In this document: positions 1 to 64,000 of the stretch, in pieces | Numbering within the stretch: position 1 is the stretch's first letter | Layout of the letters: each line of letters opens with the position of its first letter | Source: Nitrosopumilus sp. | GTDB lineage: Archaea; Thermoproteota; Nitrososphaeria; Nitrososphaerales; Nitrosopumilaceae | Direction of reading: 5' to 3' | DNA length: 64,000 bases | Assembly: GCA_965223425.1 (NCBI GenBank) | Contig: OZ245003.1 | Location: 448,001 to 512,000, forward strand | Made by a program: the position numbers and the translations under genes | The notes under the pieces: model-generated | The model's input: the letters and a program-made list of their open reading frames with translations, nothing else | What the model was told of the DNA's origin: nothing | The model's database searches: none

Positions 1-59
1 ATTAAATCAAAATAGAAAGTATAAAAAACATAGCCAGACAAATTTCTTTGAAGTAAGAT

Positions 60-941
60 ATGATGTTAAACTATGATGCACCATTGTATAGACCACCTTC
101 AGAAGCAAGATCGCTGATCTTCCAAGTAACGCTAGGCTGTTCATTTAACGAGTGTTCTTTTTGTGATATGTATAGATCAAAAGAATATTCTGAGAGATCA
201 TGGGATGATATAAAAGCAGAAATTGACATGATGGCAAACTATTTGCCTGACACTAGAAGAATATTTCTTGCAGATGGGGATGCATTAAATCTTGACTCAG
301 AATACATTATAAAAATTGTAAAATACATTAAAGCAAAATTTGCAAAGCTTGAAAGAATTTCTTGTTACGCAATGCCTATGAATATTCTACAAAAAACACC
401 AGAGGAATTAAAGAAAATGAATGAAGCTGGACTGGATATGTTTTACTTGGGAATTGAAAGTGGATCAGACATTGTTCTAAAAAAAGTAACAAAGGGAGCC
501 ATTGCAAAAACAATTATCAAATCAGTCAACAAAGCAAAGGAAGCAGGTTACATCATGTCATGTATGGTAATTTTGGGACTTGGTGGCAGAACATATTCTA
601 AAGATCACATAAAAGGAACTGCCAAAGTGATCAGTGCATGTTCGCCACAATATGTGGGTGCTTTGACTCTCTATTTGGAGAACGGAATAAAACAAGAATT
701 TCTTGATAAATATGAAGGAGAGTTCACTAGAATTAATGATGATGAATCATTAGACGAACTTGACGGCTTGATTAGTCAAATAGAAACCAAAGACAAGATT
801 GTGTTTAGGGCAAATCATGGTTCAAACGCATACACAATCAAAGGTACATTCCCACAAGACAAGCAAGAGATGTTAGATAAAGTAGAATGGATGAAACAGC
901 ATCCAGAAATCATGCGCCCTCAAGGACTAAGGGGATTCTAA
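60..941 (+). CDS. Radical SAM protein
   Basis: CxxxCxxC motif (GCSFNECSFC), YLGIESG and FRANH motifs; 293 aa. Confidence 0.9.
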   Translation: MMLNYDAPLYRPPSEARSLIFQVTLGCSFNECSFCDMYRSKEYSERSWDDIKAEIDMMANYLPDTRRIFLADGDALNLDSEYIIKIVKYIKAKFAKLERISCYAMPMNILQKTPEELKKMNEAGLDMFYLGIESGSDIVLKKVTKGAIAKTIIKSVNKAKEAGYIMSCMVILGLGGRTYSKDHIKGTAKVISACSPQYVGALTLYLENGIKQEFLDKYEGEFTRINDDESLDELDGLISQIETKDKIVFRANHGSNAYTIKGTFPQDKQEMLDKVEWMKQHPEIMRPQGLRGF

Positions 942-1390
942 ATCAAAGTGTTTTGATTCAAATACACCACTTTGAAGATTTTAACTGAATAATCCCCTTC
1001 AAAGATTTTGGTTGTGTGTGTATTATCAGAGCTTAATACTCTGAATCTATACTCATAGGCACCATCTGAATCTATACTAGCCTGTGCAAAGTGAACTGCA
1101 TCATTATTTTTGAAAATTTGAATAATTACTGGATAGCCCTCAACATGGTTTGTAACATTTCCTTCAACAAATCCCCATGGCAACATGTTTGTTTGAGGTG
1201 CACTAAAGAGAAGAGTTGATTTTTCAAGTCCTATCATTGCATTTATTGGAATGATTTCAGTTTGTGATTCATGAGCGTGATCACCAATAATAGCTTGACC
1301 AAGATGAGGATGAGCAAATGCAGAGTCTAAAGAAAATGACAAAAGAACTGCCAAGGTAAAAATGCTTGAAAATAAAATAAACTTGTTCAT
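938..1390 (-). CDS. Secreted hypothetical protein (thaumarchaeal type)
   Basis: N-terminal signal peptide ending in SAFA|HPH; 150 aa. Confidence 0.7.
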   Translation of the reverse strand: MNKFILFSSIFTLAVLLSFSLDSAFAHPHLGQAIIGDHAHESQTEIIPINAMIGLEKSTLLFSAPQTNMLPWGFVEGNVTNHVEGYPVIIQIFKNNDAVHFAQASIDSDGAYEYRFRVLSSDNTHTTKIFEGDYSVKIFKVVYLNQNTLI

Positions 1391-1434
1391 GTCAAAATAT
1401 AATTCAAGAGCAATTTAAGAATTTGCCCATTAAA

Positions 1435-2677
1435 CAGCTAAGCGAAGTGTGTCCCAAGCCTGAGATCATGTAGGCGGTTTGGACTGGCGTATGGGAAGCG
1501 ATTCCAGCTGCACCTTAAACGTCAGCATGGTCATGGCTCTGCCTTTCAGTGCCATCAGAAAGCATTGCCCTGACAATCACCCATTCATTGTACAATACCC
1601 GAGAATGGCAAAAGCACAGCATCTGCGATTCCATGTCTGTGATTCGTGTCTTGGCCCTGCACTCCTCGATTTTGCCGTACTCATCTTTATCCCCCATCTT
1701 TTGGCATAGACCTCGATCCTGACTGCGGGATGATTTGTTGCAAACCCGATGTATACCTCCTTCTGGGTCATCAGAGTCTTTGGCCTTTTTCCTGTCAGTT
1801 ATTATCATGGAATATTCAGCAGCAGAACCCAGGTTGTTTTCAATTACGTTCCCTGAGATCTTTCCTCTTTTCCCCTGTGCAAACTCTCGCAGGCGGCCAC
1901 CACGTTGTACGTGTTCCTGCACGGCATCAGAAACTTTACGTTGTTTTCCTGCAGCCTGCTTATCGCATCAACTGAGAAGAACTCACGGTCAAGCAACGCC
2001 AGGTGTATCCTGATGCCCCCATCCCTGCCATGGTTTTGAGGACGGCATCCACGTAATCAGGCACGGATTCGAGCATCTTCAGGTATGATGCGGCAAGAAC
2101 GATACGCATCTTGTCATTTACGCACTGGACTCATGTAACGCTCAAGTATTTGGTTCCGTTCTTGTATTTGGAACGTGTCAGCTCCGCCCCCGGTACCCTG
2201 TCATAGCGCGGTATGAGGTGCATATCGATTGCCATGTCCAGTCCTTTTTTTGGAAACCTGCCCAGTCTTTTGAGGGTTTCAAGATGCCTTGCTATCTGGC
2301 CCTCAAGCGCGTGCTGGATTGCATCCTGCTCATCCCTTGATTGCAGATGCAATCCACCTGTCAGACGGTGTGTTGCAGCGTTTGTGCCTTCGCCTTTGCG
2401 CATCTGCTACAGAAGAATCATGGTGGCAGCCTTTAGCATGCCGCGGTTCAGATCATCTGGTCCAAACGTTGCGTTGTACCTGTCTGATGTGTTGGCGCAT
2501 GCAAGCATGTTTTTGGCGCCGTCTGCAACGTCTTCATATATGCGTGGATTGTTTAGCAGTTCGCGGCCCTGTCTGGTTTTTTGTGTGAACAACAGAAATC
2601 ATGGGGTCGTACCCTCATTGATCTGCTTGCATTTTGTAGCCGATTTGGCCCGAATTAGAGCAGGTTTCGCTTAGCTG
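1435..2677 (-). mobile_element. ISH3-like insertion sequence with fragmented transposase
   Basis: 12-bp TIRs CAGCTAAGCGAA (1435) / TTCGCTTAGCTG (ends 2677); 6-bp TSD ATTAAA on both sides; fragments AIDMHLIPRYD and YAKRWGI in different frames; higher GC than flanks. Confidence 0.85.
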
Positions 2678-2678
2678 A

Positions 2679-2930
2679 TTAAAGATTATCAATTATCGGT
2701 TTAAGATTTTCTGGCAGTTCTGGTAATTCAGTATGACTTTCATTGTTTTGAAGAATTTCCGGACCTATACGCCTAACTCGTTGAGTTCCAATAAGAGTAT
2801 CAATGTTTCTTTGAATATCCTTTTCTGATAAAATGGCCTTTAATTTTGTAACAACAGCTTCTTCATTTTCATATTTTTTGATCCCATATTGAACAAGAAT
2901 AGTTTTTTCATCCGAAGAAAATTCTGTCAT
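2679..2930 (-). CDS. Conserved hypothetical protein
   Basis: 83-aa ORF with host-like composition; stop codon lies in the IS target duplication. Confidence 0.75.
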   Translation of the reverse strand: MTEFSSDEKTILVQYGIKKYENEEAVVTKLKAILSEKDIQRNIDTLIGTQRVRRIGPEILQNNESHTELPELPENLKPIIDNL

Positions 2931-3011
2931 AGTTGCATCAAAAGTCTCAGGCTAATAATTGTTGATTAATGAACAATAATTAAAATATGATGAATGACAA
3001 ATTAGTTCCAC

Positions 3012-3503
3012 TTGGAAAGCAAATTACAAATAATTTCAAATGTGTTGACTATGAAAAGATACGCTACAATTACGGTAATTAGTGGAGTGGGGTTGGGAAT
3101 AATTTATTATTTTTTGACAATGTCATTACTGCCTACTCATTTTGATGTTGCAATAGAGAATTTTCCTTCTTACATTGCTACGTCAATTGGGTTAACAGTA
3201 GTAATTTCGGCTTTGGCTGGAATTAATTTTGGATTAATGGCATTTAAAATGAAGCAGCTGAGAATGACAAATTCAGTAAAATCAAACTCTTCAGCTGTAC
3301 TTGGAGGAGCTTTTGCAGCATTTACTCCTGGATGTCCTGCATGTACTGCACCTTTAGCGGTAATTTTAGGTGCAGTTGGAGGATTGCCGTTGTTTCCAAT
3401 GCAAGGATTGGAATTAAAATTAATTTCAGTATGTGTTTTAATTTTCTCCATCTATTGGATTACAGGGGGACTTCAAAGCAAGAGCTGCTGTAAGATAGGA
3501 TAA
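3012..3503 (+). CDS. Membrane protein with CPAC motif (possible metal binding or transport)
   Basis: About four hydrophobic segments, GCPAC motif, C-terminal CC. Confidence 0.7.
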   Translation: MESKLQIISNVLTMKRYATITVISGVGLGIIYYFLTMSLLPTHFDVAIENFPSYIATSIGLTVVISALAGINFGLMAFKMKQLRMTNSVKSNSSAVLGGAFAAFTPGCPACTAPLAVILGAVGGLPLFPMQGLELKLISVCVLIFSIYWITGGLQSKSCCKIG

Positions 3504-3661
3504 GGATAAGTAATTATCTAAAGAGTAATTTTTGATGGATTTCTATACAACTTGGTATTCTCAGAGTGGATAATTCTCTTAGTTGGCGAGATTTCCAACT
3601 AAAAAGAGTACGTTCATGCGGATTAGAAAATATTTATCACTTAGAATGTTTACTGTTAATT

Positions 3662-4009
3662 ATGGAAATTGAAGAAGCTGTTGAAAAGGTTTTGAAGGTA
3701 AGTCCATCCGTTAGAGTCGTCAGTGTTTGCGATCTAAGGGGTAAGTTGGTTTACTCAGCACGTTCAAAGAAGGTGAGGATCCTAGTGTCAAAGAAACAAA
3801 GCTTAGCATCACTAAAGGCTGCAGCAGTAGATTGGAGAAAACGAAAAAAACTCATGAAAACATTAGGCGCATGCAAATACGTTGTTGCAGAATATGACAA
3901 AGTCAAAAGAATAGTGATTCCAGCTGGAAAGGATTACATCTTGTATGTAACTACCACTGCCTCCTTAGATCATAACAAAGTTGTTCGTAAGGTACGCTCT
4001 TTTAGGTAG
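3662..4009 (+). CDS. Roadblock/profilin-like small protein (thaumarchaeal DUF6659-like)
   Basis: Likely start ATG 3662 (MEIEEAVEKV); LGACKYVVAEYDKVKRIVIP pattern. Confidence 0.65.
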   Translation: MEIEEAVEKVLKVSPSVRVVSVCDLRGKLVYSARSKKVRILVSKKQSLASLKAAAVDWRKRKKLMKTLGACKYVVAEYDKVKRIVIPAGKDYILYVTTTASLDHNKVVRKVRSFR

Positions 4010-4048
4010 TCATACCTAGTATTTTTTTTTGAACCAACATGGAGTTTC

Positions 4049-4300
4049 TCAGAGTTTTCTTTTTTTGGTGCCTCTTCCTGAACTAACCCACATGCCTTTT
4101 GTAGATGTGATTTTGGTACTTTTAATGTCACCAAATTTTATCTTACCAGTGCCTCTTCCCGTAGTGATATACGCATCCTTAGATGCCGCTTTTCTTGCCT
4201 CTTGAACTTTTTTGAATTCTTCACCAGACCATTTTGTGGCATCGCTATCAACTTCGATAATTTTTGTGCCTCTTCCACTTCGTATTCTAATTTTGACCAA
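4049..4300 (-). CDS. Small basic protein with three GRGT repeats
   Basis: 83 aa; SGRGTK, TGRGTG, SGRGTK. Confidence 0.55.
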   Translation of the reverse strand: MVKIRIRSGRGTKIIEVDSDATKWSGEEFKKVQEARKAASKDAYITTGRGTGKIKFGDIKSTKITSTKGMWVSSGRGTKKRKL

Positions 4301-4727
4301 GATTTATCAATATTTTAGGGGAATTATCATTAATAAAATTTTAAATTTTCTTGCTTCCAGTCTTCGTTCTTAACTGCTTTACAACAGATACGTCCATGAT
4401 TTAAGATCATCAGGAAATATTACCAATAACCCACTATCTTTTTTGATGCCTCCACAGGTACCACTAGCTTTGTTTGTTTTGTCCAAAACAACCTAATTCT
4501 ATGTAAAAATCAAATTCAGAAGTGGCAAAGTGTTCTTGCTGTATAGAGGATGGAACAAAGTATGCCGCTCGGATAATAAATGAACATATGCAGAGTATTT
4601 GTGTGTCACCTGCTGATTTTCTGATGCGAAAAACAAATGGCCAAAAAATGCGTTAACAAAGATCACTGAAAATGCAATTATGGGAATAACCCCCTAAGAT
4701 TTTTTCATATTATACATTACGGATTAC

Positions 4728-5174
4728 TTAGGTATCAAATCTGCGTGCAAATTTGATTTTTGATTTAAGATAGTCATGATCATAGCAAGTAAGTTCTAAC
4801 TTGTTTCCATCAGGGTCGTCAAAGTAAATCGAATACGACAAGTCATGATCTACCACCTTATCTCTAGTGACCTTTTCCTGTAGAAGAAATAAATCCAAAC
4901 TATTTATTCTATTAAGAAAATCAATGAATTTTTCTCCAGTGGTTCTAAAGGCCATTCTGTTAATGGAACCATCGTTCTCTTTTGTTCCATTTATCATAGC
5001 AAGCGTAACAGATCTATCCTCATTTCCAATAAACAGAGGACCAATCTTTGACCACGCCTCAAGTTCCTTTATTGGTTTTAATCCAAAAATTTCTTCATAC
5101 CATTTAGCAGCTTTTTTCCGATTAGTTACAAACATTTCAACATGATCAATACCTTCAATTGAAAAATCAGCCAA
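4728..5174 (-). CDS. VOC/glyoxalase family protein
   Basis: IDHVEMFV and YFDDPDGNKLEL motifs. Confidence 0.9.
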   Translation of the reverse strand: MADFSIEGIDHVEMFVTNRKKAAKWYEEIFGLKPIKELEAWSKIGPLFIGNEDRSVTLAMINGTKENDGSINRMAFRTTGEKFIDFLNRINSLDLFLLQEKVTRDKVVDHDLSYSIYFDDPDGNKLELTCYDHDYLKSKIKFARRFDT

Positions 5175-5202
5175 TATGACTAGTTTAGAATTATGCTTAT
5201 TA

Positions 5203-5658
5203 TTAATTCTCTGGATTCAATGTAAATGAAAGGGCAGATTGCTCAAATCCCAAACGTTCGTAGAATTTATGAGAGTCTTTTCGTTGATTTCCTGATTCCA
5301 GTCTAATCCTATGACATTTTTTTTCTTTTGCAAGAGTAATACATGAATTGATTAGCTTTTTGCCAATTCCTCGGTTTTGGTACTTTTCAAGAACAACCAA
5401 CTCTGGAACATACATCTCCAAAGTGTCTCGATTTAGTCTTGGCAAAAATACCATGCTTATCATGCCAACTATTTTCATATCATCAAATACGGCAACAAGA
5501 ATTTGTTTATCCGAGTTTGTAGCATATTTTTTTATTAATTTTCTGAATGTGTCAACGTCAGAATCCTTTTGGACTTTTGGACGTCCTAGATCATATAACA
5601 ATCCAAGAATTATGGGAATATCTTTGTCAGACGCTTCTCGAATTGTTATGTTTTCCAT
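5203..5658 (-). CDS. GNAT family N-acetyltransferase
   Basis: Likely start MENITIREA; QNRGIGKKL acetyl-CoA motif; FYERLGF. Confidence 0.9.
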   Translation of the reverse strand: MENITIREASDKDIPIILGLLYDLGRPKVQKDSDVDTFRKLIKKYATNSDKQILVAVFDDMKIVGMISMVFLPRLNRDTLEMYVPELVVLEKYQNRGIGKKLINSCITLAKEKKCHRIRLESGNQRKDSHKFYERLGFEQSALSFTLNPEN

Positions 5659-6300
5659 CAAGGAGACAAGCCATTTTAGCAATAAAAATGGACGCAGGTG
5701 GTGGCATCCAGTCACAAAAATTATCTAAACATTTCTGCCCAGATTCATAAAAATAGGCCGAACAAGTCATAACTAGGAATATTTGTCACTTGACAACCTG
5801 TATCCTCCTTCTGCCACTGTTAATCTGTTCCCTTGAGACTTGGATTGATTGAAAACTTTCAGATACCTCAAAATATGATGGATTGACACCTTTCAAGCAA
5901 GCCATAACTTTTGAGCAATCCTGCAAACATGAATCTGATCAAGCTAGCAAATAAAAATGTCAAAACTCCGTCTTTGAATGATTAACCGGCTCAATTGCCA
6001 AGTTAGCGATAAAACTGAGAACAAACAATCCTGTAAATCCCAATCCCGCACCAGCAATAATTTTTTTAATTTTACTCATTTGCGGTAATTTTGTTTTTCG
6101 TTTTATCATTGAATAGCTTGTTTCATTGTCTTGACCAAACAAAAACGATTATGGCATATCCAATTCCAGTAAGAGACTCTATACGTTCTGCTAGAAACAC
6201 AGAAAGATCTGTAGTATAAACTGAGAAAAAAATTTCATATTGTACTGAAAAAACAATTATGTCACAACACAATTTTTTAATCCTGTACATTGCCCATAGA

Positions 6301-6588
6301 TCAAAATCTGGAAATATTGCACCAATTACTTGCCAGAATAAACCTACTTTTTTTTAAACGCAGGCTTTTCAGAATTTTTTTGTTTTTCATAAAGGAATTT
6401 TGTGCCGCCAAAAACATTAACAGACTTTCAAGCACTAATGACGATATGCCGAAATTTGCATCTGGGAAAAATTCCAAACCACCGTCTATGAATTGTGGAT
6501 TCACAAGCTCTGCTATTATCATAAAAATAGCACCAACTATGATGGTAATGCCTGAACCAATAATTGGCAAAGAACTGTGTTTTACCAT
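6301..6588 (-). CDS. Hypothetical membrane protein, possibly a fragment
   Basis: Two hydrophobic segments; weak support. Confidence 0.35.
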   Translation of the reverse strand: MVKHSSLPIIGSGITIIVGAIFMIIAELVNPQFIDGGLEFFPDANFGISSLVLESLLMFLAAQNSFMKNKKILKSLRLKKSRFILASNWCNISRF

Positions 6589-6665
6589 GAGTTTAGATTA
6601 TGATTCTCATACATTACCGTCTGTATGTTATTTTGAATAACATTGGTATGCAATTAGGCATAAAA

Positions 6666-6681
6666 TGGATCCACGGGATTT
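6666..6681. repeat. Degenerate att-like copy of tRNA-Val 3' end (putative outer island boundary)
   Basis: TGGATCCACGGGATTT vs TGGGCCCACGGGGATTT at 26910. Confidence 0.45.
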
Positions 6682-6934
6682 CAAGTCTTAGTGACTGTTT
6701 GAGGCCCAAAATTTTGCCAAATTTTAGTTATAATTAACAAAAAATAGCAACTATAACTAACGTTAGAATCTTAAAAAAGTCTTGGAATTTTCCAACATCA
6801 ATTTACGCATAATGTTTTGTTACAAGTAAAAATTATTGGTAATGTCAAGCACAATCACACGTAATATTATTGCAAATTAAGAGCGTAATTTGTAATTTTT
6901 TAGCAATTATATTATGAATGTCTATTAGAATGGA

Positions 6935-7657
6935 TTATTCATTTTCATCAATAGATACAAATGTTATACTAGATTTAAATTCTTTAATACCTTCTGAATT
7001 TTGTTGTGAATTATAAACTTCAATAAATTTTGAAACTATCTTCCTATCCCATAATTCGATATTATTTTTTTGTGCTAGCTCTTTTGCAGAATTTGTAAAT
7101 ATAGAATTTGTAACCACAATTCCTTTGTGTACATTATACCATGCAATTGCTCCTAAAACTTCTTGAACAGCACTGTTGGTTACTTTTTTATCTATGGAGA
7201 ATCGTTTGGTCTGAAGAACTAATTTTTCATCACCTCTTTTAGCAAGTATATCTCCTCCTTGATCACCACTACCTCGAGTTATGCTAACATCAGTAAATTT
7301 GTTAAATTCCATTATTTTCGCAATGAAACTTTCAAAAGCAAAACCATCTAACTTGTCTGCATCAAAGACAGATATTTTTTCAAAAGATTCTTTATTTTTT
7401 GATGTGTTTTGGACAGGAATGGTTGATAAATCAATGTCAGAAAGTTCCAAATCTAACAATTCAAGAAGTTTTCTAGCCTCAAAATTTTGTCCAATTATTT
7501 TTGGTATAATATGCATTGCAAAATCTGTTTTAGATTCAGAATTCGTCATATTATGATCACATGCGTAATGATAAATTGCATTGTGAAGAGTTTTTTCACC
7601 TTCAAAATTACCCCAAAAATTAGTTAATTCATCAACATTAGTAAAATGTGCACACAT
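6935..7657 (-). CDS. Mrr-like restriction endonuclease (Mrr_cat)
   Basis: FAFESFIA, GDQGGDI, LVLQTKRF, VVTNSIFT and ELWDR motifs. Confidence 0.9.
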   Translation of the reverse strand: MCAHFTNVDELTNFWGNFEGEKTLHNAIYHYACDHNMTNSESKTDFAMHIIPKIIGQNFEARKLLELLDLELSDIDLSTIPVQNTSKNKESFEKISVFDADKLDGFAFESFIAKIMEFNKFTDVSITRGSGDQGGDILAKRGDEKLVLQTKRFSIDKKVTNSAVQEVLGAIAWYNVHKGIVVTNSIFTNSAKELAQKNNIELWDRKIVSKFIEVYNSQQNSEGIKEFKSSITFVSIDENE

Positions 7658-7658
7658 A

Positions 7659-9416
7659 TTATCGCCATCCTCCTTTCTTATCTATTATAATTTTCTTCAG
7701 ATTTTTATGATAAACTATGATTTTACTACCTAACATTTTTTTTGCTTTATAGATACAGTATTGGTTATTTTCAGATAATTCCCATTTTTTATATTTCTTT
7801 AAATCCGAATTTGTCGCAATAACCTTCTGAACTAAAGAATTGTCCCTTTCTACCTCCGATAAACTTGAGCAACTCTTACATAATTTGTCTCTTAGACAAT
7901 TGTTACTGTATATCTGTTCACAGAATTTGCATGTTGTTGAATCCTTTGTACAGTGAATTTCATCACAAATAGCACAAATTTGTCTATCATTTGGACAAAA
8001 TTGTTTATTACATTGAAAACATATTTCAAAGTCTACACTACATGTTCGTTTGTTACACCCATAACAAGAAACAATAGATCTATTACAAAATTTCTTTTGA
8101 CAATATTGACAATTATCATTACAAAAGAAGCATGTGATTTTAGAGCAATGAGAACAGTGCATTAGATGTTTTTCACAGGTTAACTCGTTACAAAAATTAC
8201 ATTGAACAGAACAATCAGTACATACACCTTCTTTGCAAATATAACAGGGGTTAAGTTCAGAAGTACACTCAATACACACATCTTTTTGACATTTGACACA
8301 GTGGTTTACACATAATCCACATATTACATGCGAGTTTACACACAAATAGTTTTTTTCTGCCTGTTTATTACAAATCTCACAAATTAGTATGAATTCTTGT
8401 GAGGGTTCGAAGAATTTAGTTTGAATCGCTTTCTCAGTAAATTTATTTTTTAATGTAATTTTGCAGTTTGATGAACTATACGAATAAGCAGTTCCCGCAA
8501 TTAATGAGAAATCAATTATGGGACGATACCTCTTTTCAATCTGTTGAATCTGTACTTCTTTATCTTTGGTTAATCTCTCAATCTGTTTAATTGCTTTATC
8601 CTCTGCTTTTTTAATTCGTTCCGATTGTTTTTCTTTTTCTTTAATATATTTATTTTGAGTATCTACATAGCGTGCATTAATTATTTTTCTATCAAACTCT
8701 TTTAGTTTTGATTGTTGATATGAGACATCACCATTAATTTCTTCAAGTCGCCTAATATGAGCTTGATTCAACGAATTCGAATCTTGAGTGATGCTATCTC
8801 GTGTTTTGGAAACATATTTCGTTGCTAATGGTTCCATCTCAATTTCTAATGATTTGGTAGCATTACTGTAACAGTAATCTATTCGTGGATCGTCTTTTTC
8901 ATATCTAATTGTGCCTAGTTCTGCATCTAATTGAATTTCAGAGGGAAAATCAAGCGGCAATAGAGTTTCAAAATCAATGTCTATCCATCTTAGCATGGAA
9001 ATACTTTTGATGCTTTTTACGGTAATATTGAAATAAAATCTAATCGCCATTTTCATATCTTCTGAGAAATTATCCAAAGTCACATGACAGTTGTGAGTAG
9101 GTATTTTATCCAAACATTCTGTTGGTGATTCAATTTGTTTTTTTAAATGACCCCAGGTTACTGGTGCCTGTTTTTTGATTTCACCAAGTATTATTGCAAG
9201 AAAGTTACTTCCCGGAACTACCCATTCACATGAATGAACATCAGCTACTGAATGCTCAAAAGTTATTCTCTTTGTTATTCCACCAAACAATGACTCATAA
9301 TCAGTTGGAAAGGTAATCGTGTAAAGTCCGTGAGTCTCATCTATTGCAGCATTGATTTTTTTCAAAAAGCTTAATGTTAAATCTTTTGAATATTCCAAAA
9401 GTATTTGATCATCCAA
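7659..9416 (-). CDS. YqhG-like protein with coiled coil and long Cys-rich (multi-CxxC) C-terminus
   Basis: 585 aa; more than ten CxxC pairs in the C-terminal ~170 aa; directly downstream of an SNF2 helicase. Confidence 0.7.
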   Translation of the reverse strand: MDDQILLEYSKDLTLSFLKKINAAIDETHGLYTITFPTDYESLFGGITKRITFEHSVADVHSCEWVVPGSNFLAIILGEIKKQAPVTWGHLKKQIESPTECLDKIPTHNCHVTLDNFSEDMKMAIRFYFNITVKSIKSISMLRWIDIDFETLLPLDFPSEIQLDAELGTIRYEKDDPRIDYCYSNATKSLEIEMEPLATKYVSKTRDSITQDSNSLNQAHIRRLEEINGDVSYQQSKLKEFDRKIINARYVDTQNKYIKEKEKQSERIKKAEDKAIKQIERLTKDKEVQIQQIEKRYRPIIDFSLIAGTAYSYSSSNCKITLKNKFTEKAIQTKFFEPSQEFILICEICNKQAEKNYLCVNSHVICGLCVNHCVKCQKDVCIECTSELNPCYICKEGVCTDCSVQCNFCNELTCEKHLMHCSHCSKITCFFCNDNCQYCQKKFCNRSIVSCYGCNKRTCSVDFEICFQCNKQFCPNDRQICAICDEIHCTKDSTTCKFCEQIYSNNCLRDKLCKSCSSLSEVERDNSLVQKVIATNSDLKKYKKWELSENNQYCIYKAKKMLGSKIIVYHKNLKKIIIDKKGGWR

Positions 9417-9418
9417 GA

Positions 9419-11182
9419 TTAATTCTCCATCGAAGATAATTTAAAATTGGAAAATACTTTGTTGTCAAATTGCATTATTGTATCATTGATTTCTTCTTTT
9501 TTATGAGACCATTTTTCTCCAAGAGCAGAGAATTTATTTTTTAAATCAACTTTGGATGTTGCTGTCATATAGGATTCAAATATTTCTGAAGGCATCTTAC
9601 TGAGCCCATCATCCTCAAATAACAAATCAAGATCACCAATGGTCATTTTAAACAAATTAATTTTATCAAAAAGTAATTTTAGAATGTATTCTTCAATTGT
9701 GCCAATTATGGCTAAATTGTGAATATGTACATCTTCTTCTTGACCAATACGATGAACTCGTCCAACTCTTTGCTCAACTCTCATTGGATTCCAGGGTAAA
9801 TCATAATTGATCACATTACTACAGAATTGAAAATTTTGACCTTCTCCTCCTGCTTCAGTAGAGATCAAAACTTGGATGTCACGTTTAAAATTATTTACTG
9901 CAGTATCTCTTTCAGAAGTGGATAAACTACCATTAAATTTTGTAGTTTGAATTCCGTTATCTTCTAGGGCATCAAAAATATAATTTTGGGTGTCCTTAAA
10001 TTCTGTAAAAATAAGATGTTTAGATTCAGGATTTTCCTTAATTATATTTTCTAGACATTGCATTTTAGAATCAACCCTGATTTTATCAGTCAAGGCTAAA
10101 ATTTCCTCTAATTCAAGCTTGGATTCAGGAAATTGACTAATTTTCTTTTGTATTGCACCTCTTGTAGCTGCCGAACTACTAGAAATCTGTCTCTGTAAAG
10201 TCATTAATGGTAAAATAAAGTGCTTGCCTTCCATTTCTTTTACCCATAGATTTCTCACAAATTCTGTGGATCTATTGTAAAGTTCGACTTCATCCTCTGT
10301 TGTATCAAGCAAATGAGTATGAGGGATTCTATCTGTAAATTGAAGGTATTTTCTAACTTCGCTTCTAGTGGTTCTAATTACTACTTGTTTTAACAAGTTT
10401 TGTAATTCATATCTTTTTGAAGGATCAATTTCACGAAATTGCTTATCTAACGTATATGTTGATGCAAAATTATTCCAAGAACCAAGTATTCCAGGTCTTA
10501 TAATTTCTACCATGTTATACAATTCTTGTATATTATTTTGAATGGGAGTTGCAGATAACAAAAATATGAATTTTTTTGGTAATGTTTTGATAAACTTGTG
10601 AGCTTGTGTAGCAGAGTTTTTTAATCGATGAGCTTCGTCTACAATTACTAAATCCCATTCTATAGAATTTAATTTTTCAGCATTCTTTGGTATTACTGCA
10701 GATGGTAGCGATGAGATTAGCATATTATGTTCATCAAAATTTTTAAATCTATAATCATCTTTGTTAACGATAAAATCTAATTCAAATTTTGATTTTAATT
10801 CTTGTTGCCATTGAGTCCTTAATGACGGAGGAGTCAAAATTAAAGCATTTTTTATCAGGCCAGTTACAAAATATTCTTTTAACAAAATTCCAGCTTCAAT
10901 TGTTTTTCCAAGGCCAACTTCATCTGCTAGCAAAACCCTACCATTAAAATCATTTTTAACTAATTTTGCTGCCATGATTTGATGATCTAAAATTTGGATT
11001 GTAGCATTTAATGATCTTTGAATGGTTAAATCTCGAGTATGTTGACTGTTTATTATTTCATATGCTTTTAAAATATTTGTTAGACTATCAGATTCATCAA
11101 AAATTAATTCTCGTAATTTTTTCTTTACATTATTACGATCTGAATAAATTAACTCAGCAAGGTTATCTTTATTCCAATCCAT
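9419..11182 (-). CDS. SNF2/RapA-like SF2 helicase (YqhH-like)
   Basis: LADEVGLGKT, DEAH, SATP, STEAGGEGQN, YDLPWNP and QRVGRVHRIGQ motifs. Confidence 0.95.
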   Translation of the reverse strand: MDWNKDNLAELIYSDRNNVKKKLRELIFDESDSLTNILKAYEIINSQHTRDLTIQRSLNATIQILDHQIMAAKLVKNDFNGRVLLADEVGLGKTIEAGILLKEYFVTGLIKNALILTPPSLRTQWQQELKSKFELDFIVNKDDYRFKNFDEHNMLISSLPSAVIPKNAEKLNSIEWDLVIVDEAHRLKNSATQAHKFIKTLPKKFIFLLSATPIQNNIQELYNMVEIIRPGILGSWNNFASTYTLDKQFREIDPSKRYELQNLLKQVVIRTTRSEVRKYLQFTDRIPHTHLLDTTEDEVELYNRSTEFVRNLWVKEMEGKHFILPLMTLQRQISSSSAATRGAIQKKISQFPESKLELEEILALTDKIRVDSKMQCLENIIKENPESKHLIFTEFKDTQNYIFDALEDNGIQTTKFNGSLSTSERDTAVNNFKRDIQVLISTEAGGEGQNFQFCSNVINYDLPWNPMRVEQRVGRVHRIGQEEDVHIHNLAIIGTIEEYILKLLFDKINLFKMTIGDLDLLFEDDGLSKMPSEIFESYMTATSKVDLKNKFSALGEKWSHKKEEINDTIMQFDNKVFSNFKLSSMEN

Positions 11183-11191
11183 TGTAATTAC

Positions 11192-11368
11192 CTATCGATA
11201 TTCCCCAAGTACTGGACAATGTTCATGAACCCATCTCCCACTTCTTAGTTTGTTGCATAACACGCCTAAGCCAGTCAAAAGTTGGGCAAGTTTCGTGCCT
11301 AGGATCCAAGTTATGCAACAAACTACCACTTCTAGCTTGAATTATTTCATCTTTTGGATACATAAACT
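11192..11368 (-). pseudogene. 3' remnant of a small gene upstream of the SNF2 gene, broken by a MITE and an IS
   Basis: Removing the MITE and one TSD restores FMYPKDEIIQARSGRWVHEHCPVLGEYR*; 5' part cut off at the IS end at 11369. Confidence 0.6.
11246..11325. mobile_element. 80-bp MITE
   Basis: Perfect 16-bp TIRs TAGTTTGTTGCATAAC / GTTATGCAACAAACTA; 8-bp TSD CCACTTCT (11238-11245, 11326-11333). Confidence 0.9.
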
Positions 11369-12497
11369 AGACTTTATGCATAATTGAATCATAAAAATTT
11401 TTCCGAAAGACTTGGATCTATTTTGATCGCCGCAACAGGTAGGAATCTCCAGAACAGACGATACGCAGGCTGCAAAGGGGGCTCAAGCAAAAGGACACAG
11501 CAATCAAGCAGAATAACAGAGCAATCAAGCAAAAGGACACAGCAATCAAGCAGAACAACAGAGGAGCAATCAAGCAGAACAACAGAGGAGCAATCAAGCA
11601 GAGCAACAGAGGAGCAATCAAGCAGAGCAACAGAGCAATCAAGCAAAAGGACACAGAAATCAGCAGGCGCGAGAAGACAGTCGACTCACTCCGCAAGCAG
11701 CTGCTGCTGCGCGAGGACAGTCTGTGGACCGCTACAGATGCAGGCCGTCCTGATACGGACACGTCGCCGTTGCCGCCGCTGCACAGCAGGGTGGTGATCC
11801 GCGGCATACTGCATAGCAGCGCAAAGCTTGCAGGGATTACCGTATGACCTTGACCAGTTTGACTACACCTGCAATGACTTTGTGGCAGAGTCAAGGAAGC
11901 ACGGCGGCGGCGGCGGCGCGCCGCTCTTTTCAGAGGACGAAACACCGGATCCCGGAAACCGCTGCCTGCCTGGCCGCAGGTCCGTCCTGCTGCTTGCGCT
12001 GTTCCGCAAGCGCTCAAACGTGACGCAGGATGCACTGGGAGTGCTGTTTGATGTGGATCAGTCCACCGTGTGCAGGTACCTCCGGTTCGCAGATTCCGTG
12101 CTGGCAGGGATCCTGCCTACTGCAGACAGGATGACCCGTCTGGTAAAAAAGGCCGAGACATCAGAGCAGCTAGAGCAGCTAATGCCGGACAGAACCATCA
12201 TAATTGACGGCACCGAGGTGCCAAGGCAGCGTCCGCAGGACAAGGATAAAAGAAAAAACACGTACTCTGGCAAAAAGAAGCGCTTTACGATTAACACCAC
12301 CATAATAACAAACAGGGCAGGCCTGATACTTGCAGCAGGCAGGTCCTTTGAGGGCGGGACGCACGACCTTACCATGATAAGAGAGGATCCGATAGACTTT
12401 GGCAGGTGGTCTAAATCCATGTACAAAAAGGACACTCCGGAAAAGGACAGGATACGGGTACTTGCAGACAAGGGGTACCAGGGAATTGCCAATCACT
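11369..12497 (+). mobile_element. Truncated IS5-family (DDE_Tnp_4-like) element, transposase pseudogene
   Basis: Left end AGACTTTATGCATAATTGA; HTH (QDALGVLFDVDQSTVCRY), IIDGTE, YSGKKK and LADKGYQG motifs; cut at 12498 by a second IS. Confidence 0.8.
11483..11657 (+). repeat. 21/24-bp tandem repeat array in the IS 5' region
   Basis: Repeated GCAATCAAGCA(G/A)... units encoding AIKQKDT / AIKQNNR(G) / AIKQSNR(G). Confidence 0.85.
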
Positions 12498-13568
12498 AGA
12501 TGAGTTGCGCAATTGATTCAGTTTGAGTATAATCTCAATATTTCCTAACAACAAGATCCAAGGCTAAGAAACAACCATTTTCAATTCATGTTCAATCACA
12601 CGAAACTAGCAAAAAGACCAAAACGATTCCTGTCAATAACAGGACTGACTGCTCCGCAATTTGATTCCTTGTCAAAAGAAATACAAAAAAAATACAAAAC
12701 TACAGAAGCAAGACGTCTATCAGAAAAGAAAGGAAAAAGAGACATTGGTGCAGGACACAATTTGATCTACCAATCAAAGACAGAGTTCTGATGCTGTTAA
12801 TGTACTACAGAATGTACACAACACACGATATGTCGGGAATGATATTTGACCTGAACAAATCAAATGTGATGCGAGATATCAGATATTTGGAGCCCGCAGT
12901 AAAACAGTCAATCCCAATTCCCGCCAAAAAGTATGCAGATTCAAAAAAGATCAGCGGCATACAGCAGCTCCAAGAGTTCTTCCCAGAACTAATTGCAATC
13001 ACAGACGGTACGGAGCAGCCAATACCGAGACCAAAAAACAAGCGCAAACGTAAGACACACTATTCAGGCAAAAAGAAAAACCACACAGTACAAAACCAGA
13101 TTACGATAAACCTTGACGGAGTCATAATTCACAAACCTGCACATTCACCCGGATGTCGCCACGGTTACAAAATTTACAAATCAAAACATCCGACACTGTC
13201 TGAAGAGCTGTTAAACTTTTATGACCTTGGATATTTGGGGATTGAAAAGGACTTTCCAAAACAGACCAGCATTTTGCCATACAGAAAAAAGAAAGGAAGA
13301 AAGCTAACTGATTCTCAGAAAGAGTGGAACAAATCTCAAGCTAAAGTTAGAATCAGGATAGAGAGCATGTCATTGCACAAATCAAAAAATTCAGAATCAG
13401 CGCATATACATTTAGGAACAGATTGCGTCGTTATGACACCATTAGCGAGATAGTCTGCGGAATTGTTAATTTCAAGATACGGTGGAAGCAAGAGCTTGCT
13501 GTGATTCCATAAAATCAAAAACTATCGAGTGAAAGATGGGATTTTGATTGTAATTGCGCAACTCATCT
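12498..13568 (+). mobile_element. IS5-family (ISL2-like, DDE_Tnp_4) element, copy 1, frameshifted transposase
   Basis: TIRs AGATGAGTTGCGCAATT / AATTGCGCAACTCATCT; ITDGTEQ, YSGKKK and DLGYLG motifs; no TSD (flanks ACT vs GAT). Confidence 0.9.
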
Positions 13569-13883
13569 GATAATTACACTTGGATTCGACATGGGTAATT
13601 GTTGTACCGCCGCCAAGATGTTTTCCGCCTAGACGAAACACGGTCATTTTATCGGTGTCTTCTATGAGATTTGCACCATGTGCATGATTCCTAAACTCTA
13701 CATATGGGAAGGTTCCCTCTCATGTCTGCTCCCCTCACACTTGTATAATCAATACATTCTCTTATTGGCATGTCGTACTTTTGATATACGGAAATTAGTT
13801 CAATTTCAGAAGGATGTGTCAGGAATTTTATGTCCTGTGGGTGACATTTTTGGGCCAACTGGCAATCAAGGCGATGCCGGCAG

Positions 13884-14120
13884 TCATTTGGCAGGTTTTA
13901 TTGGAACTTGAACCTTGCCCCTTCTTGGTTTGGCCCACGCATCCACGTCTGCCCGTACTTCTGCGGGCAGTTTGTCGTATTCAAAAAGCCCACTTGAAAG
14001 GCCATGTATGATATCGGCAAACTCTAGTTCGTCATTTGAGAGATTTGCGGGCCCGAATGTATTTTTGTACTTTTTCATACACCGTTTATGTGCGTATATG
14101 ATTAATAAAACTTCATGCAT
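13884..14120 (-). CDS. Hypothetical protein
   Basis: Short ORF overlapping the end of the upstream 152-aa gene. Confidence 0.45.
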   Translation of the reverse strand: MHEVLLIIYAHKRCMKKYKNTFGPANLSNDELEFADIIHGLSSGLFEYDKLPAEVRADVDAWAKPRRGKVQVPIKPAK

Positions 14121-14571
14121 GGGGGCTGATTCTTGGTATGAAAGAAACCCTTCCGTCTGGCGTGATCTTCATTATCGATTTTTGGGAATGATGCTGCCTT
14201 AGTATATGTGCATCTTCATCAGTCATTCCGTGGTTCTTGGGATATGATATATCGGTATAAACATAACCCTGATTGTCAATCCAACTGCCAAGGAACGGAT
14301 GCTCGTTTGTCTGCACCTCATCGTATGCCGATTGTAATACATTTGAGAAATCGCCTTGATGGTCGGTCGTCGCAATTACATACAATGGATTTACTCCATC
14401 TGCGTATAGTCTGTAGAGATCCTTCATGTCTGTAGTATTTTTTGCTGCGTAACCCTTCTCGGTAGCAGGATCATACGTGTGACCTCTTAGCGCACTTGTT
14501 GTCGCATCCAGCCATTTGAGATATTTCTTTATGGCAGCATCAAATGGTATCTTCTCTTTACCTGGGAGCAT
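14113..14571 (-). CDS. Hypothetical MGE protein
   Basis: 152 aa with protein-like composition; LGSW-x5-VYTDIS and QKSI motifs. Confidence 0.6.
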   Translation of the reverse strand: MLPGKEKIPFDAAIKKYLKWLDATTSALRGHTYDPATEKGYAAKNTTDMKDLYRLYADGVNPLYVIATTDHQGDFSNVLQSAYDEVQTNEHPFLGSWIDNQGYVYTDISYPKNHGMTDEDAHILRQHHSQKSIMKITPDGRVSFIPRISPHA

Positions 14572-14926
14572 GTCTCAAATGTATGGTGTTTGGTATATCA
14601 AAGATTCCATTTGTCTCATTTAGAAATATTCCGTCTCACAAATGTCTCATTGCTGTTTGTTGCAGTAGCATGAAGCAAGGCAAAAAAATATGCGATTGCC
14701 GCCCTGCTTCCCAGGTTTATCTCAAAGAAGAACAATACGGGCAAAAACAGCACACATGCAGACTCTATTCCTCCTGTCAGTAGTGTAGCGGCCGGGGGCC
14801 TGAACCTCCCATACGCAAAAGACAGTACGAGGCTGTACTCGTGTCTTGTTATGTAGGATTTGTGCGCAAATGTCACCTTCAGATCCAGTATCATGGATGC
14901 GCACCAGATTCCAGCTATCATACAGT

Positions 14927-15025
14927 AGACCTTATGCGTAATCGACTAAAAATTCAAAATCAAATTGGTTTACTAAGGCAAAAATTATCTCGCAATATTA
15001 GTTTGATCGATTATGCATAAGGTCT
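14927..15025. mobile_element. 99-bp MITE related to the IS end at 11369
   Basis: 19-bp TIRs AGACCTTATGC(G/A)TAATCGA (18/19 identical); 3-bp TSD AGT. Confidence 0.85.
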
Positions 15026-15052
15026 AGTAGGAGATATGATCAATCTCCGGCT

Positions 15053-15517
15053 TTAAAAGAAAGTATAAAAATAAAATTCCCGCCGAAGATACCGCCAGAG
15101 AACCATGGTATGCCAGTCCACATGCCACATGGCATTGGAGTATTTTCGCTCAAAGCGGACGTACTTGCGCTTCTTTGACTTTGCAGCAGATGGTGCCACC
15201 ATGCCGTTCTTTTTCATTATGCGGTATACTGCGCGGTAGCTTATATCGTGGTTGTCACTCAGTCTTTTTGCAGTGCGCAGGACTCCCACAGGGTCGTCCC
15301 GGTGCGCCTCAGTTACAAGGCGTATCTGGGCAGATGTGGTTGGGACATGCGGCCTGCCCATCTTCATGCGTGTTGTTCTGATTGTCGGAACCTGGCCCAG
15401 CCTTCGCACATGCCTTGCCGTAATGCCAAGATCTCGGGCTATCTGGGATGAAACGACTCCTTTTTTGCGCTGCCTGATTATGTATTGCCGTGATTTTTCT
15501 GTTAGTCTTTTTGTCAT
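15053..15517 (-). pseudogene. IS481-like transposase fragment (HTH plus start of rve domain)
   Basis: IARDLGITARHVRR HTH; RFERKYSNAMWHVDWH, then truncated. Confidence 0.8.
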
Positions 15518-15552
15518 GGATTTTTGTGATCGGTACAGCCTGAAATAATCAT

Positions 15553-17485
15553 CTATTGTCCTTCTGATCCTAGGCGGACTGACTTTTCGTACAATTGACT
15601 CTTTAGCTCAATGTGGTCAGTTACTTTGAGCAGTGGTGAATTAGGCTCTGGATACGCTCCCAGATCTTTTTTCCAATTCTCCCTGTACTGCCAGAGATAT
15701 TCGCAGGCCTCTGGTGTGATAGATGTCCAGTAACTTTCAGGATCACCGCGATACACCAAAAGGGCAGCACCCTTGAAATTATCATCATCGTCTCTGAAAA
15801 ATATAACATCACGCCACGTAAAATAATCCCATGATTCCAGTCGGAATCCTGCAGAAGAAAACATTGTCAAAATTACCTTGTCTGTAATGCCGCGTGCTGT
15901 GAACATCATTTTTTGAATCTCTTCTCTGGCATATGCCCTATCCTGAGAGTTTACGGGTCTAGAGTGGCGATCATTGAAAATTTCGCCTCAAACACAACGA
16001 GCTAGATACCTGTAGATGTCAAGTTTAATGGAACATGTCCTAAAGTACTCTGACACTGTGTGTTTGAGATCTTCAAGCGTGTCATAGTGTGCTGCCGTGA
16101 TCAGCCTGTACTTGGCCTGCTTCCACAACGCCTCGATGGCACTAAGCTTCGGAGTGGCAACAGGCAGGTAGAGTATCTCGATCTCTCCCTTGTGATCCTC
16201 CAAGTATTTTCTTGCCGCCGCCGTCTTGTGCTGGCCGGCATTGTCCGTTATCAGCAGCACCTTGCCCCACTTGCGGCGGGCCTCTGCCAGGTACCTCACA
16301 AACGTAGGGCCGTCAAACTTGTCATACAGGCGCATCAGTCTGGTGCCGTCATCTGCAAGCGCCCCGTATACGACTGTCTTGTCCCTGCGTCCTGACCTTT
16401 CTATCTCCACGGGATCGCCTATGCGCGACCACAGCCTCTTGCCGTCCTCACCGATCCTTATGAATATCGACTCGTCCTGTATCGCAATCCGGAATCCACG
16501 CCTTTTTGCACGTGAAATGACTGCTGAGGCGTCTTTTTGCCACCGTCGTACCTCGTCGGCGCCTGCACTGTTCCCGTATACTGTCGTGGATGTCTTGCAG
16601 GAGAATCCAAAGACGCGCATTATCCTGCGCATGTTGGACATGCTGTATCTTCTGTTTGTCTTGCGACGTATCTGGTTGCGCAGCTTTCGCGGAGTCGGCG
16701 TGTTCTTTTTGCAAAGCCTGTCGGCCAGCTTTTCTATCAATGCGTACAAGACGTCCGGGCTTTTGCCTCTTCCTGGCGCGTCCCGGAGGCCATCTGCGCC
16801 ATATTTTCTGAACCTGCATACCCACAGCTGGACTGTGCGTTGGTCTACGTTGGCAATATCTGCAAGATCTGCCGTAGAGTGTCCCATGAGGACTCCGCGC
16901 ACTGCCAGCATCCTGTCACGAATCTTGATGTTCTTCTCTGCACGCATGGCCTCCGTCAGTGCCTGTACTTCGTTCACAGCTTGCAGCTGATCTGGTGATC
17001 AATAAGCTTTTCTGTTCAGTCCTGTCTGGAGAGGCGAAATTAATTATAATCGCCACTCTAGGATACAGATGGTATAGACGCTTCCAGTGCAGTGGCACGT
17101 CATTTGTATCCAAGAGTATCTTTATGGGCTTTGTATAGTTGGGAACAGAATTCGGACTAGTCTTGCCTTGGCTTACCCTCCTGTTAAAGTACTTGATGTA
17201 TTCGGCAATAATGTTGGTGCCTGCCTTTGAATCCTTTTCACACAATTTGACAAAGCATTCGGCCTGTGACTCTACGGTCTTGTCAGGTATAGCACACTCC
17301 ATCTTTTTGTACAGATTCAATGGTATCTCTTTGAGGAACCTTGCCAGATTCTTGGTATAATGTCTCTTGGTTTCAGGGTTTTTTATGCCGTCAAGAAAAT
17401 TTTCGTATGGAATGCCTTGGGTGGTTATCTTTTTGAGATCAACATTGAGCATTACGCCCTCAATATTTGAATCAGATTTAAGCAC
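15553..17485 (-). pseudogene. Tyrosine integrase split by IS630 and truncated by the IS481 fragment
   Basis: Removing IS630 rejoins LYPR|PVNSQDRAYAREE in frame; SSAGFR catalytic Arg motif present; C-terminus missing. Confidence 0.85.
15962..17058 (-). mobile_element. IS630-family element with apparently intact transposase (15988-16977)
   Basis: TIRs GAGTGGCGAT...AATTTCGCCTC; TA duplication; QDES, DNAGQH and LSAIEALW DDE motifs. Confidence 0.92.
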
Positions 17486-17496
17486 CTCATGGTAGA

Positions 17497-17508
17497 TGGG
17501 CCCACGGG
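17497..17508. repeat. att core, direct repeat of tRNA-Val 3' end
   Basis: TGGGCCCACGGG identical to 26910-26921. Confidence 0.8.
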
Positions 17509-17685
17509 AATCGGAGTCCGGGTCGGGTTCAAGTCCATAATAACGGCAGAAAGTGATTGGAACACTTAGAATATTCCTATCTTAATTTTTTTTGTACTAA
17601 AATGCAAGCAAACAGATTGTATTTTGAATTGTTTTGATCTCTTGTAAGAAATTCATGTCTTAATTCTTTATAATGGACAGTATAA

Positions 17686-18942
17686 TTATCTGATCGGTTT
17701 TGGAAGCTCTTGTCGCTTCCAGCTCTTTCCATGAATCTGTTTCAAAAGTCCATCGTGTTCTTCTTTCGGAAGATCAGCTCCTATTAAGTGTGCTATGAAT
17801 TTAATGGCGTTCTTTTTTGCAGGCATTCCCGCCATGATCTTGCCATTTGATCTGATTAATACATTTGACCAGTACCTTGTACGAGGTCTCCAGTCTATCT
17901 TATTCAATCTCTCTATTAGAACATCTCTGTTTATGCGATCATTTAGTTTGCACGCATGTGCGTATCCGCCAACTAGTGCAAGCTGGCCTATCGGCCGATT
18001 TGACAGATAATCTTTTCTCATTTTTATACGCGTCTCATCCCCCTTTTCTGTTGGATCTTTGAGAGATTTTCGCCACACATCAATTCCAGATATGAGTTTA
18101 GTCCACTCCCTGCTTATCTCCTTCAACCGTTGATCAGTTTCGTGTTCAGGTATATTTTCAGGCTTGGATATGGTGGGGATTTTTGAACTACCTAGAAGAT
18201 GTATGCTGGCATCATAAAATGTAGATATGGTCGTAAACTCGTGTGCTGTTATATTAAGCGCATTTTTATCCAAGCTTACCAAACGTTCAGGAATTATATT
18301 GTTGTGTATCATCCGTCTTACTATGATTGACATGGTATTGTCATCATCAGTAATTAGCTTGTTTGCTTTCGTAGTAGGTTTTGCATATTTGTTTATCTTG
18401 TTGAATATGTATCTGGCCTTTTTCTCTTCAAAACGAACTAGTATTACTGCAACCTTTTCTTTTCCCAGATCGGGATTACTTTGGATGGTTGAAATAGAAT
18501 TGTCTCCGCCACCGTCCCCTTTGACGGCCAACTCAAAAGCCTTAGCTCTATGCTGTCCATCAAGAGGAATCAGAATTGCACTTCTAGACATTATAAAAAA
18601 CCCCATATCTTCAACTGCCTCATCGTATAATTTTGGGATGGAATCATCCGTTCCTACAAATTTACCTAGTGGTTCAAATTCCATCTTTTCATCATTTTTG
18701 ACAGCCAAAACTAAGGATCCTGAGAATCTGTTCGGGTCATTTGCAAAATATGGTGCTATATCACGCTTTATTCGTTTCAAATTGAGTTCTCTTTGAAATT
18801 TTGCGTCGAGTTCAAGATCCTCCCAATTTGGAAGATCTGCAGGAAATACAATTCGGCTGATTAATTCCGCAAGTGGCATAGAGGTAAGAAAGTAATCTGT
18901 ATTTCCAAACCTTGCTCGTAGTGCAGGATATGGGCTAGACAT
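17686..18942 (-). CDS. DndB-like DGQHR-domain (ParB/Srx superfamily) protein
   Basis: FQRELN, IPLDGQHR and FNKINKYAK motifs; 418 aa. Confidence 0.85.
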   Translation of the reverse strand: MSSPYPALRARFGNTDYFLTSMPLAELISRIVFPADLPNWEDLELDAKFQRELNLKRIKRDIAPYFANDPNRFSGSLVLAVKNDEKMEFEPLGKFVGTDDSIPKLYDEAVEDMGFFIMSRSAILIPLDGQHRAKAFELAVKGDGGGDNSISTIQSNPDLGKEKVAVILVRFEEKKARYIFNKINKYAKPTTKANKLITDDDNTMSIIVRRMIHNNIIPERLVSLDKNALNITAHEFTTISTFYDASIHLLGSSKIPTISKPENIPEHETDQRLKEISREWTKLISGIDVWRKSLKDPTEKGDETRIKMRKDYLSNRPIGQLALVGGYAHACKLNDRINRDVLIERLNKIDWRPRTRYWSNVLIRSNGKIMAGMPAKKNAIKFIAHLIGADLPKEEHDGLLKQIHGKSWKRQELPKPIR

Positions 18943-18989
18943 TGTGATTCCTCACATAGTGTTGTTTGCATTCAAATTGTACAGTCATT

Positions 18990-19316
18990 CTAAATCCCCT
19001 GTGTATTAGCATCGGGATGAAACCTCGATATAATTTCTGATTCAATATTCCTAATTTTGGGCTCCGTACTGTCCACATATACAAAGGATATTTTGATCTC
19101 ATTTGGATATGTTTCAAAATATTGTCTTAGTTGTGGATTAGATTCATCATGACTATGCTGTTCAATGCGTCTTTGCATATTCATACTCATTCCAACATAG
19201 ATACACTTACTGCGTAACCAAAAACTATACAGTCCAGCACTACTGTGTACACCATTATGAAAGTTATAATCAAACGACTGTGTCTCGGATTTAAGACGCA
19301 ATATAATTTCAGACAT
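18990..19316 (-). CDS. GIY-YIG nuclease family protein
   Basis: AGLYSF...IYVGMS...RRIEQH...IESEII...PDAN; likely start MSEIILR. Confidence 0.85.
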   Translation of the reverse strand: MSEIILRLKSETQSFDYNFHNGVHSSAGLYSFWLRSKCIYVGMSMNMQRRIEQHSHDESNPQLRQYFETYPNEIKISFVYVDSTEPKIRNIESEIISRFHPDANTQGI

Positions 19317-19320
19317 TATT

Positions 19321-20958
19321 TTAGACACCGCAAAGACCCTCGCATTCACTTGCCATAACATCATCATAATTCTGGGCATTGTTCAGATCCACCTTGCCTA
19401 ATTCTATTCGTGAATGATGCAGATATGCCTTTCCTCGTAACGATCCCTGTATTTTTGGAATATTACGTAGTGACCAGTCAATCTGGACAGCATCATTAAA
19501 AGAGTCAGGCTCGTTTTCTTTGAGCCATTTCCATTCCATGTCATTATGATATGGACATCCCACACATGCACTGCGGGGTAGTCGACGATCCGGATATCGC
19601 TCCTCGAACCAATTGTAAATATTGGCACGTGTCATTTGAAGATCCACAAGCGGATAGCGATTGTCTATCCATTCATTTCTACTGGGTTTTATTCTCTCAG
19701 ATTCATCTGCACTTATTCCTATCCACATCTCAACTTGGACATCTTTGGGTGCACGTCTTCCAGGAGTAAAATTTAGTCGCCTCCTTAATTCCTTGTGTAT
19801 TGGTCTTATCTTGTAATGCGTAGTGCACTGTCTAACTGCTACGGATTTGCTCCCATTTGGATTAATTAAAAATGCAGGTATGTCCATGAACTGATCTCCA
19901 TCAGAATTAACACCATTCAGGATGTTCTCTCTAATGTTTCCAGCAGTTACACGTATTACATCATAGGACAGTTGTTTTTCCAACCATTCCAGATGATCAT
20001 ATACATTTGGAGGCTCCCACTGTGTATCTGCAAATATGGCAAAATCAGGTTTTTCGAGTCCGTTCCACCCTTCTTCGGCCATGAGAGCAAGAACAGTAGA
20101 TTGCGCACCTGCACCCAGACTCAATACCTTGACTTTTTTTCCACCTCGAAGATATTTACGATCATTTACTGATTCTGGTTTACACATTTGACGATCTGCA
20201 CTGCGTCGTACAATCCTGCGTAAATTTTCCCTGTTTAGAGAATCAATCAATCTTGCACCTGCTACCCTGTTTAGCTCCGTTAGCATAGAAATGTATCCTA
20301 CACGATTTATTCCTTTTGCCTCGTTGTGCAGTGCTCGTACACATTCTGACATAGTCATGTAATTTTTTAATACAGCATATTCCAAGGTACGATGATAATA
20401 TTCCGGAGTTTTGGCGAATGTTTCTAATGCCTGTTTTGCATCAAATGCACCTGCTGAATGTTCTGCAGCTTTGGTGGCCGCGTGTGCAATCCACCATGTT
20501 CTGCCTGAAATGCTTGATTTCCAAATACCTGTTCCCTCGTTATTTTTTGTTAACCAATGCTTGCGCATATTATTCAAGTTAGTATTTTTGGTGCTTGGCC
20601 ATCGAGTAATCCCGTACTGGTGGAGGTGGAAATGATTTAGATATGCTAATACGTGTTGATCAGATGCTAATCTGGGCGTCATACCTTCAAACGAATTGTA
20701 AAAATCAAGTGCTTGATTATCCGCCATATGTGTGGGCATATTTGCTGGTACAGCAAGATCTATAGGCTTGATTATGTATGCGCCAGTAGGTTCACGGTAA
20801 TTATCAATCTTATATTTGACTAGCAAATCCTCAAAATTTGCATCGAGATTCTTGTAATGGTCAATATTTTCTTCAAAGTTATGATACAAATGAACAAATG
20901 CATCCTGTGTGAATTTGTACAGAGGTTGTCTTTCAGTCTGAGTCATCGTTTTCTCCAT
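19321..20958 (-). CDS. Fusion: DUF6339-like N-terminus plus PAPS-reductase-like PP-loop domain
   Basis: N-terminal YLNHF..TRW..GRTWWIA; C-terminal SLGAGAQST, FADTQWE, RQCTTHYKI, GISADE, SACVGCPY, ECEGLCGV. Confidence 0.75.
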   Translation of the reverse strand: MEKTMTQTERQPLYKFTQDAFVHLYHNFEENIDHYKNLDANFEDLLVKYKIDNYREPTGAYIIKPIDLAVPANMPTHMADNQALDFYNSFEGMTPRLASDQHVLAYLNHFHLHQYGITRWPSTKNTNLNNMRKHWLTKNNEGTGIWKSSISGRTWWIAHAATKAAEHSAGAFDAKQALETFAKTPEYYHRTLEYAVLKNYMTMSECVRALHNEAKGINRVGYISMLTELNRVAGARLIDSLNRENLRRIVRRSADRQMCKPESVNDRKYLRGGKKVKVLSLGAGAQSTVLALMAEEGWNGLEKPDFAIFADTQWEPPNVYDHLEWLEKQLSYDVIRVTAGNIRENILNGVNSDGDQFMDIPAFLINPNGSKSVAVRQCTTHYKIRPIHKELRRRLNFTPGRRAPKDVQVEMWIGISADESERIKPSRNEWIDNRYPLVDLQMTRANIYNWFEERYPDRRLPRSACVGCPYHNDMEWKWLKENEPDSFNDAVQIDWSLRNIPKIQGSLRGKAYLHHSRIELGKVDLNNAQNYDDVMASECEGLCGV

Positions 20959-21802
20959 CCATCCGTTTTTGGTTCCATTCTACCATGAGTCCTAGGGGTT
21001 TGAGTTTTGATTTTGATTCTTCTAGTATGTTCTGTGCATGTCTGTTGGCGTTTTCTTTCAGGTCATCATCGATCTGAATATTATGATTGTGTAGTGTCTT
21101 ACGTAATGCTTGTATCCAAAGATGGTCTTCATCATTATCAGTCAGAGTCCGAATAGCATGCTCTATAGCAGTTAGATATAGTGATGCATACAATACAGGA
21201 CCTGCACTTTGACGAAGGCGACGTACTCCTTCAAGAGTCTTATGATTTATCAAGATCGAAATAATATCCTGGTTGGCATCTATGACATATTCTCCTATTC
21301 CTATGGTCGATTTTGCTACCATGCTTATTGCGGCTTGGATCTTTTCTATTGAATCAATTGTAATCTCGTGCTGTTCCCCTATTGCCAATATTGCACCTGT
21401 TGGAAGATCCATTCCATCAGGTCTTAATTTTTGAATTTCATCATCATGTTCTTCGGATTTAAAATTATGTATTTCTTCAGTGGTTACCACATATGGAATT
21501 ATATTTATTTTTCCAGCATAATCTGTCAATTGAAGATCTAATGACCTATGCGTTTCTGTAAAATCAAACATAACTCGTTGATTTGTTTTACTACATTTTA
21601 TCATAGCAAATACTTTTGCTTTTTCTTTTTTGATCATATTGCTTATGAAAACACTGTGTAATTCATAGGATAATTCCAAGTTTATTTTATCTCGGGTGCA
21701 AGTTGCTTTGTTAATCTGCATATTGAAACTACACTCACTGCGATAGTCAAATCCATCTGGACGGATTACTGGATGCGGAAGTAACAGATTTGCATAGCTC
21801 AT
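20933..21802 (-). CDS. Hypothetical protein (PHPV N-terminal motif), operon member
   Basis: 289 aa; overlaps both neighbouring genes. Confidence 0.8.
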   Translation of the reverse strand: MSYANLLLPHPVIRPDGFDYRSECSFNMQINKATCTRDKINLELSYELHSVFISNMIKKEKAKVFAMIKCSKTNQRVMFDFTETHRSLDLQLTDYAGKINIIPYVVTTEEIHNFKSEEHDDEIQKLRPDGMDLPTGAILAIGEQHEITIDSIEKIQAAISMVAKSTIGIGEYVIDANQDIISILINHKTLEGVRRLRQSAGPVLYASLYLTAIEHAIRTLTDNDEDHLWIQALRKTLHNHNIQIDDDLKENANRHAQNILEESKSKLKPLGLMVEWNQKRMDGENDDSD

Positions 21803-23685
21803 TTTTTCGACTCCAATGATTTGTCAACCTGAATGATTTCCACAATCTCGTATCCTGTATATGACTCATTTTCTGGTATTTCCAAATCTAAAACAATTCG
21901 TTCGTTACACTTTGATGTCATCACTATATGATTTCCCTCTTTTTTTACATCAAATCTGGGTGGAGATATTACATTGACAGCAATTATTGGAATCTCACTT
22001 TCATTTCGTTTTTCCTCTCCGGCTCGCATTATTGCAATATGTATTGGTTTGTCATCATCATGCTTGGGTGTAAATGCAACATGAAGTTTATTTTCATCAC
22101 GAACGATTCTTGGATGTACCAAAAATGGCATATCATGTTTAGATTCATTTTTATCTCCAAGCTGCTTTGATCTAGACCTTGTCCCTTTGTCTGAACCTCT
22201 ACCCGAACGACCCGGAAGATCTACGTCACTCCATGATTCGGGGTTATTTTTTGTCTGTCTTGATGGACTTGGGGTAATTGTATGGTGTTGTAGTTCTATT
22301 CCCTCATTATGACCCAGATTGCTTCCCTTATCTCCACCAGGTGTGGGGAGTATCTCTGCAAGTTCAGGCAATTGAATGTTATTTTCTTCATCCATAGTGT
22401 TGATATGTTCCTTAACAAAATCCTCAATCTTTTTTTGTATCTGTTTCAGATCCTTTTTAGTTGCTTCGCGTTCTCCTTCATCATTAACTCGCTTAAATTC
22501 TATTGCCTGATGATTTGGTGGTTCCATTTCTCGTATTTTTTCATCGGTTTTATCGTCTTGTGCCATAACAACTCCGGCATATTTGGCCCAGCCGCTACCT
22601 ACAGACGTAGTAAATGGATTTTTTTTGAATGATTTTTCATCGGTAATTAACATTCCTCTCCGATTCACGTAAGCAATTCGGTTTGGCAGATCTTCATCAT
22701 GTATATTTAGTTTTACGGTAAATCTACCAATATTTCCCTCGATTGATTGTTTAGTGTTGCTATCTCGGATAATGCGATAATAATGGTGTGACTTTGTCTT
22801 TCTACCGTTTTCAAATATGTTGTCTAGAGTCTCATAATTTATTATTTCAGAATTAATATTAACTTCTAATTTTTTTTCATGAATTGCAACAAAAAAATTA
22901 CGTGCGATTGATTCTTTTGCAATTTTAATCCAATCCTTTACTTTTGGCTCAAACCCAATGATAAAAATGCCACTACCTACGCCATCAAGTCGGAATTCAT
23001 CGTAAATATTTTTTCCAGTTGTTGGTGCAGGTCGTTGATTTTGTAGAAATTTTTCCCTTGTTCCAAAACCTATGTGTTGAAGCATACCATTTGACTGTTT
23101 TGGATTTTCATGTGATGAAATTTTACATCGAATAATGAATTGTTCCATTCGACCTTGTTTTTTTTCGGATGTTTTGCGTTGAAAATAACGAGTTGAGTAT
23201 CCTACGGTTTGTATTGAAGATACCAAATATGGTGCATTTTTTCCAATGCCGAAACTTCCTCCGGACGCACTCATGTTTTTGCTAGTTGTACCCTCATCAT
23301 ATACTAGGGCATTCCATTTTTCATCAACTAATCCTGTTGTGTTAGCATCCGTTATTGCCAACACTTTGATTTCATCTTGTTTTAATGCTTTTAACGCATT
23401 TTGATAGAATTTGATACCTCTTGCATTTTTTTCTTGTTTGGTACGTTCTAGTGCCTTGTCCATATGCTTTGCAAGATCTTTGGCAGCAATCTTATGTGCA
23501 GGTATTGTTATTTCGGATATATTTACTACTACGGGTTTATTTTTTTGTACATCGGCAGCATCAAGGGAGTTCTGTATTATTTCCCTTATCGTACTGTCCC
23601 ATGCATCAACTCGAAAATGCTCTTGGCTGCTATCGTTGAAACCATATAGTACCCCTCCTCCGGTGGGTGGAAAATACCACTTCAT
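21799..23685 (-). CDS. GHKL/HATPase-like protein
   Basis: REIIQNSLDA, DANTTGL and GGSFGIGK motifs; EMEPPNH; 628 aa. Confidence 0.8.
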   Translation of the reverse strand: MKWYFPPTGGGVLYGFNDSSQEHFRVDAWDSTIREIIQNSLDAADVQKNKPVVVNISEITIPAHKIAAKDLAKHMDKALERTKQEKNARGIKFYQNALKALKQDEIKVLAITDANTTGLVDEKWNALVYDEGTTSKNMSASGGSFGIGKNAPYLVSSIQTVGYSTRYFQRKTSEKKQGRMEQFIIRCKISSHENPKQSNGMLQHIGFGTREKFLQNQRPAPTTGKNIYDEFRLDGVGSGIFIIGFEPKVKDWIKIAKESIARNFFVAIHEKKLEVNINSEIINYETLDNIFENGRKTKSHHYYRIIRDSNTKQSIEGNIGRFTVKLNIHDEDLPNRIAYVNRRGMLITDEKSFKKNPFTTSVGSGWAKYAGVVMAQDDKTDEKIREMEPPNHQAIEFKRVNDEGEREATKKDLKQIQKKIEDFVKEHINTMDEENNIQLPELAEILPTPGGDKGSNLGHNEGIELQHHTITPSPSRQTKNNPESWSDVDLPGRSGRGSDKGTRSRSKQLGDKNESKHDMPFLVHPRIVRDENKLHVAFTPKHDDDKPIHIAIMRAGEEKRNESEIPIIAVNVISPPRFDVKKEGNHIVMTSKCNERIVLDLEIPENESYTGYEIVEIIQVDKSLESKK

Positions 23686-23833
23686 TAGAATATCTCCTTT
23701 GAGTAATCAATTATCCTATTCATAACTACTTTTGATTACTAAATCTCACTTCATCTTAAGTATTACGTTAGATTACCAAGTACGAATTGGGATATTTACT
23801 ATCATGGATGGTCATGTCAAAAGGGGTGTTGTG

Positions 23834-23971
23834 ATGAAATCAAAATTTAGTATCTCAGTTGATTCAGATTTATGTAAATGGTTGGATACAGAAATAAAGA
23901 TCAAGCGATTTGCAAGTAGATCTCATGGAGTAGAATTTGCATTAACTCAACTCAAGAAAGAAACAAACTAA
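23834..23971 (+). CDS. Ribbon-helix-helix (CopG-like) regulator
   Basis: KFSISVD...WLD...FASRSHGVE; divergent from the cargo operon. Confidence 0.8.
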   Translation: MKSKFSISVDSDLCKWLDTEIKIKRFASRSHGVEFALTQLKKETN

Positions 23972-24020
23972 ACATCAACGTGTGATGTATAGGTTAAAGT
24001 TTTCATTTTATATCTGTCTT

Positions 24021-24299
24021 CTAGGAAGTCTTGGATGATTGTTTCTTAATTCTCGTCTTTAGTTTTGTACCGTATTTTGAGACATATTGTTTGCGTATAT
24101 CTGCTGGAAGAAGTGAAAGAAGCTCTTCAAATGAATCCAAATAGTGATCTGCGCGTTCTTTAGAATAGTTCAGTGCCTTGATAACATTCTCAGTCTTTGC
24201 TTTTGAAGGATTATTTTTGGGTGCAATGTAAAGCGATTCTTTACCTGCCTGAAAGTATAGATATTCAACATCCTTTGAGATCTTGACTGTGAGTGTCAT
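24021..24299 (-). CDS. Small hypothetical protein divergent from the integrase
   Basis: 92 aa, basic; EYLYFQAG motif. Confidence 0.6.
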   Translation of the reverse strand: MTLTVKISKDVEYLYFQAGKESLYIAPKNNPSKAKTENVIKALNYSKERADHYLDSFEELLSLLPADIRKQYVSKYGTKLKTRIKKQSSKTS

Positions 24300-24399
24300 G
24301 GTATGTTATCGTATTATATGACACCTATTTTAAACATTCAGGTTAGGGCTATCTTAAACTACGATATCTATATATGCCACTATCGTATAACAAGATAGC

Positions 24400-26831
24400 A
24401 TGATAACATCCAAAAAAACACCTCATAATACACTAGATTTCTATTGCGATCATCAAAATTTCCCTAAAAGTGAAATAAAGGAAAATCATAATCAAACCAA
24501 GGATGAAGTCGCCGAGAGGCTAACCGATATGGGAAAAAATAAACTTTCAACAAAAAAAGACACTGCCAAACTACAAACATCAAAAAAACAAAGAATGCTT
24601 AGAAATCCAGAGATCAAAAGATGGTATGACAATCTTGCAAGAGGTTCATTGATTACAGCCGATGTGAGACTAAGACGTCTTGACAGGTTTTGTCAGATAC
24701 ATCAGATGACTCCGATGGAGCTAGCAGAGCTTGGAATGAAAGACCTAAGAACCGCAACAAATCTTTTAGAAGACCACATTACATGGATGGAAGACAAGTG
24801 CTATGCACCCGGATATACAAGCGGTTTTGTAAAGACCATAAAGTCATGGCTTGCACACTTTGACGTAGAGATAAAACGCAAAATCAAGATAAAAAACCCC
24901 AACCAGACACCAACTCTACAAAACGAGCGTGTCCCAAATGCACAGGAAGTTTCCGAGATCTTTGCAAGAGCATCATTACGCTCTTCTGTAATGATCTCGC
25001 TGATGGCAAAGTCTGGTCTCAGACCTGAAGTTATGGGAAATCATGACGGCACAGACGGACTGCGTATGGACGACCTACCAGATATTAGATGAGTTGCGCA
25101 ATTACAATCAAAATCTCATCTTTCACTCGATAGTTTTTGATTTTATGGAATCACAGCAAGCTCTTGCTTCCACCGTATCTTGAAATTAACAATTCCGCAG
25201 ACTATCTCGCTAATGGTGTCATAACGACGCAATCTGTTCCTAAATGTATATGCGCTGATTCTGAATTTTTTGATTTGTGCAATGACATGCTCTCTATCCT
25301 GATTCTAACTTTAGCTTGAGATTTGTTCCACTCTTTCTGAGAATCAGTTAGCTTTCTTCCTTTCTTTTTTCTGTATGGCAAAATGCTGGTCTGTTTTGGA
25401 AAGTCCTTTTCAATCCCCAAATATCCAAGGTCATAAAAGTTTAACAGCTCTTCAGACAGTGTCGGATGTTTTGATTTGTAAATTTTGTAACCGTGGCGAC
25501 ATCCGGGTGAATGTGCAGGTTTGTGAATTATGACTCCGTCAAGGTTTATCGTAATCTGGTTTTGTACTGTGTGGTTTTTCTTTTTGCCTGAATAGTGTGT
25601 CTTACGTTTGCGCTTGTTTTTTGGTCTCGGTATTGGCTGCTCCGTACCGTCTGTGATTGCAATTAGTTCTGGGAAGAACTCTTGGAGCTGCTGTATGCCG
25701 CTGATCTTTTTTGAATCTGCATACTTTTTGGCGGGAATTGGGATTGACTGTTTTACTGCGGGCTCCAAATATCTGATATCCCGCATCACATTTGATTTGT
25801 TCAGGTCAAATATCATTCCCGACACATCATATGTTGTGTACATTCTGTAGTACATTAACAGCATCAGAACTCTGTCTTTGATTGGTAGATCAAATTGTGT
25901 CCTGCACCAATTTCTCTTTTTCTTTTCTTTTCTGATAGACGTCTTGCTTCTGTAGTTTTGTATTTTTTTTGTATTTCTTTTGATAAGGAATCAAATTGTG
26001 GAACAGTCAGTCCCGTTATTGACAGGAATTGTTTTGGTCTTTTTGCTAATTTCGTGTGATTGAACATAATTGAAAATGGTTATTTCTTAGCTTTGGATCT
26101 TGTTGTCAGGAAATATTGAGATTATACTCAAACTGAATCAATTGCGCAACTCATCTATTGTTATCCACCAAGGAGTGGCAAAGTGCATAAAGACTCCGAA
26201 TCAGATAGTGGTACGAAGTGAGCTCTCAAAAACAAGACACCAATACTTTACGTTTTTGACAACGTCTGGTACAAAGAAACTACTTGCATACCTCAATGAC
26301 AGGCTAGCATATGGCGAGCCACTACATGGAAACTCTGCTGTAGTAGCTCCGGATCACACCCACACACTGAACCGCGGTAGAAATACATTCAAGACATTTT
26401 TGCCTACAAGACAGATAAGCAAGGAGATTCGTAAGACATTCCGACCAAGGTTTGAATGGAGACCTTACATACTGCGCGCCTACTTTGACACCGAGTTGTT
26501 AATTGCAGAGTCCAAGGGAAAAATAGCACATGACTTTAGGGTGTTCTTTATGGGACACAAGGGATCCATGGAAGCAAGGTACACTACCAACAAAGGAATG
26601 CTACCTGAGATACTGATTCGCGAAATGCGCGATTCGTTTGAACGCTCCGAAGAATTTCTTGATTTGGAGACAAACAAATCAGATGCAATACAGGATCAAA
26701 AACAAGAGATGCACAACATCATTCATGATGCAACACCAGACGAGCTTGATTCTATGCTAGAGGTACTACAAAGTACCGGCAAGATGAACCAAGTCAAAGA
26801 GTCGTTGCTTCAGACCGTGCAGAACAGATGA
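24400..26831 (+). pseudogene. Tyrosine integrase interrupted by IS5 copy 2
   Basis: KSGLRPE, then LPDI|VIHQG rejoined in frame across the IS; YILRAYF, FFMGHKG and RY motifs; frameshifted tail GWIFVGALPNGK runs to 26950. Confidence 0.9.
25087..26156 (-). mobile_element. IS5-family element, copy 2 (inverted near-identical copy of 12498-13568)
   Basis: Same TIRs as copy 1; 3-bp TSD ATT; same two frameshifts. Confidence 0.92.
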
Positions 26832-26909
26832 TCATGCAAGGCTGGATATTTGTAGGAGCACTACCTAACGGAAAAATCGTGCTAAAAAGGCCCGAGCCCG
26901 ATGTGGGAG

Positions 26910-26984
26910 TGGGCCCACGGGGATTTGAACCCCGGATCTTCGCCGTGTAAGGGCGACGTCATAACCTACCTGGACTATGAGCCC
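26910..26984 (-). tRNA. tRNA-Val(TAC)
   Basis: GGGCTCATAGTCCAGG...TCGCC-CTTACAC-GGCGA...GTTCAAATCCCCGTGGGCCCA cloverleaf. Confidence 0.95.
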
Positions 26985-27064
26985 AGAAACCAAGATTGTT
27001 AAAATCCATTTAAACTTTGAGACGTGTGAAAATCTAGAAATTTGATTAAAAAATTACAAAATTC

Positions 27065-28078
27065 ATGAATTTTGATTTTTTTTCTAGTCCAATTGGATTA
27101 GGTCATGTAACTAGAGATATTGCAATTGCAAACCACTTTCAAAATATTTCAACAAACTTTGTAACAGGAAGTGGAGCAGCTAAAATTCTAAAAAATTTGG
27201 ATTTCAAAGTACAAAATGTGTACAATCCGCCTTCATTCATTGTTGAAAATGGAACATTAAAGAGTCCGGCAAAGTGGTTATGGAACTACTATCAATATTA
27301 TAAGGACTGTAAAAAAAAATCACAAGCAATTATTCAAAAAGATAACCCGGACTTGGTAATTAGTGATGAAGATTTTGCATCATTGTCGGTTGCACAATAC
27401 ATGAAAATTCCAACTGTACTTATCACAGATATCCTGGAAACTAGGTTCACCAAAGGATTTGCATCATTCATTGAAAAAAAGATGAATAAATCAATGCAAG
27501 AAATTATCAAAAAATCTGATATTGTGATTCTTCCTGAAAATGGAGATGATCAAGATAATATCAGAAGGGTAGGACCAATAGTCAGACAAACAAATTTTTC
27601 AAGAGAAGAGCTGCGAGAAAAACTTTCATTTGAGAGAAAAACCATAGTTATTTCCATTGGAGGAACAGATGCAGGCCTGTTTCTTATTGAAAAAGCACTA
27701 GAATCCATTACGAAAATCAATCAAGATACGGAAATTGTTCTAGTGTCAGGTCCAGCAGTTAGCAAAAAATTTGAAAATGTCAGAAATTTAGGCTTTGTAG
27801 ATAATTTGCATGAATTAATTTTTGCTTCAGACTTGTTGATTTCACTTGCTGGAAAATCAACCATAGACGAGGCTAATGCCTATGGAACACCGGCAATATT
27901 CATACCCATAAAGGGGCATTTTGAACAAGAAGATAATGCAAAAGAGCAAGGATTTGTCTTTGGGGATATCAAAAGACTTGAATCGCTAATTGTTGAAAAG
28001 CTTGAACAAAAAAGAAATCAAGTAAATGCTGGTGGTGCAGAAACTGCGTCAAATATTATTAGAAATTTGATGAATTAA
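27065..28078 (+). CDS. GT28/MurG-like glycosyltransferase
   Basis: GLGHVTR, ISIGGT, LAGKSTIDE and HFEQEDNA motifs. Confidence 0.85.
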   Translation: MNFDFFSSPIGLGHVTRDIAIANHFQNISTNFVTGSGAAKILKNLDFKVQNVYNPPSFIVENGTLKSPAKWLWNYYQYYKDCKKKSQAIIQKDNPDLVISDEDFASLSVAQYMKIPTVLITDILETRFTKGFASFIEKKMNKSMQEIIKKSDIVILPENGDDQDNIRRVGPIVRQTNFSREELREKLSFERKTIVISIGGTDAGLFLIEKALESITKINQDTEIVLVSGPAVSKKFENVRNLGFVDNLHELIFASDLLISLAGKSTIDEANAYGTPAIFIPIKGHFEQEDNAKEQGFVFGDIKRLESLIVEKLEQKRNQVNAGGAETASNIIRNLMN

Positions 28079-28123
28079 CGATCAAATGCTTAATAGATGG
28101 CCATAAAGTTTTGATAAGATACG

Positions 28124-29539
28124 ATGACCAAGTTAGTAGTAGCAAAGTTTGGAGGGAGTGCATTGGGTCCGGATGGGGCAGCTATTCCAGAAATTATTAA
28201 ACGTCTTAATGATTTGAAAAAGGATTCCAAAGTAATTGCAGTGTTCTCGGCCCCATTAACTATGGATAATGGAAAAAAACGCTCTCTTACTGATGTAGTT
28301 TTAGAACAGGGCAGAAATGCAGAAAGTGAAACAACACCATCATTAGATATTGTAAAATCAACCTATCAAAAAATTCTGGAATTGGTAAACTCTGAAAATA
28401 AAGACAGCTGCGAAAATACTATTGATTCGCATCTAGAAAAGGTACAAAAAGCGCTAGATGAGGCATTTGAAAATAAAGAATTTGCCGATGAAGTACGCTC
28501 AAGGGCATTGGCATTCTCAGGAGAGATTTTGATGTCTCATGTGATGAATCACATACTAAGAAGTAATGGAATTAAGACTGATGCTGTAGGATTTGATGAT
28601 TGGCCAATTATTACAGATAACAACATAGAATCTACAAATTTTCTGACCTCAGAATCAAGGGAAAAGATGGGTAAAATCTCCGAACTCGTAGAAAAAAATG
28701 AGGTGGTAGCCATTGGTGGATTTATTGGGAAAACAGTAGATAATGTCACCACTACGTATGAGCGAGGGGGATCAGATAGGACAGCTGCAGATCTAGGAAT
28801 ACTGTTTCACAAAAACTATGAAACCAGTATAGATTTTGAAAAAGACAGCGCAGTGGTTTCTGCAGATCCAAAAATTGTGGAAGATGGATTGACTGAAGTA
28901 ATTCAGTTGTCATACAATGAAGCCAGATTGGCAGGGATGTTTGGAATGAAGATTTTAGATCCAATTGCAATAAAAGAGATCGTAGAAAATGGAGTAGATG
29001 TGCCAATTACTGTTACAAACATGAAAAATCCAGAAAAAACAACCACGATAAAGAGGGCGCTAGATGAGCAAAAGGGGCACCCAATTAAGATAGTTACGGG
29101 AAAAGAAAATTGCGCAATTTTTAGAATTGAAACAAACTGTATTCAAAAATTATTGACATCATTGGAAAAAGACAAACGCTACAGTGAGTTTATAATTTTA
29201 TCACCATTTACAAAGGATGGAATTGAATTTTCTAGAATATTGTTCCTAGACGGAGATTATGTTAAAAGAAACGAAAAATATTTGTTAGGATTTGACTCTC
29301 TTGCTACAATTACATACAACAGAGGGGTTATCACACTAATCGGTGATGAAATGTGGAGGGTTCAACAAGTAGCTTCAAGAACTAGCGCAAGGATTGGTGA
29401 ATCAGGACTAAACATATTGAATATGGATGCGCAGGAAGAGACCTCACGAATAATTATTGTTGTAGAGGATTCAGACGACAACATAAGAAAAGCAATCAAA
29501 GCCGTACATCAAGAAATTTCTGAAATTAATTTTGTTTAG
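28124..29539 (+). CDS. lysC: Aspartate kinase
   Basis: VAKFGGS, RGGSDRTA, SADPK and LSYNEA motifs; C-terminal ACT-like region. Confidence 0.9.
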   Translation: MTKLVVAKFGGSALGPDGAAIPEIIKRLNDLKKDSKVIAVFSAPLTMDNGKKRSLTDVVLEQGRNAESETTPSLDIVKSTYQKILELVNSENKDSCENTIDSHLEKVQKALDEAFENKEFADEVRSRALAFSGEILMSHVMNHILRSNGIKTDAVGFDDWPIITDNNIESTNFLTSESREKMGKISELVEKNEVVAIGGFIGKTVDNVTTTYERGGSDRTAADLGILFHKNYETSIDFEKDSAVVSADPKIVEDGLTEVIQLSYNEARLAGMFGMKILDPIAIKEIVENGVDVPITVTNMKNPEKTTTIKRALDEQKGHPIKIVTGKENCAIFRIETNCIQKLLTSLEKDKRYSEFIILSPFTKDGIEFSRILFLDGDYVKRNEKYLLGFDSLATITYNRGVITLIGDEMWRVQQVASRTSARIGESGLNILNMDAQEETSRIIIVVEDSDDNIRKAIKAVHQEISEINFV

Positions 29540-29547
29540 TAAAAGAG

Positions 29548-29633
29548 TGGCGTTACGGGTTTTCACCTGTAAACGCCATCATGGGTTTGTTCTTGGACCA
29601 TTATCTAGATTTAGTCCGGCGTTACCCAAAACA
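29548..29633. ncRNA. Candidate structured RNA or terminator (two hairpins)
   Basis: TGGCGTT..AACGCCA hairpin followed by a GGGT/ACCC + GGAC/GTCC hairpin in a GC-enriched intergenic stretch. Confidence 0.3.
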
Positions 29634-29688
29634 CGCGATATCATAACTTACAATTTCTAGTATTTAGACCTGATCTATATAGATCGGT

Positions 29689-29895
29689 TCACATACGCTC
29701 AGCTGCATACCAAAGAATTATTCCAATTCCAAGTAATGCATACCACTTGAAGTTTTTCTTATCCATGAAAATACTTACTGAGGCTAATTTGTCATCCATG
29801 TATGTGGTCTTACGAATCCTTCTCATTTCAAATGCCTGGCCGACCAAGCCTACTACAAGAAGAGCTATTGCTGCAAAACCCAGAGTCCATTCCAT
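29689..29895 (-). CDS. Small two-TM membrane protein
   Basis: 68 aa, two hydrophobic segments. Confidence 0.7.
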   Translation of the reverse strand: MEWTLGFAAIALLVVGLVGQAFEMRRIRKTTYMDDKLASVSIFMDKKNFKWYALLGIGIILWYAAERM

Positions 29896-29988
29896 GATGC
29901 ATGTTGATGTTTGCCTGATATTTAGTTTCCAGACTAACAGAAACTTGAAAGATAATTCTTTAAATTAGCATGGTTTTTTCTCTCTCCT

Positions 29989-30903
29989 ATGAAAGAGACA
30001 GGCAAGATATGGATGAATGGGAAGCTGGTTCCATTCAAGGACGCCAAAGTTCATGTGCTAACACACGCATTACACTATTCAACATCAGTATTTGAAGGAA
30101 TTAGGTGCTATAGCACGCCAAACGGTTCTGCAATGTTTAGGCTTCCAGAACATGTTGATAGATTCTTCAGGTCAGCAAAATTGTATTCAATGAAGATGCA
30201 ATTCTCAAAAAAACAAATCTCTGATGCAATACTAAAAACCGTAAGGGCCAGTGGACTCAAAGAATGCTACATCAGGCCATTGGCATATTATGGTTATGGA
30301 ACTATGGGGCTGACTCCTATCCAAAATAAAGTGGACGTCTCAATTGCATGTTGGGAATGGAGGATGGGTGAGTCAAAGGCCGGAAAATTCTCGGGGGCAA
30401 AATGTAAAGTATCAAGTTGGACAAAGATTGATTCACGATCCCAGCCAATGCAAGCAAAAGCGGCGGCAAACTATTCCAATGCGGCACTGGCAAGAATGGA
30501 GGCGTTAGAAAATGGATATGATGAGGCAATTATGCTAAACTCGCATGGAAACATTGCAGAAGGAAGTGCAGAAAATATCTTTGCTGTAAAAGATGATGTT
30601 ATTTTAACGCCCCCACTTTCTGCAGGAGGATTGGAGGGCATTACAAGGGACAGCGTCATCCAGATTATTGAAGAGAATGGGGGATTTGTTATTGAGCGTG
30701 ACTTGGAAAGAGATGATCTCTATACGGCCGATGAGGTCTTCATGACCGGTACTGCCGCAGAGGTAAAATCAGTCACGCAGATAGACAAGGTGAAGATTGG
30801 AAGTGGCAAAATGGGCAACATTACAAAGGCATTACAAAAATCATTTTCTAATGCGGCCTTGGGCAAAGATGAGAGGTTTTTGCCATGGCTGACATTCATC
30901 TAA
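29989..30903 (+). CDS. ilvE: Branched-chain amino acid aminotransferase
   Basis: HALHYSTSVFEG, AKAAANY, EGSAENIF, LEGITR and GTAAEV motifs. Confidence 0.95.
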   Translation: MKETGKIWMNGKLVPFKDAKVHVLTHALHYSTSVFEGIRCYSTPNGSAMFRLPEHVDRFFRSAKLYSMKMQFSKKQISDAILKTVRASGLKECYIRPLAYYGYGTMGLTPIQNKVDVSIACWEWRMGESKAGKFSGAKCKVSSWTKIDSRSQPMQAKAAANYSNAALARMEALENGYDEAIMLNSHGNIAEGSAENIFAVKDDVILTPPLSAGGLEGITRDSVIQIIEENGGFVIERDLERDDLYTADEVFMTGTAAEVKSVTQIDKVKIGSGKMGNITKALQKSFSNAALGKDERFLPWLTFI

Positions 30904-30944
30904 CTTTCCACGAAGTTTTTTACCCACAAAAATGAACAGATGTC

Positions 30945-31106
30945 ATGGACTCTTGTGCTACGGGGAATGCCAAGGAGATCTGCTGGTTTTGCAGAAAAGG
31001 TCGCCATGAAGACTGTATGAAGAATATTCCAACACAAGGCAGGTCAGACGGACCTCGTGACTGTGCTTTTGACACCAAACTAGTACCATGCAAATGTCAG
31101 CACTAA
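30945..31106 (+). CDS. Small Cys/His-rich protein (not in ORF track)
   Basis: MDSCATGNAKEICWFCRKGRHEDC...CAFDTKLVPCKCQH, 53 aa; fills the ilvE-methyltransferase gap. Confidence 0.6.
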   Translation: MDSCATGNAKEICWFCRKGRHEDCMKNIPTQGRSDGPRDCAFDTKLVPCKCQH

Positions 31107-31144
31107 ACAATTACCAACAAATACGCCCTTGTCTGAAAAATTCC

Positions 31145-31699
31145 ATGAGTTACAACAAGGAATTTTGGGACAGATATGCTGGAGAAAACGAAGCAAAATA
31201 CAATGAAGAGTTTGCTAAATTCACAAGAGACTTGGCTGTTTCTTTGCGATGTGCAAGTGTTCTAGAGATTGGATGTGGTACGGGAATTGATTTGAGATTG
31301 TTTCCAGATACGTTTCAAATTCATGGGGTTGATCTAAATGATAATGCCTTGAATATAGCTAGAGAAAAATTACCTGTTGCAGATTTTAAGAAGGGAGATA
31401 TTGCTAGTTTGCCATTTGAGGATTCCTCGATAGATTTTGTTTTTACACACCAGCTCTTGAACTACTTGGATGATGACACATTAGAGAGGGGAATTGCAGA
31501 GATGCACAGAATCGCAGGAAAATACATAATGAACTGTGAAAAATTTGAAGAGACAGAAAAACAGATTGATGAGAATCAAAAGTTTCGGAATATGTACAAA
31601 AGATGGCTTGACTACAAGGTAAGAATTGTAAGCAATGTGGACATGCATGAAGAGATAGATCCTGATAAAAGCAGATTCACCCTACTAAGAAAACTGTAA
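31145..31699 (+). CDS. Class I SAM-dependent methyltransferase
   Basis: VLEIGCGTG, GVD and LPFEDSSIDFVF motifs; likely start MSYNKEF. Confidence 0.9.
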   Translation: MSYNKEFWDRYAGENEAKYNEEFAKFTRDLAVSLRCASVLEIGCGTGIDLRLFPDTFQIHGVDLNDNALNIAREKLPVADFKKGDIASLPFEDSSIDFVFTHQLLNYLDDDTLERGIAEMHRIAGKYIMNCEKFEETEKQIDENQKFRNMYKRWLDYKVRIVSNVDMHEEIDPDKSRFTLLRKL

Positions 31700-31835
31700 C
31701 GTTTAGCTTTGAATTTTTGCGTATTTTACTTGCAGGGTTTTGGGCAAAATTATGGAAAAGATTGCGGGAGATTATCATGTACAGAAATTTTGCCTTGGCG
31801 TTGCTCTATAATATTTTACAGCTTGTCAAACTGGG

Positions 31836-31931
31836 CACATGCAGAGGAGCTAATTGCAAAAGGGTACAGATTTGTAGGCATACTAGCTGACAATAAGGCC
31901 GCGCTGGAAAAAACCCCGAACTCAGTGGAAG
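31836..31931 (+). pseudogene. Relic integrase C-terminal tail at the tRNA-Lys 3' end
   Basis: AEELIAKGYRFVGILADNKAALEK aligns with AEQMIMQGWIFVGALPNGKIVLKR next to tRNA-Val. Confidence 0.55.
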
Positions 31932-32005
31932 CGGGTCTAGAGGGATTCGGACCCTCGACAACCGGATTAAAAGTCCGGTGCGCTACCTGGCTGCGCCATA
32001 GACCC
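31932..32005 (-). tRNA. tRNA-Lys(TTT)
   Basis: GGGTCTATGGCGCAGCCAGG...CCGGA-CTTTTAA-TCCGG...TAGACCCG cloverleaf. Confidence 0.93.
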
Positions 32006-32101
32006 TCACGAAAATGTTTTACGTGTATAATTTAGTCTTTTACAAAAATTTTTTGTTATGACAGAAACTTTTAATCTGGCATTTTAATTCAAAGTATTTG
32101 T

Positions 32102-32179
32102 GCCCTTGTAGTATAGCCCGGTCTAGAATTCGGCCCTGTCACGGCTGAGACGCGTGTTCAAATCCCGCCGAGGGCGCCA
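32102..32179 (+). tRNA. tRNA-Asp(GTC) with encoded CCA
   Basis: GCCCTTG/CGAGGGC acceptor stem; CTGTCAC anticodon loop; TTCAAAT T-loop. Confidence 0.93.
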
Positions 32180-32245
32180 TCCTTTTCAAGCCGGCTCCCT
32201 GCACAAAAAATTACCACTTTAAATGCAGATGGAGCTTCAAGACTG

Positions 32246-33541
32246 TTGCATCAAAAAAATCATAGTGCATCCTCTAGGAAACAAACCAGGGACGATGACA
32301 TCCACAACTATGCCGGCAAGATAAGGCGGTTAAGACGAAAGCTCCCAGAGACAAGGCAGGGAGATCTGGCAGTCAGGTTCCTTGAAAAGCTAAAGGTGTC
32401 GGGGCTAAAAGACGGAAGAGTGTGCTACTATGGCGACAGGCTGACCCTTATACTGAAATTATTTAACGGACATCCCGACGGGCCGGTCATGCTGGAAGCA
32501 GCAGAAAAGCACCACTGCGAGTCAGTGCTCTCACAAATAATATCCAACGATGAATATGGGGGCGAGACCAAAAAGGCGTATGCACTTGCCCTGATGCGCT
32601 TTGTTAACTATGCAAAGACCGGTGACGTGGGGTGCCGGGAGGACGGGTATGCAGGGGAGGTATCCTGGATTAGGCCGTCAAAGTATCTCGACAAAAACGA
32701 CGTTACCGTCAAGTCAGAGGATCTGCTCACCGCAGACGAGATAACTGCGCTTTTGGGTGCAATATCTAACAAGCGCGACCGGGCCATGTACTGGGTGCTC
32801 TTCGAGGGGGCGTTTAGGACGGGTGAGCTCCTAAAGTTCAGAATCGGGGGAGTGGACTTTAGGGACGACCATGTCGTGGTGACCACCCATGGCGGCAAGA
32901 CGGGTTCGAAGAGAATACCACTGGTGCTCTCGTTCCGACCGCTACTGGAGTGGCTTGCAGAGCATCCAAACAGAAACAATCCGGACGCATTCCTTTGGTG
33001 CTCTGATGCCCCCCAAAACAAGGCCGGAAGGATTTCATACAGTTATCTGAGACGGCACCTCAAGCAATACGCCGAGAAGGCAGGAATCAAAAAGAGGATA
33101 TGGATATACCTGATGCGGCACACGCAGCTTACACAGCTTGCCAAAAAGCTCTCAGACCAGACACTCCGGGCGTACGGCAACTGGAGTCCAAGCTCCAACA
33201 TGGCGCGCAAGTACGTCCATCTCTCCGGCAAGGACATGGATGAGGCAATACTGGGGATGCATGGAATAAGATCCAAAAATGATACGAGCGGGTCGGTCAG
33301 ACTAGAGTCCTGCCCGCGATGTGACAACAAGGACACCCCTGACTCCCAGCGGTGCTCCAAGTGCGGATACATTCTGGATCGGAAGCTCCTCCCCGATGAG
33401 GCCAAGACGTACATGGAGATGGCAGACGAGATGAGGGCTGGCCTGGACCGGATAGGGGCCCTTGAGGACAAGATAGACCTGCTGTTTGCAAGACTTCTTA
33501 CTGGGGATCCCGTGGCGCCCCGGCAGCAAGACGCTCCCTGA
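32246..33541 (+). CDS. Tyrosine recombinase/integrase with C-terminal Zn ribbon
   Basis: GAFRTGE, GKTG, YLMRHT, GNW and KYVH motifs; CPRC...CSKC. Confidence 0.95.
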   Translation: MHQKNHSASSRKQTRDDDIHNYAGKIRRLRRKLPETRQGDLAVRFLEKLKVSGLKDGRVCYYGDRLTLILKLFNGHPDGPVMLEAAEKHHCESVLSQIISNDEYGGETKKAYALALMRFVNYAKTGDVGCREDGYAGEVSWIRPSKYLDKNDVTVKSEDLLTADEITALLGAISNKRDRAMYWVLFEGAFRTGELLKFRIGGVDFRDDHVVVTTHGGKTGSKRIPLVLSFRPLLEWLAEHPNRNNPDAFLWCSDAPQNKAGRISYSYLRRHLKQYAEKAGIKKRIWIYLMRHTQLTQLAKKLSDQTLRAYGNWSPSSNMARKYVHLSGKDMDEAILGMHGIRSKNDTSGSVRLESCPRCDNKDTPDSQRCSKCGYILDRKLLPDEAKTYMEMADEMRAGLDRIGALEDKIDLLFARLLTGDPVAPRQQDAP

Positions 33542-33745
33542 GTCTTGCGACCTCGCGTCTGTACTCTAAAATGGCCTGCCGGAGCTGCTCCAAGGTGCTT
33601 TTTGAGACTTGGATGTATTCTTCCATGCATGATAATTGGGAGTTCCTTAAAAGAGGTCAATCCAGGTCTGAATCAAATATGCATCCGTCTTCAAAAACCG
33701 CGAATTTGGCAGTCGGCAGTTGACTAGGCTCCTGGCAACAGTAAT

Positions 33746-34636
33746 ATGGATCGTATACCGTACATTACAGTACTTATGTTCAAAACCGGTAACCTGCACA
33801 AGTCCAGCAGAATACTCTTGAACAAGATAATTGGCGTGATAGAAGAATACGAGGAGATGGGTTACATGCTAACCGTACGACAGATCTACTACCAGCTGGT
33901 AAGCCGTCTCATAGTCAAGAACATCAACAGCATGTACCAGCGCACCAGCAAGCTCGTCACTATTGGACGGATGCTCGGCGAGATAGACTGGGATTCAATA
34001 GTGGACAGAGCTCGGACGCCGAGGATGCCCGGCCAGTACGACAGCATGGCAAAGTTTGTCGACGCAGTCAAAAACTCGTACCGCAAGTACAGGTGGAGCG
34101 ACCAAGACCACTATGTCGAGGTCATAGTCGAAAAGGACGCGCTGGCCGGAATCTTGGAGCCCGTAACCCGCAAGTATCATGTATCGCTGCTTGCCAACAA
34201 GGGGTACTCCTCTGCTAGTGCCATACACGAGCTGGCAATGAGGATGAATTACCAGAACATAAAGGACAAAGAATGCCACATCCTGTACCTCGGGGATCAC
34301 GACCCCAGCGGGATTGACATGGTGCGCGACATCAAAGATAGGCTTGCCCACTTTGAGTGCTTTCCGGAGATGGAGAGGATTGCCCTCACCATGGATCAGA
34401 TAAAGGAGTACAAACCCCCGCCAAACCCGGCCAAGATATCCGATCCACGATCAGACAAGTACCGACAGCTGTACGGCAATGAATCGTGGGAGCTTGATGC
34501 CCTCGATCCCAAGGCGCTCGTCGACCTTGTAGAGTACAACATCACAAAATACCTGGACGTGGACAAGTACAACAGGATCATACAGTTGGAGCAAGAAGAG
34601 AGGGATCATCTGGATGCCGCTGTAGCCCGCATGTAA
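33746..34636 (+). CDS. TopoVI-A/Spo11-like Toprim protein (Mini-A-like)
   Basis: TVRQIYYQL (candidate catalytic Tyr), VEKDA, GDHDPSG and ELDAL motifs. Confidence 0.8.
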   Translation: MDRIPYITVLMFKTGNLHKSSRILLNKIIGVIEEYEEMGYMLTVRQIYYQLVSRLIVKNINSMYQRTSKLVTIGRMLGEIDWDSIVDRARTPRMPGQYDSMAKFVDAVKNSYRKYRWSDQDHYVEVIVEKDALAGILEPVTRKYHVSLLANKGYSSASAIHELAMRMNYQNIKDKECHILYLGDHDPSGIDMVRDIKDRLAHFECFPEMERIALTMDQIKEYKPPPNPAKISDPRSDKYRQLYGNESWELDALDPKALVDLVEYNITKYLDVDKYNRIIQLEQEERDHLDAAVARM

Positions 34637-34668
34637 TTTGGCCTTAAATTAAAACCGATATTATACTA

Positions 34669-35502
34669 TTGATGCTGAAAATTGGACTGGATATAGGGAC
34701 GGGTTTTGTAAAGTGCGTTTCAAACAACGGCTCTGTCAGATTCCCATCAATCTATGTCAAGAGAACACATGGTGATTGGACGGGTACCGTCACCGAGGCA
34801 GTAGGCGAAAAGGCGGCAAGGATGCTTGACAGTACAGGTGCTGCCACGGTACGCCCCATCATCCGGGGCAGGCCGGATCCCCGATATCAAAAACAGGTAG
34901 AGATGCTCATCCGGGAATCCGTCTCGCGCATACGCACTTTGGCAGGCCGTAGCGCGGACTGTGACGATACGATACGTATTGCCGTGGGACTGCCATACGA
35001 GGCGTCTGACTATCGCGAGACCATATCGAAAATGGTCAAAAAGACAACCGGTGCAGAGCGATGCGATGTGGTAGCCCAGGCAGTCGGCACCCTGGTTGAT
35101 GCAGGCAAGGTCAGCGGCATGGTCGTCTCCATAGGTCAGGGAACAAGCGAGATCATAGTCATTGACGACAACCACGTAATAGACGGCGAGAGTTCCAGAT
35201 GGGCCTCAGAATTCATCACCCGCAAGATCTCAAAGTTTGCCCACCTGGATCCAAATCTTTTGCTTGCACGCAAAGACACGTGTAAAAAATACGCAAAGGT
35301 GCTGGCAGAAAATCTGGCAACAGAGATTATAGACATGGCATCAGGATACGGCAACGCATATGATCTTGTGCTGTCCGGCGGCGGTCTGCTGATACCGGGA
35401 GTCCGAGACGAGCTTGAATCCAGACTCAAAAAATTCAAGGTCGTAATACCGGATGATCCCGTCATGAGCAACGCAACGGGTCTCTACAAACTCGTCGAAT
35501 AA
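34669..35502 (+). CDS. Actin/ParM-StbA-like ATPase
   Basis: GLDIGTGFVK, GLP, SIGQGTSE, LSGGG and NATG motifs. Confidence 0.85.
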   Translation: MMLKIGLDIGTGFVKCVSNNGSVRFPSIYVKRTHGDWTGTVTEAVGEKAARMLDSTGAATVRPIIRGRPDPRYQKQVEMLIRESVSRIRTLAGRSADCDDTIRIAVGLPYEASDYRETISKMVKKTTGAERCDVVAQAVGTLVDAGKVSGMVVSIGQGTSEIIVIDDNHVIDGESSRWASEFITRKISKFAHLDPNLLLARKDTCKKYAKVLAENLATEIIDMASGYGNAYDLVLSGGGLLIPGVRDELESRLKKFKVVIPDDPVMSNATGLYKLVE

Positions 35503-35554
35503 TTTTTTTTTTTGCCAAAAAAAGTGCCTTAAATATTATTCAAATATTGCAGAC

Positions 35555-38500
35555 ATGGGATCAAAGCGATGGCACCTTGCCAACAAGAAAAAGCCTGCAG
35601 GACAGCTGGGAGAGGCAAAGCACTTTCTGGCAGCCCCTGAAAAACTGGCTGCCTGCTCGATTACGGTTCCAATAGAGATGGACAAAAAGGCGGCCATTAA
35701 TGCTGCAGGCGGTCTTACCAGTGCAGGCATACGCAGTTTTGAGATATGGTGGGACGCCTCTGAAAAGAGACTAGAGCTGGTTTTGGTGGCAGAGAAAAGC
35801 GATCTTGCCACCTACAGGCAGGCATTTTTGAACATGTATCCAAATGCGGTATTTACCGAGCTGGAGAGTACGGAACCCGGGTGGTTTGAGCGCGAGTCCG
35901 AATACCAGATATTTGACGTGGGCACGCACCATGGACACTATTCTGCAGTATTTGATCAGGCCCGAGCCCACCAGCTGATAACCCAGGTGGCAAACACCAT
36001 CCAGCTATCCAGACAGGCCTGGATACAGTTTGTATTCAAACAGCACTCGTTTGCCCCTTTTTTGAGAAGACATGTCACGCGCCTTGATGCCAAGATTCAC
36101 GAGATCAAGCGCGGCAGGTATCTTAGCAATACCGAGATTATAATGAACCCCGACAAAAAGCCCCACGAGCACCACGAGCTTGGATACGACCTTACAAACA
36201 ACTATTCCGGCCTGCAAAAACATGCGACCCTCAAGATGCAGTCGGCCCAGCTGTTGATGAGCATCAGGGGAATTGTAAAAAGCGAGCGGGACTTGGACTT
36301 GAACTTTGATGAGATAGAGGCTCTTCCCGTAGAAAACATACACTCAGGCCACGAACATCTGACTAAATTTCGATACAAGAATAAGAATTTCTGGGACGGC
36401 GAGCCCAAAAAGACTGCCGTCAAAGTGGCAGGCAGCAAGGAAAAGCCTCCCAGGATTGGAATCTTTGAGGGCAGGCTTTTACCTGATCCCGTCAAATTTC
36501 AGGACCGTGCCATTGGCAGATATTTTGACAAGGGAATGCTCGGATACAGGGAACGCGAACCCATGCCATTTCTCATACTAAACCAGTCCGAAATTCCGCT
36601 GTTTATCCACCTGCCAGAACCCGTCACACCAAACATAGACACGACCAGGGGTGTCACCATTCCCTCAAAGCCGTCAATCAAAGACGGCTCTTGTCTTGGA
36701 TTCTTTCGACCCAAAGAGGATGGCTTTGAGTGGAAAAAGATGTGGGGAAAGATTGCCAGATCCAAGGACGTGGATGCGGCAGTCATATCTACTGCAGACC
36801 TTGCCACCCACATCTATGCCGTGGGTGCGTCAGGTTCCGGCAAGACATCCCTCATCCGGGTACTCTCAAAACATCTTGAGATTTGGAACGACTCTGATGA
36901 GTTCAAAAACGCCTTCATATATGTAGACCCCAAGGGGGATGACTCTCACAAGTTCGTAAGACAGTGTGAAAAAGAATCACTGTCCAGCGGACGCATACAT
37001 TTTCTTGATCCCCAAAAGACCCGCTTTTCGATAAACCCGCTGGAGCTGCCGACCCACTCGCCCTGGGAGAGAGAGGAGGTAGTCTCCAGATATGTCGGAT
37101 ACTTTATGAAAACCATAGAGGAATGGTACCAACAGTCGGCAAGCTATGTCCAGATGGAGAGGATATTCCGGGCACTGTTATTTTACATCTACATGAAGCA
37201 TGATGCCCCCACATTTCTTGACATTCACGATATAATCCTACGGTTACAGGAAAACGGCGTCAGGGCCATGCCGCATATCATCCAGACGTTTGGTACGCCA
37301 GAGCCAGAGATGAAGCAGGCCCTGACAAGTATTGCCACTCTAAAGGGCGAGGCATTCATACCATTACTTAACAGGGTGGAGCAGTTTGCCACAGACCCGG
37401 TTCTCAGGCGCATGTTCTCTGTGAGACACGGAACAGTCGACTTTGGAGAGATAATCAAGCCCGGTCACCAGTCCATAGTCAGGATATCGCCACTTAACAT
37501 GCCCCAGCACGTCCAGCCGCTTGCCATGCAGGCCTTTATCCTGAAACTGTGGTTTACCATACAAGAGCGGGCCAACCGGGTACCAGACGAGGCAGAACGC
37601 ACACAGGTGGTTCTGGCACTAGACGAGTTCCAGATAGTAAAGGATCTCCAGGTGCTACAGCTTATGTTGGAGCAGGCAAGGTCGCTTGGTCTCGGACTGG
37701 TACTGTCTCATCAGACCACCGAGCAGATAAGTGACAAACAGCTTGGAATAATATCGGGCAACTCTGGCACACAGCTTATCGGCAAGGTAAACGGCAAGGA
37801 CGCCTCCAGAATTGCCCAGATATGGGATCCCCAGTTTCAAAAGGAACTACAGCAGCAGTTTGCCAGCCAGGAATACTTTCACTGGACTATACGGGAAAAG
37901 GCGCCCCCTGGAAAGGAGCAGCCACCCCCCGTACAGTTCTGGCTGGCCAGACCGCCGGAGCTGACCATCGATGACCACACCTATGACGAGTTTGTCAGGG
38001 CGCAGCTGGCACGGTATGGTTCCGGGTCAATAGAGCCAAACACCATAACCCAGGCCGCAAAGAAAAGGACCCAGTGGATTGAGAATATAGAGGTAGAGTT
38101 TCCAACAAAGATAGAGTGGGATATAATGCGCCTGCTCGAAGGCGGGGAGATGAGACAGGCCCAGATTGTCTCGGCCCTACACGTACAGAACCGCGACGAG
38201 GTCGCCCCCGTCCTCAAAGAGATGGAGGAGCAGGGAAGAATAGAAAGAATTGATGCCGGGCGCACATCACCGTACCAGTTGACGGCCAAGACCCAGGCAG
38301 CATATTTTGAGTTTGATCATACACAGATAGGTACCGCCCAGGACATACCCGAGGTGGCAAGAAAGGCCATCGAGGCATATCTTGCGGAGGGACTGTTTGT
38401 CGCCATGGCGTCCCAGAGGATCAAAAAAGGCAGGGACAGAACAGACCTGATAGCCTATGATTATTCAAGAGATGTGCCCATCAGCGTTGAGATAGAGTCA

Positions 38501-38674
38501 GTCAGCGAGGTGCAGAGTCATCAGGAGCACGTCAGGTACAACATGACAAAATGGCCCAAGATGGGATTCTCAGAGTGCCATGTATGGTCCAAGAGCCAGA
38601 AAATAAGGCAGATCTGGGCAGGACTGGATGAAGAGGAGAAAAAAAGAATCTCACCCATCGTCATTTCATCCTGA
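35555..38674 (+). CDS. VirD4/VirB4/HerA-like ATPase with C-terminal wHTH and PD-(D/E)xK-like region
   Basis: GASGSGKT, VDPKGD, LALDEFQ, EQARSLGLGLVLSHQ; C-terminal RTDLIAY..SVEIES; 1039 aa. Confidence 0.85.
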   Translation: MGSKRWHLANKKKPAGQLGEAKHFLAAPEKLAACSITVPIEMDKKAAINAAGGLTSAGIRSFEIWWDASEKRLELVLVAEKSDLATYRQAFLNMYPNAVFTELESTEPGWFERESEYQIFDVGTHHGHYSAVFDQARAHQLITQVANTIQLSRQAWIQFVFKQHSFAPFLRRHVTRLDAKIHEIKRGRYLSNTEIIMNPDKKPHEHHELGYDLTNNYSGLQKHATLKMQSAQLLMSIRGIVKSERDLDLNFDEIEALPVENIHSGHEHLTKFRYKNKNFWDGEPKKTAVKVAGSKEKPPRIGIFEGRLLPDPVKFQDRAIGRYFDKGMLGYREREPMPFLILNQSEIPLFIHLPEPVTPNIDTTRGVTIPSKPSIKDGSCLGFFRPKEDGFEWKKMWGKIARSKDVDAAVISTADLATHIYAVGASGSGKTSLIRVLSKHLEIWNDSDEFKNAFIYVDPKGDDSHKFVRQCEKESLSSGRIHFLDPQKTRFSINPLELPTHSPWEREEVVSRYVGYFMKTIEEWYQQSASYVQMERIFRALLFYIYMKHDAPTFLDIHDIILRLQENGVRAMPHIIQTFGTPEPEMKQALTSIATLKGEAFIPLLNRVEQFATDPVLRRMFSVRHGTVDFGEIIKPGHQSIVRISPLNMPQHVQPLAMQAFILKLWFTIQERANRVPDEAERTQVVLALDEFQIVKDLQVLQLMLEQARSLGLGLVLSHQTTEQISDKQLGIISGNSGTQLIGKVNGKDASRIAQIWDPQFQKELQQQFASQEYFHWTIREKAPPGKEQPPPVQFWLARPPELTIDDHTYDEFVRAQLARYGSGSIEPNTITQAAKKRTQWIENIEVEFPTKIEWDIMRLLEGGEMRQAQIVSALHVQNRDEVAPVLKEMEEQGRIERIDAGRTSPYQLTAKTQAAYFEFDHTQIGTAQDIPEVARKAIEAYLAEGLFVAMASQRIKKGRDRTDLIAYDYSRDVPISVEIESVSEVQSHQEHVRYNMTKWPKMGFSECHVWSKSQKIRQIWAGLDEEEKKRISPIVISS

Positions 38675-38969
38675 GCTTTTCAAGCTGGCTTTTGTTTTCC
38701 GGTTCTTTTTTCCCTAGAGCCTCTGCTAGTTCCCCGCGATATCCCGGTTCTTCTCCGTCCAGGACGGTCGAGTCTCGGTCTGCATCTGTCAGATCCTTTT
38801 TTGTAATGTTGGACTCTGTCGGCTTTATGATGATTTTGTTTTTTGATATGGCAAACCGGACGTACTGGTTTTTTCGTATGCCCAGAGCATGGACTATTTG
38901 TAGCGGGATGGTCACAGTATATGAGCCCTGGCGGAATTGTATCTTTCTCTGTATGTCTTCTAGTTCCAT
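38661..38969 (-). CDS. AbrB/MazE/SpoVT-type DNA-binding protein
   Basis: Likely start MELEDIQRKIQ; GSYTVTIP...ALGIRKNQYVRF. Confidence 0.85.
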   Translation of the reverse strand: MELEDIQRKIQFRQGSYTVTIPLQIVHALGIRKNQYVRFAISKNKIIIKPTESNITKKDLTDADRDSTVLDGEEPGYRGELAEALGKKEPENKSQLEKLRMK

Positions 38970-38985
38970 GATTGGAAATACCTGG

Positions 38986-39169
38986 ATGCATATAAGGGCA
39001 AAAAATGCATGATGTGTACTGCCAGAATGCATGATGTGTACTGGCATGTTTTTTGGATGCATGATCTGCATGAGGGAGATGCAGAATATGCATATTGGGC
39101 AATTTTCACCATGCAGGATATGCATTGTTATGATGCAGAATATGCATATGGGTCATGCATGGTATGCAT
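38986..39169. repeat. Array of ATGCAT palindromes upstream of abrB
   Basis: Nine ATGCAT in ~185 bp plus near-matches; longer repeats AATGCATGATGTGTACTG x2 and GATGCAGAATATGCATAT x2. Confidence 0.85.
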
Positions 39170-39291
39170 TTGGTATCATCTTCGGTATGGCAGCCACGCT
39201 TGAATTAACCGTCTGAACGCTTTGCATTTACCTCACAAAAACGAACAACGAACTTGTTTTGATGATTCATTCAAAGGTTCTTTTCTTCCGA

Positions 39292-39499
39292 GACTCTTGA
39301 CAGAGTCCCTCTCCCACCAGCACGAGGTTTTTTGGAAAAAACCTCTCAAGACCCAACATCCCAATCGAGCCGTGACCGGCTCGATTACTCGCACCAAAAT
39401 TACATGATTCAGGGGGCTCAAATTAATTACAATAATAGTATGATCAAAGGGGGGCTCAAATTATAATTCTCATATATGATCAAAGAGGGGCTTGTATTA
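39292..39499. promoter_or_regulatory. Candidate origin (oriV or oriT): hairpins plus three 36-bp-spaced repeats
   Basis: Inverted repeats at 39292-39307, 39324-39345 and 39363-39386; ATGAT..GGGGCT repeats at 39404, 39440 and 39476. Confidence 0.5.
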
Positions 39500-39924
39500 T
39501 TTTTTTAAATTATTTTGTGGCAGGAGATCAATTGAGTGGTATTTTTGACACCGGTTCTGGTAAATTCCTGTGATCTGATCACTAAAATCTACCAGATCCA
39601 AATTTGAGGTGTATTTAAAGCCCCTGAAAAATCCCAGAGTTCCCCGTTAGCGGTTAGTTACCTGTAATGTGGAAACTTTGCCCATTGGCATGTTGATCGT
39701 CATTTGATTCTCTGTCTGACTCTAGGCATGACTTTTGTAGACTTTGTAGACTTTGAGCCACATCTGTCTGACTCTTGGCTACTTTGTCTACTTGGACTCT
39801 CCTGTCCTTTTTCATTGCCTCTAGACCTCTTAACGTAGTCCTTGTACCAATTCACATACGATTCTTAACGGAACCCAACAGCATATGACTAAAACTTGAA
39901 AAGTATTACCAACCACCTAATGAT

Positions 39925-40056
39925 ATGGACAGGGAGGGAACCAACAGACGAGTCGGCCCATGTGAGTCGTGTGGACATGAAAAATGGATCTATGACTTTG
40001 ACGATGATATAGAAGGGTATTGTACCATGTGTTATCGTGAGATCTATGAGAGTTAA
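39925..40056 (+). CDS. Small zinc-finger protein (not in ORF track)
   Basis: MDREGTNRRVGPCESCGHEKW...GYCTMCYREIYES, 43 aa, two CxxC. Confidence 0.5.
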   Translation: MDREGTNRRVGPCESCGHEKWIYDFDDDIEGYCTMCYREIYES

Positions 40057-40094
40057 TCCGGCCATCAAATGTGACCCATATGGAAGCACCCAAA

Positions 40095-40210
40095 TATTGA
40101 AAAAAATTCACTTAAATCACAAATGATTTTACTATGATATATTGGGCATGCCAGAGAGAAGTCAGATTACAAAGGGATCCCGTGTATTAATCGAGACAAA
40201 GGAGAACCAG
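40095..40210 (+). repeat. Direct repeat copy 1 (promoter plus 5' end of the YwbE-like gene)
   Basis: ~116 bp highly similar to 41803-41920, ending ATTACAAAGGGATCCCGTGTATTAATCGAGACAAAGGAGAACCAG in both. Confidence 0.9.
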
Positions 40211-40240
40211 TCCTTGATATTTCTACACAACAAAATCATT

Positions 40241-41740
40241 TTATGTTCTATCTTGTAGCAATTTCAACTTCCATTCTAGAAATTTTGGATCTAGCGGATA
40301 TTTCATATCGTGTCTTAGTCTTAATTCAGGAGTGACGTGACTAACCCACGACCTGACCTGATTGGTAGAGTTCTCACTGAGCAACTCTGATATTTCGACT
40401 CCAAAGTCTTGCTCTATGGTTATGAAGCCTTTTTCAAAGGCGACATCACACAATCTACATAGCAACAGTCCATTTTGTGGGTTCATGGAATTATATGGAT
40501 CTTTCCTTCTCATTATACGATATGGCACTATGTGTGCTCCGATCACATAGTCGTGAATCCCAAAGCCACACAGAGCACATTTTTCATAATCCTTTAACAG
40601 CTCGGCTCGAAACACTTCTTGTTTTTTCCTAACATATACCGTCCGCATCTCCCCGTTGGAGTAAAAGTTTCCCTTCCGTATCTCTTTTTCAACGTGGTCA
40701 TACACCTCATTATTCATAGCTATCTCATCAAGCCGCCATATTCCCACTCCTAATTTTTTGTCGCCTTTCTCGTCCCAATCAACCAAGATCTTCTTTTCTC
40801 TCAAGCGACTGATCTCATTTACCACCGCCTTGTAGAGTGGGTTTTTCGATTTGTCAGAACCATACAAAGAAACATCTATCCCAAGTTTGCTTGCCACCAG
40901 AGCATCAACTTCGGTTTTGGTATGCCATATGGACTCGTATTGTAATTCCTGATTGTCCGATCTGCCTTCAGCGTGCCTGTGCTCTTTTTCTTTTATGAGG
41001 GGCATGGTGCGTCCTTCACTAGTGAGGCATTCCCAAACGTGCATCCGGAGACCTGCATGGTCTATGGGAAGTTTAAGGGTGGCTGTACGAAGCACGTCAT
41101 AAAATGATCCATGTTTCTCCGATTCTATTCGTTCGACATCATCCTTGTTGAGTTTTTTGAGGAATCTTATCCATTCCTGCATCACCTTGATCATCATTGC
41201 TTTGTTATGATTTTTGAAAAACTTCATTGCATCCGGATTCAGGTCAATTCCTGCATTCAAATCTACGAATTTTCTATTCCTGTTGATCTCCCTACCAATT
41301 TCATACTTAAAGAATGCCCGTATCTCCGCCGTCTGTGGTATCTTAACCCTTTGGAATCTCCACGTCACATTATGGAAACATTTTTTTGCTATTTGCCTGA
41401 TGCATTTTTTAATTTTCTCAGGCTCTGATCTTTTAACATAGCTTAACGTATTGTTATAATACGAGTCATCGAATTGATCTTTTATTATGTTCATGATCTC
41501 CAGCGTTTGGCCTGCCTGTGGAATTTGTTTTATCTTCAACTTTGTCTGTGGCCAATAATATTTGAGAAAATATTCCGCAATGGTCAAATAATCCACATGT
41601 GTATCAGTATTGTCCCTACTGTAGTCTAGTAGAAATTTTGCAAATGCGAATTTGTAGGTATTGTCCTTGTTACTGTTGACTAGAATTTCTGATAAAATTC
41701 TCTCAAATTCCTTGGCTTGAAAAGTGTCAAAAACCAACAT
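40241..41740 (-). CDS. HNH endonuclease (putative modification-dependent restriction)
   Basis: N-terminal NTYKFAF; C-terminal CALCG...GAHIVPY...NGLLLC..FEKG. Confidence 0.85.
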   Translation of the reverse strand: MLVFDTFQAKEFERILSEILVNSNKDNTYKFAFAKFLLDYSRDNTDTHVDYLTIAEYFLKYYWPQTKLKIKQIPQAGQTLEIMNIIKDQFDDSYYNNTLSYVKRSEPEKIKKCIRQIAKKCFHNVTWRFQRVKIPQTAEIRAFFKYEIGREINRNRKFVDLNAGIDLNPDAMKFFKNHNKAMMIKVMQEWIRFLKKLNKDDVERIESEKHGSFYDVLRTATLKLPIDHAGLRMHVWECLTSEGRTMPLIKEKEHRHAEGRSDNQELQYESIWHTKTEVDALVASKLGIDVSLYGSDKSKNPLYKAVVNEISRLREKKILVDWDEKGDKKLGVGIWRLDEIAMNNEVYDHVEKEIRKGNFYSNGEMRTVYVRKKQEVFRAELLKDYEKCALCGFGIHDYVIGAHIVPYRIMRRKDPYNSMNPQNGLLLCRLCDVAFEKGFITIEQDFGVEISELLSENSTNQVRSWVSHVTPELRLRHDMKYPLDPKFLEWKLKLLQDRT

Positions 41741-41802
41741 TTTACTACCATATGCAATCGTAAATATGCTTTTTTAATGCAAATGCGATCTTCTGCTCTT
41801 CG

Positions 41803-41920
41803 TATTGAAAGAAAAATTCACTTAAATCACAAATGATTCCACTATGATATATTGGACATGCCAACTAGGAGCAGTATTACAAAGGGATCCCGTGTATTAA
41901 TCGAGACAAAGGAGAACCAG
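41803..41920 (+). repeat. Direct repeat copy 2
   Basis: Matches 40095-40210. Confidence 0.9.
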
Positions 41921-42616
41921 GGAACCGGTCGCCTCACAGAGGGCACAGTTAAAGAGATGTTGACTGCTGGCAACTCACACCCACACGGAATAAAGGTACG
42001 ACTTGATGATGGACAGGTTGGACGTGTCAAGCAGGTAACTGTAATGAAAGGAACTGTAAAACCACAATTTGTGGATCTGAGCAAAAAAGAGATCCCAAAA
42101 ACAGAAGACAAGTACAACGAATTCAAGGAATTCTACCAGTATGATGAAAAAATCGAAAGGCTATCAAGCGACAAGGAAAAATCTAACGCCATAGACGGCA
42201 TAAAGCACTCCGTACAAAAGAGATTTGCCATAGCTGTATGTTCCTTTGGAAATTCTCACAAAGGAGGTTTTGTATATTTGGGAATACGGTCAGATGGCTC
42301 GATAGCAGGATTAGATAGAGATAAAAAATTTGGCGGATTTTCAGACTATAATGACTCATTTGCAAATCATATCAAAGACAGACTAGAAGATTTCCTAAAG
42401 GATCGTGTATTCATTACAAGCAAGGTAGAGATGAGATTCCGAACCATTGACGATAAGACCATCTGTATAATTCAAGTACTTCCTGCAGACCGGCCCTTGT
42501 ATCTTAATGATAAAGAAAAGGCGTTCTTTGTAAGGGGGGCCTCACCTAGAGCAGAAAAGCTAGACGTCGAAGAACAGTTCAGATACATAAAAGAGAGATT
42601 TCCACATCATCACTGA
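41852..42616 (+). CDS. YwbE/DUF2196 domain fused to Schlafen/AlbA_2 domain
   Basis: LTEGTVKEMLT..SHPHGIKVRL..GQVGRV; EDKYNEFKE, CSFGNS..GGFVYLGI. Confidence 0.85.
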   Translation: MDMPTRSSITKGSRVLIETKENQGTGRLTEGTVKEMLTAGNSHPHGIKVRLDDGQVGRVKQVTVMKGTVKPQFVDLSKKEIPKTEDKYNEFKEFYQYDEKIERLSSDKEKSNAIDGIKHSVQKRFAIAVCSFGNSHKGGFVYLGIRSDGSIAGLDRDKKFGGFSDYNDSFANHIKDRLEDFLKDRVFITSKVEMRFRTIDDKTICIIQVLPADRPLYLNDKEKAFFVRGASPRAEKLDVEEQFRYIKERFPHHH

Positions 42617-42618
42617 TT

Positions 42619-43578
42619 ATGACTGATCTTTATCACAGCCCTCTGTTTGAGAATATTCGAGATTATCTCAGTAAGTGTGGCTCAGATGAGACCATTTTTC
42701 TCTTTGTACCGTATATCAAAACAAAGATTCTTGACAAGCTACTAGATGGCATACAAAACAGAATAGTCGTTGTTACTACTTGGAACCCAAAGGACATACA
42801 GTTTGGTTCTTCAGAGCTTGCCCTGTATCCGTATTGTAAGGAGCGAAATATTGCCCTGTATGTGAGTGAAAACATGCATCTCAAAGTATATTCCATTGGA
42901 CTGGAAAGTGCGATACTTGCTACGGGTAACATATCGCATAGGGGACTATTACCTGATGGAAACTATGAGGCTGCAACCGTGCTTGAACATCTAACCAATG
43001 ATGATAGATTATTCTTTGAAAAGATACGAAGAGAGGCAAGACTGGTAGATGATGCAATGTATGACGAGCTCAAAAAATGGAGTGAAGATAACCAGATAGA
43101 TCTACCAAAACAGGTTGCGTTGGAAGATATAATATCAAGTCCAAAAAAAGATGATTTTTTAATATCTGCCCTTCCAATGACGCGCAGTGTGGATGATCTT
43201 GTGTTGGGGTATAAGAGAATGTCTGCAGGACAAGTGCCGTCTGATGATTCAGAAATAACTGCGTGTATATTTCATGATCTAGCAAATTATGGCATTGCAG
43301 TGGGACTCTCAGAATCAGAGTTTATCCAAGAGCTGTCTGTCAAGTTTTTTGCACATCCATTCATCAAAAAGATTGACAAATTTATCTCTCCAGAAGCATA
43401 TTTTGGCAGAATCAAGGAATGGGTGCAGAACAACTGTACTGATGTGCCGGTGCCAAGCAGAAGGGAGCTGACCGGAAATGTACAGGTGTTGCTAGAATGG
43501 TTTGAGAAACTAGGAAATGGAAGATATCAGATTGATATTCCAGGCACAAGATCACAAAGGATTAGAAGACTATCATGA
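42619..43578 (+). CDS. Phospholipase D-like nuclease domain protein
   Basis: VPYIK, MHLKVY, ATGNIS..G and NYE (single HxK motif). Confidence 0.8.
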   Translation: MTDLYHSPLFENIRDYLSKCGSDETIFLFVPYIKTKILDKLLDGIQNRIVVVTTWNPKDIQFGSSELALYPYCKERNIALYVSENMHLKVYSIGLESAILATGNISHRGLLPDGNYEAATVLEHLTNDDRLFFEKIRREARLVDDAMYDELKKWSEDNQIDLPKQVALEDIISSPKKDDFLISALPMTRSVDDLVLGYKRMSAGQVPSDDSEITACIFHDLANYGIAVGLSESEFIQELSVKFFAHPFIKKIDKFISPEAYFGRIKEWVQNNCTDVPVPSRRELTGNVQVLLEWFEKLGNGRYQIDIPGTRSQRIRRLS

Positions 43579-43599
43579 TCAAAAGATGTTCATTGGAAA

Positions 43600-45219
43600 T
43601 TAGGGATTTGGATCATTATATCGCCATAGATCAGCAAAGTATTCGTCTGCAAGCTCTATTGATGGGAGTATGTCCAATATTCTAATAAGTTTAAACTGTT
43701 CTGTACCTCCCATACGTGGACCGCGCATTCCACGACCGATCATCTGTTGATGAAGTACAATTGATCTAGTTGGTCTTGCTATGAACACTACATCTATGTT
43801 GGGCGCATCAAATCCAACAGAAAAAACATTAACATTGCATATGCATTTTATTTTTCCTATTTTGAATTTTGATATTACATCACGTCTATATTCTATGGGA
43901 GTTTCACCATCAACATGTGCTGCATTTCCTCCTAATGCCAAAATTATGGCACACATTAATTTTGATTGTTTTATGTTTGGAGCAAAGTATAATATTTGAT
44001 TGTTATCTGCTATTAATTTTTTCAATCGCTCGGCAATTATAAAATTTCTTCTATTGTCATTAGCAATTTTATCTAATATTTCTAATGGAAGATCATGATC
44101 ATCTGCAAATTTTCTTCTTTGTTCTTGTGTTAAGATAAATTCTCTGTCGGATCTAATAGTTTCAGGTTCACAATATGCTAGATAACCCCTTGACTGGAGA
44201 TATGATATGTTATCCATATCACCTGAATCAATTTCTATTATTTCATCATTGAAATATTCCCTCAGTTTTTTATTTTCTGGATTTTCTACTCCCCTTATGG
44301 GAGTAGCGGTAAGACCAATTATTCTAGTGCCTTTTTCTTCTAAGTGTCGTATGACGTTTTTATGGGTGCGTGCTATAACATTATGTGCTTCATCAGCCAC
44401 CACCAATTCTGGTTGTGGGAAATTATTTGAATTTAACAAATTATTTAGTTTTTGATATGTAGCTACTATGAATGCATTGGGCTTAAAATTGTCTGGAATG
44501 TTTTTCCCCCATACTCGATATACATGTAAATCAGCCTTGCCCAAATGAGACCATATCTCTTTCATCGATATGATGGCCTGTTCACACAATTCTTCACGAT
44601 CAGCAAGCCAGACTACGTGTCTCTTTTTATTATCACCGATACCATTGTTTAAAAAATTACTCACTATCTCCAAAGCTGTTCGTGTTTTACCTGCACCCGT
44701 TGGCATTTTTATGATAAAACGCATCCATGGATTTTCTATCAATCTCATCGCATCATAGAAAATTTTACTTTGATATTCTTTCAGCATTAAAAGTGGTTTA
44801 TTAGACTGTATTACAAATTCAGTACTACGATCTTCTTCAATGTTTGGCACAAGGCTTTCATCGTATCCAAATTCTTCAATGAATGCTTGTGTCTCATCAT
44901 TATGTCCCCATGTTAGCTTTGAAGCTTTTTCAATTGAATTTTTGTACAATTCTTCATTTTGAGATGGAATTGATATGCCAACTCTGTGTAAAAATCTAAT
45001 GCATTTTTTTCTATCTGCATATCTCAAAAGTTTTAGACGAAATTCTGATTTTTTGTAGGACGATATATTTAACGCATGGTGAAGTTTTCCAAGAATCTCT
45101 TTTGTTTCTATGTCGAAATTTTCATCCGATGTTATTTTGTTGAGAATTAGGTTTAATGGATCCCAGTATTCACTTAGTGCAGTTTCTAATTCACTACGTG
45201 GTAGTTTATCATTTAACAT
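43600..45219 (-). CDS. SF2 DEAH helicase (ResIII-like)
   Basis: MPTGAGKT, DEAH, LTATP, GFDAP and QMIGRGMR motifs. Confidence 0.92.
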   Translation of the reverse strand: MLNDKLPRSELETALSEYWDPLNLILNKITSDENFDIETKEILGKLHHALNISSYKKSEFRLKLLRYADRKKCIRFLHRVGISIPSQNEELYKNSIEKASKLTWGHNDETQAFIEEFGYDESLVPNIEEDRSTEFVIQSNKPLLMLKEYQSKIFYDAMRLIENPWMRFIIKMPTGAGKTRTALEIVSNFLNNGIGDNKKRHVVWLADREELCEQAIISMKEIWSHLGKADLHVYRVWGKNIPDNFKPNAFIVATYQKLNNLLNSNNFPQPELVVADEAHNVIARTHKNVIRHLEEKGTRIIGLTATPIRGVENPENKKLREYFNDEIIEIDSGDMDNISYLQSRGYLAYCEPETIRSDREFILTQEQRRKFADDHDLPLEILDKIANDNRRNFIIAERLKKLIADNNQILYFAPNIKQSKLMCAIILALGGNAAHVDGETPIEYRRDVISKFKIGKIKCICNVNVFSVGFDAPNIDVVFIARPTRSIVLHQQMIGRGMRGPRMGGTEQFKLIRILDILPSIELADEYFADLWRYNDPNP

Positions 45220-45229
45220 CTATTACATC

Positions 45230-46969
45230 CTAATTTTTGTATGATTTTCTTAAGTGATAGCTCCACTTTACAAGGTGTTCTTCTACAGTGGTTCCAACAG
45301 ACTGTGTCCTAATCAAGTCATCAAGATCGTACTGACCTTCGGCATATGCATAGATGAGTCTGTCTATGTCATTTTTGAGTTCTTGAGCAAGTTTCTTAAG
45401 TTCAGAATTTTGTGGATCAGCAGATATAGATTCTATATCTTTGATCCTTCTATATACTTCAACAAAGAATGGATGACTCATGTTATAATGAACTACTTTT
45501 TTGCCTACGTCGTCTAATACGTCAATGAACGGACCATCTGAGCGAGCCTTGTGATCGTGTATAATTTTGTACGTTGTATCTGTGTCTGTCACTTCTTTTA
45601 CATAGTCTTCCTGTTCTTTTTTATTATCAAAGAGTTCTTCTGCGTGTTTTTGTGCGTTTTCTCTATTCTCGCCTTTAGAAGCAGATGTGGGTAACGGTGG
45701 GCTAATGCCTGTAAGAGTTACTTCTATGCCAGTATGGCTTTTCAACGATCCGGTTTCAGATTCGCTCTTTTTTTGATCTTCATCATTCCAGTCTTCTTCT
45801 ATGTCTTTCCTGAACTTGTTGATTATTGAGGGTTGAATCTTTTTCTGTAATATGTCTCTTAATTCTTTGAGGGGTCTAGCACCAATTTTTATGTTCTTCA
45901 CAGAAAACCAGTGATCAAGAATTGGTTCAAAATCAATCTCACACCCCCAAAACCTATCGACAGGTTTTAGTGCTGGTGAGAATCTAGATATTGGGCCATA
46001 ATAGACTTCCCGTCCATTTCTCAATATAGAAAATCCTTCATTTTCATGTACTTTTCTTTCAATACTGTATTTGCTTCTTCCACCATAGCCTTTCAAGTGA
46101 GCGTTTTTCTGTCCCTTTCTCAAAGATCTGGGAAGGATGGATGTTCTAATTGTTATCTTGCCTTTTCTTTCACCACTACTGGGAGCGTCTACATCATGCG
46201 TCTGATGCTCAAACACATGCTCGTCTTGAAGTGTTGCACGTTCATCTGTTGGAAATTTGGGATTTTTTGTAGCATACAAAGGATCATGTGATGTAACTAA
46301 TTCGTTATTTACTCCATCATCAATGAATATTTTTCTCACATTGTCATTTTTTGTGACTTTACCATCTTTGATTATCTCTTCGCCTATGAATTTACGATAT
46401 ATTCTGCCAAGACGATGTTTGAGCTCATCGAGATCGAATTCTGTATCAATTCGTTCAATTTTACTCCAGATTACTAATGTGCCATGATCTCCTACCAGAT
46501 CTTTATATTTGTCTGGGAGATTTTTTGATTCTCTAGGATGTAGGAATGGTTCTACATCATTATCTATTCCACTATTGTCTAAAAACGTGTAGTGCCAATT
46601 TCCCTGTTTTTGTCTAGAATATACCTCGATTTTATCACATACGTTGATTGCCCCCATAGTCATTCCAACTCCAAATCGGCCTATTCCTTTTCGATCATCA
46701 TATCTATCAGAGTAACCGATAACTAGACAATTCTGGAGTTTATCAGGATTCATTCCATATCCATCGTCTCCAAATGCTATGGTTACAGGACGAGGTTTTT
46801 GTTTGCGTGGAGGCGTATTCATCTCGAATTTAATCTTGATTTCTTTTGATTCTGCTTGAATCGAATTATCTACTACTTCATAGATAGCCGAGTAAGCATC
46901 AAAGTCATTATTGCGAAGAGATTTCAGAGCCGCACCTATGAGTATGGGTGATATGCCTTCTGCGCTCAT
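45230..46969 (-). CDS. MORC/GHKL ATPase (HATPase_c_3-like)
   Basis: EVVDNSIQA, DDGYGM, GRFGVGM and HGTLVIW motifs. Confidence 0.9.
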   Translation of the reverse strand: MSAEGISPILIGAALKSLRNNDFDAYSAIYEVVDNSIQAESKEIKIKFEMNTPPRKQKPRPVTIAFGDDGYGMNPDKLQNCLVIGYSDRYDDRKGIGRFGVGMTMGAINVCDKIEVYSRQKQGNWHYTFLDNSGIDNDVEPFLHPRESKNLPDKYKDLVGDHGTLVIWSKIERIDTEFDLDELKHRLGRIYRKFIGEEIIKDGKVTKNDNVRKIFIDDGVNNELVTSHDPLYATKNPKFPTDERATLQDEHVFEHQTHDVDAPSSGERKGKITIRTSILPRSLRKGQKNAHLKGYGGRSKYSIERKVHENEGFSILRNGREVYYGPISRFSPALKPVDRFWGCEIDFEPILDHWFSVKNIKIGARPLKELRDILQKKIQPSIINKFRKDIEEDWNDEDQKKSESETGSLKSHTGIEVTLTGISPPLPTSASKGENRENAQKHAEELFDNKKEQEDYVKEVTDTDTTYKIIHDHKARSDGPFIDVLDDVGKKVVHYNMSHPFFVEVYRRIKDIESISADPQNSELKKLAQELKNDIDRLIYAYAEGQYDLDDLIRTQSVGTTVEEHLVKWSYHLRKSYKN

Positions 46970-46999
46970 TCTCTAATCTGCCATGTGCCCTTTTTTAAA

Positions 47000-47872
47000 T
47001 TATAGGTGGCAGACGGTACACGGGGTTTTCTCATCATCATCATCTAACACATCTGCCAAAACATCAACCAATGGCAAATTCTTTCTTTTTGACTTTGCTT
47101 TTTTGAGCTTTTCTTCATGCTTTTTCATTATGTCATCTCGTCTTTCCAACAGCTCTGTTAGGGTCTCTCCCTCAGACCATGTGTATTGTCTGCCTTTCAT
47201 ACCGCTTGATTTGAAATCAGCGTCTCCTGCAACACCTGCATCTTTAAGTATCTTTTGCTCTATTGCAACTGCGCGTTTGAACAAATCAGGATGATTGTCT
47301 GCAAGACCAACCCACTCTGCTTTGCGTTGAAAGAAGCAAAAATAACAACCAGAGCGTGTCCTCCACTTGTAATAATCAGGCAGGTTGATTCCTGCATCTT
47401 CTAGTATCTTTATGACACCGGTGTGATCAATGTCATCATCGATGAATGGAAATATTGTCTTGATATTTGGCTTGGTGGATACATACCCGGTTCTGCTTTT
47501 TTCATCAGAGCGAATTGCCACGTATGATGTTACTTCAGCGTCTCCAATCCAGTCCTCAAGTGGCTTTATCTTCAACATACTAGTACACCACCTCATCTGT
47601 GGAGATGGAAGTGTACCACGAAATACCTCAAAATAATGATCAAAACTTCGAGTAGAGTTTAGTTTTATGATTTTTTTGCCTAGGACGACTTCAAGCTTTG
47701 CAAGATAAGCATAGGTCTCTGGCAGTTCTGCACCTGTATCGCAGAAAAAATACTCCATGTCTGGAACTTTATCTCGCATGTATACAGCAAGGGCACTAGA
47801 ATCTTTACCTCCAGATATTCCGCAAACGTGTCTTGGCAATAACAATTGAAAAGATTCTAAGAATATAATCAT
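47000..47872 (-). CDS. PAPS-reductase family protein, SspD/DndC-like
   Basis: SGGKDS, DTGAELPE, RWCT..LKIKP and RSGCYFCFFQ motifs. Confidence 0.85.
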   Translation of the reverse strand: MIIFLESFQLLLPRHVCGISGGKDSSALAVYMRDKVPDMEYFFCDTGAELPETYAYLAKLEVVLGKKIIKLNSTRSFDHYFEVFRGTLPSPQMRWCTSMLKIKPLEDWIGDAEVTSYVAIRSDEKSRTGYVSTKPNIKTIFPFIDDDIDHTGVIKILEDAGINLPDYYKWRTRSGCYFCFFQRKAEWVGLADNHPDLFKRAVAIEQKILKDAGVAGDADFKSSGMKGRQYTWSEGETLTELLERRDDIMKKHEEKLKKAKSKRKNLPLVDVLADVLDDDDEKTPCTVCHL

Positions 47873-48035
47873 TATTATCTAAATTCCAAATAAAAGGTAG
47901 ATCCGGCGTGGAATTTCGGAGTTGCAAGCATGGTGCCTAAAACTCTCAGATGGGTATTATTCACGTCTAAATTTAGTCTTGAGAAAAGTTATCGAACATA
48001 CCATATTGAAGACAAACCTTTAAACTTGAAAATAG

Positions 48036-49817
48036 TTGTTTACTAGCAACATGGGTAACATCTGCCATTCAGAAACAGATCCACTTGGTACTATATTGGA
48101 TGGTAGAACTAGTTTTATCGTTCCAAATTATCAAAGAGCATATAGTTGGGGAAACGATAAAGTTAACGAACTTTGGGAAGATCTTGTAGATGGCTATGCT
48201 AGTGATCCCAATCATTTGTATCTGTTAGGTCCGATTGTTGTAGTAAAACTGCCAGGTACAAGGATATTGAATGAGATTGTTGACGGACAACAACGTTTGG
48301 TTACTCTTACGCTGTTATTTTGTGCCTTGCGTAACTCACTAGCAGAACATGAACCAAACAACGAGTTTGATAAAAAAGATTATACGGATTTGATAGATGA
48401 AATTAACAAATCAATAAGAACAGATGCTAAACAGCCATTAATCAAACTGAATAATAAAGATGATAATGATGTTTTTACAGATATTTGTAATGCAAAAAAC
48501 CCATTACAAAATACAACATCGAATACATCGCTAACTGCTAATTATGACATATTATTAAAACTGGCTAGAGAATTATGTAAAAAACGTTTTGATAAGGAAA
48601 ATGATAGGGATGCGATACGCAGTATCAGAAAGACATTTTGCACTATAAAGAATAACACTAATTTCATATATGTTACTATTCAAGACGAAGATTACTCATA
48701 TCAAGTTTTTCAATCTTTGAATTCCAAAGGTCAGAAGCTTAATCAAGCTGATCTAATTAAAAGCATTCTTTTGAACAAAGCGCCCGACAAGGTAACGGAT
48801 AGATGGGATGCAATAATGAGTTCTAAACCAATCAAGAAAAATCCTGATGATTTTCTGTACTATTCAATGTTGTCTAGAACATGTCCCAAATCAGATGGAT
48901 CAGACGAAGTGCTAAAAATAAAAATGTCTAGCAGAATAAAAAGCAAATGTAAAAATCCGACAGATGTGGAGGAATATTTAAAAGAACTCTCAGAAGATTC
49001 GCGCATAATAGAAGTGTTAAACAGACCCGAGACCCTGCGTTCAGAAGATAAATATGATTTAGACTTTATACATTTTTTTTATGGAATACAACAAATCAAC
49101 GCAAAATATTTTCGGAGGCCTATAATTACTGCATATAGAGAATGGGGATCTTCAAACAGTGATACTAAACTTCTGATAGGCTGTCTTTTAAAATTCTTCT
49201 TCATGTACCGAACAATTTCTAAATTGGACATAGATCTGTTAAAACGAATTGCTAGAGATGTGACATGCCATATTCTGAATGGAAAAAAACTAGATGAGAT
49301 TTTATACACTATACTGAAGAGTGAAAAACCAGGTGTCGAAGATAACATTAACCAAGATGATTTCATGAATGAGTTCAAAAATAACATAAATAATTTAAAA
49401 ACCTCGGTTGCTACCTACATACTTTATTCATTAGAAAAAAAACTTCATGATGATCAAGGTACACACATAGAATTCAACAAATATCACATAGAGTACATAT
49501 TTCCAAAAAATCCCGATTATGAAAAATGGGCTAACAAAGATGAATTAGACGATCATAAAAATCGACTAGGCAACCTAACATTACTAGATATGAAGTGGAA
49601 TGCTACTATGAAAAACTACAGCTTTGAGGATAAGCGCAATAAAGGAACTAGATGTTATCTGGAATCAGGTTTGGAATTGAATAAAAAATATCTTAGAAAA
49701 TATGAACGATGGGGAATAGAAGAAATCGAAAAACGTGAAAAAGAATTGATTGAATGTGCAAGTGGAATCTGGAATCTAGCCGAGTATCTTCAACTAGCAA
49801 AAAAACCCCAAGATTGA
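48036..49817 (+). CDS. DUF262 + DUF1524 protein (SspE/GmrSD-like)
   Basis: PNYQRAYSW, VDGQQR, FQSLNSKG; C-terminal IEYIFP and RLGNLTLL. Confidence 0.9.
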   Translation: MFTSNMGNICHSETDPLGTILDGRTSFIVPNYQRAYSWGNDKVNELWEDLVDGYASDPNHLYLLGPIVVVKLPGTRILNEIVDGQQRLVTLTLLFCALRNSLAEHEPNNEFDKKDYTDLIDEINKSIRTDAKQPLIKLNNKDDNDVFTDICNAKNPLQNTTSNTSLTANYDILLKLARELCKKRFDKENDRDAIRSIRKTFCTIKNNTNFIYVTIQDEDYSYQVFQSLNSKGQKLNQADLIKSILLNKAPDKVTDRWDAIMSSKPIKKNPDDFLYYSMLSRTCPKSDGSDEVLKIKMSSRIKSKCKNPTDVEEYLKELSEDSRIIEVLNRPETLRSEDKYDLDFIHFFYGIQQINAKYFRRPIITAYREWGSSNSDTKLLIGCLLKFFFMYRTISKLDIDLLKRIARDVTCHILNGKKLDEILYTILKSEKPGVEDNINQDDFMNEFKNNINNLKTSVATYILYSLEKKLHDDQGTHIEFNKYHIEYIFPKNPDYEKWANKDELDDHKNRLGNLTLLDMKWNATMKNYSFEDKRNKGTRCYLESGLELNKKYLRKYERWGIEEIEKREKELIECASGIWNLAEYLQLAKKPQD

Positions 49818-49825
49818 TCATGTGA

Positions 49826-49993
49826 TCATTTTATCTTAGATGCTAGCTCATCAAATTCTTTTTTGGAGACTGTCAGACAGAACAGTACTTTGTTGGGTTT
49901 TTTTGCATTTTTTATCATAGGGTAGAATTTTATGGTGTACATGTTGTCCTTTTTTATAATCTCGTATGGCCTCTCGCCTATCTTATTTCGCAC
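49826..49993 (-). CDS. Small hypothetical protein or remnant
   Basis: GTG-started 55-codon frame VRNKIGERPYEIIKKDNMYTIKFYP... Confidence 0.35.
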   Translation of the reverse strand: MRNKIGERPYEIIKKDNMYTIKFYPMIKNAKKPNKVLFCLTVSKKEFDELASKIK

Positions 49994-50157
49994 TTGATGT
50001 CTTAACTGGCATGTGATTTTATAGTTTTACAATAGACAGGCGAATTCGGCCTTGAATATTATTATACTAGTTTATCGTACTATAACTTACCGTATCCGAA
50101 ACCTCTGGACTATCCGATAAAGATGGGGAATCGGGGGCATGATTGTGGATACGGCTT

Positions 50158-50721
50158 TTATTTTAAATTCTCATTGAGCTTTTCTTTGATCCATTCTGTC
50201 GAATCTAGATGAATCAACCCGTCAATATTCATCTCATCATTATTTGCCCATGCAACAAGATCCGATAGGGTATGAATGAAGGCATTTTTAGAATGACATA
50301 GATTGTTATCTACGACAAATCCTAGACAGTCTAAATCACATTGAAAATTAATACGTGATAATTCTTCTTTATGACTCGTTGTAAATTTGGTAATATCTTC
50401 ATGGATGAATTTGTATAGCAAGTGGTTGTACCTGCGATGTATTGCACGGTATCTAGTGGGACTGATTTTCTTTTTGGCGTTCTCAATTATGTCGTGTTTG
50501 TCCAACCGTATACAAAGCGCAATGTTTTCTCTGTAGTTAAATTCAAGTTTGGATGCAAGCTCTCTACGCATTCTGCTGGTTTTAAGTGTAGCAGAATGGA
50601 TTTTATTTATTTCTAAATTTTTAATCATGGCAACAAGATTTTCTTCTACTCCGACTACAAGTCCCATATATTTCGAGTCGTCATTAGGTCTTCCAGAAAG
50701 ATCCATTCCTCCAACAAGCAT
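50158..50721 (-). CDS. DUF3800-like (RNase H fold) hypothetical protein
   Basis: MDLSG near the N-terminus and LSDLVAW near the C-terminus; 3 bp downstream of the ATPase gene. Confidence 0.55.
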   Translation of the reverse strand: MLVGGMDLSGRPNDDSKYMGLVVGVEENLVAMIKNLEINKIHSATLKTSRMRRELASKLEFNYRENIALCIRLDKHDIIENAKKKISPTRYRAIHRRYNHLLYKFIHEDITKFTTSHKEELSRINFQCDLDCLGFVVDNNLCHSKNAFIHTLSDLVAWANNDEMNIDGLIHLDSTEWIKEKLNENLK

Positions 50722-50724
50722 GTT

Positions 50725-53700
50725 TTACACTTGGAATTTAGAGCTCAGCGTTGCTATTAATGCGTTAAGATCCTTGTCAGTTAATCCTGACTTTTTCATA
50801 TCTTTTAATATTTTAACTACGAGTTTTTCCATTTTCTTTTTTTGTTCGGGTCTTAATGATACTACGGTATGGTGTTCGCTGCCATCTGCATGAGTTACTG
50901 TTACCTGATATGACGGCTTTACAAAATTATTCGATATATTTGCAAAATGAATCGATGCTAGTCTCTTGAATTTTCCAGATATCGACATCAGGTTATTCTC
51001 AAACATTGCACGTTGATCATCAGTCCAAGATATAGGTGATACTTCTGTCAGGCTCAGGGCCACATAGTTTATCCAGTCCTCATCTCGCTCCAAGACATCA
51101 GATGATAATGCAGTAAGAAACACCTTCATCTTTTGATCAGTAATGCTTTGAAGCATTACAGAGGCAGCTTTTGACAGCTTTGCCCTGTTGTCGATTCCCG
51201 TTGAATCAAAGAGCATTTTTTTGATATCTTGCGTCAGCTTGAGGTATTCATTTTGTAGTGTGGTCTTGGATTTGGTAAGAGTGCTTGAGAATTTTACCAT
51301 GTCTTTTTGTGAGGTTTTAGAGTCAAATCCTAGTGCATTTGGAAGTGATTCAAACAACAAGGTGTCTGGCTCTACTGCGTGCAATACCGCATCTCTTACC
51401 GCCATAGAGTCTTTGTCAAGTCTTTTTGTCTGCTTTACATATGGGGGCAATGCAGACACGATTCGAACTAGGCGTGATACCACATCAAGCACACTGCCTT
51501 CCGAGTTTATCTCAAAGTCAGATATGACCGTCTTTAGCAGTTGCTTTTTGGATGGTGTGCTCTTGAAATATTTGACTTCAAAGTGATCAGGATTCTTTAT
51601 CATTCGCTCTGCAATCTCGATCATAATGTATGGTGTGTACGTGCCATGTTCATACAAGGCAATGTTGTTTTTGTATATCAAAAGAATTGCAACTGCAAAT
51701 ATTGCCAAAACGCCATCCTTTATTCCAAATGGCGAGAGTCTGCACATTTGATATATCTTTGATAGTGGTACTCGCTTGCTAGATTTTTTGATCATATGCA
51801 GAATCGCATCCCACGCCGGCTTGATTTCAGGCCCTCTTGGATCCTGCAGCTTCCATTTGTTTCCTATCGTACCGACATGAATTTTATGGTGATCAAATAT
51901 CGCATTGTATATTGCAACATCGGGACCAAATCCCTCCAGACCAAAGTTGGCCTGGTCTGCATGATTTATCATGTGTTCCAACAGCTTTCTTTTTGCGGCA
52001 GACCCCTGCGAGGATAAGACGGTTCTGTTTATCATCTCGTTGTATATGTGTGGGGTCTGAGGGTATTTTTCATTGCACACCCTGGAGATAATGGCACTTG
52101 GGGTTCCTGACTGTTTTACCGGTTTGTCTGTGAGATATGACCACATCGCGTTTGTTCCATATGTGATTCCAAATTCTCTATCCAAGATGATCTCGGCATC
52201 GGCCAGCCTTTCTTCTAGTTCTTTGCGCGCTACCCAGTCTGATATGACATCTTCGTTGTTGTCTAGAATATCGCGTATTGCCATTACCTCTGTTACTGCG
52301 TGTCGCAGATCAGAGGTGTCACCGGCAGTTACTACAACAAGGGGCTTGTCGGATTTGAATGCAAGGGAATCTCCGGTATTGTATATTATTGCACCGTCAT
52401 AGTTATCATCGAGTTTTATCTCCGGTGTCGTGGTAAATATCCGCTTGAACAGTCTGATTGTGCCGGTCTCTATGCTGTGCCTTGCGGCAACGACGGGTTC
52501 GAGGTTCATGACCTCTTGCAGCATGCCGGTCAGGGAGTACTTTTGATACCTCTTGCGGTACATGTCTAGCTTTGCTGCAATGTCAATGTCTGTACCATGC
52601 CATATCCTGTATTCGTCTGCATACTTTCTGTATGTAATGATGGATTTTTTCTCTAGTTTCTTCAGCACTTGCGTTGCCCCTTCACCCACCGCATAGTTGA
52701 TTATCTTACGTGATGCTCGAAGGTATCCGGATCTCCCAATCAGGTTTAGTATTCCTATGGTCTTGAGGGTCTTTGTCTCTTCCTTGGTCAGTCCGTGCGA
52801 GTCGCGTATTATGGTCTCGATCTCCATAAGTCTGGTAATGCTTGCAGAGCTTGAATGGATCATGCTAGTGCCGGATATGAAATAATCATACAATGTGTCG
52901 AGTCCTATCGACGGCAGCTCGTCTTCTTCCTTCCATGTATTCTCGTCGATGAATGTCGCAACCGTATGCTTGCCGGCATCTGATATAAACGACAGCAGGG
53001 TGCGCTCGTGCTGACCATACCGAGAGCATAACTCCGGCAGAACCTCTAATGCAAGCGGCTCTAGTGGATAGCATGCCGCTACTGTATTGGAGTCAAAGCC
53101 GCTGTCTATGCCGAGACTTTGCATCTGATTTGATTCTTTTTTGGCCCATCTGTAGACATGGCGGCGATTCTTGGTATTTTCGTCTGGTTTTATGGTATTT
53201 GAGATCAAAAGCCTGGTTTGGTCAGGTGAGTTTGCAAATGGAATATCCTCGAATCTTCCCTGGATCTTTGCCCATTCCTGTTTTTGTGTGGCAGAAACGC
53301 CGACTGCATATTCTTCGAACGCCATATGTTGTAACGTGATTATTGACAATGGGAGCTTTCTGCCCGGGCCGGACATCTCTGCAAGCTCCTGCAATAGGAA
53401 CAAGTCGCTTTGTTGGGACTCGTCGGTAGCAAAGTATTCTATGTTTTTGCCAAACTCGTCGATCATTATAACTACTGGCAATTCTTTGCACATGCTCGAT
53501 ATTATCTCCGTCACTTTTTTTGTTGTAGGTATCCTGTTGTTTTTCAAGTCGCGCATGCTTTTGCGCAGCTCGTTTGCCTGTGTGAAATTATTCGTAGTGT
53601 ATCTTTCAAAATATCTGGTTGCTCCGCCGTCTAGCGCGCGGAGTATGGTCGCAGTTATGGGTTCACGCCGCGCCGTTGCCGTACATCTTATCAATCCGTC

Positions 53701-54069
53701 ATTGTGGGTTTTTGTCTTTCCCCTTGCGCTGCGCAGTATCTGGGCAGTATCAGCTGATGTGGCCTTTAACGTCTTGTATGCCACTTGCCATTCAGCATCG
53801 TCTTTTGTTGCCAACAGTCCGTTTAGAAATATCATCATGGTGGACTTGCCCGAGCCGTATGGTCCTGTGATGGATAGCATCCTGCCACTTTTGGCTCCGC
53901 GCAGACCTGCAGAAAACCGTTCTATTATCTCAATGGTGCTAGCACTAGGAAGATAATTTTTCATGGTTGTAATGTCATCGTTTTCTATGTTTGCAGATGG
54001 GAATTGTTTTGGTGGCACCGTGACCAATCTGGACAGGGGAACGGCTTTGGATTTTTGAGCAACTCTCAA
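50725..54069 (-). CDS. Large P-loop ATPase, SspC/BrxC-like
   Basis: ITGPYGSGKS, IDEFGK, EWAKIQGRF, CYPL and GQHERTL motifs; 1114 aa. Confidence 0.85.
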   Translation of the reverse strand: MRVAQKSKAVPLSRLVTVPPKQFPSANIENDDITTMKNYLPSASTIEIIERFSAGLRGAKSGRMLSITGPYGSGKSTMMIFLNGLLATKDDAEWQVAYKTLKATSADTAQILRSARGKTKTHNDGLIRCTATARREPITATILRALDGGATRYFERYTTNNFTQANELRKSMRDLKNNRIPTTKKVTEIISSMCKELPVVIMIDEFGKNIEYFATDESQQSDLFLLQELAEMSGPGRKLPLSIITLQHMAFEEYAVGVSATQKQEWAKIQGRFEDIPFANSPDQTRLLISNTIKPDENTKNRRHVYRWAKKESNQMQSLGIDSGFDSNTVAACYPLEPLALEVLPELCSRYGQHERTLLSFISDAGKHTVATFIDENTWKEEDELPSIGLDTLYDYFISGTSMIHSSSASITRLMEIETIIRDSHGLTKEETKTLKTIGILNLIGRSGYLRASRKIINYAVGEGATQVLKKLEKKSIITYRKYADEYRIWHGTDIDIAAKLDMYRKRYQKYSLTGMLQEVMNLEPVVAARHSIETGTIRLFKRIFTTTPEIKLDDNYDGAIIYNTGDSLAFKSDKPLVVVTAGDTSDLRHAVTEVMAIRDILDNNEDVISDWVARKELEERLADAEIILDREFGITYGTNAMWSYLTDKPVKQSGTPSAIISRVCNEKYPQTPHIYNEMINRTVLSSQGSAAKRKLLEHMINHADQANFGLEGFGPDVAIYNAIFDHHKIHVGTIGNKWKLQDPRGPEIKPAWDAILHMIKKSSKRVPLSKIYQMCRLSPFGIKDGVLAIFAVAILLIYKNNIALYEHGTYTPYIMIEIAERMIKNPDHFEVKYFKSTPSKKQLLKTVISDFEINSEGSVLDVVSRLVRIVSALPPYVKQTKRLDKDSMAVRDAVLHAVEPDTLLFESLPNALGFDSKTSQKDMVKFSSTLTKSKTTLQNEYLKLTQDIKKMLFDSTGIDNRAKLSKAASVMLQSITDQKMKVFLTALSSDVLERDEDWINYVALSLTEVSPISWTDDQRAMFENNLMSISGKFKRLASIHFANISNNFVKPSYQVTVTHADGSEHHTVVSLRPEQKKKMEKLVVKILKDMKKSGLTDKDLNALIATLSSKFQV

Positions 54070-55019
54070 TGTGTCAACAACCTCATCTGTGGATTCTTGT
54101 CAAGGCGGAGCTTTCTACCGTATGCCAGATGTAGTATCTCCATATGGGCCTTTTCTACAGAGTCAAAGACTAGATGCTGTGCCCCGTTGATGTTGGACAT
54201 CCTTATCGACTCTGCCTTGTTGCATGCCTCCTGGAGCATGTCGGCAATATCATTTTCACCCATCTTGAAGACATTTCCAACGCTTCCGGTCTCGGTTGCA
54301 AGCCTGCCAACGGAGATGCTCTTTGAGGTTATGCCTGCCCTACCCACAAAGTCAATGCACGCAAAGGCCACGATCAGGGGCGATATGCCGTGTTTTTTGC
54401 CAAATACGAACCTCATCGTATCCTTTGAGCTCTGCTTTATCAGGTGTAGCTGTCGGAATGGGCAGTCTAGATAGTCCTCAATGGATAGCTTGGCCTGTCT
54501 GGTACTATAGGTGCGTATGAACACGTCGATATCCTTTTTGACGGATTTTTCACTGGGAGTGTTCCAGTCAGACAGGTTTCTGACGCGCGCCATAACCGAC
54601 TCTGTTACATCCTCGATCTTGAGGTTTGTAGCAGAAAACTCGTTCATAATTATCCACCATACCGGAACCTTGCAAGGAGGGGCAAACAACAGCCAGTGCA
54701 ACAACCACAATGTATCGGGTTGTTCAAGGTAGGGATCAAGACCCTTTTCTCCAAATATAGTGCGTCCCATGTGTGTGGGCTCCCATGTGGCCTTACTTGA
54801 ATGACCGCGTGGTTCTATTATCTTGTTTGCCGTACTCCAAAACCTCATGGAACGAACCATGTTCTTTCCTACTCCGAGTCGTATGGTCGCGTCATCACGT
54901 GAAAATATTTTCCTATCATCTCTTGCCTTGTCATATGCCTTTTTGAGCCATCCGTATCGAAGATGGAATGATTCGTGGTTTGCAAACACGGGTGCAGGTA
55001 TTGCTTCTGTGATCAACAT
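54066..55019 (-). CDS. DUF4007 family protein, SspB-like
   Basis: FANHESFHLRYGWLKK, LGVGKNMV and DPYLE..TLWLLHW motifs. Confidence 0.9.
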   Translation of the reverse strand: MLITEAIPAPVFANHESFHLRYGWLKKAYDKARDDRKIFSRDDATIRLGVGKNMVRSMRFWSTANKIIEPRGHSSKATWEPTHMGRTIFGEKGLDPYLEQPDTLWLLHWLLFAPPCKVPVWWIIMNEFSATNLKIEDVTESVMARVRNLSDWNTPSEKSVKKDIDVFIRTYSTRQAKLSIEDYLDCPFRQLHLIKQSSKDTMRFVFGKKHGISPLIVAFACIDFVGRAGITSKSISVGRLATETGSVGNVFKMGENDIADMLQEACNKAESIRMSNINGAQHLVFDSVEKAHMEILHLAYGRKLRLDKNPQMRLLTH

Positions 55020-56194
55020 TATATCTTTGCAACCTCCGCTTCTTTTCCTCTAACATATTGTACCGCATTTACAATCGAGTTTACTGCCACATCGATATCC
55101 TGTTGCGTTGTATGGCGTCCTATTGATATCCGTATTGATTCGTTTGCCTCGTCTGTATTCAAACCCATGGCAGTGAGAACATGGGATGGTTCCATAGCTG
55201 CTGACGAGCAGGCGCTACCTGTTGCTATCTCTATTTCAGGAGCATTTACAATTACTGCATCAGCAAGTGCGCCGTTGATTCGTATACTTGATGTGTTTGG
55301 AATTCTGTCTGCGTTTTTTCCATTTATTGAAACATCTGAAATAGAGTCTGTTATCTTTTTCTCAAAATTATCTCGTAGCTGTTTTTGTCGTGGACTGTCA
55401 CCCAATCCCTTGACTGATGCAATCTCGCAGGCTTTGCCAAATCCGACTATGCCTGGTACGTTGAGTGTTCCACTGCGCATGTTTTTCTCCTGGCCCCCAC
55501 CATACAGTATTCCCTGCATCTGTTTTCTAGCATGTCTGGTGGCTACTAGCGCACCACATCCCTTGGGACCGTAAATCTTGTGGCTGCTAAACGTTACCAT
55601 GTCAATATCAAGATCCTCTGCGTTAAAGGGAATCTTTCCTATGGCCTGTGTGGCATCACAATGAACTAGGGCATTATATGCATGGGCCCGTTGAGCAATC
55701 TCTTTGATTGGCTGAATTACGCCCGTCTCGCTGTTTGCAGCCATCACCGAGACAATATCTATTCCTCCATTAAACAATTCTTTCTCCAACATGCTAAGGT
55801 CGATTATGCCATCTTTGTTTACCGGAATTTTTCTGACATTGGCTTCCTTCTCTGACAACAACCTGCACGGTTCTAGAACTGATTTGTGTTCTGTGCTTCC
55901 AACTAGAACGCGTAATGGGCTTTCCTTGTTTATTGATAATCCAAAAAAGATCATGTTATTGGCCTCGGTGGCACCAGATGTGAATATAACATCAGCCGGC
56001 CTCATCCCCACAATGTCTGCAACATGTGTCCGTGCATCCTCCACTAGGTCGGCTGCAATATTTCCGGTATTGTGATTCTCACTTGATGGATTTCCAAAAT
56101 TTTTTGTAAATACAGGGATCATGGATTCTAACACACTTTCATCAACTGGGGTAGTAGAGTTGTAATCAAGATATGCCACGTAATAGATTTTCAA
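55019..56194 (-). CDS. Cysteine desulfurase (SspA/DndA/IscS-like)
   Basis: YLDYNSTTP, FTSGATE, SSHKIYGPKG and GSACSS motifs. Confidence 0.95.
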   Translation of the reverse strand: MKIYYVAYLDYNSTTPVDESVLESMIPVFTKNFGNPSSENHNTGNIAADLVEDARTHVADIVGMRPADVIFTSGATEANNMIFFGLSINKESPLRVLVGSTEHKSVLEPCRLLSEKEANVRKIPVNKDGIIDLSMLEKELFNGGIDIVSVMAANSETGVIQPIKEIAQRAHAYNALVHCDATQAIGKIPFNAEDLDIDMVTFSSHKIYGPKGCGALVATRHARKQMQGILYGGGQEKNMRSGTLNVPGIVGFGKACEIASVKGLGDSPRQKQLRDNFEKKITDSISDVSINGKNADRIPNTSSIRINGALADAVIVNAPEIEIATGSACSSAAMEPSHVLTAMGLNTDEANESIRISIGRHTTQQDIDVAVNSIVNAVQYVRGKEAEVAKI

Positions 56195-56774
56195 TCATGA
56201 TTTATATCTCTAATCTATTTCAAGCAGTGCGAGCTTGGGGTCACATCCTGACGATCTGTCGCTTATTATAGAATCACAGCATTTGTAATGCATCTTTGGA
56301 TCTGCTCCGATCATCCGGACTCGATCTCTGATTTACAGAGCTCGCCCTCTCCAGAGTGCAAGCCCGTCAGGCAAGACTATTATGATACAGTGCCGTAATA
56401 TTAAACCGATGACAGCACAGAGTACCCACTCTTTCCAATCATCAAAGTTCGTCGGGCCCACCGGCCTCAACCGAGAAAAGCTGGCAGGGAAGATTTCAAA
56501 AATGTCATAGATCCGTACACCCATTACCATACATGACGTACAGGAATTCGGACAAGTCTGGGTTTCGTACGCTATACCGATTAGGTGTCATCCAACCAGC
56601 ACAAAAAACACAAAACTAACACGAAAAGGAAACTTTATGATACCCATGCTGTATTAATCATCGTGCCAAAAACACAAGATCCAAACAATCCTGAAAATAA
56701 AGATGGGGAGCCGGCCGGAAGACACAGACTCCCGCCGAGGGCGCCATCATTTTAGTTTAAATCCCTCACCGATA

Positions 56775-57062
56775 TTCTACATCATCGAGTCTTAAACTAA
56801 CAAAAAACTTGGAAAAGAAGTAACTTTTGATGATTATCGTAAAAACAAGCCTGTTATTGCAGCTGAAGTTGGCCGAGCTTTATCTCAATTAATTCATTAC
56901 AAAGAAAAACTTGGAACAGAAAAATACAATATTGTTGAGGGAATTGTAGTTATTGGAAGAAAAACTAAAGAATCAGATTATTTCATCAAAGTTTTTAGTA
57001 CTTATCTTCATAGCATAGAGATTACCACGTTTGATGACTTGTATGATAAAGCATCAGTCATA
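56775..57062 (+). pseudogene. Shedu (DUF4263)-like nuclease C-terminal fragment
   Basis: FYIIES*...GRALSQLIHY...GIVVIGR...IEITTFDDL; stop at the expected ExK Lys position; cut by IS630. Confidence 0.65.
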
Positions 57063-58170
57063 TAGTCTCGAGCAAAAGTTCTTGAGATCAAATATGTTAG
57101 ACAGAAATACATTTTGATCACGCCGCACCACGCATTGCAATGCCCACAGTAAAATCCGAAGACCTGAAGAAAGCGTACAAGAGGGAGAAGAACCCTCGTG
57201 TCAAGATCAGAATGGCGGCCGTAAACATGGTGTGCATGAACAATGAAAGCATTCAACATGTGGCAGACTCGCTCATGCAGTGCCCCAACTGGGTGTCCTT
57301 CTGGGTGGAACGCTTCAAGGAGGAGGAGGGCGGCATAGACGCCCTCCGGGATCTTCCAAAGACAGGCAGGCCGCCAAAGGTTCGGTTGGACAAGATTGCA
57401 AGGGTTGTATCAGATGCAAACAGCAGCGGCATTATTACGCCAAAAAGACTCAAAAGCGACATACAAAAAAGATTCAAAGTAAAATACCACATAACCAGCA
57501 TCAGAAAGATAATGCACAAGCTTGGAATGTCTGCCAAGACGGCTCAGCGCATCCACATCAGCAGGGCAGAAATTGACAAAATCAAAAGGTGGCAACACAA
57601 TGCAAAAAGGCGGATTTCACGCCTGGAATTGAAGGGTTTTACAACTGTCGTTTTTGACGAATCGATATTCATCGACGATCCTGCAAGTGGCGCAAAGTAC
57701 TGATCACCAAAAGGGGAGCCAATCACAACGACATACAAGGGACGGCACGGCAGGGTGGTGGCATACGGCTCCATTGCGACAGACGGCAGGCAGTTCTTTA
57801 GGACATATGACAGGTTTGACAAGGAGACGGTTCTGCAATACATCAAGGAGATGACAAGTCATTTTGGCAAGGTGACAATCATCATGGACAACGCGCCGCA
57901 GCACAAGGCAAGGATTGTAAAAGAGTTTCTTGCAGGCAACCCCGATGTCAGGACAATATGGCTTCCGACTGCAACGCCTGAGCTCAGTGCAGTTGAGGAG
58001 TACTGGCATCAGGCAAAACGGGACGTGTCGGTATCTGAATATTACGCTACGGTTGTGCACATGCGCCATGCAATGTCAGAATATTTCAGGACAGCCCGTC
58101 CCAAGCTTGATGCGATGAAGTTTATCTGTAGAAGGTCGCTCACTCTCAAAAACTTTTGATTGACACTATA
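57061..58170 (+). mobile_element. IS630-family element, transposase 57140-58159 with internal TGA
   Basis: Imperfect TIRs TATAGTCTCGAGCAAAAGTTCTTGAGA / TCTCAAAAACTTTTGATTGACACTATA; FDES, MDNAPQH and LSAVEEYW motifs; in-frame stop at 57701-57703. Confidence 0.9.
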
Positions 58171-58263
58171 TCTTACATGACTTCCAACTTGATGAATTTT
58201 CTTAAAACCAATTTTCTCAATAATCTTACACATATCTCTACCAAAAATGAGATTAAGTTTCAT
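58169..58263 (-). pseudogene. hicA: HicA toxin, truncated by IS630
   Basis: IEKIGF..HQVGSHVRY, then IS sequence. Confidence 0.8.
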
Positions 58264-58475
58264 TATGCTTGAATCTGTTGTATTCCTACAAATCTTAATG
58301 GTTCTACATCTTCATCTTTACTACAAGATGATATAGCTTCTTTGATTCTATCTGTTGCTTCTGTTACTGTTTTTCCTTGAGTGTAGCATCCTGAAATATT
58401 TGGAACTTTTGCTATATACATACCATCTTCATCCTGTTCTATGATTACGGTGTATGTTTTTTCTTGTGTCCTCAT
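58263..58475 (-). CDS. hicB: HicB-like antitoxin
   Basis: YTVIIEQDEDG.YIAKVP...GCYTQGKT..EA. Confidence 0.9.
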   Translation of the reverse strand: MRTQEKTYTVIIEQDEDGMYIAKVPNISGCYTQGKTVTEATDRIKEAISSCSKDEDVEPLRFVGIQQIQA

Positions 58476-58590
58476 TAATTACGATACTTTGATATTTCTT
58501 TAAACTCTTACGATCCTACCTTTGGTTTTTTGAGTGATTTTGTGACTATCTAGGCGTGAATAAATTAGGGATATGAACAGATCTCCAGAA

Positions 58591-58614
58591 TCATTCTGAG
58601 GACACCATCATTTT
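58591..58614. repeat. Degenerate att-like copy of tRNA-Asp 3' end
   Basis: TCATTCTGAGGACACCATCATTTT vs TCCCGCCGAGGGCGCCATCATTTT (18/24). Confidence 0.45.
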
Positions 58615-58741
58615 TCTAAATTTGATTTGTTGAAAATATCTTTTAACCGATCAGAAATACATTGTATAATTTATAATCGAAAAAGAAATTTTGCATGATT
58701 TTCCTACAAGAATATTAAAATTCAGGCAATTTTAGTAGATT

Positions 58742-59428
58742 TTGATGTCTGAAGAAAAAGATGAATCTGAAGTAGAAGCAACATCTACCGAAGACTCAGC
58801 TTCTGAAACACCATCCAAAGAATCTAAAAAACCTAAAGCCTCTGATGAAGCAGCTGAAGTCGAAGCCACAATAAAGGCTGCAGAAAAAGCAGAAGCTGAA
58901 GCACAAAAAGCTCTTGAAAAAGCAAAAGCGGCAAAAGAAAAAGCAGAAGCTGCAGCAGAAGCAGAATACAAGGCAATTGCCAATGAGATAAAAGCAGAAG
59001 CGGCAAAGGCATCTGATTACACTTTCAAAAGGCAAGGTGAAGAAATCTTTAGACGAGAAATGGGAGAGCCCGAATTTTTCTTAGATAAAAAAAACCGATT
59101 CCCACGCCCAATCCTTTCACCTGAAGAACAAGAAACTATAACAAGAAAAGCTGAGATGTTCAAAGACACTACCCCTGATTATGTTCCTGAACATGTTCTT
59201 AGTCCGGAATTTGGTGGTATTTCCAACTATGAACGTAGCGTAGATGAATTTTTAAAAGTAGCCAAACTAAATCTTGAAACACTAAAAGCTGATCCGGATG
59301 CTACAGAAAAACAAATCCAAGACGCTAAAGATGAAATTACTTATTTAGAATCATTACATGAAAACTATTACATTGGAATGAATGTTTTCAGAACTGCAAA
59401 AGGTGGACGAGACAAGATTAAATCTTAA
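58742..59428 (+). CDS. Conserved hypothetical protein with Ala/Glu/Lys-rich N-terminus
   Basis: 228 aa, host-like composition. Confidence 0.8.
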   Translation: MMSEEKDESEVEATSTEDSASETPSKESKKPKASDEAAEVEATIKAAEKAEAEAQKALEKAKAAKEKAEAAAEAEYKAIANEIKAEAAKASDYTFKRQGEEIFRREMGEPEFFLDKKNRFPRPILSPEEQETITRKAEMFKDTTPDYVPEHVLSPEFGGISNYERSVDEFLKVAKLNLETLKADPDATEKQIQDAKDEITYLESLHENYYIGMNVFRTAKGGRDKIKS

Positions 59429-59438
59429 TGGTGATGAT

Positions 59439-60515
59439 ATGAGTGAAGTAAATTTTGATGTAATGAATGCACGTGTCACTTTCAAAAACATCCCTTTACA
59501 TACGTTATCAAAATTTGCCTTCAAAGATGTAATAGCAGCATGTAAGGAATTCAAAAAAATTCCTGCTGTAGATGAATGCATCATTATCCAAACTGCAAGT
59601 AGGGTTGAAATATTTCTGGTAAGTATTGTTGAAACTCCTGATTCTCCTGACGCTAGAAGAGCTGAAGGAAAAACTCTTGTGTTAAACCAAGTTAAAGATA
59701 CATGGATATCTTTGTCATCCTTAGAACAAATTGATATTGATCACTTTGATCAAACTCTTGAAGTGTACAAAGGCGACGACGTATATCTTCATTTATTGCG
59801 TTTAGCATCTGGAATAGACTCTTTTGTTGTAGGAAAACAAGAGGTTTACGATGAGATTGTTCAATCTTTAGCTAATGCAAAAAATGCAGGCGTTTCAGGT
59901 AAAATCACTAACAAACTATTTGAAAGCGTAATTAGATTAGCCACACGAATGCGTGATACTACTGGAATTGGAAAAGACACTGTCTCTCTTGGCGATGTTG
60001 CAGTAAAATTAGTAGATGAAAAAGCTGGACTTGATTCCAAGAAAAAAATCTTAATTATTGGCACTGGTGAGCCTGCAGCTATGCTTGCAAAAACTTTGAA
60101 TAAAAAAGATGCTGCATTTGATGTGGCCAGTAGAAGCGTTGACCGTGCAACCGGATTTACAACGCTTTTGGGAGGTAACCCTGTTGACTTTAACGATGTT
60201 TTAGCTGGTTTTGGCAAATATGACATTATCTTTGTTGCAACAACATCTGATTATTTCTTAATCACCTACGACAGAATTCATTTGGTAATGGAAGAAAAGA
60301 AAAAAGGTACTCTGATTTTAGATTTGTCTGATCCTAGAACCGTTGATGAAGGAATTACCGCTCTTCCGGGAATAAAATTATTGTTCAGAGATCAAATTTA
60401 TGAAATTTTTGAAGAAAGTGTCAAGGCCAGAGCCGGTATTGTCCCTGCAGTGGAAAAAATCATAGAAAAAGAAATTCCTGTCTTATCTGCAACAATGAAA
60501 AAATTAGACGCTTAA
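59439..60515 (+). CDS. Glutamyl-tRNA reductase-like protein (divergent; catalytic Cys absent)
   Basis: HemA-like architecture (ASGIDSFVVG, IGTGEPA, DLSDPR) but QTASRVE in place of TCNR. Confidence 0.8.
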   Translation: MSEVNFDVMNARVTFKNIPLHTLSKFAFKDVIAACKEFKKIPAVDECIIIQTASRVEIFLVSIVETPDSPDARRAEGKTLVLNQVKDTWISLSSLEQIDIDHFDQTLEVYKGDDVYLHLLRLASGIDSFVVGKQEVYDEIVQSLANAKNAGVSGKITNKLFESVIRLATRMRDTTGIGKDTVSLGDVAVKLVDEKAGLDSKKKILIIGTGEPAAMLAKTLNKKDAAFDVASRSVDRATGFTTLLGGNPVDFNDVLAGFGKYDIIFVATTSDYFLITYDRIHLVMEEKKKGTLILDLSDPRTVDEGITALPGIKLLFRDQIYEIFEESVKARAGIVPAVEKIIEKEIPVLSATMKKLDA

Positions 60516-60516
60516 T

Positions 60517-60684
60517 TTAGATGCCTTGCTTTCTTAAAAGAAACTGCATTACGGCTTCTTTAGAATAATCTATTCCATGTTCATCATCAGTGTGTGTTCT
60601 AAAATTCTCAATCACTTCTTCCATTCCCCCTTCAGCTACAAAATCACATTCAAAACCATAATCTCCACACTTGAGTTTTGCCAT
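60517..60684 (-). CDS. DUF1059-like small metal-binding protein (not in ORF track)
   Basis: MAKLKCGDYGFECDF...HTDDEHG, 55 aa. Confidence 0.8.
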   Translation of the reverse strand: MAKLKCGDYGFECDFVAEGGMEEVIENFRTHTDDEHGIDYSKEAVMQFLLRKQGI

Positions 60685-60789
60685 ATCTTGGAAAAAATCC
60701 TGTGATATAAATATCCACAGGTGTATTTTCCCTTAGTCAAAACCGCTTTTCTTATTCTTAAAATTGGATCTTAATTGACTTTTTGAAAA

Positions 60790-61632
60790 CTATCCGTAAG
60801 ATTCAAACTTGATTCCAAAACTTCCATCAGATTTCTTCTCATGCTCAGTAACAAAACCCCTTGAACCAATCGCTTCAATTACCCCGTCAATTGTACCTTG
60901 GTAACCACAAATGTATACGATGGTATTGTCTGGTGTTATTTCTTCTCCTACCATCTCATCTACTGGTGATAATCCCGTTTTTTTATCAGGCTTGAAAAAT
61001 GATTCCACTCTGCCTACATGGCCAGACCAAGATCTGTTAAAGAATTCTTTTGGCCTGCTAATAGCTGCCCTGTATCTGAAATTCCATTTTTCTCTGCCTC
61101 TTTTTTCACTTTCGTTTTCTAGATCTGTCAAAAGTCGTTTGTAGCTTAGTTCATCAACATAGCTTGCTCCATGTAGAACAACTATCTCTCTTTTGTCACT
61201 AGTGTCATGGAAATGTTTTGCAAATGCAATGAATGGAGCTAACCCTGTTCCGCCACCAACACAAATTATTCTTCTATTGTCTTTCTGTCCGTTAGGTAAC
61301 ACCTCACTAATTTGTAATGCAGCTCCAGTAGGATCACCCAGTGCCACTTCATCACCGACGCTAAGATAAAACAATTCAGTTGTAACGCGACCCGGAAGTG
61401 GCTTTCTTACCCATCTGATTACAAATTCAAAATAATCTCTGTTTTCTGCATGTGATGCAATTGAGTATGCGCGTCTAACAATCTTTTTTTCCGTTGGTAT
61501 TGGAAGGCCGATTGTTAGAAACTGACCAGTTTTATATTCAGGCATTCCATTTTCTGGTACTAGGCGAATGATTACTAGATCCTCTTTTAATAACTCCATA
61601 TAAGTGACCTTTGCCTTCATCTCAGTAACCAT
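60790..61632 (-). CDS. Ferredoxin-NADP+ reductase
   Basis: RAYSIAS, GGTGLAPF, YICG and C-terminal ESY motifs. Confidence 0.92.
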   Translation of the reverse strand: MVTEMKAKVTYMELLKEDLVIIRLVPENGMPEYKTGQFLTIGLPIPTEKKIVRRAYSIASHAENRDYFEFVIRWVRKPLPGRVTTELFYLSVGDEVALGDPTGAALQISEVLPNGQKDNRRIICVGGGTGLAPFIAFAKHFHDTSDKREIVVLHGASYVDELSYKRLLTDLENESEKRGREKWNFRYRAAISRPKEFFNRSWSGHVGRVESFFKPDKKTGLSPVDEMVGEEITPDNTIVYICGYQGTIDGVIEAIGSRGFVTEHEKKSDGSFGIKFESYG

Positions 61633-61757
61633 ACAGTGTTTTTTCGCGACTTTGGATAAATATATTTCTGTTATATTTTGATTCAAAAAATTTGATTATT
61701 AATCTAAAACATAAAAACCTAGAAAACTTTGTTGTGTTTAATTTCTTACTTGTTTGT

Positions 61758-62558
61758 TCACTGATTAATCTGTGACATTATCTCATCAAGAATTTTCTGA
61801 TTTGCAGCTGCAATAAAAGACACTCTTGTATCATAGCTCAGATCTGCATCAAGTGGATTCAAGTCTGCATCTAACAGTAATCCTCCTGCCTCCTTTACAA
61901 TTAGATAGCCTGCTGCAATATCTTGAATTCTAATTTTACCCCTCAAATCAATAAAAACATCCATTAATCCCCTTGCAAATAGTGCCATTTCTAGTGCATT
62001 TGCGCCAAAATGTCTTGTGTGATTATGGTTTTCAAATATCGGATGTAGCCGTTTCATCAAGTCTACTGTTGCACCAGACGTGTTAATGCCGACAATTTTG
62101 TAGATTGGATCACTGTTATGCACTTTGATCTGCTCTTCGTTGAAAAATGAACCCTTATTTTTTGAAGCCCAATACATTTCCCCATTTGCCAAATTTGTAA
62201 TAACCCCATCTGTAATTGAGCTAAGCTTATTCTCAGTTGCAAATGCCAACGAACTACAGAAAAAAGGAACGCCACGTACTGCGTTAGCAGAGCCATCTAT
62301 TGCATCCATAATGACGTATCCTTTAGGATTATCTGATAATTCTACTCGTCCGCATTCCTCACCTAAAACAACACACTCAAAATTAATTTCCCTAAGATAG
62401 TCTAAAACTGTTTTTTCAGCAACAATGTCTATATTTCGTGAAATATCTCCTCCCGCACCTATGCCAAAATCTCCTGCAGCGTGTTCAGTGCCTGCAAGAT
62501 CTTTTACATTTTCATAAATTCGATTTGAAACTTGACGAAGAATTTCTATTACTTCCAT
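61758..62558 (-). CDS. Inositol monophosphatase / FBPase family protein
   Basis: GEE, DAIDGS and DIAAG motifs. Confidence 0.9.
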   Translation of the reverse strand: MEVIEILRQVSNRIYENVKDLAGTEHAAGDFGIGAGGDISRNIDIVAEKTVLDYLREINFECVVLGEECGRVELSDNPKGYVIMDAIDGSANAVRGVPFFCSSLAFATENKLSSITDGVITNLANGEMYWASKNKGSFFNEEQIKVHNSDPIYKIVGINTSGATVDLMKRLHPIFENHNHTRHFGANALEMALFARGLMDVFIDLRGKIRIQDIAAGYLIVKEAGGLLLDADLNPLDADLSYDTRVSFIAAANQKILDEIMSQINQ

Positions 62559-62640
62559 ACCGCATGTTCAGTATTTCGTAATTTAAGTCAAGTAAACATT
62601 TGTTTTGAAAGCATAAATAACAATAAAGAAGTTTACGTTT

Positions 62641-63756
62641 GTGAGTGGCAAGGATCAATCAGTTGTAAGTAAAGAAGCTTTGATGAGTACAAAACCTGGA
62701 AAACAAATACTCAAACAAGGATTATTCAAATCAAAAGGTTTCAAACTATTTAACAAGTACAGGGACGAAACAGAAAATGAGTTTCCAAATTTTGCAGAAC
62801 GATTTGCACAGGGCCTTCTTAATGAAATAAAGTCCGATACTGACCCAAATTCTACTCAGCAAGCATTTGGTAATGAAGTAGATTCCACTGAAATAATACT
62901 AGGCGCATCTGAAATTGAGCCTGTTAAATCAAAATTAGAAAGTCCAGACGTTCTAAAAGATAGGGTGCTTCGAATTTTAAATTCCAATTTTGTAAAGATG
63001 ACCTTCCCTGTTTTTAATGCACTATTTGACGGCGCCTCAGAATATACTGGAAGAAATGATCATCAATTAAGACAAGATATGGTTGAGGGGCACATCTTGG
63101 CAATCGATCTTAGCGAACCGATGGATAGAATTGTGGACAGAGATGAAGACTTGGAATTTCTTGATGATTACAAACTAATGAATCCATACATTCTGAAATT
63201 AGCTAGAGATAAAATTTCAAATGGCGGCGACAAAGTTCTCAAAGAATTTGAAGAAGGATTCAAAGATGCAAGAGTAGGACAGTATCTTGATGAGAAATTA
63301 AAATCAAAACCGACAGAAATTACTGAGGAAGAAATGACCTTATCTTACAAAAAATATCGCGCAGTAATGGGAACTGCAGGTAAAAACATGGCTTTGGCAG
63401 AACGGCCATTAGGTGAAATTTTCTATTTGGGTATGGCAAAAGCTGCAGAAGGTGTCGGATGTGGTAATGAAATCGAAGACTCGATCAAAAATGGATTTGT
63501 AAAAATACCTTCATGGCCACTTTATTACTCGTTATTGTCAAATGATGTGAAAAAAGGATTTGAAATCACACTTGAAAAAAGCAACTTGTATTTACAGGAT
63601 GCCCGTCTTACTCTTGAAATGTTACCTGAAGGATTTTCTCATAAAGAATTTTTGGAATTTTTGTTTTTAACTGTAGAACATTACAATCAGTATTGGTACA
63701 ATCAATTGCAAAAGGCCAACAAATGGTCGGAATTCGAATCCAAACTTCCCAGGTGA
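62641..63756 (+). CDS. Conserved hypothetical protein
   Basis: 371-aa ORF, host-like composition. Confidence 0.8.
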   Translation: MSGKDQSVVSKEALMSTKPGKQILKQGLFKSKGFKLFNKYRDETENEFPNFAERFAQGLLNEIKSDTDPNSTQQAFGNEVDSTEIILGASEIEPVKSKLESPDVLKDRVLRILNSNFVKMTFPVFNALFDGASEYTGRNDHQLRQDMVEGHILAIDLSEPMDRIVDRDEDLEFLDDYKLMNPYILKLARDKISNGGDKVLKEFEEGFKDARVGQYLDEKLKSKPTEITEEEMTLSYKKYRAVMGTAGKNMALAERPLGEIFYLGMAKAAEGVGCGNEIEDSIKNGFVKIPSWPLYYSLLSNDVKKGFEITLEKSNLYLQDARLTLEMLPEGFSHKEFLEFLFLTVEHYNQYWYNQLQKANKWSEFESKLPR

Positions 63757-63764
63757 TAAAATTG

Positions 63765-64000
63765 ATGTGGTCTGAAAAACACCGACCTCAGATTATTTCT
63801 GATATGGTGGGAAACGAAGAATCCCGCTCTTCTATAGTGGAATGGTTTGCAAAGTGGAAAAAAGGAACAAAGCCGCTTCTTCTTGTCGGCCCTCCTGGAA
63901 TTGGAAAAACCACCATGGCGTATCTTATCGCAAAACAATTTGGATATGATATGATTGGGCTCAATGCTAGTGACGCTAGAAGTAAATCTAGAATTAATGA
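63765..64000 (+). CDS. rfcL: Replication factor C large subunit (5' part, runs off window)
   Basis: MWSEKHRP, GPPGIGKT and LNASDAR motifs. Confidence 0.9.
   Translation, partial: MWSEKHRPQIISDMVGNEESRSSIVEWFAKWKKGTKPLLLVGPPGIGKTTMAYLIAKQFGYDMIGLNASDARSKSRIN

Follow-up and report, generated by a model that had tools for sequence, protein, structure and literature searches.

A conserved five-gene operon in the window analyzed here, 64,000 nucleotides of a Nitrosopumilus sp. contig, joins a catalogued candidate defense core to a PAPS-reductase-like PP-loop domain. We propose, with about even confidence, that it is a restriction-modification (RM)-like defense module on an integrative element that writes a sulfur mark on DNA, probably a phosphorothioate (PT). 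A sulfur-type instead of a methyl mark is possible because the PAPS-reductase domain stands where related loci carry a C5 methylase. If this reading is correct, self DNA would be marked by a sulfur-type group in place of a methyl group.

In terms of organization, positions 17686-23685 of the minus strand hold five intact, co-oriented genes (A-E; Table 1) that overlap or are closely spaced in the ORF listing, exactly as a preliminary description of this DNA had claimed. Genes A and B overlap by 4 nt, B and C by 26 nt and C and D by 59 nt, and D and E are separated by a 47-nt gap. The same genes occur in identical order in three other thaumarchaeal loci (L001, L002 and L190), and all five are under purifying selection (dN/dS = 0.06-0.21). 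The set is therefore not a chance grouping and the operon is real, which upholds the preliminary description in treating it as one unit.

Table 1. Coordinates of the operon, its domains and adjacent features within the window
Feature	Position	Strand	Remarks
Gene A	21799-23685	-	628 aa; PDC-M33A; predicted divergent GHKL (paraMORC-like) ATPase
Gene B	20933-21802	-	289 aa; PDC-M33B; beta-sandwich + helical subunit, no family assigned
Gene C	19321-20958	-	545 aa; DUF6339 + PP-loop fusion
Gene C residues 1-262, DUF6339 domain (PDC-M33C)	20173-20958	-	Pfam, PADLOC
Gene C residues 270-545 + stop, phage-type PAPS-reductase-like PP-loop domain	19321-20151	-	phrog_424, SspD, Foldseek
Gene D	18990-19379	-	129 aa; small GIY-YIG nuclease; start codon uncertain
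Gene E	17686-18942	-	418 aa; divergent DndB-family (DGQHR, ParB/Srx-type) protein
Divergent small ORF, putative RHH-type regulator	23732-23971	+	probable start 23831
12-nt direct copy of tRNA-Val 3' end, candidate distal att site (weak)	17497-17508	+	just past gene E
Tyrosine-recombinase gene, IS-split	24400-26831	+	parts 24400-25092 and ~26161-26831; adjoins tRNA-Val
IS copy interrupting recombinase gene	25083-26160		IS
tRNA-Val(TAC), probable integration target	26909-26984	-	ARAGORN

With respect to novelty, the preliminary description had not recognized the architecture as a named system, which holds for only part of it. Judged by sequence, A, B and the N-terminal half of C correspond, in the same order, to the PADLOC candidate system PDC-M33A/B/C (1.8e-87, 1.7e-32 and 1.2e-21, respectively), so the core does have a catalogue name. 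DUF6339 is all that the PDC-M33C models (247-346 positions) span; beyond the models, this operon adds the GIY-YIG and DndB-like genes and the PAPS-reductase domain fused to DUF6339. In the portion drawn on here, Payne et al. 2024 (bioRxiv 10.1101/2024.01.29.577857) nominated PDCs on the strength of their embedding in loci of BREX, DISARM or type I RM systems. As this guilt-by-embedding approach demands, relatives of the present triad do occur within a type I RM locus. Specifically, the triad of L. salivarius pMP1046A has hsdS/hsdM on one side and, on the other, a set comprising a methylase, a helicase and a GIY-YIG gene. The A-B-DUF6339 order was confirmed in 7/7 plasmid loci examined; the triad adjoins abiGI/GII on a Lactococcus conjugative plasmid, and Dcm plus Vsr or a type II REase on plasmids of Deinococcus, Priestia, Paenarthrobacter and Planococcus. 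The literature searched yielded no paper naming PDC-M33 and no experimental report of a DNA mark or an anti-phage effect for either PDC-M33 or this operon.

Searches of Pfam and the PDB returned no GHKL match for gene A, and no PDB chain was matched by sequence with A, B or C. The assignment of A as a probable divergent GHKL ATPase, in line with the preliminary description, follows from its invariant motifs and from profile alignment. GHKL motifs I-III are invariant across 13 homologs, with invariant residues at E35, N39, D42, D113, G118, G143, S144, G146 and G148, and hhalign against 16 HATPase_c_3 proteins gave a probability of 94.1% (E 1.3e-7) with motifs I-III aligned. ParaMORCs (Iyer, Abhiman & Aravind 2008, PMC2292703) are divergent GHKL ATPases that are linked, in mobile RM-like operons, to DNA methylases and to nucleases, Vsr-type endonucleases among them, and gene A likewise appears to be a divergent GHKL ATPase in such a setting, whereas B, DUF6339 and a PAPS-reductase partner are absent from the section of that paper on RM paraMORCs. 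By analogy with these systems (Iyer et al. 2008, PMC2292703), the earlier suggestion of a GHKL ATPase and a nuclease as restriction arm is a fitting one.

Gene B has homologs in 2573 representative clusters at E<=1e-3, and its AF2 model (pLDDT 92.7) consists of a beta-sandwich and a helical part. Foldseek against the PDB gave generic Ig/FN3-like matches only (TM 0.15-0.25) with no specific relative, and a single scan of IMG/VR with one peptide pattern found no relatives. The model of the B-C complex reached an ipSAE of 0.81 (0.00 for the best of three controls), with at least 69% of contacts in common between runs, a partner pLDDT of at least 80 and all predicted contacts on C within residues 18-245. 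On this model, B is predicted to contact C through the latter's DUF6339 domain, which is recognized by Pfam at residues 85-251 (2.5e-18) and is mostly helical over residues 1-262 (pLDDT mostly >90). The ipSAE mark of the complex model is reached by 58/80 solved complexes and 2/110 mismatched pairs, counts that apply only roughly here because the analysis used its own alignments.

The preliminary description had raised the possibility that the fusion replaces a DNA methylase in homologous loci, and a survey of two bacterial phyla plus plasmids points in that direction. A co-oriented PF00145 C5 methylase lies within ~3.5 kb of every one of the seven unfused DUF6339 genes of the short form (251-271 aa; A and B being confirmed at these loci except in L228, L231 and L232), whereas none of the eight fused loci has one within 30 kb. 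Most relatives of the core thus have a C5 methylase next to it. On this basis, the PP-loop domain seems to take the place of the methylase in the fused clade. Fused domains all fall on one side of a branch of the DUF6339 tree (support 89/96), and DUF6339 itself is present in 3/401, 7/401 and 5/401 genomes of three phyla. A similar exchange is described for BREX type 4 (brxPCZL), where BrxP, a PAPS-reductase::DUF4007 fusion, replaces the PglX methylase (PMC12914056, PMC12839542); in both cases a PAPS-reductase domain is fused to a non-catalytic-looking domain and replaces the methylase of sister systems, although the partner here is an N-terminal DUF6339. BrxC, PglZ and BrxL were not found in the PADLOC scan, which matched only PDC-M33, SspD/SspE, UzuA and DndB. 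The methylases adjoining unfused triads are often accompanied by their own type II REase or Vsr, and their adjacency could instead reflect cooperation with, or clustering beside, complete type II RM systems.

Both parts of the earlier reading of gene C, as a fusion of DUF6339 with a Cys-rich PP-loop domain and as a subtype distinct from the SGGKDS type, were borne out. The motifs SLGAGAQST, RQCT, SACVGCPY and ECEGLC are present in the translation, and the C-terminal half matches the phage/plasmid 'PAPS reductase' family phrog_424 (4.6e-44), of which it is a full member; residues 278-392 score just below the cut-off for PAPS_reduct (E 4e-4, 20.9 versus 22.5 bits), and the best match in the defense libraries is PADLOC SspD (1.2e-17). 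Five Cys residues (C378, C465, C468, C539 and C543) and the P-loop are invariant across 142 standalone viral or metagenomic homologs, a family from which the present domain differs in being fused to a cellular defense-candidate subunit. Three of the Cys may be suited to a [4Fe-4S] cluster, and the flexible tail also bears Cys. The P-loop reads SLGAGxQS, versus SGGKDS in DndC, SspD and the second PAPS reductase of the window. Foldseek hits for the domain include CysH, [4Fe-4S] LarE, TtuA, NcsA, GMP synthetase and YcfA (E 2e-3 to 3e-2), the last listed as 'YcfA from Erwinia amylovora bound with ATP'. YcfA acts in thioguanine synthesis. On viral contigs, the standalone homologs occupy phage replication and DNA-modification modules, with genes for DNA polymerase A, UvrD helicase, AEP primase, C5 methylase, Mom and 2OG-oxygenase as neighbors. 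The viral origin of the nearest relatives is compatible with DNA modification and also with other uses.

These features bear on the nature of the mark. In an alternative that we consider unlikely while taking it seriously, the module and its defense logic are the same and the mark is something other than a backbone PT, such as a thiolated or amidated base or a marked nucleotide precursor; the standalone phage homologs would then hypermodify their own DNA with the PP-loop enzyme. The location of the nearest relatives beside Mom-like, C5-methylase and 2OG-oxygenase genes argues for this, as do the fold matches to YcfA and to the base-thiolating [4Fe-4S] enzymes TtuA and NcsA, the departure of the P-loop from SGGKDS and the fact that the enzyme replaced is a base (C5) methylase. 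The match to SspD points the other way, and the characterized defense-linked PAPS-reductase-domain enzymes covered in the portion of PMC12914056 drawn on here (Dnd, Ssp, Tdp and BREX type 4) all make PT. Moreover, the literature searched yielded no comparable system that modifies DNA with a sulfur-bearing base.

The preliminary description had identified D as a GIY-YIG gene and E as DGQHR/DndB-like, and profile searches agree. Gene D matches Pfam GIY-YIG (1.3e-5) and GIY_YIG_2 (4.6e-6). Gene E matches Pfam DndB (1.4e-36), its DGQHR motif is visible in the translation and it scores above the cut-off of the DGQHR-domain model TIGR03187 (90.5 versus 58.85 bits). As in DndABCDE, a DGQHR/DndB-family protein thus accompanies a PP-loop enzyme with conserved Cys; the operon differs in having no DndD or DndE, and gene E falls far below the cut-off of the DndB equivalog TIGR03233 (83 versus 328 bits), which counts against the sulfur-marking proposal. 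The DndB scores of the genome's canonical copies are 378-397 bits, versus 126 for gene E. The earlier statement that dndCDE is missing holds for the operon and not for the genome, where three canonical dndB / PAPS-reductase / dndE clusters lie elsewhere; these would make a further PT writer partly redundant unless its sequence specificity differs.

D and E, which the preliminary description had listed among the operon genes, did not prove to be members of a conserved core. Gene D follows C in L001, L002 and L190 (dN/dS 0.18-0.20), and D plus E follow C in 4/4 thaumarchaeal loci having downstream sequence, whereas the bacterial fused loci L003, L004, L188 and probably L005 have neither. In the bacterial locus L189, a GmrSD gene (DUF262+DUF1524, SspE architecture) overlaps the end of C, and the other bacterial fused loci consist of A-B-C alone with housekeeping genes on the flanks. 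The conserved core is A, B and the DUF6339 domain, with D and E outside it. Since A-B-C stands alone in bacteria and contains no recognizable nuclease, the core could amount to a full restriction system only if the C-terminal part of A, B or DUF6339 concealed a nuclease. A second locus in the window combines a PAPS reductase, a HATPase_c_3 GHKL protein, an SF2 helicase and GmrSD.

In the proposed sulfur-marking RM-like system, the core, with A as a paraMORC-type GHKL ATPase, B as an adaptor and the DUF6339 domain of C as the third part, would load on or scan DNA in an ATP-driven manner. The PP-loop domain would adenylate a DNA site and then substitute sulfur from a cellular cysteine desulfurase, the operon itself containing none, and self DNA would most likely be marked by PT, as with SspD, DndC, BrxP and TdpC. 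In the thaumarchaeal version, the GIY-YIG nuclease D would cut unmarked DNA and the DndB-like ParB-fold protein E would sense or limit the mark, the two together forming a split analogue of SspE. With respect to SspABCD-SspE, an NTPase is paired with a PAPS-reductase-domain protein in both systems, and D and E (nuclease and ParB fold) mirror the two domains of SspE, a true GmrSD/SspE-type gene following C in L189. The NTPase here is, however, of the GHKL and not the SspC type, the P-loop differs as noted above, and profile searches gave no matches to SspA, SspB (DUF4007) or SspC for the operon proteins. TdpA, for its part, is a hexameric translocase and is not known to be a GHKL protein. PT synthesis requires a PAPS-reductase-domain protein and an NTPase, and of the three genes that make up the PT system TdpABC (An et al. 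2025, Nat Chem Biol), tdpC alone suffices for synthesis, via an adenylated intermediate (PMC12914056).

A second alternative, which we regard as rather improbable, is that A-B-DUF6339 is a machine for defense or abortive infection that works independently of modification, such as a MORC-like DNA clamp activating nearby nucleases; the fused PAPS-reductase domain would then be a sensor, decoy or nucleotide-depleting effector and not a DNA writer, and the methylase adjacency would be defense-island clustering. Triads with no modification enzyme in view fit this reading (2/7 plasmid loci, namely Lactococcus beside AbiG and Halobacterium, and the three longer unfused DUF6339 genome loci), as does the report that the GHKL proteins Tiamat and GHKL-Shedu defend without a modification partner (bioRxiv 10.64898/2026.09.30.754977; PMC12137116). 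Type IV-B CRISPR also retains a CysH-like protein with no role assigned in the portion of the source drawn on here (PMC8175902), and the gene C domain is likewise a PAPS-reductase-fold accessory of a mobile defense-type module. CasCysH is reported there to be without the catalytic Cys, whereas the gene C domain keeps all five invariant Cys, and its catalytic-looking PP-loop residues are all invariant, like those of the free phage enzymes. Moreover, 7/7 versus 0/8 would be hard to obtain from loose clustering, with only 1-8 C5 methylases per 3-4 Mb in the genomes surveyed, and RM-like systems typically show such covalent fusion of a modification enzyme with a subunit that provides specificity or a scaffold (compare BrxP, PMC12914056).

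In terms of mobility, it is plausible, as previously described, that the operon is the main cargo of a 'tRNA-Val element', lying beside a split tyrosine recombinase at the tRNA gene. The N-terminal part of the recombinase has a weak XerA match (2.5e-3), and its C-terminal part carries recombinase-like R...H...Y residues in our own reading of the translation. The setting beside an integrase, with IS copies on both sides, together with bacterial fused loci that hold only A-B-C among housekeeping genes and a description of Dnd modification modules as often without a restriction partner (Aravind and colleagues, PMC10853773), would suit an epigenetic, regulatory or addiction module serving the element, such as one that stabilizes it through marks on element or host DNA, but this non-defense role is the least probable of the readings weighed here, given that relatives of the triad lie within type I RM loci and, on dairy plasmids, beside Abi genes, and that the fused form has nuclease and ParB-fold partners in archaea and L189. 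The IS arms at 12494-13572 and 25083-26160 are 96-98% complementary, and about one match to the 12-nt tRNA-Val 3' end is expected by chance in the window. For the divergent small ORF, the RHH assignment made earlier is putative, with no Pfam match and antitoxin MazE9 as the sole, weak PDB lead (E 1.2); a 52% identical ORF lies at the matching divergent position in L001.

The operon (A, a putative GHKL ATPase; B; C, a fusion of DUF6339 to a PAPS-reductase-like PP-loop domain; D, GIY-YIG; and E, DndB-like) was observed to consist of five intact reading frames, co-oriented as the preliminary description had stated, and the motifs quoted there are all present in the translations. The A/B, B/C and C/D junctions overlap, and a gap of 47 nt separates D from E. 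The five genes also co-occur elsewhere, with an identical order in three other thaumarchaeal loci (L001, L002 and L190). Moreover, D and E lie 3′ of C in 4/4 thaumarchaeal loci with downstream sequence; in locus L006 the contig edge falls directly past C. In comparisons with L001 and L190, dN/dS ranges from 0.06 to 0.21 across all five genes, values that are rough because dS is near saturation, with C under the strongest constraint.

Positions of the operon, the candidate integrative element and the second PAPS-reductase locus in the window
Feature	Position	Strand	Remark
Gene A	21799-23685	-	intact ORF
Gene B	20933-21802	-	intact ORF
Gene C	19321-20958	-	intact ORF
Gene D	18990-19379	-	intact ORF
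Gene E	17686-18942	-	intact ORF
Small ORF, putative RHH	23732-23971		divergent from operon
12-nt copy of tRNA-Val 3′ end	17497-17508		just beyond gene E; weak candidate distal att site
Tyrosine-recombinase gene, N-terminal part	24400-25092		beside tRNA-Val
IS copy splitting recombinase gene	25083-26160		
Tyrosine-recombinase gene, C-terminal part	about 26161-26831		
tRNA-Val	26909-26984		
Inverted twin of the IS	12494-13572		
Partial transposase ORF	11828-12499		abuts left IS copy
Tandem repeats	11457-11683		just left of IS copies
IS630-family transposase gene	15988-16977		intact
DUF2196 + Schlafen/AlbA_2 protein	41852-42616		flanks second locus
SF2 ResIII/DEAD helicase	43600-45219	-	
HATPase_c_3 GHKL ATPase	45230-46969	-	
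PAPS reductase, SGGKDS loop	47000-47872	-	C...CxxC...tail-CxxC, Cys layout as in C
GmrSD DUF262+DUF1524 gene	48036-49817	+	divergent
1114-aa ORF, no Pfam match	50725-54069		flanks second locus

The proposal that the five genes form one unit holds for the thaumarchaeal loci, but the conserved core is the smaller set A-B-DUF6339. In the window A, B and C overlap and are co-oriented. Their order is kept in L001-L004, L184, L187-L193 and L210-L213, and the bacterial fused loci L003, L004 and L188 carry only A-B-C, with housekeeping genes on the flanks. Unfused DUF6339 genes of 250-340 aa likewise stand in the order A-B-DUF6339. DUF6339 itself is rare and patchy, occurring in 3/401 genomes of the window's phylum and in 7/401 and 5/401 genomes of the phyla of genomes G401 and G402, respectively. 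Homologs of A were found in 27 plasmids, and the A-B-DUF6339 triad was present in 7/7 plasmid loci opened. On L. salivarius pMP1046A it has hsdS/hsdM on one side and, on the other, genes for a large methylase, a DEAD helicase and GIY-YIG; on a Lactococcus lactis conjugative plasmid it adjoins abiGI/abiGII. Two individual fused loci deserve separate mention. In L003 (a Dehalococcoidia MAG, 5607-9166) a DDE_5 transposase gene (7302-8666) splits gene A, and this copy of the fused triad is probably inactivated. In L004 (a Longimicrobiales MAG, 11675-12856) an S-adenosylmethionine synthetase gene lies directly 3′ of the fused C; it is probably a housekeeping gene, since SelB comes next.

The preliminary description had taken the architecture to be unnamed, which is correct only in part. 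The core is already catalogued as the PADLOC phage-defence candidate system PDC-M33, all three models of which are matched by the adjacent, co-oriented products of A (1.8e-87), B (1.7e-32) and C (1.2e-21, a match limited to residues 13-257). The PAPS-reductase-fused clade, on the other hand, was not found described in the literature searched, and the same holds for its methylase-replacement pattern and its ParB-fold/nuclease partners, although supplements may hold more. Neither 'PDC-M33' nor 'DUF6339' is named in any paper that our literature search found; supplementary tables may list the composition of PDC-M33. PDC systems were put forward as candidates because their members occur inside BREX, DISARM or type I RM loci, and they are unvalidated (10.1101/2024.01.29.577857, PMC12988326).

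Gene A has no match by sequence in Pfam, NCBIfam or the PDB. Across 13 of its homologs from archaea, bacteria and plasmids, however, GHKL motifs I (ExxxNxxD), II (DxGxG-like) and III (GxxGxG) are invariant. Alignment by hhalign of the first 300 residues of A with 16 HATPase_c_3 proteins from five genomes gave a probability of 94.1% and E 1.3e-7, and motifs I-III lined up between them. It is this result that places gene A, as judged from sequence, in the GHKL ATPase superfamily; Pfam HMMs scored below threshold for the 13 members, and the best single weak matches (HATPase_c, 0.038; SACS, 0.049) serve as leads only. The same applies to the ESM Atlas, where the nearest clusters are unnamed or HTH-bearing and HATPase_c_3 clusters appear only at 0.88. 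Searches of PDB sequences with A, B, C and E, by single sequence or profile, returned no usable match, and hits at E 0.2-0.6 ('Immunogenic protein', FIM-1, tryptophanase) were set aside as noise.

Gene B belongs to a family of 2573 representative clusters (E<=1e-3) that has no Pfam model. Its AF2 model (pLDDT 92.7) comprises an N-terminal beta-sandwich and a C-terminal helical part. Foldseek returned generic Ig/FN3-like beta-sandwich matches only, and no function was drawn from the fold; neighbours in the ESM Atlas are unnamed clusters, and one scan of IMG/VR with a single peptide pattern found no relatives. In a modeled B-C complex, B was placed on the DUF6339 domain of C (residues 18-245) with a median ipSAE of 0.81, as compared to 0.00 for the best of three controls. 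At least 69% of contacts are common to the runs, and partner pLDDT is at least 80. The predicted interface pairs B residues 73-76, 92-96 and 134-138 with C residues 94-100, 195-199 and 234-241. This score level is reached by 58/80 solved complexes and 2/110 mismatched pairs, rates that apply only roughly here because our own alignments were used for the B-C model. The model thus supports a predicted contact in which B would bind the DUF6339 domain of C.

Gene C is modeled as two domains (pLDDT 89), with DUF6339 at residues 1-262 (Pfam 2.5e-18) and a PP-loop/PAPS-reductase fold at residues 270-545. A HEPN-like Rx4-6H motif in DUF6339 (R153...H159) was considered and rejected, as H159 is absent from the columns conserved at >=90%. 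Foldseek matches, which were reported for the PP-loop half only, include CysH, [4Fe-4S] LarE, TtuA, NcsA, GMP synthetase and YcfA. The PP-loop domain matches PADLOC SspD (1.2e-17, residues 277-494) and falls in the phage family phrog_424 (4.6e-44), with which it has the P-loop and Cys signature in common. In terms of sulfate assimilation, the fold resembles CysH, and Pfam PAPS_reduct scores 20.9 bits on C against a gathering score of 22.5; the genome also encodes another protein, of 241 aa, that reaches 169 bits and is more likely to be the assimilatory CysH. Three Cys residues of C, together with its low-confidence, Cys-bearing C-terminal tail, are reminiscent of [4Fe-4S] PP-loop thiolases and of the CysH tail ECG(L/I)H.

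The fused protein is common, with 542 matches of similar length at E<=1e-3, the best 120 of which are all ~535-567 aa; carriers include Thaumarchaeota, Pirellulales, Chloroflexi and others. In phage and plasmid records, no match covering 80% of the fused protein was found. We judge from standalone homologs that the PP-loop domain is a phage and plasmid enzyme. It was found in 185 plasmids and in Geobacillus phage PK5.1, Pelagibacter phage HTVC034P, Thermus phage P23-77, Salisaeta phage SSIP-1 and Mycobacterium prophages. Pattern scans recovered relatives, among the matches listed, in 546/595 stretches from JGI metagenomes and 587/600 from IMG/VR. The 160 loci kept from the matches listed all align only to C residues ~270-545, at 40-50% identity, and our own profiles detected none of A, B, DUF6339, D or E in them, many of these contigs being short. 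The genes at these loci are ~260-300 aa long. Across 142 distinct standalone homologs, SLGAGxQS, D311, R376, C378, K383, D418-E419, C465, C468, H514, C539, G541 and C543 are invariant or nearly so; S280, G282 and D311 are residues of the PP-loop. We also surveyed 940 ORFs within four genes of the standalone genes, checking one representative per cluster in Pfam. Among the matches listed, the commonest neighbours were DNA polymerase A (35 loci), UvrD helicase (29) and C5 DNA methylase (20), followed by DUF6378 (14), AEP primase (13), cell-wall hydrolase (13) and the Mom family (8). A separate case was noted on Mesorhizobium plasmid NZ_AP023261.1 (46263-47111), where the match to the standalone PAPS-reductase-like enzyme falls beneath or between two features, one annotated as a DNA cytosine methyltransferase and the other as a P4-alpha zinc-binding primase-type protein; here, too, the enzyme of a mobile element neighbours a C5 methylase.

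The proposed check of whether the fusion stands in place of a DNA methylase in homologous loci gave a positive result when C5 methylase (PF00145) positions were compared with those of DUF6339 in DUF6339-bearing genomes. Specifically, a co-oriented C5 methylase lies within ~3.5 kb of the short unfused DUF6339 gene (251-271 aa) in 7/7 cases (G1055 twice, G402, G1175, G476 twice and G688), with A and B not confirmed at three of these loci (L228, L231 and L232). In contrast, PF00145 was found within 30 kb in 0/8 fused loci (G000, G147, G168, G401, G402, G404, G485 and G499), and it has no match anywhere in the genomes G168 and G404. Chance adjacency is ~1% per locus, as only 1-8 such methylases occur in 2.4-3.9 Mb. 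Longer unfused forms (frames of 330, 340 and 702 aa) have a C5 methylase beside them in 0/3 cases. For the plasmid triads, dcm lies within 6 kb in 4/7, with Vsr, MutH/Sau3AI, AlwI or another type II REase nearby; other methylases occur in 1/7 and none in 2/7, one of which, the Lactococcus locus, has a single flank visible. A tree of DUF6339 places the 20 fused rows together on the same side of a branch with support 89/96 that recurs in 88% of bootstrap trees. The tree is unrooted and one unfused row (L231) is doubtful, its very long branch and length mismatch suggesting a wrong ORF; the topology would fit one fusion that arose once and then spread between domains.

With respect to the accessory partners, gene D encodes a small GIY-YIG protein and gene E a member of the DGQHR/DndB family (Pfam DndB, 1.4e-36; TIGR03187 at the domain level). 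Against the DndB equivalog model TIGR03233, E reaches 83.4 bits, short of the cut-off of 328 and also below the canonical DndB copies of its own genome. In L189, a locus from Chloroflexota, the end of C overlaps with a GmrSD gene (DUF262+DUF1524). As DUF262 belongs to the ParB type and DUF262+DUF1524 is the SspE architecture, D and E together look like a split counterpart of this gene.

Comparison with known systems places the operon outside Dnd, Ssp and BREX type 4, since their partner genes were sought and not found (Tdp lies outside this comparison). No operon protein matches DndC, DndD or DndE. C has an SspD-type PAPS-reductase domain, but the SspB and SspC partners have no match in PADLOC, Pfam or NCBIfam, and the operon has no BrxP (PAPS reductase + DUF4007)/BrxC/PglZ/BrxL set. 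When all ten proteins were scanned with PADLOC, matches were confined to PDC-M33, SspD, SspE (weak), UzuA (weak) and DndB. In two sources, phosphorothioate (PT) synthesis is stated to require a PAPS-reductase-domain protein and an NTPase, tdpC by itself to be sufficient for PT, and BrxP to be a PAPS-reductase::DUF4007 fusion in place of the PglX methylase of other BREX types (PMC12914056, PMC12839542). In Iyer et al. 2008, GHKL ATPases of the paraMORC group are tied to the methylases, Vsr-type endonucleases and other nucleases of RM systems (PMC2292703). The operon fits both the PAPS-reductase/NTPase pattern of PT and the paraMORC pattern of RM.

Taken together, the arrangement on which the preliminary RM-like interpretation was built is confirmed, and the interpretation itself is partly supported. 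We read the operon as an RM-like system driven by a GHKL ATPase, in which a sulfur-inserting PP-loop domain, that of C, would be the self-marking enzyme, with D as the putative nuclease arm and E as a possible sensor or regulator. A bolder reading, which we consider improbable, is that of a fifth, mechanistically distinct DNA sulfur-modification/restriction system, built on a paraMORC-type A-B-DUF6339 surveillance chassis with interchangeable markers and using here a phage-derived [4Fe-4S] PP-loop enzyme. The A-B-DUF6339 chassis would then be universal and the marking enzyme a C5 methylase in most lineages; here the mark could be one that is new for cellular DNA, such as PT within a new sequence context or else a thio-base. 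Phage 'PAPS reductase/cysH' genes are very common, and virome studies often class them as auxiliary genes of sulfur metabolism; those of phrog_424 type usually carry the annotation of a cysH 'auxiliary metabolic gene'. Under the bolder reading, standalone phrog_424 homologs would be DNA-modification or anti-restriction enzymes, not sulfur-metabolism genes. If our reading of the operon is right, phage 'PAPS reductase/cysH' genes would be reread as DNA-modification enzymes, and PDC-M33 would gain a working hypothesis, a GHKL-driven RM-like chassis with a swappable modification enzyme. The systems from which DNA sulfur modification is known to date (Dnd, Ssp, Tdp and BREX type 4) would be joined by a new architecture driven by a GHKL ATPase. 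Since plasmids of Lactococcus, Ligilactobacillus and Priestia carry versions of it, the core can be tested directly in tractable hosts. Should the reading prove wrong, the operon is still an uncharacterised, widespread and conserved mobile module.

In terms of mobility, the tRNA-Val gene, the split recombinase gene, the IS copy and the 12-nt tRNA copy together point to a candidate integrative element of ~9.4 kb, probably immobile by now, that has the five-gene operon as its main cargo. The candidate distal att site is an exact 12-nt repeat only, of which ~1 match is expected by chance. The two IS copies are IS5-like (DDE_Tnp_4), ~1.08 kb long, inverted and 96-98% identical, and they bracket 11.5 kb including the operon in a composite-transposon-like layout, the right copy being the one that splits the integrase gene. 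The tandem repeats to their left comprise nine imperfect units with a period of 21-27 nt, rich in AGCAATCAAGCAGA, and the IS630-family transposase gene (NCBIfam 2.4e-48) lies where GC content peaks locally at 0.54.

A second, unrelated locus with like logic, a candidate DNA-marking defence, occupies 43600-49817 of the window and looks like a MORC-helicase RM system in which a PAPS reductase replaces the methylase; its two flanking genes may extend a defence island. Elsewhere in the genome (contig G000:C1), three canonical dndB/PAPS-reductase/dndE clusters lie at ~828-833, 875-880 and 1630-1635 kb, each with DndB at 378-397 bits, a 472-518-aa PAPS-reductase protein and DndE, and a third HATPase_c_3 + PAPS-reductase pair lies at 1519.5-1522 kb. 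This is an unusual load of PAPS-reductase-based systems for one 2.64-Mb thaumarchaeal genome.

What the first reader, a model, noticed from the sequence alone, without database searches (positions are those of the whole stretch)
32246..38969. Minimal archaeal integrative element backbone: integrase + TopoVI-A-like Toprim + actin-like ATPase + VirD4/HerA-nuclease fusion + AbrB
Seen: four co-oriented intact genes, visibly more GC-rich than the host, plus a convergent abrB. No Rep, primase, MCM, capsid or multi-TM mating-pair genes are recognisable in the 24.6-kb element. The Toprim protein keeps both the RxxYY tyrosine motif and DxD but has no adjacent B subunit. The ATPase ends in a wHTH plus a D..E-x-E nuclease-like segment. 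Inference: an unconventional mobilisation or maintenance module in which the Toprim protein or fused nuclease acts as relaxase, the ATPase as DNA pump and the actin homolog in segregation.
Basis: partly seen in the sequence, partly recalled or inferred. Interest (0 to 1): 0.7.

Follow-up and report, generated by a model that had tools for sequence, protein, structure and literature searches.

The report
Pore-less archaeal integrative element backbone
A 24.6-kb element inserted in a tRNA gene of an ammonia-oxidising archaeon keeps only an integrase, a topoisomerase-like Mini-A protein, an actin-like partition set and one conjugation ATPase, and carries anti-virus defence genes as cargo.

Summary
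Window 32246-38969 has four co-oriented intact genes plus a convergent abrB. They sit at the left end of a 24.57-kb element in tRNA-Asp, bounded by att repeats at 32163 and 56730. Backbone GC is 0.51 against 0.415 for the genome.

The genes are:
- a tyrosine integrase;
- a Mini-A type IIB topoisomerase-like protein with all three published motifs;
- a 277-aa actin-fold ATPase;
- the 1039-aa "TraG" ATPase of thaumarchaeal ICEs and Sulfolobus conjugative plasmids;
- a 102-aa AbrB protein preceded by an iteron array.

The same five genes, also in tRNA-Asp, recur in another genus at 65-81% identity (abrB 74% over its 102-aa CDS), with dN/dS 0.06-0.16 and different cargo.

Actin-TraG-AbrB is the end module of full Nitrosopumilaceae ICEs. 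This element lacks every pore gene. Four such pore-less elements form their own TraG clade, so this is a lineage and not a fresh deletion.

Actin + AbrB + iterons reads as a ParMRC-like partition cassette. Mini-A is not a regular TraG partner (2 of 31 Mini-A loci), but it often sits beside the actin gene (15 of 31). The relaxase idea is unsupported.

The TraG N-domain folds like the VirB4 N-domain. The C-terminal nuclease fold is plausible but unproven. Verdict: new variant of known kinds, moderate interest.

The parts
32102..32179 (+). tRNA-Asp (GTC), the integration target
   Evidence: ARAGORN; Rfam tRNA. The G147 and G714 relatives also sit at tRNA-Asp.
32163..32186 (+). attL direct repeat (3' end of tRNA-Asp)
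   Evidence: Repeat family D4. The 17-nt core occurs twice in the window against 0.02 expected. A dominant contig in run X9 stops matching at 32180.
32246..33541 (+). Tyrosine integrase with C-terminal zinc ribbon (431 aa)
   Evidence: Phage_integrase 7e-17; XerA-like 8.5e-18, below cut-off. 69% identical in G147 and 63% in G714.
33746..34636 (+). Mini-A type IIB topoisomerase-like protein (296 aa)
   Evidence: phrog_6247 2e-91 over its full length. 84 phage records at 32-45% identity. Motifs RQIYYQ, E129, DHDPSG and WELDAL are invariant in 11 sequences.
34669..35502 (+). Actin-fold (ParM/MreB-like) ATPase (277 aa)
   Evidence: MreB_Mbl 6.5e-14, ALP_N. The family profile hits MreB at 1e-10, plus MamK, Arp2 and ParM. 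Phosphate and adenosine motifs are invariant in 48 homologues.
35555..38674 (+). TraG-like conjugation ATPase (1039 aa): VirB4-like N-domain (1-~365), P-loop ATPase (Walker A at 424-431), wHTH (~847-919), PD-(D/E)xK-like end (~930-1039)
38661..38969 (-). AbrB/SpoVT-type DNA-binding protein (102 aa) with conserved C-terminal tail LEKLRMK
   Evidence: MazE_antitoxin/AbrB 9.8e-5. The 13-sequence alignment fixes the start at M53 and shows the conserved tail.
39004..39169 (.). Iteron array upstream of abrB: two 21-nt repeats, then five ATGCA-N5-TGCAT palindromes spaced 22/32/22/22 nt (candidate centromere/operator)
   Evidence: All 5 matches in the 64-kb window lie here against 0.23 expected. Element-specific arrays lie upstream of abrB in 6 of 8 other loci.
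40241..56194 (.). Cargo defence island: HNH, DUF2196-AlbA_2, PLD-like, helicase, MORC-like GHKL ATPase, SspD, GmrSD/SspE-like, 187-aa unknown, SspC, SspB, SspA
   Evidence: Pfam. PADLOC: SspA 1e-133, SspB 3.5e-96, SspC 7e-302, SspD 9.5e-110.
56730..56753 (+). attR direct repeat
56754..58620 (.). 1.87-kb extra insert between attR and the host flank, with an IS630-type HTH ORF (57140-57703)
   Evidence: Empty-site comparison with L088; HTH_33/HTH_32.

Best explanation
This is a pore-less integrative element of Nitrosopumilaceae, inserted by its tyrosine integrase into tRNA-Asp. Its backbone combines three things:
1. A partition-type cassette: an actin-fold ATPase, a small AbrB-fold DNA-binding protein, and an iteron array in front of abrB. 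I read this as working like ParM/ParR/parC on the excised circle.
2. The TraG-type ATPase of archaeal conjugation systems: VirB4-like N-domain, P-loop motor, then a wHTH and a nuclease-like end that would bind or process the element's DNA.
3. A Mini-A protein with intact cleavage residues.

The element has no pore or pilus genes, so it cannot build a mating channel. It most likely persists as an integrated defence-gene carrier. It may move by excision followed by use of a resident ICE's pore, in the way bacterial mobilisable elements with their own coupling ATPase do.

Shown: gene identities, att sites, empty site, synteny, purifying selection, the separate lineage, and the iteron arrays. Inferred: partition function, transfer in trans, and any role for Mini-A. 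For Mini-A I favour topological or resolution work on the excised circle.
For: - Identities.
- att sites and empty site.
- G147 has the same five genes in the same order in tRNA-Asp, on a 19.7-kb element with DISARM-like cargo. dN/dS is 0.06-0.16 for all five genes.
- Run X5 holds the backbone 32149-39544 at about 98-99.5% identity, then diverges at 39544, so the same backbone carries other cargo.
- Full ICEs (G000 C1:882-906 kb, L033-L035) end in prepilin peptidase - actin - TraG - AbrB and carry TFIIB and VirB4/TrbE-like genes. The window element has none of these.
- Other pore-less elements: G717:C39 (tRNA-Ser - int - actin - TraG - AbrB plus Type ISP cargo) and G734.
- The four pore-less TraGs form a clade (support 0.988) apart from the ICE copies. 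ICE-linked actins form their own clade (91/98).
- Partition reading: the ATPase motifs are invariant. AbrB has a conserved C-terminal tail. Five of five ATGCA-N5-TGCAT palindromes lie upstream of abrB against 0.23 expected. Arrays occur in 6 of 8 other loci.
- Helpers: the G000 TrbE-like query (the C1:904525-906342 gene) finds homologues in G734 (4 matches) and G717 (6 matches); G000's own two VirB4/TrbE-like genes, at C1:904-906 kb and 1677 kb, come.
- Sulfolobus traG is needed for plasmid transfer (PMC9899855, passages).
Against: - No excised circle or attP junction was seen. Only assembled contigs were available.
- G147 (99% complete, one contig) and G714 show no VirB4/TrbE-like gene with the G000 query at E<=1e-5, so a helper is not always present.
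- The actin-AbrB interaction was not tested because the complex job was never accepted.
- AbrB is not a ParR homologue, and an iteron array in front of its own gene could be a plain operator.
- Two of 8 abrB loci show no array, and one of the 6 counted is weak.
- Of 99 actin loci, only 17 lie within 4 kb of TraG and 15 within 3.5 kb of Mini-A, so the modules recombine freely.
- No replication gene was found, so a partition system may have little to act on unless host replication is used.
Confidence: 0.55

Rival explanations
1. One reading: Mini-A (or the fused nuclease-like domain) is the relaxase-like enzyme. It nicks or cuts the element and stays covalently bound, and TraG pumps the DNA. This would be a self-sufficient DNA-processing and export module.
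For: - Mini-A keeps the catalytic Tyr and metal site.
- No relaxase is known for thaumarchaeal ICEs or Sulfolobus plasmids (PMC6563490, section 12).
- Mini-A lies two genes upstream of TraG here and in G147.
- In G203, G659 and G681, a ~405-440-aa protein convergent to Mini-A carries a wHTH plus a domain homologous to the TraG C-terminus (blastp 2.5e-7 to 5.7e-5). Mini-A and this domain are therefore linked in two architectures.
Against: - Only 2 of 31 Mini-A loci lie within 6 kb of TraG.
- 15 of 17 actin-TraG loci lack Mini-A, including the full ICE at G000 C1:882-906 kb and the pore-less G717 and G734 elements (the other full ICEs seen, L033-L035, also show no Mini-A).
- 84 phage records carry Mini-A, and none matches TraG or the actin gene.
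- Without a pore the module cannot export DNA on its own.
Confidence: 0.15
2. Decaying remnant: a standard ICE that lost its pore genes by deletion. The remaining genes would be on their way to pseudogenes and have no joint function.
For: - Actin-TraG-AbrB is shared with full ICEs.
- The genome holds degraded copies: a TraG fragment with a stop at C1:2466247 and an actin fragment at 2464772.
- IS elements interrupt related ICEs.
Against: - All five genes are intact and under purifying selection against a homologue in another genus.
- Pore-less elements form a clade across two genera and two tRNA targets.
- att repeats match at 23 of 24 positions.
Confidence: 0.12
3. Defence module: Mini-A (a JetD/MksG-like Toprim nuclease), the actin-like ATPase and the large ATPase form an anti-plasmid or anti-virus system next to an integrase, like the rest of the island.
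For: - Weak JetD matches (PADLOC 0.0015; Pfam JetD_C/DUF2399 at 0.03) and mad8 at 2.3e-13 on the ATPase core.
- In G203 Mini-A sits beside an OLD-family ATPase-nuclease and a KAP NTPase, and the weaker Mini-A-like match (28-33% identity) in G141 sits beside an AAA_21/AAA_15 ATPase and a PLD-like gene.
- The cargo is all defence.
Against: - The ATPase is orthologous to ICE and plasmid TraG, and the Sulfolobus homologue is required for conjugation.
- The backbone has the GC of a separate unit and stays constant while the defence cargo changes.
- The JetD matches are far below any threshold.
Confidence: 0.1
4. Cryptic provirus, since Mini-A was described as a virus-borne protein.
For: - Mini-A was reported from viruses and proviruses (PMC7671362, passages).
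- There are 84 phage records with homologues.
Against: - No capsid, portal, terminase or tail family appears in any scanned ORF of the element.
- The neighbours are conjugation-type and partition-type genes.
Confidence: 0.04

Closest known systems
Thaumarchaeal integrative-conjugative elements (Krupovic et al. 2019, PMC6563490; section 12 read in full)
   Same: Integration at a tRNA by a tyrosine integrase; a TraG/VirD4-type ATPase; no relaxase; defence or other cargo. Full ICEs of this family in the same genome and in relatives share actin-TraG-AbrB.
   Different: No VirB4/TrbE-like second ATPase, VirB6-like protein, prepilin peptidase, TFIIB or ParB-like genes. Size is 24.6 kb against a reported median of 64 kb. 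The words actin, MreB and Toprim do not occur in that paper's main text. Its supplementary annotation was not seen and may list such genes.
TraG of Sulfolobus pNOB8-type conjugative plasmids
   Same: tblastn matches at 22-25% identity cover residues ~337-1037, including the wHTH and the last domain. The Sulfolobus gene is needed for transfer (PMC9899855, passages).
   Different: The N-terminal 340 residues are not matched by sequence. Here they fold like the VirB4 N-domain. That paper does not mention a nuclease domain (0 occurrences).
Mini-A type IIB topoisomerase-like proteins (Takahashi et al. 2019, PMC7671362; passages)
   Same: About 300 aa, RxxYY, E plus DxDxxG, the xWELDAL box, and no B subunit next to it.
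   Different: Here it sits in a non-viral integrative element beside an actin-like ATPase. That pairing recurs in 15 of 31 Mini-A loci of the family sample. It is not found in phages: there is no actin-like match in 50,697 records.
Type II (ParMRC) plasmid partition, and the ParM-type system of SXT/R391 ICEs (PMC4489591; search listing and start of abstract only)
   Same: Actin-fold ATPase, a small DNA-binding protein, and an array of short repeats next to the genes, on an element that excises as a circle.
   Different: The adaptor has an AbrB fold and is not a ParR-type protein. It is convergent and can be separated from the ATPase by a 3-kb conjugation gene. The ATPase is short (about 275 aa). 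No function has been tested.
Bacterial integrative mobilisable elements that encode their own coupling ATPase
   Same: Integrase plus a transfer ATPase without a pore, and reliance on a co-resident conjugative element.
   Different: Archaeal, no relaxase, and the ATPase has VirB4-like architecture with a DNA-binding/nuclease-like end. Dependence on a helper is only inferred.

Membership tests
Mini-A (type IIB topoisomerase A-like) | Catalytic tyrosine in an RxxY/FY context (5Y-CAP) | tested here: met
   RQIYYQ at 45-50. R45 and Y49 are invariant in 11 sequences including 2 phage ones.
Mini-A (type IIB topoisomerase A-like) | Toprim metal site: E followed by DxDxxG | tested here: met
   E129 and DHDPSG at 184-189, invariant.
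Mini-A (type IIB topoisomerase A-like) | C-terminal T2BI box of Mini-A type (xWELDAL) | tested here: met
   SWELDAL at 247-253. The motif is as given in PMC7671362.
Mini-A (type IIB topoisomerase A-like) | About 300 aa with no adjacent GHKL B subunit | tested here: met
   296 aa. The neighbours are an integrase and an actin-like ATPase. The only GHKL gene of the element lies about 10.6 kb away in the cargo.
Mini-A (type IIB topoisomerase A-like) | Encoded by a virus or provirus (reported context, not a sequence feature) | tested here: not met
   No viral structural family was found in the element.
VirD4/TraG type IV coupling protein | TrwB/TraG-type P-loop domain | tested here: met
   TrwB_AAD_bind 23.9 bits (cut-off 20.5), TraG-D_C 19.2 bits (below 22), Walker A GASGSGKT at 424.
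VirD4/TraG type IV coupling protein | N-terminal membrane anchor | tested here: not met
   Residues 1-365 form a soluble alpha/beta domain that matches the VirB4 N-domain. The hydropathy scan finds no TM pair.
VirB4 conjugation ATPase | VirB4-type N-terminal domain followed by the ATPase domain | tested here: met
VirB4 conjugation ATPase | Encoded with VirB3/VirB6-type membrane partners | tested here: not met
   None in this element. They are present in full ICEs elsewhere.
Integrative-conjugative element | Integrase with att sites at a tRNA | tested here: met
Integrative-conjugative element | Own mating-pore gene set | tested here: not met
   No AAA_10 or P-loop_TraG match lies inside the element. 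The genome's only matches are at C1:904-906 kb and 1677 kb.
ParMRC-type partition system | Actin-fold ATPase with nucleotide-binding motifs | tested here: met
   DIGTG, SIGQGT and SGGG motifs are invariant in 48 homologues. Profile hits to MreB, MamK and ParM.
ParMRC-type partition system | ParR-family adaptor | tested here: not met
   The neighbouring small DNA-binding protein has an AbrB/SpoVT fold by Pfam. It is an analogue at best.
ParMRC-type partition system | Centromere of iterated repeats beside the genes | tested here: met
ParMRC-type partition system | Adaptor binds the ATPase; filament formation | not tested
   The complex prediction was never accepted because the queue was full. 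Needs bench work.
PD-(D/E)xK nuclease (TraG C-terminus) | alpha-beta-beta-beta-alpha-beta core with a significant structural match | tested here: inconclusive
   The secondary structure fits. The hit lists were filled by the wHTH. The ESM Atlas's nearest named clusters are AHJR-like, PDDEXK_11, PDDEXK_3 and Replic_Relax at 0.82-0.84, which are leads only.
PD-(D/E)xK nuclease (TraG C-terminus) | Catalytic D...(D/E)xK | tested here: inconclusive
   D964, E979 and E981 are invariant, but the third position is E, not K. K999 on the next helix is invariant. There is no Pfam or PDB sequence match.

The most novel reading that the evidence does not exclude
Mini-A, the actin-like ATPase, the AbrB protein with its iterons, and the wHTH/nuclease-like domain (fused to TraG or free-standing) form a previously unrecognised maintenance system of archaeal integrative elements. 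In this reading Mini-A is the DNA-breaking enzyme that resolves or unlinks the excised circle. It would be aimed by the wHTH/nuclease-like domain, and the actin filament would then segregate the circle. This would give Mini-A its first partners and its first non-viral role, both open since its description.
Probability: 0.2. Interest if true: 0.7.

Novelty: new variant of a known kind. Interest (0 to 1): 0.55.

Why it matters
Archaeal conjugation has no known relaxase, and its parts are barely characterised. This finding adds four things.

1. It defines a compact, conserved, pore-less backbone that carries defence islands between Nitrosopumilaceae genomes.
2. It shows that the archaeal "TraG" has a VirB4-like N-domain plus a DNA-binding and possibly nucleolytic end.
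3. It points to an actin/AbrB/iteron cassette as the likely partition system of these elements.
4. It gives Mini-A, an orphan topoisomerase-like family, a repeated genomic partner (the actin-like ATPase, 15 of 31 loci) and a second linked domain. Its function thereby becomes testable with a few purified proteins.

My literature searches found none of these points in print. Subscription journals and supplementary tables were not covered.

Tried and rejected
- Complex prediction of the actin-like protein (alignment A6) with AbrB (A5). No result exists.
- Nuclease fold. Foldseek and VIA-align on the 250-residue C-terminal model returned mainly wHTH proteins and wHTH-bearing O-methyltransferases. 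One low-TM hit was to Cdn1 (rank 3, TMq 0.30). A profile against PDB sequences and Pfam scans of 29 members gave nothing significant.
- Mini-A against PDB sequences: no match at E<=1.
- Pfam Top6A/Spo11 models did not hit Mini-A at E<=0.1.
- TraG and the actin-like protein against phages: no match. The actin-like protein against plasmids: no match.
- Rfam on 31500-41000: only the two tRNAs.
- Excision evidence. All 15 runs listed are assembled contigs and no RNA holder is listed. No attP or attB joint could be seen because the stretch limit excludes attR.
- Earlier scan notes: nothing found.
- Actin-like ATPase as a universal 'Mini-B': rejected, because phage Mini-A genes have no such neighbour.
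- The Pfam P-loop_TraG model was too weak to find VirB4/TrbE-like genes in relatives, so a protein query replaced it.

Full report
**1. What is there**

The window holds a 24,567-nt element between direct repeats at 32163-32186 and 56730-56753. The 17-nt core occurs exactly twice against 0.02 expected. The left repeat is the 3' end of tRNA-Asp, 32102-32179.

A same-genus genome (G323, locus L088) has the same methyltransferase, tRNA-Lys and tRNA-Asp flank, followed at once by the homologue of window 58621 onward. The inserted DNA is therefore 32180-58620. That is the element plus a 1.87-kb piece with an IS630-type HTH ORF.

The backbone 32246-38969 has GC 0.51. The genome is 0.415, the cargo 0.397 and the flanks 0.36-0.37. 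Record titles of close relatives place the host in Nitrosopumilaceae.

**2. The genes**

*Integrase (32246-33541).* Phage_integrase 7e-17, plus a zinc ribbon.

*Mini-A (33746-34636).* It matches phrog_6247 over its full length at 2e-91 and 84 phage records at 32-45% identity. It carries the three marks that Takahashi et al. give for Mini-A (PMC7671362, passages): RQIYYQ, E129 with DHDPSG, and SWELDAL. These are invariant in an 11-sequence alignment that includes two phage proteins.

*Actin-fold ATPase (34669-35502).* MreB_Mbl 6.5e-14. The family profile hits MreB at 1e-10, and also MamK, Arp2 and ParM. It belongs to a family of 133 proteins of about 275 aa. All source names that were given are Nitrosopumilales or Thaumarchaeota. 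Nucleotide-binding motifs are invariant.

*Large ATPase (35555-38674, 1039 aa).*
- Its best plasmid matches are the TraG proteins of Sulfolobus conjugative plasmids, covering residues ~337-1037.
- Walker A is at 424.
- The final ~110 residues have alpha-beta-beta-beta-alpha-beta order with invariant D964, S977, E979, E981, H989, N996 and K999.
- That last domain has no Pfam or PDB sequence match.
- The ESM Atlas's nearest named clusters are AHJR-like, PDDEXK_11, PDDEXK_3 and Replic_Relax at 0.82-0.84, which the tool rates as leads only.
- The nuclease reading is therefore plausible but not shown.

*abrB.* Alignment of 13 homologues puts its start at M53 of the long ORF. This gives a 102-aa protein (38661-38969, - strand) with an AbrB domain, an acidic linker and a conserved tail S-x-LEKLRMK.

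*Iteron array.* Directly upstream of abrB lie two 21-nt repeats and five ATGCA-N5-TGCAT palindromes spaced 22/32/22/22 nt. These are the only five matches in 64 kb, against 0.23 expected.

**3. Cargo**

The remaining 16 kb holds SspA, SspB, SspC and SspD (PADLOC 1e-133, 3.5e-96, 7e-302, 9.5e-110) and a GmrSD/SspE-like nuclease. It also holds an HNH nuclease, a DUF2196-AlbA_2 protein, a PLD-like protein, a helicase and a MORC-like GHKL ATPase.

No replication, capsid or pore family was found. No real ORF has two or more TM-like segments.

**4. Relatives**

*Full synteny.* G147, from another genus, has int (69%), Mini-A (65%), actin (75%), TraG (81%) and AbrB (51% over the 154-aa ORF; 74% over the 102-aa CDS) in the same order. 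It is also at tRNA-Asp, on a 19.7-kb element with DISARM-like, nSTAND and HEPN cargo. dN/dS against the window is 0.13, 0.12, 0.06, 0.07 and 0.16, with dS near saturation.

*Same backbone, other cargo.* Contigs of run X5 carry the backbone 32149-39544 at about 98-99.5% identity and then diverge at 39544.

*Full ICEs.* In the window's own genome there are two more full-length TraG copies at 70% identity, plus fragments. The copy at C1:882-906 kb lies in a full ICE-like cluster, in this order: VirB4/TrbE-like ATPase, TFIIB-like, prepilin peptidase, actin, TraG, convergent AbrB, and DndA-D cargo. Loci L033-L035 show the same order. This fits the description of thaumarchaeal ICEs (PMC6563490, section 12).

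*Other pore-less elements.* G717:C39 has tRNA-Ser - int - two small ORFs - actin - TraG - AbrB with Type ISP cargo. G734 has two inverted actin-TraG-AbrB copies around a Gabija/methylase island.

*Trees.* In a 17-sequence FastTree of TraG, the four pore-less copies form a clade (0.988) apart from the ICE copies. In a 15-sequence IQ-TREE of the actin genes, the ICE-linked ones form their own clade (91/98), and the window and G147 genes fall outside it. Both trees use only the loci I had fetched.

**5. Counts in 401 sampled family genomes**

- TraG occurs in 52 genomes.
- Mini-A occurs in 27 genomes.
- The actin-like gene occurs in 60 genomes.

For locus-level adjacency I copied rows by hand, merged or dropped fragments, and left out three unpublished genomes:
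- 31 Mini-A loci: 15 have an actin-like gene within 3.5 kb, and 2 (G000, G147) have TraG within 6 kb.
- 99 actin loci: 17 have TraG within 4 kb, and 15 have Mini-A.
- 56 TraG loci: 17 have actin within 4 kb.

Mini-A-actin-AbrB occurs without TraG in G714, G741, G690 and G617. In G714 the integrase is 63% identical to the window's and again follows tRNA-Asp.

In G203, G659 and G681, a 405-440-aa protein convergent to Mini-A ends in a wHTH plus a domain homologous to the TraG C-terminus.

Iteron arrays upstream of abrB, different in sequence but mostly of 22-nt or 32-nt period, occur in 6 of 8 other loci tested. One of the six is weak, and two loci have none.

**6. Reading**

The constant unit is the actin-like ATPase, AbrB and the iterons. 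I read it as a ParMRC-like partition cassette with an AbrB-fold adaptor. TraG and Mini-A join it in different combinations, and the window and G147 have both.

The element lacks a pore, so self-transfer is excluded. Transfer through a resident ICE is possible. G000, G734 and G717 hold VirB4/TrbE-like genes elsewhere. G147 and G714 show none with this query.

Mini-A as relaxase is not supported by its distribution. Its link to the actin gene and to the wHTH/nuclease-like domain is the most novel lead.

No paper seen describes any activity for Mini-A. PMC8185306 states that none from archaea has been characterised (passages). For the later literature I saw only search listings.

**7. Limits**

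- Gene calls outside the window are my own longest-ORF picks.
- Structure claims rest on predicted models.
- The adjacency counts depend on contig length.
- No raw reads were available.
- The protein-complex test could not be run.

Noticed in passing
window 47000-56194: A complete SspABCD phosphorothioation set (SspD 47000-47872, SspC 50725-54069, SspB 54066-55019, SspA 55019-56194) with a GmrSD/SspE-like nuclease at 48036-49817. An archaeal copy of a system named from bacteria.
   Followed up: partly
window 40102-40210 and 41812-41920: 109-nt direct repeats (90% identical) flank the HNH nuclease gene 40241-41740. Contigs of runs X1 and X3 show an alternative joint at 40102 (goes back 899 nt, with 811 other letters between).
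   Followed up: no
window 39925-40056 (+): A 43-aa ORF with two CxxC pairs (zinc-ribbon-like) in the 1.27-kb spacer between abrB and the cargo. It lies beyond the point (39544) where the X5 variant diverges.
   Followed up: no
window 43600-46969 (-): A MORC-like GHKL ATPase (HATPase_c_3, 579 aa) next to a ResIII/DEAD helicase (PbeA-like by PADLOC). A similar GHKL gene follows AbrB in G734 (L109:18296-19852).
   Followed up: no
G000:C1:874000-906400 (loci L007, L008): A second, full ICE-like element in the same genome with DndA-D cargo, interrupted by an IS (DDE_Tnp_1). A third TraG copy lies at C1:1897138 without an actin gene, and a degraded actin/TraG pair lies at C1:2464772-2466477.
   Followed up: partly
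L013:13-1335, L101:1-1302, L098:2556-3776: Proteins of 405-440 aa with a hydrophobic N-terminus, a long helical/acidic middle, a wHTH, and a last domain homologous to the TraG C-terminus. Each is convergent to a Mini-A gene.
   Followed up: partly
L109/L110 (G734:C2:1918816-1945421): Two inverted copies of actin-TraG-AbrB (72-73% identical to the window's TraG) bracket about 20 kb holding a GajA/GajB-like pair, methylases, a large surface protein and an IS630 transposase.
   Followed up: no
window 11000-17000: A GC-rich stretch (0.42-0.54, peak at 16001-17000) well outside the element. Not examined.
   Followed up: no
whole genome G000: At 2.64 Mb this genome is larger than most same-genus genomes in the samples (mostly 1.4-2.2 Mb), and it holds at least four TraG/actin loci. 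Much of the excess may be mobile DNA.
   Followed up: no

Follow-up and report, generated by a model that had tools for sequence, protein, structure and literature searches.

Which effector acts with the SspABCD-type phosphorothioate (PT) writer encoded on this archaeal mobile element? According to one study, no known partner accompanies 83.9% of sspBCD clusters, and the existence of further partners has been suggested (PMC8092258). In the window, by which we mean the whole 64,000-nucleotide stretch of DNA analysed here, the writer genes adjoin genes for a MORC ATPase, an SF2 helicase, an HKD nuclease and an AlbA_2 protein. Judging from sequence comparisons, we consider it fairly probable that this undescribed set is a PT-tied restriction arm that would, together with SspABCD, make up a two-part defence.

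A complete Ssp writer

An earlier note, made from the DNA letters, had read the region as an SspABCD-like locus, and Pfam and PADLOC place all four writer genes there, on the minus strand. These encode the cysteine desulfurase SspA (55019-56194; Pfam Aminotran_5, 6.8e-77; PADLOC SspA, 9.6e-134), the DUF4007 protein SspB (54066-55019; Pfam DUF4007, 3.9e-87; PADLOC SspB, 3.5e-96), the BrxC-like, 1114-aa ATPase SspC (50725-54069; PADLOC SspC, 7e-302, full length) and SspD, an ATP pyrophosphatase of the PAPS-reductase type (47000-47872; PAPS_reduct; PADLOC SspD, 9.5e-110), which carries an SGGKDS motif at residues 20-25. The PADLOC matches are full-length, with E-values of the order of 1e-96 to 7e-302. 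The genes for SspA and SspB overlap by 1 nt and those for SspB and SspC by 4 nt, while gaps of 3 nt, 30 nt and 10 nt separate SspC from ORF187, SspD from MORC, and MORC from the helicase, in agreement with the overlaps and tight spacing noted before.

Between sspC and sspD lies ORF187, a conserved open reading frame of 187 aa (50158-50721, minus strand), homologues of which (35-42% identical) occupy the same position in loci L002, L003, L004 and L007. Searches of Pfam, PADLOC and NCBIfam assigned it to no family. Its earlier description as DUF3800-like found no support in Pfam, even at E<=1; the only lead in that direction comes from a language model, the third Atlas match (score 0.93) being a cluster with DUF3800 in 15% of its members.

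A MORC ATPase, a helicase and an HKD nuclease adjoin the writer

The MORC-like GHKL + S5 ATPase (45230-46969, minus strand; HATPase_c_3, 4.8e-20) has a helical linker and a conserved C-terminal domain after its GHKL and S5 domains, and the GHKL motifs are kept across the family (E31, N35, D68xGxG72 and G95-G102). A profile of the family found MORC3/4/2 among PDB sequences, and an AF2 model (pLDDT 81.8) gave its top TM-scores with MORC4 (7k7t) and MORC2 (9cdh). The adjacent SF2 DEAH helicase/translocase (43600-45219, minus strand; Pfam ResIII, 4.5e-24, and Helicase_C, 4.3e-15) possesses all of the SF2 motifs in conserved form (PTGAGKT at 173-179, DEAH at 276-279, TATP and QxxGRGxR), with sequence matches in the PDB to RadD (6jde) and SauUSI (7clg; 6e-14 for SauUSI). 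Both genes are where they had been reported.

Convergent with the helicase gene, the two ends lying 21 nt apart, is a plus-strand gene (42619-43578) for an HKD (PLD-fold) nuclease with a C-terminal winged-helix-like domain, recognised from conserved residues and an AF2 model (pLDDT 92.8). All 21 sequences compared keep H87, K89, N104, E117, H219 and D220. The textbook HKD motif is HxK(x)4D, the aspartate of which is not conserved in this family. Residues 1-154 of the model align with the PLD domain of SauUSI (Z 16.9, rmsd 2.0), Nuc (Z 14.7) and BfiI (Z 14.3), and residues 173-319 with N.BspD6I, FokI, SspB (6juf) and BrxA at Z 6.3-7.6, a range that, by the tool's rating, may reflect a common arrangement. 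As modelled, the protein combines an HKD domain like those of Nuc and SauUSI with a winged-helix-like one. Its gene is paired with one for a DUF2196 + AlbA_2 (Schlafen-type) protein (41852..42616, plus strand; Pfam DUF2196, 1e-23; SLFN_AlbA_2, 1.7e-10); since this pair lies on the strand opposite to MORC and the helicase, the set is not one operon here.

In PADLOC, the library of which includes an SspF model, neither the MORC protein nor the helicase nor the PLD nuclease matched SspE/F/G/H, DndF/G/H or PbeB/D. These proteins fall outside the described effector profiles, as had been suggested, with only the core of the helicase weakly matching PbeA (3e-22; TIGR04095, 2.7e-14).

The MORC-helicase pair is linked to PT writers

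We searched for related loci with patterns drawn from the window's MORC family. The best 80 of 98 stretches, to which all counts in this and the next paragraph refer, gave 78 distinct loci, a sample that includes kin, which are not independent. In half of these loci (39/78) a helicase gene follows MORC in the same orientation, no more than 1.5 kb further downstream. SspD was found within 10 kb in 27/39 of these helicase-linked loci and SspC in 26/39, compared with SspD in 2/39 and PLD in 2/39 of the control loci, whose MORC relatives lack the helicase; the proposed co-occurrence of MORC and helicase with sspD therefore extends to other genomes. When PADLOC was run on 9 of the 12 helicase-linked loci without SspD, DndA, DndB, DndC and DndD were detected within 10 kb in 7. 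Overall, a PT writer of some kind lies within 10 kb in 34/39 helicase-linked loci, and in 29/30 of those with at least 9 kb of sequence on both sides; in the 30th (L011), DndC is ~13.5 kb away.

Writer-linked MORC + helicase loci span 12 named phyla. In 6 loci (from Nitrososphaerota, Poribacteria, Planctomycetota and one unclassified archaeon) no more than 100 nt separates MORC from a co-directional upstream SspD, and in 9 an SspA/DndA-like gene lies no more than 180 nt upstream of MORC. A PLD homologue is present in 29/39 helicase-linked loci and an AlbA homologue in 9/39, tblastn finding none in the other 10 and 30, respectively. When 40 MORCs were placed on a quick maximum-likelihood tree, 6 changes were required to account for the 7 rows linked to Dnd. 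Because close relatives adjoin Dnd genes rather than Ssp genes, the arm is not tied to one writer type. To the earlier idea of an effector for an Ssp-type writer made of MORC and helicase, possibly with the PLD nuclease, these loci add the PLD and AlbA_2 genes as members of the module and Dnd as a second kind of writer.

Two samples not seeded with MORC, 401 genomes of the archaeon's phylum and 400 of Pseudomonadota, showed that writers are rare, SspD being matched in 10/401 and 13/401 sampled genomes. Among the 401 genomes of the archaeon's phylum, 6 of the 7 with a strong SspD (E<=1e-95) have a MORC-family match within 5 kb, although in one of the six (G161) the match is limited to a 43-residue fragment lying 310 nt from SspD. 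Of the SspD-positive Pseudomonadota sampled, 4/12 carry helicase and MORC genes beside SspBCD, 3 of these 4 with PLD as well; the other 8/12 have no linked MORC, and the arm is therefore common, not universal.

A putative restriction arm against unmarked DNA

How might these components operate together? From the literature on homologues, SspA would mobilise sulfur from cysteine, and SspB, SspC and SspD would install PT at short motifs on host DNA. The MORC protein, the DEAH helicase, the HKD nuclease and the DUF2196-AlbA_2 protein would then form a joint, ATP-driven restriction arm, in which the helicase would translocate on DNA, a MORC dimer would clamp or loop it, the winged-helix part of the nuclease may read DNA or its PT state, and the dimerised HKD domain would cut DNA without the host's marks. 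The set probably attacks unmarked invading DNA. Such an arm would follow the logic of DndFGH/SspFGH, with the parts of PbeA/SauUSI split into separate proteins and MORC added. We found no published link between MORC and PT in the literature.

An SspE-type logic, which we regard as unlikely, would instead have PT in the host's own DNA switch on the MORC-helicase-HKD set, which would nick or degrade nearby incoming DNA with no scanning for PT-less DNA. SspE acts only with PT and is harmless without the writer, according to the available parts of PMC8092258 and PMC9646914, and a writer beside the arm in 34/39 loci (best 80 of 98 stretches) fits both an effector that needs PT and one that would be toxic in the writer's absence. 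In addition, the C-terminal domain of the nuclease, being weakly similar to the SspB and FokI recognition modules (Z 6.4-7.6), could bind marked sites. However, the usual interpretation of enzymes that combine HKD and SF2 helicase activities, including type I/III-like systems and PbeA, is that they act against unmarked or foreign DNA (PMC10853773), and the arm pairs with both Ssp (single-strand PT) and Dnd (double-strand PT), the differing motifs of which are harder to reconcile with a sequence-specific PT sensor.

A GmrSD/SspE-like enzyme as a second candidate effector

ORF187 and sspD flank a plus-strand gene within the ssp cluster (48036..49817) that encodes a GmrSD-family (DUF262 + DUF1524) enzyme of 593 aa (GmrSD_N, 1.3e-34; GmrSD_C, 1.9e-19). 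An inverted insert had been described at this point without being named; the plus-strand insert is present, but it is not junk, coding instead for a GmrSD/SspE-like enzyme. PADLOC matched this protein to HEC-06 (4.9e-70) and, over its full length, to Orf5 (7.6e-59), whereas the SspE profiles matched only ~100 N-terminal residues (4.6e-21). The accession numbers of the PADLOC Orf5 profiles fall between those of the Dnd and Pbe models.

We treat this enzyme as a second candidate effector in the locus, which could represent a second arm that is gained or lost. An effector module linked to the Ssp writer had been proposed as an alternative one; the linkage stands, but with this enzyme present the MORC set may instead be an arm in addition to it. 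It is quite improbable, in our estimate, that SspABCD has its true partner in the GmrSD/SspE-like enzyme, with the MORC set serving, for example, the repair or control of PT-associated nicks. Its place within the cluster, its DGQQR NTPase motif and its DUF1524 nuclease domain, as in SspE, are consistent with partnership, as are the full-length Orf5 match and the same position of the gene in L003 and L007. Yet the gene is a variable insert, present in only 6/39 helicase-linked loci (best 80 of 98 stretches) and missing from L002 and L004, both close relatives, as well as from a second locus in the same genome; the match to the stand-alone HEC-06 is far better than that to SspE; and a dedicated nuclease with invariant catalytic residues suits restriction better than repair.

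The locus is carried by an integrated mobile element

All of the ssp, MORC and helicase genes lie within a 24.6-kb element integrated at a tRNA-Asp gene (ARAGORN, 32102-32179, plus strand; feature 32102..32186). The left attachment repeat (32163-32186, plus strand; direct-repeat family D3) is the 3' end of the tRNA gene, and the right one (56730..56753, plus strand) is a copy identical at 23/24 nt; the two share an exact 19-nt core (at 32163 and 56730), for which 100 shuffles gave an expectation of 0. Next to the tRNA gene is a tyrosine integrase (32246..33541, plus strand; Pfam Phage_integrase, 7e-17), and congeners of the host have empty integration sites, bearing out the earlier suggestion of a mobile element. 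The host had likewise been correctly taken for an ammonia oxidiser, its genome encoding an archaeal AmoA (392 bits). The backbone includes an actin-like ParM homologue (34669-35502; MreB_Mbl, 6.5e-14) and a TraG/TrwB-like coupling ATPase (35555..38674, plus strand; Pfam TrwB_AAD_bind, 2.3e-5; TraG-D_C, 1.2e-3), around which GC is ~0.51 compared with 0.36-0.39 in the flanks. A 499-aa HNH endonuclease (40241..41740, minus strand; Pfam HNH_2, 1.4e-10; PADLOC HNH, 1.2e-21), bracketed by 109-nt direct repeats D1 (40102-40210 and 41812-41920; 90% identical), is a separate cargo gene. No DNA methyltransferase was found among the scanned genes of the element. The locus occurs in no RNA run.

That the MORC-helicase-PLD set is a self-contained defence, near writers only through clustering on islands and mobile elements, is very improbable: it would fit with the unrelated defence-type genes of the element (HNH endonuclease and GmrSD), with prokaryotic MORC + helicase operons found with methylases or alone (available part of PMC2292703), and with distant MORC relatives that have no writer nearby (37/39 helicase-less loci in the best 80 of 98 stretches, and plasmid match H2), but writers as rare as SspD are near 34/39 helicase-linked loci of those stretches, writer genes are interleaved with the set at gaps of no more than 100-180 nt, and the scanned element genes include no methyltransferase.

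The second locus in the same genome has SspA-D 66-91%, PLD 76%, AlbA_2 52% and an ORF187 homologue 41% identical to those of the window, together with MORC (27%) and helicase (32-34%) proteins of a divergent lineage. There, the helicase is split by an IS with SspABCD intact, and hence the putative arm can be lost.

Comparison with known systems

SspABCD-SspE (Vibrio cyclitrophicus FF75, E. coli 3234/A) has the same four-gene writer, and SspE shares DUF262, DUF1524 and DGQQR with the GmrSD-like enzyme of the window; the latter is, however, a 593-aa protein whose similarity to the SspE profile is confined to ~100 N-terminal residues, and the conserved partners here are MORC, helicase and HKD nuclease, with which SspE systems have not been reported. 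SspABCD-SspFGH (Vibrio anguillarum FF-93) also has a multi-gene restriction arm adjoining SspBCD. In the available part of PMC8092258, SspFGH damages non-PT DNA, one SspBCD can serve both SspE and SspFGH, SspF carries a Walker A motif and SspH resembles FtsK, whereas the ATPases of the window are a GHKL protein and an SF2 helicase.

The activities of PbeA (TIGR04095, 'dnd_restrict_1'), an HKD endoDNase and an SF2 helicase beside a PT writer, recur in the window. PbeA is an HKD-SF2 fusion, commonly downstream of Dnd (available part of PMC10853773), whereas the window's HKD nuclease is separate, with its own winged-helix-like domain and no PbeA match, MORC is added, and the helicase scores 53 bits against TIGR04095, far below the family cut-off of 600 bits; PbeC (CxC ABC ATPase) and PbeD (DndE-like) are absent from the window. 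DISARM (DrmA helicase, DrmB, DrmC PLD, methylase) similarly joins a helicase and a PLD nuclease to a DNA-marking enzyme, but here the mark would be PT rather than methyl and MORC is present; no DrmB/DUF1998 was seen, and in PADLOC the window's PLD has no DrmC match, the PLD homologue of L029 matching DrmC weakly (4e-10).

SauUSI (PDB 7clg), an ATP-dependent type IV restriction enzyme and the top structural match to the nuclease domain (144 residues), likewise combines an HKD nuclease, an SF2 motor and a recognition domain, but as a single chain that cleaves modified DNA without an accompanying writer, whereas in the window the parts are split and a writer adjoins. Finally, in the available part of Iyer, Abhiman and Aravind 2008 (PMC2292703), operons with a MORC-type GHKL+S5 ATPase, an SFII helicase and a nuclease, sometimes HKD, are predicted to be R-M systems and, as in the window, are laterally mobile and found at integration hot spots. 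Neither 'PAPS' nor 'dnd' occurs in that text, where the operons are paired with DNA methylases, whereas the mark in the window would be a phosphorothioate.

Organization of the Ssp locus

The genome that carries the window (2.64 Mb in two contigs) encodes an archaeal AmoA (392 bits), and the host is therefore an ammonia-oxidising archaeon. On the minus strand of the window we identified all four genes of an Ssp-type phosphorothioate (PT) writer, in line with what an earlier note had read from the sequence, each supported by Pfam or PADLOC profiles. These are SspA, a cysteine desulfurase of the class V aminotransferase fold (55019-56194; Aminotran_5 6.8e-77; PADLOC SspA 9.6e-134, 374/374 profile positions); the DUF4007 protein SspB (54066-55019; DUF4007 3.9e-87, 288/288 positions; PADLOC SspB 3.5e-96); SspC, a large BrxC-like ATPase (50725-54069; PADLOC SspC 7e-302, positions 3-1104 of 1104; BrxC 2.6e-104); and the PAPS-reductase-type SspD (47000-47872; PADLOC SspD 9.5e-110), which has an SGGKDS P-loop at residues 20-25. 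A 187-aa ORF without a family match (ORF187; 50158-50721, minus strand) lies between sspC and sspD. SspD is followed on the same strand by a MORC-like GHKL ATPase (45230-46969; HATPase_c_3 4.8e-20) and a DEAH SF2 helicase (43600-45219; ResIII 4.5e-24; Helicase_C 4.3e-15). Convergent with the helicase is the gene for a 319-aa PLD-like (HKD) nuclease (42619-43578), 2 nt upstream of which lies a gene combining DUF2196 and AlbA_2 domains (41852-42616). The tight spacing noted earlier for the minus-strand genes was confirmed: two junctions overlap, by 1 and 4 nt, and three are separated by 3, 30 and 10 nt, the last being the distance from the MORC gene to the start of the helicase.

As to BREX type 4, SspC and SspD weakly match BrxC and BrxP; PglZ and BrxL, also expected of that type, had no PADLOC match among the scanned proteins. 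Pfam searches at E≤1 returned noise only for ORF187, for its paralogue in a second locus (ORF192), and for residues 1-145 of the helicase, 465-579 of the MORC-like ATPase and 140-319 of the nuclease. Across positions 41500-57000, a terminator scan gave 10 candidates against 10.3 in shuffles, and a sigma-70 promoter scan, whose consensus is not suited to an archaeon, gave 51 against 46.6, both no different from chance. Among the RNA runs listed, none contains positions 43600-50800.

Features of the ATPase, helicase and nuclease

The ATPase is called MORC-like on the basis of its GHKL motifs and a MORC-like predicted fold; MORC proper is set apart from paraMORC families by a sequence motif of its own (Iyer 2008). 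Residues of the N-box, G1 and G2 motifs (E31, N35, D68xGxG72 and G95-G102) vary little or not at all, and a search of the PDB with a profile of the family found MORC3/4/2 of human and mouse. An AF2 model (pLDDT 81.8) predicts GHKL and transducer (S5-fold) domains as well as a long linker of helices and, at the C-terminus, a compact domain. In Foldseek, the best TM-scores for this model were to MORC4 (7k7t, TMt 0.57 at rmsd 6.0) and MORC2 (9cdh, TMt 0.50), while Hsp90 gave lower E-values, yet with an rmsd near 18 Å. The only PADLOC match was a weak one to MzaB (9.2e-8), and NCBIfam yielded only sub-threshold matches, to MzaB and BbrUII. Relatives are numerous, with 1049 at E≤0.001 among the candidates scored.

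The helicase has a full set of SF2 motifs, and its core matches PADLOC PbeA (3e-22, PbeA positions 237-602 of 672) as well as SauUSI-type type IV enzymes; in NCBIfam it had only sub-threshold matches, to RadD and to TIGR04095 ‘dnd_restrict_1’ (53 versus 600 bits). In 17 mostly bacterial loci (L017:11644-12312, L019:11635-12291 and 15 others) an accessory gene of 159-224 aa, absent from the window, lies between the MORC and helicase genes. In a search of 22 proteins, a profile of this gene matched only the C-terminal domains of the two MORC-like ATPases of the window’s genome (2e-6 and 3.8e-10), so that, as far as sequence similarity goes, it looks like a stand-alone paralogue of that domain.

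The nuclease falls below the Pfam cut-off for PLDc_2 (19.3 versus 27 bits) and has no PADLOC match of any kind. It does combine a PLD fold with the catalytic His and Lys of HKD enzymes, with H87, K89, N104, E117, H219 and D220 invariant in 21 sequences. In an AF2 model (pLDDT 92.8), residues 1-154 superpose on the PLD domain of SauUSI (Z 16.9, rmsd 2.0 over 144 residues), on Nuc (Z 14.7) and on BfiI (Z 14.3). Residues 173-319 resemble the recognition modules of N.BspD6I (Z 7.6), FokI (6.5), SspB (6juf, 6.4) and BrxA (6.3), as well as ArsR-type winged helices, scores below 8 at which the likeness may be merely a common arrangement. We regard a winged-helix reader of DNA or of PT as a lead suggested by the model; an Atlas search with the C-terminal part gave a best score of 0.85, under the level considered meaningful. 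Of 1.84 billion cluster representatives, 927 match the nuclease family at E≤1e-30. Two longer members (P0135 and P0194) bear extra C-terminal domains, in one case an EVE domain, a marginal match (6.9e-5, 23.3 versus 23 bits), and in the other Peptidase_S24 (2.6e-10); EVE domains read modified bases. In the AlbA_2 protein, E85, E90 and D168, which may correspond to the Schlafen nuclease triad, are kept in 9 sequences.

Association with PT writers across genomes

Using an alignment of 22 MORC relatives (A1), we fetched 78 MORC loci from genome contigs, from the best 80 of 98 relative-encoding stretches, and searched them by tblastn with the window’s proteins, calling a locus helicase-linked where a helicase lay ≤1.5 kb downstream on the same strand. 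Half of the loci in this best-scoring set (39/78) were helicase-linked. Among these, homologues of the nuclease were found in 29/39, SspD in 27/39, SspC in 26/39, SspB in 22/39 and AlbA_2 in 9/39, whereas in the 39 loci without a helicase SspD and the nuclease were each found in two. The anticipated co-occurrence with sspD is thus evident. The earlier note had included the nuclease only as a possibility, which these counts bear out, and had named an Ssp-type writer; seven loci have Dnd instead.

The Dnd genes came to light among the 12 helicase-linked loci without SspD. PADLOC was run on nine of these, the remaining three being contigs of 1.6-7.2 kb. In seven of the nine (L006, L009, L012, L019, L028, L029 and L033), DndA, DndB, DndC and DndD lie within 10 kb. 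In L011, DndC is ~13.5 kb from the MORC gene, and in L024 the contig ends 3.7 kb downstream, with DndC on another contig of the genome. A writer is therefore present within 10 kb in 34/39 helicase-linked loci, and in 29/30 of those flanked by 9 kb or more of sequence on each side. SspD lies ≤100 nt upstream of MORC in L002, L004, L005, L007, L017 and L063, and an SspA/DndA-like gene ≤180 nt upstream in nine loci.

The writer-linked loci fall in 12 named phyla (Nitrososphaerota, Poribacteria, Bacteroidota, Planctomycetota, Pseudomonadota, Myxococcota, Zixiibacteriota, Methanobacteriota, Verrucomicrobiota, Acidobacteriota, Woesearchaeota and Bacillota). When 40 MORCs were placed on a quick maximum-likelihood tree, the Dnd-linked sequences, seven in all, were scattered among Ssp-linked ones (6 changes), and the Dnd label was no more clustered than in 160/500 shuffles; the Dnd-linked MORC of another Nitrosopumilus locus (L006) is 59% identical to that of the window.

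A further sample, of 401 genomes from the archaeon’s phylum, was not seeded with MORC. SspD was found in 10 of these at E≤1e-20 and in seven at E≤1e-95. In 6/7 of the latter a MORC-family match lies ≤5 kb away on the same contig, the window’s genome having two such loci, and the match in G161 being a fragment of just 43 residues that lies 310 nt from SspD. In the seventh, G168, the assembly is fragmented and the two genes fall on separate contigs, and the three genomes with weaker SspD-like matches have no MORC. In a sample of 400 Pseudomonadota genomes around one centre, SspD was found in 12, of which four (G414, G451, G470 and G746) carry helicase and MORC after SspB-C-D, and all but one of these also have a nuclease homologue; seven have no MORC match, and G467 has a weak fragment on another contig. 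Among plasmids, CP049030.1 of Rhodobacteraceae carries MORC, a 210-aa accessory gene (327816-328448), helicase and a gene of the nuclease’s size, with SspD and SspC ~9 kb off, all annotated as ‘hypothetical’ or ‘ATP-binding protein’ only. A second plasmid match, from Nocardiopsis (27% identity), has neither helicase nor writer nearby and belongs with the distant MORC relatives.

A second locus in the same genome

The window’s genome contains a second Ssp locus (L080; G000:C1:1509000-1528999), in which the gene cluster spans 5520-19734 of the locus (~1514500-1528700 of the contig). It encodes SspA-B-C, ORF192 and SspD, the Ssp proteins being 66-91% identical to those of the window and ORF192 41% identical to ORF187. 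Facing these genes are DUF2196-AlbA_2 (52%), the nuclease (76%; hhalign 2.9e-89 to the nuclease alignment A2), an SF2 helicase and a MORC-like ATPase, the last two of a divergent lineage (32-34% and 27% identity to their window counterparts). This locus is an internal replicate of the association between the writer and the MORC-helicase-nuclease(-AlbA_2) set (hereafter the arm), and it shows two co-varying pairs, MORC with helicase and nuclease with AlbA_2. An insertion sequence with a DDE_3 transposase (8588-9697, minus strand) interrupts the helicase gene of this locus, leaving one ORF at 7699-8607 and another at 9632-10435; SspABCD is intact. The gene order of the four Pseudomonadota loci (L084-L087; SspB-C-D, helicase, MORC, nuclease) is that of L080 and the opposite of that in the window, so the arm has at least two conserved layouts, helicase-first and MORC-first.

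A mobile element at a tRNA hot spot

The placement of the locus on an archaeal mobile element, as proposed earlier, is supported on several counts. The 3' end of a tRNA-Asp gene (32102-32179) is repeated at 56730-56753 with 23/24 nt identical, including an exact 19-nt core where none is expected in 100 shuffles, and a tyrosine integrase (32246-33541; 7e-17) lies just inside the left repeat. Downstream of the integrase come an actin-like ParM homologue and then a TraG/TrwB-like ATPase, and GC is ~0.51 against ~0.37 around. In 23/30 sampled genomes of the genus the site is empty, a tRNA-Lys/tRNA-Asp pair lying 35-100 nt from the homologue of window position ~58700. Two others have different inserts, of 5.4 kb (G824:C1:306676-312376) and 15.7 kb (G816:C1:557113-572809), and five are unresolved; in the window’s genome the same gap (31930-32180 to ~58700) is 26.5 kb. 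The tRNA-Lys/tRNA-Asp site is an integration hot spot in the genus and, given the attachment repeat, the integrase and the gap sizes in congeners, the ssp and MORC genes and their neighbours are cargo of an element at this site.

Other features of the element include a small MazE/AbrB-type antitoxin-like ORF after the TraG-like ATPase (38661-39125; MazE_antitoxin 9.8e-5, below cut-off), followed by ~1.1 kb (39126-40240) with no ORF of at least 70 aa. A 109-nt direct repeat (40102-40210 and 41812-41920, 90% identical), the second copy of which overlaps the start of the DUF2196-AlbA_2 gene, flanks a gene for a 499-aa HNH endonuclease and suggests that this gene came in as a cassette, by insertion or recombination. 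The HNH protein was considered as a PT-dependent enzyme and set aside, its match to the NCBIfam family ‘phosphorothioated DNA-binding restriction endonuclease’ spanning the HNH part only (156-279 of 284; 39 versus 180 bits). Just outside the right attachment repeat is an IS630-like transposase remnant (57140-58087) with HTH_33/HTH_32 domains, 24% identical to the IS transposase of L080; a similar gene lies at 15988-16977.

A GmrSD-family enzyme as a candidate second effector

The inverted insert between the minus-strand genes, which the earlier note had observed and left unnamed, is indeed on the plus strand (48036-49817) and encodes a 593-aa GmrSD-family enzyme (GmrSD_N 1.3e-34; GmrSD_C 1.9e-19) with full-length PADLOC matches to HEC-06 (4.9e-70) and Orf5 (7.6e-59). 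It has the domain architecture of SspE, an N-terminal DUF262 NTPase with DGQQR and a C-terminal DUF1524 nuclease domain, and shows a His-Me-finger-like stretch in its C-terminal part, but its best SspE match (4.6e-21) covers residues 25-109 only, against profiles of ~750-800 positions. GmrSD homologues were found by tblastn in 6/39 helicase-linked MORC loci. The GmrSD/SspE-like gene may be a second arm; SspE and SspFGH were shown (text of PMC8092258) to use one SspBCD jointly, with additive effect.

Proposed mode of action

What the earlier note observed is confirmed, and its interpretation of MORC and helicase as a PT-linked effector module is supported by comparative genomics. The writer would act by the steps published for Ssp homologues. 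The arm would be a split, MORC-assisted version of the restriction enzymes that combine HKD and SF2 helicase activities (PbeA, SauUSI and type I/III-like enzymes), in which the helicase would drive ATP-dependent translocation, the MORC-like ATPase would dimerise or loop DNA under the control of ATP, as was suggested in 2008 for MORC restriction-modification operons (text of PMC2292703), and the HKD nuclease, with its own predicted DNA-binding domain, would cleave.

The arm is almost never found without a writer, and writers are often found without the arm, an asymmetry that would be expected if the arm needs the PT mark. It would fit equally an arm that cuts unmarked DNA, as SspFGH does, and one that is activated by PT, as SspE is. 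We favour the cutting of unmarked DNA, in view of the types of enzyme involved and of the occurrence of the arm beside Ssp as well as Dnd writers.

If the arm does act with these writers, Ssp-type PT defence would extend to ammonia-oxidising archaea, carried on an integrating element, and prokaryotic MORC ATPases, for which a role in restriction has been predicted since 2008, would gain a defined epigenetic mark. Found beside Ssp and Dnd writers alike, this specific, conserved set of genes is also a concrete candidate partner for orphan writers, testable by phage assays. In the sspBCD survey of PMC8092258, as its text gives the figures, 2,211/2,678 clusters (83.9%) lack a known restriction partner, and Dnd modification genes are, according to the main text of PMC10853773, frequently without DndFGH. 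A broader joint reading, which we think somewhat likelier to fail than to hold, is that MORC-helicase-HKD(-AlbA_2) is a general, so far unnamed restriction arm for backbone-sulfur marks that plugs into Ssp or Dnd writers and accounts for a substantial fraction of the sspBCD and dnd clusters classed as orphan, perhaps for more of them than SspE or SspFGH do; that the HKD nuclease bears a winged-helix reader of PT state of the SspB/DndG/FokI type; and that prokaryotic MORCs are DNA clamps, driven by ATP and directed by an epigenetic mark. Such clamps, were they real, would foreshadow what eukaryotic MORCs do at marked chromatin.

Comparison with known systems

In PADLOC, the ATPase, helicase and nuclease matched none of the described PT effectors SspE, SspF/G/H, DndF/G/H and PbeB/C/D, in agreement with their proposed status as an alternative effector; for SspF/G/H, the search covered 13 window proteins at E≤0.01 and included the SspF model PDLC02794. 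By PADLOC and NCBIfam profiles, then, the MORC-helicase pair does not appear to be a named PT effector. A search of open-access main texts gave, among the papers listed, none linking MORC or GHKL proteins to phosphorothioation, Dnd or Ssp, and nothing relevant on SspABCD together with phospholipase D, helicase and histidine kinase; where MORC did occur alongside dnd or ssp terms, it was in one paper’s reference to the 2008 work. GHKL, paraMORC and MutL are all absent from the text of the 2026 BREX survey (PMC12839542), and neither that survey, the SAR11 ‘unknomics’ study (PMC13712998) nor a 2024 bioRxiv defence landscape mentions MORC or GHKL with Ssp. The 2024 reappraisal of PT machinery (PMC10853773) describes PbeA as an HKD-SF2 fusion and lists nucleases beside Dnd genes, its main text containing neither ‘MORC’ nor ‘GHKL’.

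DISARM is defined by DrmB (DUF1998) and DrmA, whereas the window has a match to neither, and only the nuclease of one Dnd-linked locus (L029) matches DrmC (4e-10). In PbeA, of PbeABCD, an HKD domain is fused to an SF2 helicase, whereas here the nuclease is a separate gene without a PbeA match, and PbeC (a CxC ABC ATPase) and PbeD (DndE-like) were not matched among the 13 window proteins. We conclude that the data support a putative PT-based restriction-modification system, in which the effector families are known and their pairing appears undescribed. A precedent is the set of MORC operons with an SFII helicase and a nuclease that were predicted in 2008 to be restriction-modification systems (PMC2292703), the text of which contains neither ‘PAPS’ nor ‘dnd’. 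The window shares their neighbours, its HKD nuclease being adjacent and convergent, but where those operons pair with a DNA methylase, the element has no DNA methyltransferase among its scanned genes and the partner of the arm is an Ssp or a Dnd writer.
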